Below the pieces are notes generated by a model. The model did no database searches and was not told the origin of the DNA. It was given only the letters and a program-made list of their open reading frames with translations. Below are positions 1 through 33,922 of a stretch of 33,922 nucleotides of DNA, piece after piece. Origin of the DNA: Chrysochromulina tobinii (taxonomy: Eukaryota). The stretch is from positions 1 through 33,922 of the forward strand of contig JWZX01002180.1 of the NCBI GenBank assembly GCA_001275005.1. The letters are read 5' to 3'. The stretch's first letter is position 1; each line of letters opens with the position of its first letter. Made by a program: the position numbers and the translations under genes.

Positions 1-3000
1 GGCGTAACGCACGCTCGCGAGGGTGGGGCGAGCGCCGTCGCGGGCACGGGCGCCGTCGCGGGCAGCGCGCGCGCGTGCAGCTTCCCGCCCTTTTCGCTCT
101 CCCTCAGCGAGAGCAGCAGCGCCGAGTCGCCCAACACGGCGCCGCCGCTCACGCCGGCGCTCGCCGAGGGAGGCGCACCGGACGGCGCTCAATACGGCGC
201 TCAATATGGCGCTCAATACGGCGCTCATGCCGCTCGGGACGGCGCTCCGGACGGTGACACGCGTACTTGGGACGAGGGCGATGACGAGGAGGAGCGAAGG
301 GAACGGAACGATCTCGTGGCCGAGATGGAGGCGGAGGCAGCGCCGTATCGGGCGGAGGCAGCGCCATATCGGGCGGAGGCAGCGCGGTATCGGGCGGAGG
401 CAGCGCCGGTGCTCGCGGCGCCGGCAGCGTCGCCGGCAGCGGCCGCGGCCGACCACGAGAGGCGCCGTGCTGAGCAGTCCGCGGCCGACCACGAGAGGCG
501 CCGTGCTGAGCAGCTCGAGAGGCGGCTTGAGGTCGCAGAGGCGCTTGCACGCGAGGCCGAGGGAGCGCTCTCGTCGGAGCGAGATCGGATCTCCGAGATG
601 GCATCTGCGCTCTCCTCGGAGCGAGATCGCTGCGATGGGCTGGTCGCGCTGCAGGGCGCCATGTCCAAGCGCCACGCAGAGCAGACGGAGGAGCTGCAGA
701 TGGCGATCGCGCTGATGCGCGAGGAGCTCATGGGCGTCGAGGAGCGCGCGCTGATGACCTCCTCCATCAACGAAGCTCGCGAGCGACAGCAGCTCGACAC
801 GGCGCGCCTCGGCCAGCATGCCTGTGCTCACCACGGCGCCTCGCCATCCCCACAGGTGCGCGCCCAGCTCGACGCGCTGCGCCTCGGCCAGCAGGCAGCC
901 AGCCGCGAGGTTGCAATCTCCCGCCAGGAGGCGAGCGATCTCCGAGCCGAGCTCGAGCAGCTGCGCACGGCGCTCGAGGCCGAGGGAAAGTTCCCCACAG
1001 GGGCGGCGACGGCGACGGGCAGGCGGCTGCCGTCGGTGGCAGAGGTGCGCGAGTCGCTCCTGACGCCCCCCTCCGCGGCGCTCGGCTCGGCGTCTTCACA
1101 GCCGGGCTCGTCGTCTTCACAGCCGGGCTCGTCGTCTTCACAGAGCCTCGAGCGCGCGGTGTGGACGCAGCAGGTCCACGAGGCGCTCACGCAGTCGGCA
1201 GAGCGGCGCACGCGCAGCCTGAGGCGCCAGTCCCCTTCAAAGCGCGCCGTCGTGGGCGTCTGGGCCACGCCGCCGCGCGAGGCGTCGTCGTGGGCGGCTC
1301 GGCACGGGGCCGCGGCCGACGACGAGGACGTGGCCGACGTGCCCACCACGACGCCCCAGGTGCCCGACTCGCCGCTGCTGCGCCTGCTGGCTGACGCAGC
1401 GAGAGCGCTTCGAAACACGTCGACGGCGACGCCCCCGGCCACGTGTACGAGGTCGTTCGCTGCGCTCGCCTCCGGCAAGGTGAGTCCGACGCGTGGTGAA
1501 CCGGCCAGGCAGCCGCCATCGAGCAGCCGCCATCGCGACGCCCAGCGCGGCGCGGGCGAGGCGGCGGCGACGGGTGGTACGCCGGAGGTGCAGGCGCTCC
1601 TGCGCCACTCGATGCTCGAGGCTGCCGAGCAGTGGCATCAGACCGAGGTGCTGCGTGGGCAGGTCTTTGAGCTCACGGGCCAGATTGTCGATCTCACGCG
1701 CCAGCTCGAGGAGGCGCAGCGGCGTGCGAAGGAGGCGGCCGCGCGCACGGCCGCGCTCGAGGCGAGCGCGCACGAGAACGCGGCGATGATCCAGGCCGCC
1801 GCGGAGGCCGCGCTCAGGACGGCGCGCGAGCAGGAGGCGGTGCGCGCGGCGGAGTTGGAAGATCGAGTGGCGCGCGCCCGCCGGCAGTCGATGGACACGC
1901 AGCAGAGCTGTGAGTCGGCGACGGAGGCGGCGCACCGGGCGCGCGCGGCGGCGGCCGCGGAGGTGGCCAGGGCGCACGACGAGCTCGCTGTGGCCAAGGA
2001 GGTGGCTGAGGCGGCGGCGAGCTCGGCACGGCGCGAGGCCGCCGCGCAGGCGACGTTGGCAGCGAAGGCGATCGAGGAGGCGCGCCGTATCGAGCAGGAG
2101 GCGCGCCGTATCGAGCAGCGCGCCGAGGCGGCGGTGGCGGCCGCGCGGGAGGAGGTTTCGTCAACGAGGGAGGAGGCGACGGCGGAGCTCGCTCGATTGC
2201 GTCGCGTGATGGCGGCGGCCGATGAGCTGCGCAAGGAGGAGGCCGAGAGGCAGGCGATCGAGGCGGACGAGAGGGTGCGCGAGGCGCGCGAGGCGGCAAG
2301 CCAGGCGCTGCAGGAGGCCGCCGCCGCCGAGCGACGGGCCCGCGACGACGCGGAGCGCACCAAGGCGGCGTTGCACGAGGCGCAGAGCGCGATGAGCCTC
2401 GCGGTGGCGCGTCATGCGTCGGCCGGCCAGGTGGCGCACGAGATCGCGCTGCGTGCCGAGGTGGCCATGGACCGCGGTGACCAAGCTGCCCGTGCGGCGG
2501 TGCTGGCTGCTCGGGAGGACGCGTCGGAGGCGCACGAGATGGCGCACGCGGTCACCGAGCAAGCGAAGAGACTCGTCGCGCTCGCGCACGAGGATACCGT
2601 CTCCTTCCTCGCGCGCCAGCAGGAGGCCGCCTCGCGCGAGCACGCGCAGGTGCTTGGAGCTTGCGCTGTTCCGTCTGGAGAGGACCACTGATGAGCCCTG
2701 ATGAGCCCTGATGACCCCTGATGACCCCTGATGAGCCCTGATGACCACTGATGACCCCTGATGACGCAGGTGCTTGCGGCGATCCGTCTAGAGATGCTCG
2801 AGGCGCGCGAGGGCGCCGAGGCGGAGGTGCAACGAGCTCAGGCGGAGGTGCAGCGAGCTCAGAAGCTCGTGATCGAGGCGCGCGAGGGCGCCGAGGCGGA
2901 GGTGCAGCGAGCTCAGGCGGAGATGCAGCGAGCTCAGGCGGAGGTGCAGCGAGCTCAGGTGGAGATGCAGCGAGCTCAGGCGGAGATGCAGCTGGCGAGG

Positions 3001-5502
3001 GACGAAGCCATTGACGAAGCCGTGGCAAGCGTGCGGCGCGAGACGCACACCGCGTACTGCAAGGCGAAGCTCAAGTGGGAGGAGCAGACGCAGGCGGCGG
3101 AGCGCTCGTTTGCCGCTGCTCTCGACGAGGTGCGCGCCCAGCTCGGCGCGGAGCGCGAGGCGAGCGCGGCGCATGCATGTGCTCACCACGGCGCCGCGCC
3201 TTCCCCACAGGTGCGCGCCCAGCTCGGCGCGGAGCGCGAGGCGAGCGCGGCGCATGCGGACGGGCAGCTCTCGGCCGCTCTCGATCCACTTCGAGCGGAC
3301 CTCGAGCAGGTGCGCTGATTGCCTCTGATTGCATGTGATTGCGTCCCTCATCAGATCCACTTCGAGCGGACCTCGAGCAGGTGCGCTGATTGCCTCTGAT
3401 ATTCTCGGATTGCCTCTGATTGCCACTGATTGCCACTGATTGCCACTGATTGCCTCTGATTACATGTGAGTGCCTATGATTGCGTCCCTCATCAGAAGTC
3501 CCTCCTCGAGCAGGTGCGCGTCGCGCTGAGCAAGAAGGAGGAGCGCTGTGCCGAGCTGGCTGAGCAGGCAAGCGCCGTCTTCACAGCTCTCAGCGCGCAT
3601 AAGGATCGATCTCGCGCCGAGCTCGAGCGCCTTAAGGCGGAACACACGGAGGAGCTGACGAAACTCCAGTCGGAGCGGACGAAACTCCAAACGGAGAGCG
3701 CGGACGCTAGAGAGGCGTTGGAGCTGACGAAACTCCAATTGGAGGCGGCGGGCGCCGAGGCGCGCGAGCTCGCGACCGAGCTCAAGCAGGCGCGCGACGA
3801 GGTGGCAATGGCGAGCTCGTTTTCCCACTGGCGGTGCACTCGGATGAACGAGCTCCACGCCGAGGCGCTCGAGGCGGCGCGCGCGGACGGTGCGGCCGCC
3901 GCGAGCGCGGTCGCGCAGGCGGAGGCGAAGCTCGAGGCGGCGCATGCCGCGGAGCTCGCCACGCTGTCGGCGCAGCATCGCACGCTTGAGCGCGAGTACA
4001 GGGCGGCGCTCGCGACGGCGCGTGCCGAGGCGCACGCGGCGGCGGCGGAGGACGTGGAACGCTTCCGCGATCTCGCGGCGGAGGCGCAGGCGGCGCGTGA
4101 TGAGGCGATCGAGCGCGCCAACGGCCTCGCCGCCAAGCAGACGGCGATGCTGCAGCAGCTCAAGGCGGCGACGCTCGCCGCGACGCGTGCCGCACAGGAG
4201 GCGGCGGACGCTCAATACAACGCGAGTGTGCGCGAGCACAAGGAGGCGCTCAGGACGGCGCTCGTCGACAAGGGGAAGCTGCAGGCCGAGCTGCTCGCCG
4301 CCGCCGAGCTGCTCGCCGAGCGAACGGCCATGGAGAAGGACAGTGGCTCGGCGGCCGTCGCTGCGGCCGCGGCCGCGCATACGGCCGCGACTCAGGCGCG
4401 CAAAGAGCTCGAGGAGGCCGAGGCGAGACTCACGGCCGAGGTGGAGCGTACGGCGTTGGCGACCGAGCGGGCGGCGACACAGGCGGAGCGCGCGCTGCGA
4501 GAGGCCGAGCGCGCGGCGGCGGCCGACGCCAAGGCGGACTTGGCCAGCGCGCGAGCGGATGCGGCCGAGGCAAACTCGCAAGGGCTACGCGCTCAGCTGG
4601 AGGAGCTGCGACGCCAAGCACAGGCGGCGCAGCGTGCACATGAGCACGAGCTGGACGAGGTGCGCCGGCAGCAGGCGCAGGCGGCCGAGGCGGCGGCGGC
4701 GGCGGAGCAGCTCGAGCTCGCCGTCCAGCAGCAAGCGTGGCTGACGGAAGTCGCCGCTCGAGCCGCCTCGTCGACGCCGAACTTCGAGCATACGCCCGGC
4801 ACGACGCCCGCGCCGCCCGGCACGCCGCCGCCACGTTCGACGTCGGTGGCGCTGCGCACATTCCAAGGGTCCGCGCGCCCGGGCTCGCCGTTGGCGCTGC
4901 CCACATTTCAAGCGCCGTTCGCGCCGGCCACGCCGGAAGCGCCCGGCACGGCGCCTGCAGCGCTCCGCCGCCGTGTGAACGATGCCGAGGCGCGCGCACT
5001 CATGGCGGAGCGTCGCCTTGCCGCGCTCGAGGCGTCGACGGAGAGCACGCTCGCCGAGCTCGAGGCCGTCGCGCTTGAGGAGGAGCAAAAGGCGCGGCTG
5101 GCCGAGGAGCGGCGACACGTGGCGGAGCGCCAGCTGCACGCGCTCGAGCGCCAGCTGGGAGCGGCCGAGGGGCAGCATGCGGAAGCGATCGCGAGCCTCG
5201 AGACGCAACTCCGAAACGCCCACGAGCGCGTGCGACACGCCGAGCAGCGCTGTGAGCAGCTCGCGTTCGAGACGCAGCAGGCAACTGCCAAGGCCGCTGC
5301 CGAGGAGAGCGCTCGGCAGCACGTGCAGGAGCGCGCCGAAGCGAGCGAGGCGCGCCTCGGGCGGCTCGAGGCGCACTCGCTCGTCCGGCAGCGCGCGCGC
5401 GAGGAGGCGAGCAGCGGCGGCAGGCAGCGGAGCTCGCGCCTCACTCACGCACGAGCACCACAGCCTGCCTCACCACAGCCTGTCTCACCACAACCTGGGT
5501 AG
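1..5502 (+). CDS. Large Ala/Glu/Arg-rich coiled-coil protein, multi-exon, 5'-truncated by the window
   Basis: Frame 1 is open from base 1 into ORF 316..2691. ORFs 316..2691, 2761..3318 and 3466..5502 join in frame after removing GT-AG segments 2650-2769 and 3310-3513 (HAQ|VLAAIR, LEQ|VRVALS). Heptad-like EAAR-rich sequence. The 3' end is uncertain. Confidence 0.75.
802..855 (+). other. Putative GC-AG intron (54 nt, phase 0) carrying cassette type B
   Basis: Ends ...TGTGCTCACCACGGCGCCTCGCCATCCCCACAG|GTGCGC, nearly identical to the cassette ending at 3210. Donor position (ACG|GCGCGC) is inferred. In frame with no stop, so retention is possible. Confidence 0.45.
2650..2769 (+). other. Spliceosomal intron (120 nt, GT-AG, phase 0) with a 10-nt CTGATGA(C/G)CC minisatellite
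   Basis: CAG|GTGCTT...ATGACGCAG|GTGCTT. Contains an in-frame stop, and its removal fuses two coiled-coil ORFs in frame. Confidence 0.8.
2821..2991 (+). repeat. Coding 21-nt tandem repeats (AEVQRAQ) with a larger internal duplication
   Basis: GCGGAGGTGCAGCGAGCTCAG repeated about 7 times in two blocks, each preceded by EAREGAE. Confidence 0.85.
3130..3210 (+). other. Putative intron (81 nt, GT-AG, phase 0): 47-nt perfect copy of the next exon plus cassette type B
   Basis: 3130-3176 is identical to 3211-3257, followed by ATGTGCTCACCACGGCGCCGCGCCTTCCCCACAG. Confidence 0.7.
3310..3513 (+). other. Compound intron (GT-AG, phase 0) with CTGATTGCC(T/A) minisatellite, cassette type A twice
   Basis: Two GTGCGCTGATTGCCTCTGAT...TGCGTCCCTCATCAG units (3310-3354, 3381-3495) separated by a 26-nt copy of the upstream exon end. 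Acceptors at 3495 and 3513 both restore frame. Confidence 0.8.
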
Positions 5503-5588
5503 ACCACCGGAGCTCAAGACGGCGCCATCGGAGCTCAAGACGGCGCCACCGGAGCTCAAGACGGCGCCTCACAACCTGGGTAGACCAC
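5489..5588 (+). repeat. Three 21-nt repeats flanked by direct repeat CACAACCTGGGTAGACCAC
   Basis: CGGAGCTCAAGACGGCGCC x3 between two copies of the direct repeat, which includes the ORF stop codon. Confidence 0.8.
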
Positions 5589-5913
5589 GCAGCAGCCACG
5601 CAGGCTCCCCAGAGGCTTGCGGTTGCACTTGCTGCTTGCGGCCACACGTGGGCAACTCACGATCAATACGTTATCGGCGCGTTTAGACTTAGCACCCTGA
5701 AGTAGACTCAAAGTGTTGGCTGTTGGCGTTTATATACCCGACCGTGACATTGCCCACGCACAGGTATAGTGGGTCAGCGTACATGTACCAACTTGACTTG
5801 ACTTCGACTTGACAGGGCCGAGTTCAATTTTGTGTCGCCCGCGTGCGATTCTCATTCTGTCCCCACAGAATGGCGCTTGGCGGCCCTAATACGGGCGTGG
5901 CTTTGTGGGTGTC

Positions 5914-7047
5914 ATGAACGCGCTGGAGACTCTCGAGGCGCTCGACCACGCCACGCTCGCGCCGTTCGCCGCTCGCCTGACGCATCTCGCGGCGCGCGCC
6001 TGCTCGGACGGTGCCATCGCGCGAGCCGCGTTTCCCATCTTGGAGCTTCCTGACGCGTTGATTGCTCGAATTGTGAGCTTCATGCCGCCGCAGAAGCTGG
6101 CACTGATGGGAGCACTATCGAGCACCTTCCGCTCCCTTCACGTGCCCAACGCAGTAGCGGAGCGTGCGGCATGGCTCGAGCTCAGCACCTCGTATTACAC
6201 CTCGGAACGGGAGTATAAGACGGCGATCGACCTGATGCTCGGCGAGGAAGAGGTCAATCGGGGCTCGATGTTCGCGGAGCCCTTGCGCAAGCGACGCTCA
6301 CCGATCTGCGCCGCCAAGTTGCTCGACACCGCCTCGTTGCCATATAACCCCGGCGAGTTTGTATTCACCCTCACTTTGACTCTATGCGTGTTCTCAACGG
6401 AAGCAGTCCCCCCAACGATACCTGTGGCTCACGACGAATGGGACATCTACACTCATTCCAGCCTCTTGCCGGACTTCCCTCTTGATCTCAAGGCGGCCAG
6501 ATACCTTTCCAATCCACATGCGACCATGGACAAGGAACTCCGTCAAAACTACGGGCCGGCCCATGTTGCCGTTCAAGCGCGCCTTTTTGTGACGCACTCC
6601 GAGACGGGCAAATGGGTCGAGCTCTTCCAAGGGCCGCTGAGTGACGAACATTATTATGATGATTTCGAAGTTCCTCCAACTGAGTTGGATGTTGATGTGA
6701 CGCACCTGATACCATTGAAGCGAGGTGATCACGTCCATACCTTTTTCGAGCGCATCGGCGATCGTTACGATGCAGGCTCACTCACTATGTTCTACATCAA
6801 CTTGTGCAGCCACGGCGTCGAGTACCGAGACACCGAGTCTAACTCCGAGTACGACGCCGATGAGCTCGAAGGGGAAGCCGACGCTGAGACAGAGAAGCAA
6901 CGTGTGACTCTTGGCATGTGGTCGGAGGTGCGATTCCCCTTCGATATGTACCAAGAGGCATTGAACCGTCAGGAGTACGAGCGCGGCAGGATCCATCCTG
7001 CACTTGTGAAGCTACTGCGCAGCATCGAGTTTGACTCGATGGCGTGA
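5914..7047 (+). CDS. F-box domain protein
   Basis: PILELPDALIARIVSFMPPQKLALMGALSSTFRSL matches the F-box pattern (LPxE/D..I..F L....L....V(S/C)+.F). First ATG at 5914. C-terminal region not recognised. Confidence 0.7.
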   Translation: MNALETLEALDHATLAPFAARLTHLAARACSDGAIARAAFPILELPDALIARIVSFMPPQKLALMGALSSTFRSLHVPNAVAERAAWLELSTSYYTSEREYKTAIDLMLGEEEVNRGSMFAEPLRKRRSPICAAKLLDTASLPYNPGEFVFTLTLTLCVFSTEAVPPTIPVAHDEWDIYTHSSLLPDFPLDLKAARYLSNPHATMDKELRQNYGPAHVAVQARLFVTHSETGKWVELFQGPLSDEHYYDDFEVPPTELDVDVTHLIPLKRGDHVHTFFERIGDRYDAGSLTMFYINLCSHGVEYRDTESNSEYDADELEGEADAETEKQRVTLGMWSEVRFPFDMYQEALNRQEYERGRIHPALVKLLRSIEFDSMA

Positions 7048-7478
7048 GTCATTCGTGCGTTGTATCGTGCGTGTGCGGATACAAGCTCAACGCCGCTGTT
7101 TTCCGTGATACTTGTACAGCATTGAGAGTGCACATGATAGAAAAGTTTGTCTTTTGTCTCACCGGACCTACTACCTAACGAGGCGGGCGACTTAAGCGGG
7201 CGACCATCCTTCGTAACATCCTTCGGGCGACTAGCGAACTCCCCCTTGGCAGAGGGCGGTTCGTTGAGAGTGCGCATGATAACATCTGCTAAACATCTGC
7301 CATCTAGATCACATGATGATTAGCAAGTAATATATTCCTGCCAGAGCGTTCAACTTGGGGTGGGGGTTCCTCTTGCATGCATCCAAAAAGAAACGCGAAA
7401 CAGAAATCGTAACAGGAAATCCGCTGCGTATGCACGCATTGGACGTCATCGCCGTCAAGTATCAGAAGCTCATCTCTG

Positions 7479-10400
7479 ATGGTGGCGCCGTCTCCTCCGT
7501 ATCCGCAGCGGACGCAATCGCCGACAAGTAGCAGGACCTCATCTCCATCAGCAGTCAAGGGCTCGCGTGCTCATCTCTTGGTGGCCCAGAGCCTATTCAA
7601 AGCTGTGTCCAAGGGAGCCGACCGCATCTCGATGGAGGCGATGAAGGCTCACCTACGTGAGCGTGGTGATGTGCCTGATGAGTTGCTCGACAGCGTAGTC
7701 AGCGCGCTTGATATCAACGGCGATGGCGAGATCGACCTGCATGAGTTTTCGCAAGGATGGGACACGGTGGCAGTCGAGAAGGCAGCGGCCGAGAAGGCAG
7801 CGGCTGAGAAGGCGGCGGCCGAGAAGGCGGCGGCGGCTGAGAAGGCGGCGGCTGAGAAGGCGGCGGCCGAGAAGGCCGAGGCGTCCGAGAAGGCGGCGGC
7901 CGCCGCGGCCACATACGATCCGAAACTCGTACAGCAGCAAATGAAGGAGATGGAGGCGGCCAAGGCGGCCGAGGCGACACGCAAGCAGCGCGAGGAGCTC
8001 GAGTACACTCGCGAGGCGATTCGACGCTCAGAGGAAGCGCAGCGTCTCAAGAAGCTGGCCGAGGAGGAAGAGGCTGAGAAGAAGAGAGTGGAGGAGATCG
8101 CCGCAGTTCGTCACAAGATGCTGATCTCGTCGGCCATGCCTCTACCTCTGCCACCGCCGCCGCCAGAACTACTCGTACCCGCTTCAGCCGCCACGGCGCC
8201 CGCCTCTAACAAGGCGGCAGCCGAGGAGGCGGCGGCCGAGAAGGCGGTGGCGCCCATGAAGGCAGCTGAGAAGGCAGCAGCTGAGAAGGCGGCGCTGGAC
8301 GAGTCCAAGGAGACGGCGGCGGAAGCGAAGGAGGAGGCAGCGAAGGAGGAGGCTACTAAGGCCGCTGCGGCCGAGGAGGGCGACGCTGCGGCAGCGGCGG
8401 CGCTTTCAAGGGCGATGGAGGCGGAGGCGCGCGCGGCGGCGGCGGAGGCGCGCGCGGCGGCGGCGGAGGCGCGTGCGGTGGAGGCAGAGGAGCGCGCTCG
8501 CCAGGCAGAGGTGAAGGCGGTCACCGCCTCTGCGGAGGCGGCGGCCGCCGCGGCAGCCCTCCTCGCCTCCACGCCACTGGTGCCAGATGCGCCAGTGGAT
8601 GCCTCACCGACGACCAGTGGTGCCCCTCCGGCAGGTGCCGCCCCGGCTGTAAAGAAGGTGGCGGCGGCGGAGAAGGCGGCCGCGACCGAGAAGGTGACGG
8701 TTGTCGAGAATGTGGCTGTTGAGAAGGCGGCGGCCGAGATGGCCGCAGCTGATAAGGCGGCCGATGAGAAGGCCCTGGAAAGGGGAGCAGCGGCGCTGGC
8801 AACGGAGGAGGCGGCGGCAAGGGAAGCTGCCAAGGGGGCCGTGGCGCCCGTGCAGACCGTGATCGCTCAGAGTGTCCCAACCGTCTCAAGACCATCCTCC
8901 GCCGAGTTGCTGGCAAGGGAGGAGGCAGCGCTCTTGGTCGAGCTTGCAAACGCTCAGAAGGCTCTCGCCGAGGCCGAAGCCGTCGAGAAGGCACTGGTCG
9001 AGGCTGCGGCGGCGGAGGCGGCAGCGGAGGCGGCGGCGGAGGCGGCAGTAGCGGCCGCCATCGTCCAAGCGGCCGCGCGGCGCTGGTTGGTGGGCTTCCG
9101 CGAGAGGCGACGGCTCGCAGCGCTCGAGGCGGCGGCACCGGCGCAGGTATCTCAACCAGCACTGCAAGCTCCCGAAAGGCCCCAAACCCCTGCCGAGGTC
9201 GTCGTGCAGGCGGTGATCGCTCAGAGTGTTCCAGCCGTCTCAAGACCATCCACCGCCGAGTTCATGGCAAGGGAGGAGGCAGCGCTGATGGTTGAGCTTG
9301 CAAACGCTCAGAAGGTTCTCGCCGAGGCCGAAGCCGCCGAGAAGGCACTGGTCGAGGCTTCGGCGGCGGAGGAACTCAATCATTTCGAGGCACAATTGGA
9401 GGTCGAGGAGGCGACAGTCACAGTACCTTCTGCCACCACAGAAGTAGAGGTCCTGGCAGGGGCGACGGCGGCAGCGCCTACTGAGGTAGTGGCGGCGATT
9501 GTCGCAGCGCCTGCTGCCACCGCTGAGGGGGCGGCAACCGAAAAGGTGGCCGCGGCCGAGAAGGTCGCAGCAGCCGAGGAAAACGCGACGGCCGAGAAAA
9601 AAGCGCTGGCCGAGAAGGCGACGGAGATAGAAAAGGCGGCGGCCGAGGCGAAGGCGGCCGCTGAGACAGAGAAGGTGGCTGTGGCCGAGAAGGCGGCAGC
9701 TCAAAAGGCGGCGGCCGAGAGAGCGGCGGCCGAGAGGGCGGCGGCGGCCGAGAAGGCGGCAGCCGAAAGGGCGGTGGTGGCCGAGAAGGCCGCGGCCGAA
9801 AAGGCGGTGGCCGACAAGGTAGCGGCCGAGAAGGCAGCAGCCGAGAGGGCAGCAGCCGAGAGGGCGGCGGCCGAGAGGGCTGCGGCCGAGAAGGCAGCGG
9901 CCGAAAAGGCGACGGCCGAGAAGGCGGCGGCCGAGAAGGCGGCGGCCGAGACAGCGGCGGCGGCGGCACGTGAGGTGCTGGTGGAGGCGACGGTGCAGTG
10001 GGTGATGGCAGAGGCGCTGCAGTTGGAGGCACGGAGGCAGATGGAAGAGAGGCAACGAAGGGCTGCGGCGGCAGCGGCGGGCCGTCGAAAAGTGCACAAG
10101 GCGGCACATGCCATCCGTGCGACGATTCGAATGCATGCCCTAGCAGAGGAGACGAGGGCCATTTCGAGGGCCGAAAAGGCTGTGCTCATTCGCAAGCTCG
10201 CGCTCGAAGAGTCTGCCTACGCTCTCGCCGTCGTCTGGGACCTCGCAATGAAGGAGTGTGATCTGTTGGCCGCCGAGAGGGTGGCAGCCGAGGCCGCAGC
10301 GGCTGAGGCAGCGATGGAGTCCGATCCCAAGATGAGGGCGCTCTTCGACAAGATTCTGACGGAGCCGAGTCTCGAGGGCACAACGCTCGTCGACATGATG

Positions 10401-11492
10401 CGGGCGCTCACGAAGGCTCGTGGGCACGTGGGCCTCGCGTTCCTTCACCTGCAAAGGGCTCATTCCGAGCCTCGACCAGCATTCATCTCAACAGTAGCAC
10501 TTCCCTCGGCTCGCACTGAGGCCGAGACTACGGCAGCTAAGGAAGCGGCAGCAAAGAAGGCGGCGGCTCAGGCAGCTGCGGCCGGCGCGACGGGCGCCGA
10601 GGCGCCGCTGCCTGAGGGGTGGATGCAGGTCAAGGCACCCGACGGGCGGACTTACTACTTGATTCAGGGAGGCGGCAAGCCGCAGTTCGAGCGTCCGACG
10701 GAGCCCGCATCCGCATCGTTCGGCCTATCGGAAGGGCGGATTCCGTTCGGATCGTGGCCTGCTCGCGGCATGACGCCTTTGGCCTCTCTGCCGCCGCTAC
10801 CTTCCACTCGACGTACCCAGGCGTGGTACGACCGGCAAGAACAGCTCCAAGAAAGGTTGAATGCGGGGCGGCTGTTACAGGAGGCTGCTGAGCAGCCTTT
10901 GCCGCTTCCAGCCATTGCTGACATCCAGCCTCAGCTGTGGCCCTCGACCACTTGGGCGGGATACGACTCGGCGAAGCGGATGAGAGGCCGCCACGACGGC
11001 AGTAACAGTGCGCACGGAGGCCTGCTTGGGGGGTCAAATGCTGCCGGTGGAGCAACAAAGCTTATAGACCCGACCTCATTTGAAACGCCCACCGCGCCAA
11101 AGGTAGCAGCTACCTCCAAGGCGAGCCCGCGCGTGCGGATAGCGCGCCAACAGGCAGAGTACAAGGGCGACACTCATCAACCGAAGGAGGCGACAAGCTT
11201 GAGCCCCCAGCTGATCTTGCCCAACCTAACACCTCGCTCGGGGATGGGAGCTGCGCGAACGGCAATGGAGCGCCAGTTGGCAGCGTACCATGAGATCTAC
11301 GGACAAGACCAACGTGTTGTCCATCATCACCAGCGGCTCAAGCCAAACTTAGTCAGGCCTGCACTGTCAGCAGAGACGCGTCCAGAAGCCACACTTCTAC
11401 CACACGTCAATGTGCTGGGAAGCGGGGCCGGGGGTAAAGGTAAGGGTACAAGTACGAAAAAGGCGCATGCGTACTTTGAAGCGTATGTATGA
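7479..11492 (+). CDS. EF-hand / IQ-like / WW domain protein with long AAAEK low-complexity repeats
   Basis: EF-hand loop [15 protein letters not shown]-like [16 protein letters not shown]-like [30 protein letters not shown]; (EKAAA)n tracts; about 56-aa internal duplication (8850-9017 vs 9204-9371). Confidence 0.8.
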
Positions 11493-11589
11493 TTTCGGTA
11501 TGACGGTACTTAGTTCACCGAAGCCCCGCGCCTCCTATCTCACCATCTCGCCTCTCTTTCGGTGAACGGCTTGTCGGACCGCATGCACC

Positions 11590-14500
11590 TCAAACGTCTT
11601 CGAGCCTGAGGCGAGCGACAATGTTCATAGATTGCAGCTCCTGAAACAACAATTTGCAAGCATATGGGATCTCAATCTGGCGCAGCTTCTCGCCATTATG
11701 ACAGTTTCGGCACCATGCCGGGCGACCCAATAGGCCGCACGTCTCGCACACGTGCACCTGGAAACAGTCGGACGAGGTCATCAGCCGCTCGTTGAGCAGC
11801 ATAGATGCGCCGTAGCCAATCAGACAGTCGCGCTCCATCTCGCCGAGACGCAGCCCACCCTCACGCGAACGCCCTTCAGTCGGCTGACGCGTAAGCACCT
11901 GCCGCGGCCCACGCGCGCGCGCATGCATCTTGTCAATGACCATGTGCTTGAGCTTTTGATAGTAAATGGGCCCAACGAAGACGTAGCTCTTGAGCGGCTC
12001 GCCGGTCAAGCCACTGAACATGATGTCCTTGCCAAGGTAGTTGAAGCCATGCTTCACGAGCGCCACGGAGCACTCGGCGACTGAGTCGCCCTTGAAAGCA
12101 GTGCCATCCCCCATGCGACCCTCGAGCACGCCCGCCTTGCCCGCCATGAGCTCAATCATCTTTCCAACGGTCATGCGCGAGGGGAAGCCGTGCGGGTTCA
12201 TGATGATGTCCGGGCACACGCCCATGTCAGTGAAGGGCAGGTCCTCCTGCGGCACGATTCGACCGATGACGCCCTTTTGGCCGTGGCGCGACGAGAACTT
12301 GTCGCCTAGCTCTGGCCGTCTCGTTGAGCGCACGCGGATCTTGACGAGTTGCCGATCGTTCTTATTCCCCGAGAGCATCACGCGGTCCACGTACGTATCC
12401 ATATGCCCGGCGGGGCCTTTGTACGTCAACGGCGACGGACGCAGCGCCGAGTCGGGCAGCCGCTCGTGCTCCGAGTAGGGCACGTCGTCCCGCGTGTTGA
12501 CTGGCGTGTGCTTATTGACGAGGAGGTCGAGTTGGTGGATCCGCTCGCCGACCATGCACAGGCCATCGTCGTCGATCAGCCGAAACCTGTTCGGCTGCGA
12601 GGAGCGCTCTCTCAGCCCCTCGCGGGCTGCAGCCGGTGATGGTTTAGGCGGTGGCCTCGCGACCTCGCAAGAGCCATTGGGGAACTTTTTGAAGGTCTGG
12701 GTGAACTTTTTGAGCACCATGCATCGGCCGAAGCCGCGGTCGAGGGCCGCCTTGTTGATGATGAGCGCGTCCTCAATGTCGTATCCCGAGTAACTCATGA
12801 CTGCGACGGTCGCATTGTGCCCAGCGGGCAGATTCGCGAACTTGATCAGGTCGAGCGTACGTGTCTTGACGAGCGGCTTATGCGGGTAGATGAGCAGGTA
12901 CAGGATGGTGTCGATACGATCAGCCTGGTTGTGCGCAATGGTGCCCATCGCTTGCTTGCCCATGGCGCACTGATACGTGTTGCGAGGCGACTGGTTGTGA
13001 TGGGGATATGGGATGAGGCCCGCGCACACGCCCAGGATCGTGAGGGGGTCGATCTCCATGTGTGTGTACTGCGTCCGCCGCTCGCCGCGCAGGTCTGCTT
13101 CCGAGACCGCGATCTCGGCCGAATTCTCCTCGTTGACATCGAGGTACTCAATGATGCCCTCCTTGATGAAGGCCGACCACTCGCGCTTGCCTGCAGCGAG
13201 CTCGTCGAGGTGGCACTGCTTGAGCAGCAGCGTGCCGTTGTCGACGATGAGCAGCGGGCGGCACACCCGTCCTGAGTCGGAAGCGATATTGACGCTCCGG
13301 TGCGTCGGATGCAATTGCACAGAGACGAACTCGCCCACGTGGCCCGTGCGGCGCAGCTGACGGATGGTGGCCAGGAGCTTGTGCGGCTGTCGGTGCACCC
13401 CAAGGATGAGGCCGTTGAGTAAAACGAGGTGTGCGCCGTTCCTCGCCTCGTACAGGTCGTCCGGGCAGAGCAGGTGCACATCTTCGACGCCGAGGGAGAA
13501 GCACAGCCGCCGAATCGGCTCCTCGTCGTCGTCGGTGGTGACATGTGTCGAGAGCGCGAGGTTCTTGACGAGACCGCACGCCTCGCCCTCGGGCGTGTCG
13601 CTCGGGCAAAGCATGCCCCACTGCGACGGCTGCAGCGAGCGAGGTCCCGAGACCTTGCGCGTCTTTTCGAATTGTGACATGATGCGGGTCATCATGCCGA
13701 GGCATGAAATGTACGAGAGCCTCGATAGCACCTGCGTGACGCCGCTGCGCTCCATCCGGAACCGCTTGACCGACCAGTTGCCAGTCGAGATCGCGTTGTT
13801 GAAGCCGTTGGTGAAGATGTCCTCTCGCACTGACTTGGTGACGTCATATGCCTCGGCACGCGCCGAGGTCTTGGCGAGCTCAACCGACGCCTGCCGCTTC
13901 AATTCGGCACACATCTTCTTGAATAGATCTTCGAAGAGAAGCGAGAGCAGCTGCCCGGCGAGCTCGAGCCTCTTGTTGCCGTAGTAGTCCATATCATCCA
14001 TGAACTCCTCATCGAATTGTGCCGAGATCATTCGGCGCACCATCTGCGCCACGTACATCACCTTGGGAGCGAAGTCATACTCGACCACGGGCACATGAGC
14101 GAGCAACACGTGGGCTAGCAGCTCTCGCGCCTCGTCCCGCTTGGAGCGGCGCGGCGTGCGCTCCCACGTGCCTCGGCCTCCCGTCCGAATGCGCTTCGCG
14201 ATATGATCCAGCGCCTGCCCTTCTGAAAAGATCCCGAGCATCGAGCACTCCTTAAGCGACGTGGCCATCGCCTGCGCAAACTTGGGCTCCGAGCCGACGA
14301 GCTGCAGGATCTCCTGGTCGGAGGTCACGCCCATGGCCTTGAACGCAATCACCACGGGCAGGTCGTCCGACATCGTGTTGTGCCGCAGCACGAACTTGCC
14401 ACCCTTGCAGTCAATGTGCGTCTTCGACTTGCGTTCGTGCGTCGAGGAAGTGACCGCCGAGTGGATCTGGTTCTTATTGTCGCGGTCCACAATGATGCGG

Positions 14501-15126
14501 TTCTTCGAGAGCTGCTCTTGGATGAGCACCACTTTCTCTTGACCTTTGACGATGAAGTACCCGCCCGGGTCGCACGGGCACTCGCCCATGCGTGCAAGCT
14601 CCTCCTCGGAACGCCCATGCAACATACACTTGTTCGAGCGGAGCATGACTGGCATGCGGCCTACCGTCAGCCCGCGCTTCAGCCGGCGCTGCGTCCCGAC
14701 CGTGTACTCAACGTCCACTTGCACCGGCGCGGAGTACGTGATGTCTCGCAGCCGACACTCTTGAGGCGTGAATCGCCCCGACTCCCAAGTCAGCTCGGCA
14801 GAAAGGTCCTCCTCGACGGAAGGTGCGCCCAAGTAGACATCCAAGAATTTGAGATAGAAGTTTGGATAATTGTCACAGGTGACACGCTCGTTGGCTCGTA
14901 CGATGTGCTTGATACCAATATTCACCAGATGGTTGTACGAATCGAGGTGCTGCTTGACGAGACCGCGGACGCGCAAAAAGGCAGGCAGCAGTCGCCATTT
15001 ATCTTTGACGTCTGACACGGGCGCCTCAAGTTGCTCACGATCACCAAGGAGGCATGAGCGGACCTGTTCGTCTTCATCCGCAAGGATCGCCTCAGCTGCG
15101 CGTTGCAGCGGAGTAGTGAGCACCAT
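11590..15126 (-). CDS. RPC2: DNA-directed RNA polymerase III second-largest subunit (RPC2/POLR3B), intronless
   Basis: Pol III-type N-terminus [72 protein letters not shown]-terminal Zn ribbon, [14 protein letters not shown]. Start set at ATG 15126 (MVLTT). Confidence 0.96.
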
Positions 15127-15499
15127 GGAGACGACGTGGACCGGGCGAAGTTCCGTAGTATGAATGCGAGTGTGAAGATCATCGCTTTCTCCTGCGCGAA
15201 GGCTCTTTATCCTCGCGGGGGGGCCGCGACGAAACTGACAGACTGACTGAGATCGTGAGAATAGCCCGCGCGGGTCTGGCCGAGATGGGCTCGAGACCCG
15301 CTTAAAAGTCGACGCGTGGTCTGTAGCGCCTCTCGCGCACGCCTCTCCTGGGCAAGCGGGGGAAACGGATTCCCCTGGCACGCACCACGCAACCTTTCCT
15401 TTTGACGAGACGGACAAAAGGCTCCGAGATTTCATCAGCGCTTCGATTTGTCGAGGGTCACGATCGTCGATTTCACGAGGAGCCTCCGTCCGAGCCTCG

Positions 15500-16642
15500 A
15501 TGGTGGCGTGCGTGCTCGCTTTGGCAGTCGTCACGGCAAGCTGGACAGTCCCAGCGGCCAGTCCCAGCAAGTTGGACAACCCACTCGGCAGGAAGTTTGA
15601 GCTCGCGCACATCGATGTTCAACTTGCCGTGCGCCATCTCCAATGTGTCAACCTGGGTCTTCCATTCGCTCAGGGCGCGTTTGGCCACGTCCTCGACGCT
15701 ACGATTGAAGGTGCGGAAGTGAAACATTGCGTCGCCAAGCGTGCAGCCAAAGGCAAGGCCGATGCCGAGACTTACCTAGCATCGGAGGCACACCTCAATG
15801 AGTACTTCCACAAGGTTGCACCTGGGTCGCGACACCTTGCTCCGTTTCTAGGCGTCGCCAACGTTGGTTGGACAGATCACTTGATCTGGGAACGATGCCC
15901 CGGAGCACAACACTCGCTCGATTGGTACCTTGAGCTTCCGGAGCGCCAGGGACATCTGGCTCGCGATCTGGGCGTAGTGGCCACGCCTGATGTCTCAGTG
16001 CTCACGACCAGGCTTCAGATCGTCCTTGGACGGAAATTGCTACATGAGATGCTCTCCGCGCTTGCCCTTCTGCACACGCACGGTGTGATCCACCGGGACG
16101 TGAAGCCAGAGAATTGGCTCGTCGACGTCCGCACGCAGTCGCTTCGGCTCATCGACTTTGGAGCGGCGTACGCTTTCCGAGACGGTTGGACGGAGCACCA
16201 AGTGCCGGGCACCGAAGCGTATGCTCCTCCCGAGCAAACGGCCGAGCCGACAGCGCCGTGGTCGTACGACCTCTACTCCACGGCCATGGTGTGGCTACGG
16301 TGTTGCGTGAGCAGCTACTCATCAGCCGCTGGATTTGAGGCGCTGCGTGCTTCGCTGGAGTGTCAAGCAGATCCAGGAGACTGGCTGGCGCAGAGGCACG
16401 TCGGCCCGGCGGATACTGCCGGTCCGGAGATGTGGGCATTGATAGGGCGCATGCTGGCACGCGACCCACGCAAACGTGCGACCGTGTGCGAACATCTAGG
16501 CAGCTTCGAAGACATGAACAATGCAGCTTCTGCCGAGCCGCTCGCTGCTGAGCTTGCAACACCCAATATGGCCAACCTAGAGTCGTGCCTGGCTGACTTT
16601 TCATGCCCTCTTGTGCTGGAGGAGTGCTCGATGCCCCTGTAG
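15500..16642 (+). CDS. Ser/Thr protein kinase with N-terminal signal peptide (possibly plastid-targeted, STN7/STN8-like flavour)
   Basis: [37 protein letters not shown] motifs; hydrophobic leader [15 protein letters not shown]. Confidence 0.88.
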
Positions 16643-16843
16643 AATTCCAGACTCCGTTTGGATACTTTCGCTCCCGCTTTTTCGTTGGCTTAATCGAAAA
16701 TATGAAAAGAGAGAGGAGATCTCCGTACGATTCACCGATCTCAGAGAGCGAGCAGCTCACACAAACCGCTCTTGGCGAGCAGAACAGGGCGTCTAGCGGG
16801 AGGTAGGCGATGAGATACCACTATTTCCCGCGTCGGCCATCGC

Positions 16844-17992
16844 ATGAGGAATAATTTATCGCGCTTGACGAATCTTGCCGCGAAAGTGATTCCGGGTCCT
16901 GCTGGCCCTGGCGGGACGCTGAGGGACGGCTGTGCCTCTGTGCGAGCCGAGATGATGCGCACATCCGCCCGTACCCGCGCACAAACTGCCCGTGATCGCG
17001 CCCAAACCGGCCACCAGGAAGATAAAATCACGGCACAGCTCATCTACTTGCACATGCTCCCGTCCGAGCTCCTAGTGCTCATCGTCAAGGCTGTGCTCCT
17101 GTCGACAGTGCCCCAACGTGATGGCAAGTGCACACCGCTCCGCGTCCTTGCCACCGTCTCCACGTCCTTTGCAGCTGCCTGCTCCACCCTGGCCAACTCG
17201 GGGGCGGTGCACGTTGGAGTCACACCAGATCAGCTTCGTGCGTTCAAGCGGGCTGCACATGCGCTCGACCTCTCCTCCCTACGCGAGCCCTTCCTCCGCA
17301 CCGTGGAGGCTCAGCTGGGCAACTTCGAGTTCTCGGATTACGACCTGCCCGACGAGGACGAAGAGGGGGACCCGATGATCGGCAACACGTGGATGGGAAT
17401 GATCACGGCCTGGAAGAGGTTGAACGCGGAGAAAGGTGAAGTCGTTGACGACACGAGAAGCTTTGCCGAGTCGCAGGCTGATGCGACGCATGCGCTCTTC
17501 AAGAGTGTCGCCGAGAGCTACAAGAAGATGCTCGTCATCAAGGCCGTCGAGATGCGCGCTGCCGAGACGAAGTCTGTGGCTCAAGACGCCGAGCAGTTTA
17601 GATGGCTCGAGAGGTCCATGTGCACCAAGGTGATCGATTGCCTCTGGCACACCCACCTTCTCTCGCCGCAGCACTATCTCACTTCATGCTCTTCGGTGCT
17701 TGGCTATGTCGGCGTCATCGATCACGATCGTGGCTACGTGTCGAAGCATGAGCACAAGGGCTCGTCGCTGGCGCACAAGATCGCCAATCTCTACGAGTGG
17801 GAGCGCCTCCCCGATAACCCGTACTTTGCTCATCTGACCCTTCACAAGAAGTACGGGTTATCGCTCCACGACGACGTGCAGTCGTGGCTCCTGGCCAAGC
17901 AGCCCGAGGACTGGCTCGAGTACGCGTTTCAAGAGGTCGAGTCGGGCGACGAGATGGAGTGCGGGTGCGCGGCCTGCAGCTTGGGATTGTGA
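16844..17992 (+). CDS. GRDP/DUF1399-like protein with possible F-box-like N-terminal segment; start uncertain
   Basis: YKKMLVIK...IDCLWHTHLLSPQHYLTSC...GVIDHD resembles the GRDP1/DUF1399 motif (ID.xWHxHxL.P..Y...C...IDHD); LHMLPSELLVLIVKAV is F-box-like. Confidence 0.6.
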   Translation: MRNNLSRLTNLAAKVIPGPAGPGGTLRDGCASVRAEMMRTSARTRAQTARDRAQTGHQEDKITAQLIYLHMLPSELLVLIVKAVLLSTVPQRDGKCTPLRVLATVSTSFAAACSTLANSGAVHVGVTPDQLRAFKRAAHALDLSSLREPFLRTVEAQLGNFEFSDYDLPDEDEEGDPMIGNTWMGMITAWKRLNAEKGEVVDDTRSFAESQADATHALFKSVAESYKKMLVIKAVEMRAAETKSVAQDAEQFRWLERSMCTKVIDCLWHTHLLSPQHYLTSCSSVLGYVGVIDHDRGYVSKHEHKGSSLAHKIANLYEWERLPDNPYFAHLTLHKKYGLSLHDDVQSWLLAKQPEDWLEYAFQEVESGDEMECGCAACSLGL

Positions 17993-18125
17993 TCTCGGGC
18001 GACGAGATGGAGTGCGGGTGAGATCGCGTCCTGGCCTGCAGCTCGGGATTGTGATCTCGGGCGACGAGATGGAGTGCGGGTGAGATCGCGTCCTGAACCC
18101 GGAACTGCAGTTCGGGATTGTGATC
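17942..18125 (+). repeat. Three imperfect tandem repeats (53, 62, 69 nt) over the 3' end of the gene
   Basis: TCGGGCGACGAGATGGAGTGCGGGTG...CTGCAG..GGGATTGTGATC starting at 17942, 17995 and 18057. Confidence 0.85.
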
Positions 18126-18433
18126 TCGGCAGAGAGGCAGGGAGGCGCAGAATGCACTGGAAAGCCGAGCAGTGCCCAGTCGGCAGTGCTGGTGCGCGGC
18201 GCATAGTGCATCGCCCGGAACTACGAACGACTTGCCACACGACAAGGACACAACGGCGCTGAAGGTTACCGCGTACAAGTAAGGAACATGCCAGTCCCTG
18301 AATGAGAGGCGCTGTTGCATGCTTCCTGATAATAAATGACATCCAGCGACACAGTAGCTACTAGTACACTGGCATGCTCAGGCGCAGGAGCATCCCGCGC
18401 CCTCGTGAGCGCTCGTGTCTGAGTGTGATGTGA

Positions 18434-20107
18434 ATGGCGTCTTTCATGCTCTTCTGCGCCGTGACAACAAGCAGCTTGCTCCCGAGCCTCAGAGTCTCGG
18501 GCCGAGCACGTTGCAGCGTGCCATGCTGCGCCACCGCATGGGACCCACAATCTTCCGGGGATGTTGCACTCGCGAGCGTGCTCGGGCTATGCCCACTCGA
18601 TGCTGACAATGCCGCTCTGCTAGATGCTGTGCACCCTCGATCGTGGCAAGATCCGACACCACCCGATGTTTACGATCTCGTCGTCATTGGAGCTGGCGCG
18701 GGCGGGCTTGTCTCGGCCAAGCAGGCGGCACGCCGTGGTGCGCGCTCGTGCCTGATCTCGGAGGAGCTCGCCGGTGGAGATTGTCTCAACGTCGGCTGTG
18801 TGCCTTCGAAGGCTCTGCTGCGTTCAGCTCGTGCCGCGCGTGAGGTGCGGCGGGCCGCCGATTTCGGCGTCGTACTTAGCGAGCCACCCTCTGTCGACTT
18901 TGCGGCGGTTATGGCGCGGCTGCGGAGGCTGCGAGCCAAGATTGCGCCGGCGGATGCGCACTCCGCGACGGTCAGCGTCGGCGCCGACGTGTACCAGGGC
19001 CGCGGACGCTTCGTGCGGCGTGACGCCGTGGAGGTGAATGGGCAGCTGCTCACCTTCAAGAAGGCCGTGATCGCCACAGGCGGGCGGGCGGCCGTGCCGC
19101 CCATCCCCGGGCTCGAGAGCACGCCGTACCTCACCAACAGCAACCTGTTCAATCTGCGCGAGCTGCCACCTCGGCTCGTCATCGTGGGTGCTGGCCCGAT
19201 AGGCCTGGAGATGGCGCAGGCCTTTGCGACCTTTGGCTCGCGTGTGCACGTGCTCGGCCGATCAGCGAGCCTTCTCCCACAGGAGCATCCGGCGGCGGGT
19301 CGAGCGCTCGCCGCAGCTCTCGAAGAAGACGGCGTCGTCATCGTCTACAATACGACTGTGCAGAGCGTCGCACATGTGCCTGCGGCCGGTGGCGTGCTGG
19401 AGGGCCAAACGGAGCCTGCGACGTTCCCGACCATCACAGTGCAGTGCGTGGGCCGCGATGCGCAACCTTTCGTTCTCGAGTGCGACGCACTGCTCATCGC
19501 CACAGGCAGGTCACCCAACGTGGCCGATCTCGGGCTCGAGATGGCGGGAGTGGCCATCGATGCGGGCGGCGTGCTCGTCGACGAGCGACTCCAAACGTCC
19601 AACCCGAATGTGTACGCGGTGGGCGATTGCGTCTCAGGCACGCCGCGCTTCACCCACGTGGCCGGCGAGCACGCCAAGGTGGCGGTTGAAAATGCTCTCT
19701 TTGGAGGCGAGTGGCGTCACACGGCCTTTCTCGTGCCCGGCTGTATTTATACCGAGCCCGAGGTAGCGACCGTGGGATTGAGCAGTGCTCTCGCTGCGGC
19801 CGCGGCCGGCGTCGACGTCGACGAGTACTTCACGTCTCTGGAGGGCAATGACCGAGCTATCCTCGAGGATGAGGACGAGCACGGAGGATTCGTCAACGTG
19901 CTCTGTCGTCAAGGCACTGCCGAGATCGTGGGCGCCACAGTGTGCGCAAACCGCGCGGGCGAGATCATCAATGAGCTTACGCTCGCCATCCAGGCCAAGG
20001 TGGGCCTCGACACCCTCGCGCGCGTCATCCATCCCTATCCGACCACGTCGGAGGCGGTGATGCAGTGTGCTTTGCAGTGGATCCGGGCACGCTGGAAGAC
20101 GATGTGA
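18434..20107 (+). CDS. Pyridine nucleotide-disulfide oxidoreductase class I (mercuric reductase-like / dihydrolipoamide dehydrogenase family)
   Basis: GAGAGG FAD motif, redox GGDCLNVGCVPSK, GAGPIGLE NAD(P) motif, VYAVGD, HPYPTTSE dimerisation motif; N-terminal targeting-like leader; no C-terminal Cys-Cys. Confidence 0.92.
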   Translation: MASFMLFCAVTTSSLLPSLRVSGRARCSVPCCATAWDPQSSGDVALASVLGLCPLDADNAALLDAVHPRSWQDPTPPDVYDLVVIGAGAGGLVSAKQAARRGARSCLISEELAGGDCLNVGCVPSKALLRSARAAREVRRAADFGVVLSEPPSVDFAAVMARLRRLRAKIAPADAHSATVSVGADVYQGRGRFVRRDAVEVNGQLLTFKKAVIATGGRAAVPPIPGLESTPYLTNSNLFNLRELPPRLVIVGAGPIGLEMAQAFATFGSRVHVLGRSASLLPQEHPAAGRALAAALEEDGVVIVYNTTVQSVAHVPAAGGVLEGQTEPATFPTITVQCVGRDAQPFVLECDALLIATGRSPNVADLGLEMAGVAIDAGGVLVDERLQTSNPNVYAVGDCVSGTPRFTHVAGEHAKVAVENALFGGEWRHTAFLVPGCIYTEPEVATVGLSSALAAAAAGVDVDEYFTSLEGNDRAILEDEDEHGGFVNVLCRQGTAEIVGATVCANRAGEIINELTLAIQAKVGLDTLARVIHPYPTTSEAVMQCALQWIRARWKTM

Positions 20108-20299
20108 GCGCGAGAGTTGGAGCATTGACCGTGTATCGGCCGGTACAGCAAAACGGCCGGTGCAAGTAGGGCTCGCAACGGGCCATACGCTCTCTAATTG
20201 CGGCTTGCCAAGTTTGGAACGGGCGCCGTTCTGCGTCTTGCGGCATGGCGAAGGCGAAGGCAACCGGGTATGTCCCGGCTCGAGCATGATGCTGAGCGG

Positions 20300-20521
20300 T
20301 AAGGCAAGGCGCATTTGGACGAGGCGCACCTGATGAGGGTGGCAATCAGCATGCGCTCAGAGGGACCAGTCCGTGCCTATCAGGGCCAGTCTAAAGTCGA
20401 CGAGGCGCACATGTGCCCGCGCGTCCAGCAACACGTTCTCCGGCTTCAGATCACGGTAGAGCACCCCGCGCGCATGCATGTGCCCGAACACGCAGAAGAC
20501 TTCGGAGGCGACGAAGCGGAT
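20300..20521 (-). pseudogene. AGC-type protein kinase remnant, subdomains VIa-VII
   Basis: IRFVASEVFCVFGHMHARGVLYRDLKPENVLLDARAHVRLV(DF/QM)RLA; no N-lobe upstream and DFG degraded. Confidence 0.75.
20330..20410 (-). other. Intron (81 nt, GT-AG, phase 0) with type A acceptor cassette
   Basis: On the minus strand: CAT|GTGCGCCTCGTC...CTGATTGCCACCCTCATCAG|GTGCGCCTCGTC. 12-nt duplication of the exon start; 3' end matches introns at 3310-3495. Confidence 0.65.
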
Positions 20522-20549
20522 AGGCATGGGCGGCCGCTGCCCGAGCACC

Positions 20550-20725
20550 GACATACTCGCTGGCACCGGCGGTAACATGGCGCCTCGCTGGCACCGACGG
20601 ATGTACATACTCGCTGGCACCGACTGATACATGGCGCCTGAGGTCCTGAAGGCTGGCCGTTGCTTGCATGCGGTCAGTGCAGCGTGTGCTACTCAGCGCC
20701 AGCCGACTGGTTCACTTTCGGTGTG
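20550..20725 (+). pseudogene. Protein kinase remnant, subdomains VIII-IX, opposite strand to the previous fragment
   Basis: ILAGTD*YMAPEVLK (TGA at 20625-20627), frameshift, then YSAPADWFTFGV; the LAGT segment is present in three degenerate tandem copies. Confidence 0.7.
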
Positions 20726-20981
20726 GCCTCGAGCGCGTCCTTGACCACGACGGCGAGCGAGGCGCAGTACAAAGCGGAGCTGCAGCTGCTCGAGCAGCTC
20801 GACGAAGAGAATTCCTTCCCTTTTGTGGCGAGGCAGGCCATCGAGGATGAGTGCGTTCGTTTGAGCAGCACCTCGAGAGTCTTTAGTGTAAGTGGAAGTG
20901 TTAACACCGAGCCCGCTCTGGACGACCTGGATCCTATAGGAAACTTAGAAGTAACGGCGGAAACTTGGATTACGGAGCGAT

Positions 20982-23900
20982 ATGGAAACCCTGCCGGGTC
21001 CGAGCGCGGAGCCGCAAGACCTGCAAATGCACCCGATCCTCGAGCAGTGGGAATGCAATTCCGATGGCAGCATCACGGGTCGCGTGTACGGTAAAATGGG
21101 TTGGGAAGAGGGCATTCAAATGACCACCTCGATCGTGCCAACGGAGACGCACTACGCTACCTACGTCATCACGGTGTCTGGCAGCATCTACCGGCTTGGA
21201 GAGAAGCTGTCGGGCGTGGGTCAGACGGATACGAGGAACGCAGATGCTCAGCTGTTGATTCCAGCCACGTTGCCGGCAGCATCGGCGCAGCCACGAAGCA
21301 GTGGCCGTGCTAAGTGTGCACCCCTTGAATTCTGGAAGGGCGAACGGCCGATCTATGCCGCCAGTCCGAATGGTTTGACGCTGCAAGGCGTCATCCGCTA
21401 TCCGTGCTCCGACGCAGCAGCACTGCCTGCTAGCACGCAAAAGGCACGCGGCGCGTCCAGGCCCGCTCAGCGAGGCTCAAGCCCCGGAAAAACGTCGGAG
21501 AAAGAGGCGGCATCCATCTGCGCGTCCAAGGACGACTCGCAGCGCGAAGCCGCTTCCGCGGCTGCGGCGACGGCTGCTGCTCGGGCGAGGGAGGAGGCTG
21601 CAAGGGCGGCGACGACGGCGGCGGAGGCGCGCGCAGCGACGGCGGAGGCGAAGGCCCGAGCCGCACGTGCCGAACTGGAGGCGACTCGGGCGCGCGCAGC
21701 GGAGGCGGCGGCTGCAGCTGCGGCTGCGGCGGCGGCGATGGATGCCGCGCAGCGGGAGGCGGCTGCGGCAGCGACGGCGACTGAGGAGGCGCGGCGGGAG
21801 GTGGAAGCGGCGCAGCGGGAGGCAGCAGCTGCACTACCGGTCCTACCGGTACTGCCGCCCAAGCCCGGGCGCCCTCGTGCGCCAACGAAGCCTTTGGTGG
21901 TCGTCGCACCCATTGATATTGATCGCGACTCACCTGTTGCCATGGACAGCAGCCAATCGCCCATCAGCCCTCTAGCAGCTGCGGGCGAGCTCCTCGCAGG
22001 TTCGGTCGCCAAGGCACAGGCGGAGGCCGAGCGCGTGTGGAGTGCTCTCGGATCTGGCCTTTGTGGCTGGGCCGGCTGCACGAAGCCGGCGCGCCATTCT
22101 GGCTTTTGCGTGTCGGTGCCCGACTCCCGCCGTGAGAAGGAGCCAGTGCAGATGGATACGGCCAAGCCCGCGCCCAGCCCACGCGAGCTCATGAGTCATG
22201 CACGCAACGAGGGCAGGCTGCCGCCCTCAAAGAAGCCCAAGCTGGGCGATCGTGTCCGAGGCAAGTACCAGGGGCAGATAGGCGGCCGCAACTGGTTCGA
22301 CGGCGTGGTGACGGCGGTGCACGAGGATGGCACGTGCGATCTGCAGTACGATGATGGCGACTACGAGGAGCGCGTGGCGCCGCGGTTCATCAAGGTGATT
22401 GCCGAGGCAGAGACCGAGGAACGTGAGGAGGAAGAGGAGTCTGAGGTGGAGGAGGAGGAGGTGGTGGAGGAGCCCTCTGAGGGGCAGGGTACGGATGGTG
22501 CCAACCTTGGCGCAGCAAGCGTGTCCAAGCAGCCGCGCGAACGCAAGGCTCTGCACGAGGGCGGCAGCCATCGCCCTCGCATCAAGCCGGAAGAAGTCAG
22601 GGCTGTCGCAGCTGCTGAGGGTCTCGAGCTGCTGCTGTCGTCGAGGAATGAGACAGGCTTCAGGGACGTGACCAAGCGGAAAGGCAAGTATCATGCGGAT
22701 ATCCGCGAGACTGACGTTCATCGCAACATCCGCGGCACCTTAGCGACGCGGGAGGATGCGGCCTTGGGCTACGCGAGGCATATTGGGGCAGAGCGAGCGG
22801 CGGCGGAGGCGGCGGAGGGGAGGGCCGAATGTCCGCAGCCGCTCACAGCGGACGAGGCTAGGGCGGCCGCGGCGGCAGCAAGGGCTGCCGCGGTGGCCGA
22901 GGGGCTCAAGCTGGTGCCATCCTTGAGCAACGAGACGGGATTCAAGGGCGTGACCAAGCGGGAAAAGAGTTATGAGGCAAGGAAAAAGGAGAATGGTAAG
23001 CAGCGCCGCCTCGGCAGCTTCGCGACGGCTGAGGAGGCAGCCTTGTGCTATGCGAGGTACATTGGGGCGGAGCGAGCGGCGGCGGAGGCGGCGGAGGCAA
23101 GGGTCGAAGGGCCGCAGCCGCTCACAGCGGACGAGGCCAGGGCGGCCGCGGCGGCTGAGGGGCTCGAGCTGGTGCCGTCGTCCATTAGGAAGACAGGCTT
23201 CAAGTATGTGCACGCTCTTCCTGGAGGCAAGTTCGAGGCATCTGTGTGGGACCATGACAAGACGATCCATCTCGGCACCTTCGCGACGGCTGAGGAGGCG
23301 GCTTTGTGCTATGCGAGATACGTTGGGGTGGAGCGAGCGGCGGCAGAGGCGGCGGAGGCAAGGGTTGCAGCGCCGCAGCCGCTCACAGCGGACGAGGCCA
23401 GGGCGGCCGCAGCGGCTGAGGGGCTTGAGCTGGTGCCGTCATCGAGGTCGAGAAGTGTGGCAGGCTTCAAGGGCGTGCGAATGCACACTCCGTCATATTT
23501 TCAGTGTTCAGTCATAGAAGAGAATGGCGAGAAGAAGCGCTACCTGGGCACCTTCAGAACGCCGGAGGAGGCGGCCTTGTGCTACGCAAGGCATATTGGG
23601 GCTGAGCGAGCGGCGGCTGAGGCGGCGAAGGTGAGGGGTGAATGTCTTCAGCTCAAGGCGGACGAGGCCAGGGCGGCCGCGGCGGCCGAGGGGCTCGAGC
23701 TTGTGCTGTCGTCGAGCAGTCAGACAGGCTTCAAGGGCGTGTACAAGCATCATCGCAAGTACAAGGCGTACGTTTCGGAGAATGGCAACGGTTGCCACCT
23801 CGGCACCTTTGCGACAGCTGAGGAGGCGGCTTTGTGTCATGCGAGGTACATTGGGGCGGAGCGAGCGGCGGCAGAGGCGGCGGAGGCAAGGGTCGAAGTT

Positions 23901-25742
23901 CCCCAGCCGCTCACAGCGGACGAGGCCAGGGCGGCCGCGGCGGCCGAGGGACTTGAGCTGGTGCCGTCATCGAGCAACGAGACGGGATTCAAGGGCGTGA
24001 CCAAGCGTGATGGCAAGTACGCAACGCGGATCAGGGAGAATGGCAAGCAGCACTACCGCGGCACCTTCGCGACAGCTGAGGAGGCGGCCTTGTGCTATGC
24101 GAGGTACATTGGGGTGGAGCGAGCGGCGGCGGAGGCGGCGGAGGCAAGGGTTGCAGCGCGGCAGCCGCTCACAGCGGACGAGGCCAGGGCGGCCGCGGCG
24201 GCTGAGGGGCTCGAGCTGGTGCCGTCATCGAGGTCGAGAAGTGTGGCAGGCTTCAAGTACGTGCAAATGGACTCTCCTTCTCATTTCAGTGTGCGAGTCA
24301 CAGAAGAGAATGGCGAGAAGAAGCGCTACCCGGGCACCTTCAGAACACCGGAGGAGGCGGCCTTGTGCTACGCGAGGCATATTGGGGCTGAGCGAGCGGC
24401 GGCGGAGGCGGCGGAGGCAAGGGTTGTGGCGCCACAGCCGCACAAAACGGACGAGAGGGCGCGTGCGGCGGCCGAGGGGCTCGAGCCGGCGGAGGCGCAC
24501 CTCGGTTGGTGCGTGCTGCATTCAGCGCTTCCCGACGACCGACGCAAGCTGCAAGACTCGCCCTCATCGTCGGCGCCGCCACCGACATCAACACCTTCTG
24601 CAACCGAGCACGCCTCGCGCAAGCGGCTAGCGGCTGCCGTTGCCTGTGCAGAGGTGGTCTTGCAGGGATCGGTGGACAAGGCCAGGGCCGCCGCAGCGGC
24701 CGAGGGGCTCAAGTTGGTGCCTTCCTTGAGCAACGAGACGGGCTTCAAGGGCGTGAGCAAGAGTTATGGCAGGTATGATGCACGGATCAGGGAGAATGGT
24801 AAGCAGCGCCACCTCGGTATCTTCGCGACGGCGGAGGAGGCGGCCTTGTGCTACGCGAGGCATATTGGGGCGGAACGAGCGGCGGAAGAGGCAGCGGAGG
24901 CGACGAAAAAGCCGCTGCCGCTCACAGCGGACGAGGCCAGGGCGGCCGCGGCGGCTGAGGGGCTCGAGCTGGTACAGTCGTCAAGCAATGAGACGGGCTT
25001 CAAGGGCGTGGTGAAGCATTATGGCAAGTACGCAACGCGGATCAGGGTGAATCATCATCATAGCTCCCTCGGCACCTTTGCAACGCCGGAGGAAGCCTCC
25101 CTCACCCTCGCACGCTATGTTCGCGACCTTGTCGATGGCTGGCTCATCCCTGGCCGTCGTCCTCCCCACCATCCTCCGCGTCAAGCACCAGTCCCCGCCC
25201 CGCCCACTCCAACCCAAGTCGAGCGGGCGGAGGCCCTCCGCTGCTGGCGTCTGCTGCTTACAGCGATGCGCGACGACCGACGCAAGCAGCAAGACTCAAC
25301 CTCATCGTCGGCGCCGCCACCACCGCCATCACCAGCTGGCGCGACCGGTCACGCCTCACGCAAGCGGCCAGCTGCTGCAGTGGCTTGTGCCGAGGTGGAC
25401 TCGCAGCGAGCGATGACTCTCCAGGCACAGCTCACGGCCGAGAGGAGTGATGACCCTCGCGCGGCTCATTGCATCATCTGTCTCGAAGCCCTGGACTTGA
25501 GGGCGGCAAGCGCCAGCTCACGAGGCGAGGCCGCATGCGGGCACACTCCTTGCTGCGGCAACTACTACCACAAGCGCTGCCTGAGCCAATGGCTGCAAGG
25601 CTCCGGGCAGTCGGGCATCACGGTGTCTACTGAGCCCAAGTGCCCGACGTGCAGGCGGGATCTAGTGGCTCGCGCGCTCATCCCCGGGCCGTACACTAAG
25701 GCAATAGAGAAAGATATGGCGGAGGAGGAACCATGGTTCTAA
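20982..25742 (+). CDS. 1586-aa multidomain protein: SANTA-like? - CENP-C motif - Ala-rich coil - Tudor - 9x AP2-like - RING
   Basis: RSSGRAKCAPLEFWKGERPIY (21294-21356); Tudor-like LGDRVRGKY...WFDGVVTAVHEDGTCDLQYDDGDYEE; nine TGFKGV...GTFATAEEAALCYAR units; C-terminal CIIC...C.H..CC..YYHKRCLSQWL...CPTC. Confidence 0.88.
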   Translation: METLPGPSAEPQDLQMHPILEQWECNSDGSITGRVYGKMGWEEGIQMTTSIVPTETHYATYVITVSGSIYRLGEKLSGVGQTDTRNADAQLLIPATLPAASAQPRSSGRAKCAPLEFWKGERPIYAASPNGLTLQGVIRYPCSDAAALPASTQKARGASRPAQRGSSPGKTSEKEAASICASKDDSQREAASAAAATAAARAREEAARAATTAAEARAATAEAKARAARAELEATRARAAEAAAAAAAAAAAMDAAQREAAAAATATEEARREVEAAQREAAAALPVLPVLPPKPGRPRAPTKPLVVVAPIDIDRDSPVAMDSSQSPISPLAAAGELLAGSVAKAQAEAERVWSALGSGLCGWAGCTKPARHSGFCVSVPDSRREKEPVQMDTAKPAPSPRELMSHARNEGRLPPSKKPKLGDRVRGKYQGQIGGRNWFDGVVTAVHEDGTCDLQYDDGDYEERVAPRFIKVIAEAETEEREEEEESEVEEEEVVEEPSEGQGTDGANLGAASVSKQPRERKALHEGGSHRPRIKPEEVRAVAAAEGLELLLSSRNETGFRDVTKRKGKYHADIRETDVHRNIRGTLATREDAALGYARHIGAERAAAEAAEGRAECPQPLTADEARAAAAAARAAAVAEGLKLVPSLSNETGFKGVTKREKSYEARKKENGKQRRLGSFATAEEAALCYARYIGAERAAAEAAEARVEGPQPLTADEARAAAAAEGLELVPSSIRKTGFKYVHALPGGKFEASVWDHDKTIHLGTFATAEEAALCYARYVGVERAAAEAAEARVAAPQPLTADEARAAAAAEGLELVPSSRSRSVAGFKGVRMHTPSYFQCSVIEENGEKKRYLGTFRTPEEAALCYARHIGAERAAAEAAKVRGECLQLKADEARAAAAAEGLELVLSSSSQTGFKGVYKHHRKYKAYVSENGNGCHLGTFATAEEAALCHARYIGAERAAAEAAEARVEVPQPLTADEARAAAAAEGLELVPSSSNETGFKGVTKRDGKYATRIRENGKQHYRGTFATAEEAALCYARYIGVERAAAEAAEARVAARQPLTADEARAAAAAEGLELVPSSRSRSVAGFKYVQMDSPSHFSVRVTEENGEKKRYPGTFRTPEEAALCYARHIGAERAAAEAAEARVVAPQPHKTDERARAAAEGLEPAEAHLGWCVLHSALPDDRRKLQDSPSSSAPPPTSTPSATEHASRKRLAAAVACAEVVLQGSVDKARAAAAAEGLKLVPSLSNETGFKGVSKSYGRYDARIRENGKQRHLGIFATAEEAALCYARHIGAERAAEEAAEATKKPLPLTADEARAAAAAEGLELVQSSSNETGFKGVVKHYGKYATRIRVNHHHSSLGTFATPEEASLTLARYVRDLVDGWLIPGRRPPHHPPRQAPVPAPPTPTQVERAEALRCWRLLLTAMRDDRRKQQDSTSSSAPPPPPSPAGATGHASRKRPAAAVACAEVDSQRAMTLQAQLTAERSDDPRAAHCIICLEALDLRAASASSRGEAACGHTPCCGNYYHKRCLSQWLQGSGQSGITVSTEPKCPTCRRDLVARALIPGPYTKAIEKDMAEEEPWF
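22617..25118 (+). repeat. Coding tandem array of nine AP2-like domains (about 86-90 aa, about 260 nt per unit)
   Basis: Conserved scaffold PLTADEARAAAAAEGLELVPS...GFKGV and GTFATAEEAALCYARxIGAERAAAEAAE with variable sequence between. Confidence 0.88.
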
Positions 25743-26474
25743 GTTCAGGTCTAGCACACCCGTGCCAGGTGCAACATCGCTGAGAACATGACCGCAATTT
25801 TGCGGAGCCCTGCGAGGAAAATATTAGCAGTAATCACATGCATTTTAACTTGAAAACACCACAAAGGGCCACGTACAAATAACGATTTCGCTTTAGACGT
25901 CTTTAAGACGTCAACCGGTTTGATCGTCCGGCGGTCCGGCCGCCCGCGCAGGCCCCCTGGCCCCGCGCCGAGCCGTCGTGCGTTCCGAGCGTCCGGTCTA
26001 GGGCCGAGCGGTGCCGGGGGTAATGACACTAGATCACTATCTGTAAACCGTGCGACCGGATATTCGTCATGCGATATTTGTACACCTACAGCCCGGCACC
26101 CGCCGCCGCCGGCGCGCCGGCACCGCGGTGAGTCCATTGACCGTTGCGTGTACGCGAACCTCCAGACCGGAGACGCGCACCGCACTCCACTGCCCGCTGC
26201 TCCGCACAGTCACCCGCCACCCGGCGCCAGTGCGGTGCTCTACTCCCCCCACACCCCGGCGAGAGCATGACACTGACGAGCGGGCCCACAAGAACCACGC
26301 ATGCACCTGCTGCGGCACAGGAGAACCTTCCGCCTACCCCTGCGGCCCCACGAGCGCAGATCCACGATACTCCGCCACATACGTCCATAGATAGTAGAAC
26401 AGTCCCCAGTTTGTACAGGCTGAAGAAAGCTGTCCCCATGCCTCACCCACCGTGAGGTCAACATGATACATGGA

Positions 26475-27884
26475 TCAGCGGCCGCCGCGCCCTCGGCCAC
26501 GGCCTCGGCCGGCTGCGCCGCCGCGTCCGTGGATCCCTCCCCCCGGTCCCTCGCCCCCCGGCTGCATCACCTGCATGAGCATCCTCATCATCGCGAGCTG
26601 GTCCATCGGTCCGCTGCCGACGCCGGCCCCATCACCGTCCTCGTCGGAGCGCTCCTGGCAACGCTTCGCCCACTGCTCGAACCAGGCCTTGCGCTGCGCG
26701 CTGCCCTCGGCGCCCTCGGGTTTGCCGATCAGCTCAAGCTCGGTCTCATCTTCCTCGCGCGCGGCCGGCGTACCCTTGCGCTTGAGAAGCAGCTCAAACC
26801 GCTTCTCGGTCGCTTCTGCGAAACTCATGCCGCCGCGCTCGCACATGACCACGTACGCCTTCACGAAGGACGCATTCTCGCTCCCAACAAGCGAGCCCGG
26901 CTGGAGCTCGCGCTGCTTGCCCATCGTGAAGGCCGCCGGCGCATTGCCCGCCGAGAACGAGGTGCTCGACTCGCGATGCCGCCCCATCGCCCCCTTAGAG
27001 CCGGCCGGAGGCCCACCGAAGAGGACGATCATGCACGAGATGTTGTCCTTCGAATTCCGGTCAAAGGCGCGCAAGATGACCGCCTCCGCAGCCTTGGCCG
27101 CGTCGCCGTTGGTCTCTTTGAGCACCTTCGCCGCAAGCTCGCACACCTCGGCGTTGGTGAAGGCGCCCTCGCTCACACCGTCGCACACTATGACGAGGAA
27201 GTCGCTGCTGTCGCATTCAAAATGGCCCATCTCGGGATTGGCCGTCACCGGCCGGTCCTCTTGGCTGGGGCCACCCGTCTTCTTGTATTCGCCGTCGCCG
27301 AAGCCGCGTGAGACCGACAGGTCGCCATTGACGCGGTGCACGCCGCCCGCTGCCAGGACGACTTGCCCGCCGCATCGCTCGATGCGCTCGCGCTCGACCG
27401 GATGGTTGGGCTTGTGGTCGGTGGTCAATCCGCCGTCGGTGCCTCCCCCATCGACAATGGAACCGTTAGCACGGCTCAGCAGCACGCGGCTGTCGCCCGC
27501 GTTGATCACGTGCAGCCGGTACTTTCCCCCTGGTGCAGGCCGCCGGACCGCGCACATGGCCGCCGTCGTGCCACCCGATTTGCCAGTCCTGAGGAAGGCC
27601 GCATCGATGTCGAGGCACATCTTCTTTGCCGCAGCATCGTTGGCAGGGCAGCCGTCGGCGGCGAGTACCTCGTGAAGGCGTTGCGCGCACCATGCAGAGC
27701 ACTCTGCGCTGCCGTGTCCGTCCAAGATTCCAAAAAACCCCTCGCCGTCGCCGGTGTGGACAACGTGAGCGTCCTCCATGTTCATGCGCCAGCCGTTCAT
27801 TTCAGCGAGTCCCACGCGAAAGTCCGGCGAGCCGTGGCGCTCGAGCACGGTGGTGCACACCGGCTTTGGCAACGCGGCACCCAT
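26475..27884 (-). CDS. Protein phosphatase 2C (PPM family), probable N-myristoylation
   Basis: MGAALPKPV start; MNGWRMNMEDAH, DGHG, GTTA, NAGDSR, DHKP, VSRGFGD, CDGV, SKDNISC motifs. Confidence 0.93.
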   Translation of the reverse strand: MGAALPKPVCTTVLERHGSPDFRVGLAEMNGWRMNMEDAHVVHTGDGEGFFGILDGHGSAECSAWCAQRLHEVLAADGCPANDAAAKKMCLDIDAAFLRTGKSGGTTAAMCAVRRPAPGGKYRLHVINAGDSRVLLSRANGSIVDGGGTDGGLTTDHKPNHPVERERIERCGGQVVLAAGGVHRVNGDLSVSRGFGDGEYKKTGGPSQEDRPVTANPEMGHFECDSSDFLVIVCDGVSEGAFTNAEVCELAAKVLKETNGDAAKAAEAVILRAFDRNSKDNISCMIVLFGGPPAGSKGAMGRHRESSTSFSAGNAPAAFTMGKQRELQPGSLVGSENASFVKAYVVMCERGGMSFAEATEKRFELLLKRKGTPAAREEDETELELIGKPEGAEGSAQRKAWFEQWAKRCQERSDEDGDGAGVGSGPMDQLAMMRMLMQVMQPGGEGPGGGIHGRGGAAGRGRGRGRGGR

Positions 27885-28082
27885 TGCGGCGCGTCGCGTT
27901 GTGCCGTTGCAATCGTCACATTCACATTCACAATCGATAGAAAACAAGACGCGTCCCTACATGGTTGTTAGCTAAGCACTGAGTCGTCCATTTCCCTGCA
28001 CCACGACTATGAAAAAGTCGAGCGCCTCGTGCTCCTCTTGTCTCGAGTCGTGGGTGGCTCCGGTGCGACTATCGGAGCGTCA

Positions 28083-29243
28083 ATGCCCGTGACCGACTAC
28101 TCGAAATGGTCCAACATGGAGTTTAAGGACGACGACGATGAGGACGGACGGCCGCGCAAACCACGTGTCACCCGGCTCGAAGGCCCATCGCGCATCACTC
28201 TCGGCGCTCCGGAGCCGACTGCTGCAGCCACGGCGATCACAAAGCAGCCAGCGGCAGCTACAGCGAGCTGCAGCAGTGCTGGTGCCGGTACCCGCAGCGG
28301 CCAGGCCGCTGATGCCAAGCCGAAGCCACGCTCTGGTCTCGACTATGCCAAGTGGGACGCTTTCGAAGACTCGGACGACGCCATCAGCGATGAGGACGAA
28401 TATGCAGATGAGCACCAACCTCTTCCTGGCAACGAGGATGACGAAGAGGACGAGCTCGATGAGCGGGAGCTGCAGCAGCTCAAGACGAGACTGGGGCCGT
28501 CGATGCTCCCTCCGCCATCGGCCGCCACCGCGGTGCCGCCGCCAGCTCCACCCGTCGCGGACGACCCAGAGGCGCGCCTTGCGCTCCGACAGAAGGCACT
28601 TACGCGCAACGGTGCGGCGCGCGACACGCACCTGTGGCGGCAGACGGACCGCGAGGTGGAGCTGAGCGTGCTGCTCCCGCCTGGCACACGCGCGCGGGAG
28701 TTGCGCCCGGAGCTACGCGAGGCTGACCTCATCGTAGGCACGCGCCAGAGGCTGATCTTGCATCGTGTCGGGTCGGGCGCCGTCTCGGGCAGTGGAGGCG
28801 CAGGCGCCGTCTCGGGCACCGTGGGTGACTTCGAGCTGGCGTACTCGGTGGTGCAGCCTGAGAGCGCTGAGGAGCTCAGGTGGGAGGTGACCGACTACGA
28901 GCCAGCGGGCGGGCGCAGACTGCTCCACGTCACCCTACAGAAGGAGATGCCACACGGCGTGACCATTTGGTGGGAACGCGCTGTCGTGGGCGACGCGGCT
29001 GTCGACACGACGACGCTCCCTGACCGGCGGTGGGCGGATCGGCTGCCCGGACAGCAGAGCGGCTGGCAGGAGGCGCAGCGGCTCTTCCGCGAGAAGGTCG
29101 CTGCGCGCGAGCGCACGCCTATCTGGGTGGACTCCGGGGGAGGGGGCGACGACATGGGCGACGACATGGACGACGGGGCCGATGCGGAAGAACCAGAAGC
29201 TGCGCGCGCGAGCGGCGAATCTGCTCCAGCGGCTCCGCCGTAG
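28083..29243 (+). CDS. CS (p23/NudC-like) domain protein with two DY(S/A)KW motifs
   Basis: HLWRQTDREVELSVLLP...LRWEV...LLHVTLQK...WWERAV is CS/NudC-like; DYSKWSNME and DYAKWDAFEDSDD at the N-terminus. ATG at 28083. Confidence 0.75.
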   Translation: MPVTDYSKWSNMEFKDDDDEDGRPRKPRVTRLEGPSRITLGAPEPTAAATAITKQPAAATASCSSAGAGTRSGQAADAKPKPRSGLDYAKWDAFEDSDDAISDEDEYADEHQPLPGNEDDEEDELDERELQQLKTRLGPSMLPPPSAATAVPPPAPPVADDPEARLALRQKALTRNGAARDTHLWRQTDREVELSVLLPPGTRARELRPELREADLIVGTRQRLILHRVGSGAVSGSGGAGAVSGTVGDFELAYSVVQPESAEELRWEVTDYEPAGGRRLLHVTLQKEMPHGVTIWWERAVVGDAAVDTTTLPDRRWADRLPGQQSGWQEAQRLFREKVAARERTPIWVDSGGGGDDMGDDMDDGADAEEPEAARASGESAPAAPP

Positions 29244-29488
29244 CACGGTAGTACAATTGTATGGGCGTGCCGGGGGGGGTAAAGTTTGAGAAAGGGTCAG
29301 TTGAATCGACACACAAGGTACCGACCAGCCACTAAAGTTTGGCCACCTTAACAGTTTTCTTGTTCACAGCCAATTCACACCGATTGCCGATCGGTGTGAG
29401 AGCCTCAACGCGAGCTCTCGCTCCCCGGCCCTGTGTGCCCTGGGGACGGCCTCGTGGTGCCAAGCGGCATTCAAGCAGGACTGGAAGC

Positions 29489-30217
29489 ATGGGCAGAGCG
29501 TCATCCTCGCCAACTGAGACCAAGACTATCTCAAGAACGACACCGAGTGCTCCGGAGGCCATGCAGGTGGCAAGGAGGCATGGAGCATCAGCGACAAAGG
29601 ATGGGACCACGAGCAAGCACAAGACTCCGCCGCGAGAGCTGTCGAGCTCTTTGGCAGGGTCGGCAATGTCAGCAGCTTCGGCGGCGAGGACGAACAGGGC
29701 CGATATTACGCTACGGGAGAATGCCGTTGAAGGGGATGATGAGTACCACAACCACTCGGAAGACGATCGTGTGCGTCGCTTGCTCGCCGTCCGCAAGAGT
29801 GGAAGCACGAGTCGACCGAGCACAAGGCAGAGGAAAGGGCGAGCAAGCTCAAGACGTGGGCCGACTGCTACGCCTGAGCCCAATGCAACCGTGTCGGACC
29901 CAGCGCCACCGTTGCTTCCGCTTGGCACTGGAGAATTGCGACGACGACCACCTCCAGTTCTAAAGGGGTTGTCGCTTGGACCCTCCCCGGAGGATAAGCT
30001 CAAGGTGAGCCTTGAGTTGGATCTAGCTCATATCGACGCGAGCGAAGTCGTCCTACACCGCAAGCGAGTCACACAGCCACCCGTGAAAGCGGCTCATGGC
30101 GGCTTGGATTTCGAAAAGTGGAAGATGTCCGCTGCACATGACCAATGGTTCAAGGAGCAGATGGCTCTCACAAGTTCGATGAACTCGTTCTACAGTAGTT
30201 ACGGCAGCAATAGCTGA
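29489..30217 (+). CDS. Hypothetical low-complexity protein
   Basis: 729-nt ORF from ATG 29489; no recognisable motif. Confidence 0.35.
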   Translation: MGRASSSPTETKTISRTTPSAPEAMQVARRHGASATKDGTTSKHKTPPRELSSSLAGSAMSAASAARTNRADITLRENAVEGDDEYHNHSEDDRVRRLLAVRKSGSTSRPSTRQRKGRASSRRGPTATPEPNATVSDPAPPLLPLGTGELRRRPPPVLKGLSLGPSPEDKLKVSLELDLAHIDASEVVLHRKRVTQPPVKAAHGGLDFEKWKMSAAHDQWFKEQMALTSSMNSFYSSYGSNS

Positions 30218-30334
30218 CACTCATGTGTGCGCTCTGCTCTACACGTTTTTGGTTCACTGCTCGGCTCTAATTATCTCCCGAGGTCCCGTCCGTAGTTTAC
30301 GCTTCTTGTATCACTGTCTCGGTGCATACACCCT

Positions 30335-30486
30335 CTTTGTTGTACGCTCTTGTAGCCCCCCATTGTAGCCTCTTTTGTTTGTACCGTCCTCCCGTTGTAG
30401 CCTCTCTTTTGTTTGTACGCTCTTGTAGCCTGAAGCCTATCTTTTGTTTGTACGCTCTTGTAGCCTGAAGCCTCCCTTTGTAGCCT
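30335..30486. repeat. Imperfect about 35-nt tandem repeat (CTTTTGTTTGTACGCTCTTGTAGCC core)
   Basis: Core seen four times plus partial TTGTAGCC copies. Confidence 0.75.
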
Positions 30487-30574
30487 CTCCCCATCTGACG
30501 CTCCGCCTCATCGGTGTTCGCCGCCATCGAGCTTTCACCAGCCCCACCTGTTCCCCTCTCGCATCAGGTGCTAT

Positions 30575-31255
30575 TCACGGCATCGAGTGCTCACGCAGCC
30601 ACGTGGCTGCTTCCTCTTTGCTGACGGGTAAGCAATCATCGATCGAGGCGCTCGCCACCATCGAGTAGTAGCGGCGCGCCATATTCTCGTCGTACGGAAA
30701 GCCATTGAGGCCACCTCCGTATGCGTATCCCAGAATGAAGCACGCGCTCTTGCTGCCTCGTGTGGCGGCCTCGCTCATCACCGTAACACCACGCGTAAGG
30801 CACGCCGGCACGCCTTTACCCATCAAGTAGCACCTGCCAAGGCAGCCAGTCCCACTGAGATCCCCAGCCTCGTAGCTCTTCTCGAACCACTTGAAAGCCT
30901 TGGCCTTGTCCTCAGCGAGGCCCTTGTCACCAAGCTCGTACCATAGCCCCAGGTTGTACATGGCACAGCCATCACCAGACTCGGCCAAGAGCCGCGTCTC
31001 CGTCACCACCTCCTCTTCATTCAGCCTCAGCTCCAACGCCTCGGTCAAGAGCCGCGTCTCATTCACATCCTCCTCCTCCACTTCGTCACCCGTGCGAGCG
31101 CCCTGTGTTTGGGTAGCAAAGATGTCTTCCTTCAACAATATTTCCTCGTTCGATGCTCGCGCGGCTCGTCCTTTCTTCCCCTTAGGCGCTAAATGAAGCC
31201 CGGGGACTTGACGCATTGGCGCGCGCGCGTGCGAATCCGGGTCGTCTTTCGGCAT
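30575..31255 (-). CDS. Sel1-repeat protein, copy 1
   Basis: AMYNLGLWYELGDKGLAEDKAKAFKWFEKS, LGRCYLMGKGV, ACFILGYAYGGGLNGFPYDENMARRYY are Sel1-like repeats. Confidence 0.85.
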   Translation of the reverse strand: MPKDDPDSHARAPMRQVPGLHLAPKGKKGRAARASNEEILLKEDIFATQTQGARTGDEVEEEDVNETRLLTEALELRLNEEEVVTETRLLAESGDGCAMYNLGLWYELGDKGLAEDKAKAFKWFEKSYEAGDLSGTGCLGRCYLMGKGVPACLTRGVTVMSEAATRGSKSACFILGYAYGGGLNGFPYDENMARRYYSMVASASIDDCLPVSKEEAATWLREHSMP

Positions 31256-31464
31256 CCTGCCGCCGATGAACGCCGCAAGAACGCCACCTACCGCAAGATA
31301 GGCTCATGTGGCTCGTGCCGACCGACGAAGTAGCCAGGGAATTCGCAATTCCCGCAATTAATTGTACGCGACCGCCGCGCACCACAGCGCTTGTACCGGT
31401 AAAAAGACACCGGGGGAGCCGGGACACACACGGGACCGGTATGGTAAGCGAGACGTATCCCCGC

Positions 31465-31492
31465 GCAAGCAAGCAAGCAAGCAAGCAAGCAT

Positions 31493-31536
<44 letters not shown>

Positions 31537-31559
31537 ACAAGCAAGCAAGCAAGCAAGCA
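31465..31559. repeat. (GCAA)n microsatellite
   Basis: About 23 GCAA units with two interruptions. Confidence 0.95.
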
Positions 31560-32088
31560 TTCGTTTGCGCTCGTTTTTAAGCTGGTTTAGGTACTTGTGT
31601 GTTTCGACTAATTCGCTTGTAGCTCGCTTGCTTCCCGCCTTCCCCGCGCAATCGTCGGCCCCGTAGGCTCTTCGACAGCGGCGCGCACACAAATCACCGC
31701 ACGAAACCCATGGACGAAACCCCCAAACCCCCAGGCCCCGCCCCGCCCACACCAGGCTTTATGGTTGAATCCCCGCAGTCGGCCTCGAAGGCTCTGCGAC
31801 AGCGACACGCACATCACCCCAGGCGCTACTACCACGCGTTGACTTGCACACGTGCACATCACCCCAGGCCGCCCCGCACCCGCACCAGGCTTCATGGTAG
31901 ATTACGCCTGCCGTCGGCCACAGAGGCTCTTCGATAGCGTCATGCTCAGTTTTTTCATGCTTCCACGCTCGTGCGCTGCGCGTGCACACGGCGCTGGCCC
32001 GGTGCGACGGACCGGTGGCTGCTTGACGGCTGGAGGAGGCGTGGGCTTTCATCAGCCCCACCTGTTCCCCTCTCGCATCAGGTGCTAT

Positions 32089-32859
32089 TCACGGCATCGA
32101 GTGCTCACGCAGCCACGTGGCTGCTTCCTCTTTGCTGACGGGTAAGCAATCATCGACCGAGGCGCTCGCCACCATCGAGTAGTAGCGGCGCGCCATATTC
32201 TCGTCGTACGGAAAGCCATTGAGGCCACCTCCGTATGCGTACCCCAGAATGAAGCACGCGCTCTTGCTGCCTCGTGTGGCGGCCTCGCTCATCACCGTAA
32301 CACCACGCGTAAGGCACGCCGGCACGCCTTTACCCATCAAGTAGCACCTGCCAAGGCAGCCAGTCCCACTGAGATCCCCAGCCTCGTAGCTCTTCTCGAA
32401 CCACTTGAAAGCCTTGGCCTTGTCCTCAGCGAGGCCCTTGTCACCAAGCTCGTACCATAGCCCCAGGTTGTACATGGCACAGCCATCACCAGACTCGGCC
32501 AAGAGCCGCGTCTCCGTCACCACCTCCTCTTCATCCGGCCTCAGCTCCAACGCCTCGGTCAACAGCCGCGTCTCATTCCTCTCCTCCTCTTCCTCCTCCA
32601 GCCTCACCTCCTTGTCCTCCTTCAGCCTCAGCTCCAACGCCTCGGTCAAGAGCCGCGTCTCATTCACATCCTCTTCCTCCTCCACTTCGTCACCCGTGCG
32701 AGCGCCCTGTGTTTGGGTAGCAAAGATGTCTTCCTTCAACAACATTTCCTCGTTCGATGCTCGCGCGGCTCGTCCTTTCTTCCCCTTAGGCGCTAAATGA
32801 AGCCCGGGGACTTGACGCATTGGCGCGCGCGCGTGCGAATCCGGGTCGTCTTTCGGCAT
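32089..32859 (-). CDS. Sel1-repeat protein, copy 2
   Basis: Near-identical to copy 1, with 30 extra residues including one more ETRLLTEALELR unit. Confidence 0.85.
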   Translation of the reverse strand: MPKDDPDSHARAPMRQVPGLHLAPKGKKGRAARASNEEMLLKEDIFATQTQGARTGDEVEEEEDVNETRLLTEALELRLKEDKEVRLEEEEEERNETRLLTEALELRPDEEEVVTETRLLAESGDGCAMYNLGLWYELGDKGLAEDKAKAFKWFEKSYEAGDLSGTGCLGRCYLMGKGVPACLTRGVTVMSEAATRGSKSACFILGYAYGGGLNGFPYDENMARRYYSMVASASVDDCLPVSKEEAATWLREHSMP

Positions 32860-33842
32860 CCTGCCGCCGATGAACGCGCAAGAACGCCGCGTTACATCAA
32901 GATAGGCTCATGTGGCCGCCGTCCAACGATGTCCACCCAGGGGGGCGCTCGTGCTAGACTTTTGGAAATAATTTCCCAAAGTCGCCGCTCGTGGAGCACT
33001 GCGTGCGACGTCCTGACTTTTCGTTAGAAATAAACGGGTTCACGCGAGTCAAGTCAGGGGAGGGAGGGGAACGCGCAATTAGCAAAAAGGGCAGCTTAGC
33101 ATGAATCGATCCTTCGATCGAATCCAAATTGGAAATTCAAGGGGCCCAATTGCCACCGTGCCCGTCTCTACGCACGCCTCATCACCCTATGCTCTATTTA
33201 CGAAAATGGTCAGCTCAGAACGACAATCAACGCAAGCGCGCTGTTATTTTTGCGTCGTTGTCCTCAGCTTTACAGTTTACTACTCGCGGTATACATTGCG
33301 GTATACATGTATGGCCTTGAGAAGGCTCACCTCTTCGCCACGACGCCACCCCCCCCCATCACCGCGCCAGGCATCCGCGCGCCGTATCGCGGTAACTGAT
33401 CAATTCTCCGCCTAGACCCTAGTGTGCAATCTTGCTGCACTTTACACTTTTTAAATAAGTCACAGCCGGCGAAAAGCGGCATGCACATTGGGGCATTCAC
33501 CCAAGGGCCGCCCCGAACCAGCACCAGGCTTTATGCTAGATTACGCCTGCCGTCGGCCACAGAGGCTCGCTTCGATAGCGGCATGCTCACCGCTCAGTTA
33601 TTTCATGCTTCCATGCTCGTGGCTCCATCGCACGTGATTCAGTTTTCGGACGGGCTCTGGTGGGCTCTCCGTCCATCATTTTGGCTTATGCGCTGGTGCT
33701 TCCATGCTCGTGCGCTGCGCGTGCACACGGCGCTGGCCCGGTGCAACGGACCGGTGGCTGCTTGACGGATGAATTCTGTACGGCTGGAGGAGGCGTGAGC
33801 TTTCATAAGCCCCACCTGTTCCCCTCTCGCATCGGGTGCTAT

Positions 33843-33922
33843 TCACGGCATCGAGTGCTCACGCAGCCACGTGGCTGCTTCCTCTTTGCTGACGGGTAAG
33901 CAATCATCGACCGAGGCGCTCG
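33843..33922 (-). CDS. Sel1-repeat protein, copy 3 (3' end only, runs off the window)
   Basis: Matches the 3' end of copy 2 (SASVDDCLPVSKEEAATWLREHSMP*). Confidence 0.8.
   Translation of the reverse strand, partial: SASVDDCLPVSKEEAATWLREHSMP

Follow-up and report, generated by a model that had tools for sequence, protein, structure and literature searches.

Introns combining a copy of the host exon with a cassette shared among unrelated genes in Chrysochromulina tobinii and metagenome loci

The origin of new spliceosomal introns is a long-standing question, and large-scale gain has so far been credited to transposons; duplication, repair and transfer as intron sources rest on few cases. The closest described systems are introners which carry their own acceptor and co-opt a donor at the target, with duplications fixed at 4 or 8 bases (10.1101/2020.10.14.339549). 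Introners have also been reported from marine Chrysochromulina MAGs by a screen that demands similarity near both intron ends (Gozashti 2022; 10.1101/2022.06.06.494994; PMC9860276). Gozashti 2025 (PMC12130899) gives zero introner families for C. tobinii and includes a five-copy E. huxleyi family (family 24) that co-opts the 5′ splice site, carries the 3′ one and shows terminal direct repeats of 10 bases. According to the C. tobin genome paper, there is one intron per gene on average (PMC4580454). Tandem genomic duplication, double-strand-break repair and transfer have been counted as separate mechanisms, with 188, 5 and 3 events, respectively (PMC3443670), and the review PMC11282704 likewise treats them apart. 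For the introners of Micromonas, reverse splicing into R-loops has been proposed (PMC4540971).

The introns discussed here resemble the carried-acceptor introners in that the donor comes from the duplicated target, donors are GT, GC or, putatively, GA, and the phase is set by the host; they differ in that the duplications span 10–50 bases, inverted ends such as those of the Symbiodinium elements are absent, half of the intron is host-derived, and exon ends of the donor are carried along (10.1101/2020.10.14.339549). With the MAG and E. huxleyi introners they share the lineage and the absence of inverted repeats, whereas the figured Chrysochromulina introner is of opposite polarity, with a duplication of 4 bases (10.1101/2022.06.06.494994). 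Junction direct repeats, duplication of AG|GT giving splice sites and homology-led intron copying are all familiar from the mechanisms of PMC3443670; transfer in that account is between paralogs, however, while here the mechanisms appear combined, between unrelated genes and at no fewer than 100 sampled loci. Repeated coding-strand introns without a coded transposase are also a feature of the Micromonas model, but there a whole intron is inserted cleanly, which predicts neither long host duplications nor exon capture (PMC4540971). For Replitrons, target duplications are reported for one family, and no link to them was found (PMC10288648, accessible part). Since a search of the open full-text literature returned no description of it, this intron architecture is apparently undescribed so far.

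The window, i.e., the whole stretch of DNA analysed, comprises 33,922 nucleotides of C. tobinii (contig JWZX01002180.1). Exact look-ups of five of its frames gave no match; its RPC2 protein is 98% identical to the representative of a 90% cluster containing C. tobinii and C. parva proteins, in keeping with a haptophyte of the Chrysochromulina type. The host gene (1..5502, plus strand, with its 5′ end before the window) encodes an alanine/glutamate-rich protein for which a Pfam search returned no family. A first search, among longer proteins, found no homologs, and proteins of six relatives (P0139–P0144) match the gene. Upon removal of four segments (802–855, 2650–2769, 3130–3210 and 3310–3513), a single open frame runs to 5502, with all segments in phase 0. 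A preliminary description had taken these four, together with 20330–20410 on the minus strand, as introns that are uniformly in phase 0, precede GTGC and open with a copy of the following exon start.

Two of the five are spliced. The intron at 3130..3210 (plus strand) consists of 47 bases copied without a mismatch from the start of the following exon, as had been claimed (3130–3176 equals 3211–3257; 49 bases counting the preceding AG), and of cassette A at 3171–3210, which overlaps the copy by 6 bases; this 81-base segment is skipped from GT to AG in two of four RNA runs (X15, X16). In the intron at 3310..3513 (plus strand), cassette B is flanked on either side by a copy of a 16-base host junction (3300–3315 equals 3504–3519), again in agreement with the earlier reading, and the 204-base segment is skipped from GT to AG in three of four RNA runs (X15, X16, X17). 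Both skips are present together in one X16 contig, and the predicted RNA joints 3129/3211 and 3309/3514 are thus both found. Both splice sites of 3310–3513 derive from host copies, its end being a copy of the upstream exon and not a cassette AG, and an internal 71-base duplication extends into the upstream exon. Assembly collapse across the 49-base repeat might imitate the 81-base skip; the DNA run has no joint like it among the 15 joints listed out of 30, and the 204-base skip involves a repeat of only 16 bases. Two bins have zero depth in three RNA runs and are covered in the DNA run, which argues against heavy DNA carry-over in the RNA runs. Removal from GT/GC to AG, the mark of a spliceosomal intron, is therefore seen at 3130–3210 and 3310–3513 and not at 802–855 and 20330–20410, where RNA reads through.

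The segment at 2650..2769 (plus strand) is a predicted intron with in-frame stops, made of a decayed exon copy and cassette C (10-base repeats). The degenerate copy previously noted here amounts to 26 bases at 81% identity plus a 12-base exact junction repeat. Among the joints listed for six RNA runs, none joins 2649 to 2770; one X14 contig departs from the window at 2656, the point where the exon and intron copies diverge. The relative P0143, approximately 89% identical to the window in protein, stops at this very site with a different exon-like copy followed by TPDDL, the translation of the cassette C repeat; the position of the predicted intron is common to both.

As the preliminary description had stated, none of the five window segments has ends joined by an inverted repeat; RNA folding of four stretches gave nothing beyond shuffles (z −1.05 to 0.99). 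Over both window strands, an exact upstream copy of at least 12 bases occurs at 5 of 210 YAG|GT/GC sites (3211, 3381, 20329 and two inside a coding 21-base tandem array), and upstream copies at window acceptors exceed chance.

At 802, the partial copy noted earlier proved to be part of a larger event, a 75-base in-frame insert at 790..864 (plus strand). It starts with one 29-base copy of host sequence (790..818), of which the second copy follows at 865–893 with 3 differences. The decayed cassette A at 816..855 contains a putative branch point, recognised by its motif, a pyrimidine tract and CAG, and resembles 3171–3210 as well as cores from metagenome loci. The nine bases at 856..864 equal the exon start at 3211 (3211–3219), are not native to the site and were presumably captured from the donor's downstream exon. 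The supposed intron 802–855 has 54 bases, in frame and without a stop. An X19 contig spans 600–924 ungapped and an X14 contig covers 528–821; the insert is kept in RNA, and the expected joint 801/856 is not confirmed. In all six relatives' proteins (two cluster members plus four proteins with 88–92% identity to the host frame), exactly 25 residues are missing at this site, which reads ERQ-KLD without VRA. No placement of GT/GC..AG is possible within the duplicated stretch, so splicing cannot explain the absence in relatives, and occurrence in one of seven haplotypes favours gain. This sole insert shown to be absent in relatives, retained as it is in RNA contigs, is likely a copying event that gave no used intron and survives as 25 extra residues.

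At two further plus-strand sites the window itself is empty. The CAG|GT site at 2431..2436 is predicted to bear a cassette-C insert in P0144, which matches the window in 182 of 185 residues just upstream and then reads VA-TPDDH-stop, a translation of cassette C. The G|GT site at 2477..2483, across which the window and P0143 read on, is predicted to be occupied by cassette C in P0139–P0142, all of which end DRGD-H-stop. Both inserts, in one and four relatives, respectively, are deduced from protein ends; among the matches listed, the corresponding DNA motifs occur 4 and 50 times in metagenome loci, and no TAA/TAG spelling of PDDH-stop was found there. The relatives' proteins P0139–P0144 look mosaic, P0144 being like the window in 182/185 positions over residues 621–805 and in 344/394 before, which suggests recombination between haplotypes.

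The minus-strand segment 20330..20410 has a cassette B end and the 12-base exact copy claimed for it (read on the minus strand, 20410–20399 is identical to the 12 bases that follow 20330), which over 30 bases has decayed to 73%. RNA contigs of X14 (20032–20552) and X18 (19772–20439), whose strand is not known, run through it. It lies inside a protein kinase remnant (20360–20686, minus strand; Pkinase, E 1.4e-11) between two plus-strand genes; the Pfam match reaches into the supposed intron copy, where the motif is better preserved. A 49-base tandem repeat is located near 20551–20640.

Instead of the two reusable cassettes proposed, the window contains three kinds, namely A, ending CCCCACAG, B, composed of TGATTG repeats and ending CCCTCATCAG, and C, composed of CTGATGAC repeats, and one segment (3310–3513) ends in host sequence. 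A metagenome scan with the cassette-A core, which covered 15 of 64 parts, yielded at least 124 stretches assigned to at least 121 loci with 731,967 bases; one locus among the matches (L134) appears not to be related. The loci contained 364 cores; a pyrimidine tail ending YAG and enough flank were present in 257, corresponding to 182 distinct acceptors among the matches listed, and in 117 of these a copy of the exon start is anchored upstream, compared with 0.17% of random pairings. Once 22 back-to-back units and another 5 acceptors with near-identical exon starts had been set aside, the window's two being among those removed, 155 acceptors remained, all outside the window, and at a score of at least 10 the copy was found in 102 of them, against the same 0.17%. 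This supports the earlier proposal that the donor comes from duplicated host sequence. In the other 53 of the 155 listed acceptors no significant copy was detected, the score cut hiding copies shorter than about 10 bases. Beyond the seed, the long loci contained 149 cores in 543,212 bases, a density inflated by locus choice and overlapping loci.

In the 102 listed cases, duplication length varies as had been described, with a broad spread over 10–50 bases (median 23) and 41 perfect copies. The copies begin with GT in 75 cases, GC in 9, GA in 5 and other bases in 13. Among the 155 listed acceptors, cassette A is followed by GT in 122 and by GTGC in only 37, so the GTGC rule applies to the window and not to the loci; GA exon starts number 8, and the GA-starting copies (e.g., L062, L085, L132) may possibly represent GA donors. 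Phase 0 is likewise universal in the window only, the 47 confidently framed cases among the matches listed being distributed 30/5/12 over phases 0/1/2, close to what the GT sites available in the coding frames of the window would give. The implied introns have a median of 80 bases (5th percentile 67), with lengths modulo three of 39/32/31, and copy length correlates negatively with the rest of the intron (rho −0.61), as would be expected if the roughly 37-base cassette needs filler to reach a spliceable length. Together with copy lengths modulo three of 28/44/30, i.e., no bias to multiples of three, this argues against a prior in-frame tandem duplication. In 44 of the 102 listed cases, at least two of the bases before the donor match the cassette end, against 7.5% at nearby GT sites, which can reflect splice-site preference as much as microhomology. 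Flanks, once spliced, score higher in sense than in antisense in 85 of the 102.

Cassette B behaves similarly, with an exon copy in 31 of 95 acceptors among the matches listed (22 of 68 when GT/GC follows) against 0.85% of random pairings; a control motif gave 2 of 63 in the same test. Cassettes C, D and E provided too few cases among the matches listed (4, 7 and 2). Viral and prokaryote collections contained no match for three cassette patterns, and the 2 and 34 matches of shorter patterns were taken as chance. Taken together, the architecture is real and widespread beyond the window. Of 12 segments missing from L055, L072, L139 and L146 relative to L096, 11 have GT/GC..AG ends, in contigs that may be RNA or DNA. 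In a myosin gene of L096 (assigned by Pfam), back-to-back intron units occupy 5990–6272 and 6381–6530; L139 is devoid of just one unit in each pair, the first, with GT..AG ends, and L055, L072 and L146 of both units at 5990–6272. This would be stepwise (recursive) splicing if the contigs are RNA and unit polymorphism if they are DNA. The accessible part of the myosin intron paper PMC5583752 gives no haptophyte positions.

There is good evidence for copying between unrelated genes. Among the matches listed, private 5′ linkers are common to 10 of 11,935 non-homologous pairs against 2 of 23,562 in the null, with 19 of 155 introns having an identified linker partner. Where a linker is one partner's own exon copy, the direction of copying follows; thus, in L096, the stretch which the intron at 15715 shares with that at 11698 is a copy of its own exon at 15715 and not at 11698. 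Introns of L078 and L042 hold the upstream exon end together with the intron start of L077 and L057, respectively. An L137 intron matches window 856–893 in 37 of 38 bases, with L137's own exon agreeing for 19 alone. L058 carries 7 bases of the exon following an L096 intron, and donor downstream-exon starts are thus found both at window 856–864 and in L058. In five pairs the flanks are unrelated, with local scores of 6–11 beyond the junction as opposed to 148–247 for an orthologous pair. The earlier proposal that branch point and acceptor are taken from other introns is borne out by these private linkers in unrelated genes, with the qualification that an acceptor can also be a host copy.

As to the junctions, homology is found at both in 790/3130 and L058/L096, and in several pairs donor and target exon starts share 13–19 bases. 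A direct join to the consensus is present in 10 of 62 clean cases, and in this biased subset entry microhomology of at least 3 bases occurs in 4 of 10 against 5.6%. Microhomology at both junctions beside an identifiable template, as sought for a templated insertion in DNA repair, is thereby observed for the traced cases. The length of the shared exon start follows tail identity in a weak trend. Near-identical cassette pairs number 6 of 149 within loci and 86 of 11,673 between loci among the matches listed, with strain as a confounder; local copying as a general rule is not supported, cassettes within a locus not being more alike overall than between loci (p 0.54). Exon ends are absent from excised introns, and their presence in the traced inserts points to genomic DNA or unspliced RNA as the template. 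An unspliced template is likely, as the cassettes carry pieces of both introns and exons of unrelated genes.

Alongside what is established, i.e., the anatomy, its spread over loci, the splicing of two window introns, the carry-over of donor linkers and exon ends, and the absence of one insert in relatives, we consider it probable that existing introns have their 3′ half copied into GT sites through homology-guided template switching. Guided by short homology, a polymerase copying one gene would jump to an unspliced copy of a second gene that bears an intron, returning 10–50 bases out of register. One junction would rely on the target being homologous to the exon start of the donor; in most donors that start begins with GT, and targets would hence tend to be GT sites. 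The other would use microhomology of 1–6 bases, located within the cassette or upstream of it. The offset would duplicate host sequence, and the GT opening the first copy would become the 5′ splice site. Selection would retain cleanly spliced inserts of about 65–90 bases, or in-frame ones such as 790–864. Each new intron may in turn become a source for further copying, and existing introns may be rebuilt when such events recur there. Break repair, proposed in the preliminary description, is one candidate behind these introns, next to a stalled fork and a reverse transcriptase. New introns are likely products of gene-to-gene copying in which no transposon can be recognised.

That these are instead short, non-autonomous retroposon-like introners, whose CAG-ending RNA would be reverse-transcribed at a nick (target-primed) and whose target-site duplication would supply the donor, we judge unlikely. 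A fixed 3′ end, a variable 5′ extent and a variable duplication, as expected of non-LTR (SINE-like) elements, are indeed observed, and the common 5′ edge of cassette A (GCAT, approximately 145–149 of 155 per position among the matches listed) is also expected of a defined element. Non-LTR introners exist, and in a Pavlovales family classed as such the 5′ site is co-opted and the 3′ site carried (PMC12130899). Neighbouring cassettes less than 1.5 kb apart lie on the same strand in 86 of 86 instances among the matches listed; this strict sense orientation fits a pre-mRNA template and fits selection as well. Against such an element stand the lack of a poly(A), simple or common 3′ tail in the listed cases, the three kinds of cassette recombining with each other, the 13–19-base homology of exon starts, and linkers that trace to different unrelated introns without a single master element; moreover, donor exon ends captured on both sides require an unspliced template and not a discrete element. 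A reverse transcriptase acting in trans on pre-mRNA is possible and is counted here within template switching.

Turnover without net gain, by which the content of old intron positions would be replaced through tandem duplication spanning the 3′ splice site and through intron conversion, so that the copy dates the rebuild, appears quite improbable as the explanation, although rebuilding evidently takes place. L066 (minus strand) and L093, 98.3% alike, have at one intron position cassette B versus cassette A with unequal copy lengths; the freshness of the copy differs between L096 and L072 at one site; 22 of 182 acceptors among the matches listed are back-to-back units; tandem duplications are many in the genome; and the 2650 position is common to a relative. 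Against gain by template switching, DNA yielded no clean case of presence versus absence: in 19 orthologous locus pairs, many of them found through the cassette itself and at least 99% alike, 49 of 49 acceptor counts are shared (both sides counted). Two sites represent replacement. Old intron positions are expected to show fewer GT/GC exon starts than the 138 of 155 found among the matches listed. Further against turnover, 790–864 is missing in six of six relatives, the window reads through 2431 and 2477, and most copies abut the upstream exon without an older remnant. The claim of active gain is supported at the protein level insofar as inserts differ between close relatives and has to be qualified insofar as existing introns are rebuilt, too; there is some evidence for ongoing gain, which probably goes on side by side with rebuilding.

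We attach hardly any credence to a third group of readings, in which excised introns are reverse-spliced or transposed, or an AG|GT site is simply duplicated in tandem alongside a convergent branch motif. These would agree with the sense-strand orientation and with 3310–3513 drawing both splice sites from duplicated AG|GT, and both mechanisms have been proposed (PMC4540971, PMC3443670), but they are contradicted already in the traced cases, as reverse splicing inserts a whole clean intron, hence neither a long host duplication nor donor-exon capture, and plain duplication leaves unexplained the private linkers common to unrelated genes.

Turning back to the template-switching reading, the introns can be set against described classes. 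As in introners in the broad sense, sequence is shared among unrelated genes (at least 155 cassette-A and at least 95 cassette-B acceptors in at least 121 loci), yet similarity does not extend to both ends, the 5′ part being a local exon copy in 102 of 155 listed cases. The inverted repeats and fixed short duplication of TIR DNA-transposon (MITE) introners are both lacking; in contrast to tandem genomic duplication, where the intron is wholly local, the 3′ half is a foreign cassette; and the unrelated flanks of the five pairs speak against paralog intron transfer. The 5′ end of these introns lacks the similarity for which the 2022 screen looks near either end (10.1101/2022.06.06.494994), which exposes a blind spot of introner screens. 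Cassette A is free of in-frame stops at 802 and 3130 and is thereby a cause of wrong gene models.

More tentatively, and short of an even chance in our estimate, intron-making may be element-free and self-propagating, any intron before GT being partly copied, via an unspliced template, into an unrelated gene. If so, the duplicated target supplies the donor and the length that the cassette lacks, the process is running now in freshwater haptophytes at genome scale and invisible to introner screens, and failed in-frame attempts persist as new protein segments. These young introns record their own target and often their donor, and as the alga is culturable and its sites are polymorphic, donor–recipient networks, the DNA or RNA nature of the template and the proto-splice-site idea become directly testable.

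Several further observations concern the window at large. Frames are uninterrupted in the genes for the RNA polymerase subunit RPC2 (11593–15126, minus strand), a pyridine nucleotide-disulphide oxidoreductase (18434–20107, plus strand) and PP2C (26478–27956, minus strand), whereas locus L096 is crowded with cassette introns, i.e., there is clustering by gene. A 1359-codon frame (7413–11492, plus strand) abounds in AEKAA repeats and has stretches which, labelled by eye, we take to be EF-hand-like and WW-like. Approximately six 258-base repeats lie at 22988–24486 (plus strand) in a 1595-codon frame with a RING-like finger at the frame end. Finally, a near-identical segment is present in two copies and part of a third (approximately 30530–31300, 32050–32900 and 33780–33922), with a GCAA microsatellite at 31465–31559 between copies.

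What the first reader, a model, noticed from the sequence alone, without database searches (positions are those of the whole stretch)
20982..25742. Centromere-type CENP-C motif fused to Tudor, a nine-unit AP2 DNA-binding array and a RING finger
Seen: RSSGRAKCAPLEFWKGERPIYAASPNGLTLQGVIRY, then Tudor, 9 AP2-like units and a RING in one uninterrupted ORF. Known: the pattern RxxxRxxxxPLxYWxGERxxY is the CENP-C motif, which binds CENP-A nucleosomes and occurs in CENP-C/Mif2 and KNL2/M18BP1. Inference: the protein could link sequence-specific DNA reading (AP2 array), methyl-histone reading (Tudor), CENP-A nucleosome binding and ubiquitination, for example as a sequence-guided centromere specification or CENP-A turnover factor. 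I know of no described protein with this architecture.
Basis: partly seen in the sequence, partly recalled or inferred. Interest (0 to 1): 0.85.

Follow-up and report, generated by a model that had tools for sequence, protein, structure and literature searches.

The report
Young algal gene captures centromere-binding motif
A freshwater alga has a patchwork gene that joins a centromere-type nucleosome-binding motif, copied from another of its genes, to nine DNA-binding-type repeats and a ubiquitin-ligase-type finger, so it likely encodes a DNA-guided chromatin tagger that may act at centromeres.

The parts
20982..25742 (+). Single-exon ORF, 1586 aa, chimeric chromatin protein
   Evidence: exact protein on 13 contigs; no GT-AG joint among the joints listed for 4 RNA runs (2 rows not shown)
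21027..21209 (+). SANTA-like beta domain (aa 16-76), derived from the 5' end of the Ctob_007055-type gene (beta domain, CW, ELM2/SANT)
21208..21270 (+). 63-bp linker, 98% identical to the start of an unrelated 2.9-kaa ORF in L005; overlaps the parent-derived part in a 19-nt near-match
21253..21538 (+). First segment copied from the short CENP-C-motif gene (from its ATG to the FxF position, which is degenerate here)
   Evidence: 84% nt identity to L002/L003/L004; alignment A2
21294..21356 (+). CENP-C motif: R109 anchor, F117-W118, GER, Y125; similarity to CENP-C continues to about aa 140
   Evidence: spacing equals chicken KNL2 R527/F535/W536 and CENP-C R659/Y667/W668 (PMC10015371, passages)
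21539..21850 (+). 312-bp Ala/Glu/Arg-rich insertion that splits the parent-derived sequence (likely helical spacer; inferred)
21851..22015 (+). Second segment copied from the CENP-C-motif gene
   Evidence: 84% nt identity; dN/dS 0.6
22062..22115 (+). Small C2H-C zinc knuckle (WRKY19-type)
   Evidence: PF24906 E 3.6e-5, below cut-off
22242..22373 (+). Tudor/Agenet-like domain
   Evidence: Tudor_5 E 5e-4, Agenet E 0.03, both below cut-off; no PDB sequence support
22617..24395 (+). AP2-like units 1-7, about 87-aa repeats with a variable beta sheet
24702..25133 (+). AP2-like units 8-9
25467..25655 (+). RING finger (H2-like; one ligand position reads Asn)
   Evidence: zf-RING_2 29 bits, above cut-off; 72 of 75 residues identical in the second lineage

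Best explanation
This is a young chimeric Chrysochromulina gene, built from copied pieces of at least two other genes plus an AP2/Tudor/RING module, that likely encodes a DNA-reading ubiquitin ligase predicted to dock on centromeric (CenH3) nucleosomes through its CENP-C motif. Shown: the parts, the copied origin of the motif and the beta domain, and low dN/dS in the motif. Inferred: the AP2 array grips a long or repeated DNA site; R109 binds the H2A/H2B acidic patch and F117-W118 the CenH3 tail; the Tudor and SANTA-like domains add contacts to histone tails or partners; the RING then ubiquitylates a nearby histone or kinetochore protein. Most likely it is an accessory, lineage-specific modifier of centromeric chromatin (removing or tuning CenH3 at particular sequences, or competing with the parent protein), not the core kinetochore scaffold.
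For: Origin: 21253-21538 and 21851-22015 match a separate single-exon 383-aa gene at 84% nt, starting at its ATG. That gene has an ortholog at 44% identity that keeps the motif, the FxF motifs and the basic C-terminus (P0155), and polyA-run contigs cover it from its ATG to past its stop. The beta domain matches the start of Ctob_007055 and its orthologs. Selection: against the parent, dS is even (0.42 in the motif, 0.41 after it), but dN/dS is 0.15-0.18 in the motif and 0.39-0.6 after it (Fisher p 0.007 for the motif plus hairpin). Of sites shared by parent and outgroup, the chimera changed 1 of 25 in the motif region and 9 of 35 elsewhere, including both Phe of the FxF motif (p 0.035). Between the two lineages the motif region is 38 of 40 identical, the RING 72 of 75 and the Tudor 51 of 55, versus 39 of 60 and 20 of 30 in two linkers. 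AP2 beta-sheet positions have pN/pS 1.09 versus 0.42 in the scaffold, as expected for DNA-contact residues that diversify (unit pairs are not independent). A 43-residue CENP-C-like peptide suffices for CENP-A nucleosome binding in chicken KNL2 (PMC10015371, passages).
Against: No binding, localisation or E3 data. Pairwise dN/dS mixes both branches: neutrality of the chimera's motif is rejected if half of dS lies on its branch (p 0.005) but not if only 30% does (p 0.17). Some non-domain stretches are also well conserved between lineages (linker aa 79-100, 20 of 22; Ala-rich insert, 91 of 94), which weakens the domain-versus-linker contrast. The residue that contacts the CENP-A RG loop in chicken KNL2 (D544) is Ala here. 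RNA contigs are short and shallow, none spans the ORF, and contigs of the same runs also lie on intergenic DNA. Pieces of this N-terminus appear in other, unrelated ORFs (L005, P0007, P0008, P0012), so such fusions arise often and some must be passengers. No Chrysochromulina CenH3 was examined.
Confidence: 0.45

Rival explanations
1. The protein is a sequence-specific chromatin E3 of an expanded AP2-array family acting at non-centromeric loci (genes, transposons or integrated viruses), and it uses the captured motif only as a generic acidic-patch anchor.
For: The beta domain with Tudor, AP2 and RING occurs without the motif in P0165, and in part in P0071, P0184 and five RING proteins. AP2/ERF is 33% of E. 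huxleyi transcription factors (PMC4827209, passages). The array has 3-9 units among alleles (short-read collapse possible) and a variable sheet.
Against: The part of the motif that reads the CENP-A tail (PLEFW) and the downstream hairpin are kept, not just the Arg anchor.
Confidence: 0.27
2. The motif is a passenger: frequent gene-fragment copying produced an in-frame fusion, and the motif is intact only because little time has passed or because constraint acted on the parent.
For: The same pieces recur in unrelated ORFs (L005, P0007, P0008/9, P0011, P0012, P0058). RNA evidence is weak. Neutrality is not rejected if the chimera's branch is short. A young centromere-associated gene can be dispensable (HP6/Umbrea, PMC10523450, search listing only).
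Against: dS to the parent is 0.4; the neighbouring conserved FxF motif decayed while the CENP-C motif did not; the long ORF is open in two lineages.
Confidence: 0.2
3. It is the haptophyte KNL2/M18BP1 ortholog (SANTA plus CENPC-k motif) with extra domains.
For: SANTA-like domain followed by the motif, as in vertebrate M18BP1; the SGR...PLEFW wording matches the plant CENPC-k motif KRSRSGRV/LLVSPLEFW (PMC9210943, passages).
Against: The two parts come from different, still existing genes. The domain lacks SANTA's three helices and its C-terminal GF..GFP..W motif. Among the best 150 of 242 hits in 1.84 billion representatives, only the chimera's own relatives carry both parts.
Confidence: 0.06
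4. The fusion is an assembly artefact.
For: Repeat-rich region; no single RNA contig spans it.
Against: Same protein on 13 contigs, 100% identical L001, a C. parva gene model and a diverged lineage with the same junctions.
Confidence: 0.02

Closest known systems
KNL2 / M18BP1 (SANTA plus CENP-C-like motif)
   Same: SANTA-like beta domain just N-terminal to a motif with the same R...FW spacing and SGR wording
   Different: Only the beta core, no SANTA helices; assembled recently from two genes; carries an AP2 array, Tudor and RING that KNL2 lacks; no SANT
CENP-C / Mif2
   Same: CENP-C motif with GER and the downstream hairpin similarity (PDB 7bxt, 7by0, 7xhn, 4x23, 6qld)
   Different: No cupin; motif is N-terminal. 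The parent gene (L004:10016-11167) is the better CENP-C candidate but also has no Pfam cupin match
Haptophyte AP2/ERF expansion and algal Tudor-AP2-RING modular proteins (P0165, P0071, P0184)
   Same: Same AP2 unit type, Tudor, beta domain and RING in shuffled orders
   Different: None of those examined has a CENP-C motif; nine units here
Psh1 (yeast RING E3 for Cse4/CenH3)
   Same: RING ligase aimed at centromeric histone (functional analogy; abstracts' openings only)
   Different: No homology tested or expected; Psh1 has no DNA-binding array or CENP-C motif (recalled)
UHRF1/VIM, KRAB-ZNF and PRDM9-type reader-writer proteins (recalled, no call)
   Same: A DNA-reading module coupled to histone readers and a chromatin-modifying activity; variable DNA-contact residues in a tandem array
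   Different: AP2 rather than SRA or C2H2 modules; has a CenH3-type nucleosome anchor

Membership tests
CENP-C motif | Arg anchor with an aromatic pair 8-9 residues downstream, then G/N-E-R..Y | tested here: met
   R109, F117, W118, G120-E121-R122, Y125; PDB hits; spacing from PMC10015371
CENP-C motif | Binds CENP-A/CenH3 nucleosomes selectively | not testable with these tools
   No Chrysochromulina histone sequence was returned by any search, so no complex was predicted
CENP-C / Mif2 protein | C-terminal cupin dimerisation domain | tested here: not met
   No cupin or CENP-C_C Pfam match in the chimera or in the parent and its ortholog P0015, P0041, P0155
KNL2/M18BP1 | SANTA beta core | tested here: inconclusive
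KNL2/M18BP1 | SANTA C-terminal three helices and GFxxxxxxxFxxGFPxxW motif | tested here: not met
   Motif absent from the sequence after aa 76; no helices modelled after the beta core in the donor-type protein, though that model is low-confidence there; definitions
KNL2/M18BP1 | Orthology: SANTA and motif inherited together | tested here: not met
   Parts traced to two separate extant genes
AP2/ERF domain | Three-strand sheet plus helix, GF/YxGV ... GTFxTAEEAA pattern | tested here: met
   Profile hits 5 AP2/ERF chains at E 1.5e-6 to 0.003; single units below the Pfam cut-off
AP2/ERF domain | Sequence-specific DNA binding | not testable with these tools
   Inferred only; variable sheet
RING E3 | Cross-brace Cys/His ligands | tested here: met
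   zf-RING_2 above cut-off; the fourth ligand position reads Asn, with spare Cys/His nearby
RING E3 | Ubiquitin ligase activity | not testable with these tools
   none
Tudor methyl-lysine reader | Tudor fold with aromatic cage | tested here: inconclusive
   Sub-threshold Tudor_5 and Agenet matches; no PDB sequence hit; fold not predicted

The most novel reading that the evidence does not exclude
A KNL2-like centromere-targeting head (SANTA-like domain plus CENP-C motif) was rebuilt de novo by gene-fragment shuffling and wired to a programmable, fast-diversifying AP2 array and a RING. The result is a sequence-guided CenH3 editor: it reads centromeric DNA and licenses or removes CenH3 nucleosomes there, a genetic layer on an epigenetic centromere and a candidate centromere-drive modifier.
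Probability: 0.2. Interest if true: 0.9.

Novelty: new variant of a known kind. Interest (0 to 1): 0.62.

Why it matters
In the papers read here the CENP-C motif belongs to CENP-C and KNL2/M18BP1, and how DNA sequence feeds into epigenetic centromeres is an open question. One polypeptide holding a CenH3-type anchor, a variable DNA-binding array and an E3 gives a direct test: find the array's DNA target and ask whether it is the centromere. It is also a datable case of a young gene capturing a kinetochore motif. Two by-products stand whatever its function. A short, cupin-less CENP-C-motif gene with conserved FxF motifs is a candidate haptophyte inner-kinetochore protein. And a SANTA-like beta domain is a common mobile module in algal chromatin proteins, whereas the 2026 structure paper suggests SANTA may be unique to M18BP1 apart from phage look-alikes.

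Tried and rejected
No genome is held for this window, so family size, CenH3, a canonical CENP-C and a true SANTA gene could not be searched. Pfam gave no family for the N-terminal 200 aa. No SANTA match appeared among the families shown for 69 (E<=0.5) and 77 (E<=0.001) whole proteins. Family profiles A1 and A5 did not find SANTA in the PDB by sequence. ESM Atlas gave only sub-0.9 phage/bacterial clusters for the domain; for P0155 it gave no feature hit and two CENP-C clusters among 10 structure rows, all under its bar; not used as evidence. A search with P0155 found no further ortholog: of 13 other hits, none showed the motif in the later pattern scan. A viral origin of the AP2 array was not supported: 38 viral loci, 34-56% identical over part of one unit. 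L006 is a chance bacterial match; P0183 is spurious. No terminal inverted repeats or target duplications flank the gene in the regions scanned. RNA contigs show no spanning transcript, and gaps prove nothing. Folding the donor-type protein gave no helices after the beta core. Four look-ups of earlier scan findings returned nothing. Literature: searches listed no paper on this architecture; none of the 20 listed of 97 papers contains 'AP2 domain'; PMC5579357's main text does not mention Emiliania or haptophytes (figures and supplements not seen, and they may list haptophyte CENP-C). One row was dropped from the count (a TTG read as Met by the aligner), giving 9 of 35.

Full report
Observation. 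The ORF at 20982-25742 (+) encodes 1586 aa without a stop. Its cluster in the protein collection holds 18 members, among them a 276-aa partial model named Ctob_004979 of Chrysochromulina tobinii and a 1594-aa C. parva model; the exact protein is on 13 contigs. A metagenome locus is 100% identical over 20,441 nt. A second lineage (P0002-5, P0032-36), 92-93% identical in the N-terminal region, has the same order of parts with 3-6 AP2 units in its full-length members. The fusion is therefore genomic, not a mis-join.

Domains. phmmer of aa 1-160 against the PDB returned 6 sequences at E<=10, all on the motif; five are named CENP-C or Mif2 (best E 9e-4). A strict motif pattern appeared in 0 of 20,000 shuffles. 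R109, F117 and W118 have the spacing of chicken KNL2 R527/F535/W536 and CENP-C R659/Y667/W668, which contact the H2A/H2B acidic patch and the CENP-A tail; the RG-loop contact D544 corresponds to Ala126 here (PMC10015371, passages). Nine AP2-like units were counted. Their profile finds AP2/ERF structures (E 1.5e-6), although single units stay under the Pfam cut-off. The RING passes its cut-off; the Tudor and a small zinc knuckle are sub-threshold.

Origin. The motif came from a separate gene. Window 21253-21538 and 21851-22015 are 84% identical to the first 455 nt of a single-exon 383-aa ORF (L004:10016-11167; also L002, L003), starting at its ATG; a 312-bp Ala-rich insertion separates the two pieces. 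Contigs of a polyA run cover this parent from 10015 to 11483 with two small gaps and no splice joint. It has an ortholog at 44% identity (P0155) that keeps the motif, acidic FxF motifs and a basic C-terminus; neither has a cupin match. The beta domain matches the 5' end of Ctob_007055 and its orthologs, which lack the motif; longer alleles of the chimera keep that gene's MQEPEL-type start. Between the two lies a 63-bp piece 98% identical to the start of an unrelated 2.9-kaa ORF (L005), which overlaps the parent's first codons in a 19-nt near-match; the direction of that transfer is unresolved. The same fragments turn up in other ORFs (P0007, P0008/9, P0011, P0012, P0058; mostly one or two short contigs each). 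Copying of gene 5' ends, joined at short homologies, thus looks recurrent in this genus; the mechanism is inferred, and no transposon ends were found.

Is the motif maintained? Against the parent, dS is about 0.4 both in and after the motif, so local gene conversion is not the cause of similarity. dN/dS is 0.15-0.18 in the motif, 0.39 after it and 0.6 in the second piece. Of positions shared by parent and outgroup, the chimera changed 1 of 25 in the motif region and 9 of 35 elsewhere, including both Phe of the FxF motif (p 0.035, after dropping one aligner artefact). The test is modest: neutrality on the chimera's branch is rejected if that branch holds half of dS (p 0.005) but not at 30% (p 0.17). 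Between the two lineages the domains are 93-96% identical and two linkers 65-67%, but other linkers are 85-97%. Among AP2 units the sheet has pN/pS 1.09 and the scaffold 0.42 (pairs not independent).

Expression. Four RNA runs give short, shallow contigs along the ORF. Some bridge internal junctions (21105-21255, 21415-21634, 22487-22715, and 24944-25321 overlapping 25292-25575), none spans the gene, and the same runs also cover intergenic DNA, so DNA carry-over is not excluded.

Mechanism. Most likely (0.45) the protein binds DNA through the array, docks on a CenH3 nucleosome through the motif, adds contacts through the Tudor and SANTA-like domains, and ubiquitylates a nearby histone or kinetochore protein, as an accessory modifier of centromeric chromatin. 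Every functional step is inferred. Rivals: a non-centromeric AP2-array E3 using the motif as a general nucleosome anchor (0.27; AP2/ERF is strongly expanded in E. huxleyi, PMC4827209, passages); a passenger motif (0.2); true KNL2 orthology (0.06); artefact (0.02).

Comparison and novelty. It resembles KNL2 at the head, Psh1 in possible outcome (abstract openings only) and UHRF1, PRDM9 or KRAB-ZNF proteins in design (recalled). It fails membership in CENP-C (no cupin) and in KNL2 (incomplete SANTA, composite origin). Seven literature searches listed no description of a CENP-C motif fused to AP2 or RING domains, or of haptophyte inner-kinetochore proteins; the library lacks most subscription papers, and supplements were not read. 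Verdict: a real, apparently undescribed, genus-restricted fusion of known parts, with moderate evidence that the centromeric motif is functional; new variant of a known kind, interest 0.62.

Noticed in passing
L004:10016-11167 (also L002:7370, L003:10016; proteins P0013-16, P0037-50, ortholog P0155): Short single-exon gene with an N-terminal CENP-C motif, conserved acidic FxF motifs (possible cohesin-binding F/YxF type; recalled, untested), a basic C-terminus and no cupin match; candidate haptophyte CENP-C-like or KNL2-like protein, covered by polyA RNA contigs.
   Followed up: partly
P0039 (480 aa, one 1740-nt contig): Chimera's N-terminus (SANTA-like domain plus motif) joined to the parent's C-terminus inside the motif; either an assembly join or a recombinant allele with a KNL2-like layout.
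   Followed up: no
P0053-P0195: The SANTA-like beta domain is a widespread mobile module, often in 2-6 copies per protein or beside chromatin domains, with phage relatives (phrog_11960, phrog_8840) and a structural tie to the DNMT1 RFTS beta domain; it has no Pfam family of its own.
   Followed up: partly
L005:9986-18736: Intron-less ORF of about 2900 aa with internal repeats, whose first 21 codons are shared with the chimera's linker.
   Followed up: partly
window 20340-20800 (-): Degraded protein kinase fragment with stops and short tandem duplications just upstream of the gene; a polyA-run contig of depth 52 covers 20361-20886.
   Followed up: partly
L004:9480-9890: High-copy repeat just upstream of the parent gene (summed contig depth in the thousands in the DNA run).
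   Followed up: no
window 30575-31255 and 32089-32859 (-): Two near-identical tandem copies of a gene whose C-terminus looks like Sel1 repeats (by eye).
   Followed up: no
window 24535-24655 and 25275-25400: An internal duplicated low-complexity segment with a basic RKR motif follows AP2 units 7 and 9, marking a block duplication within the array.
   Followed up: partly
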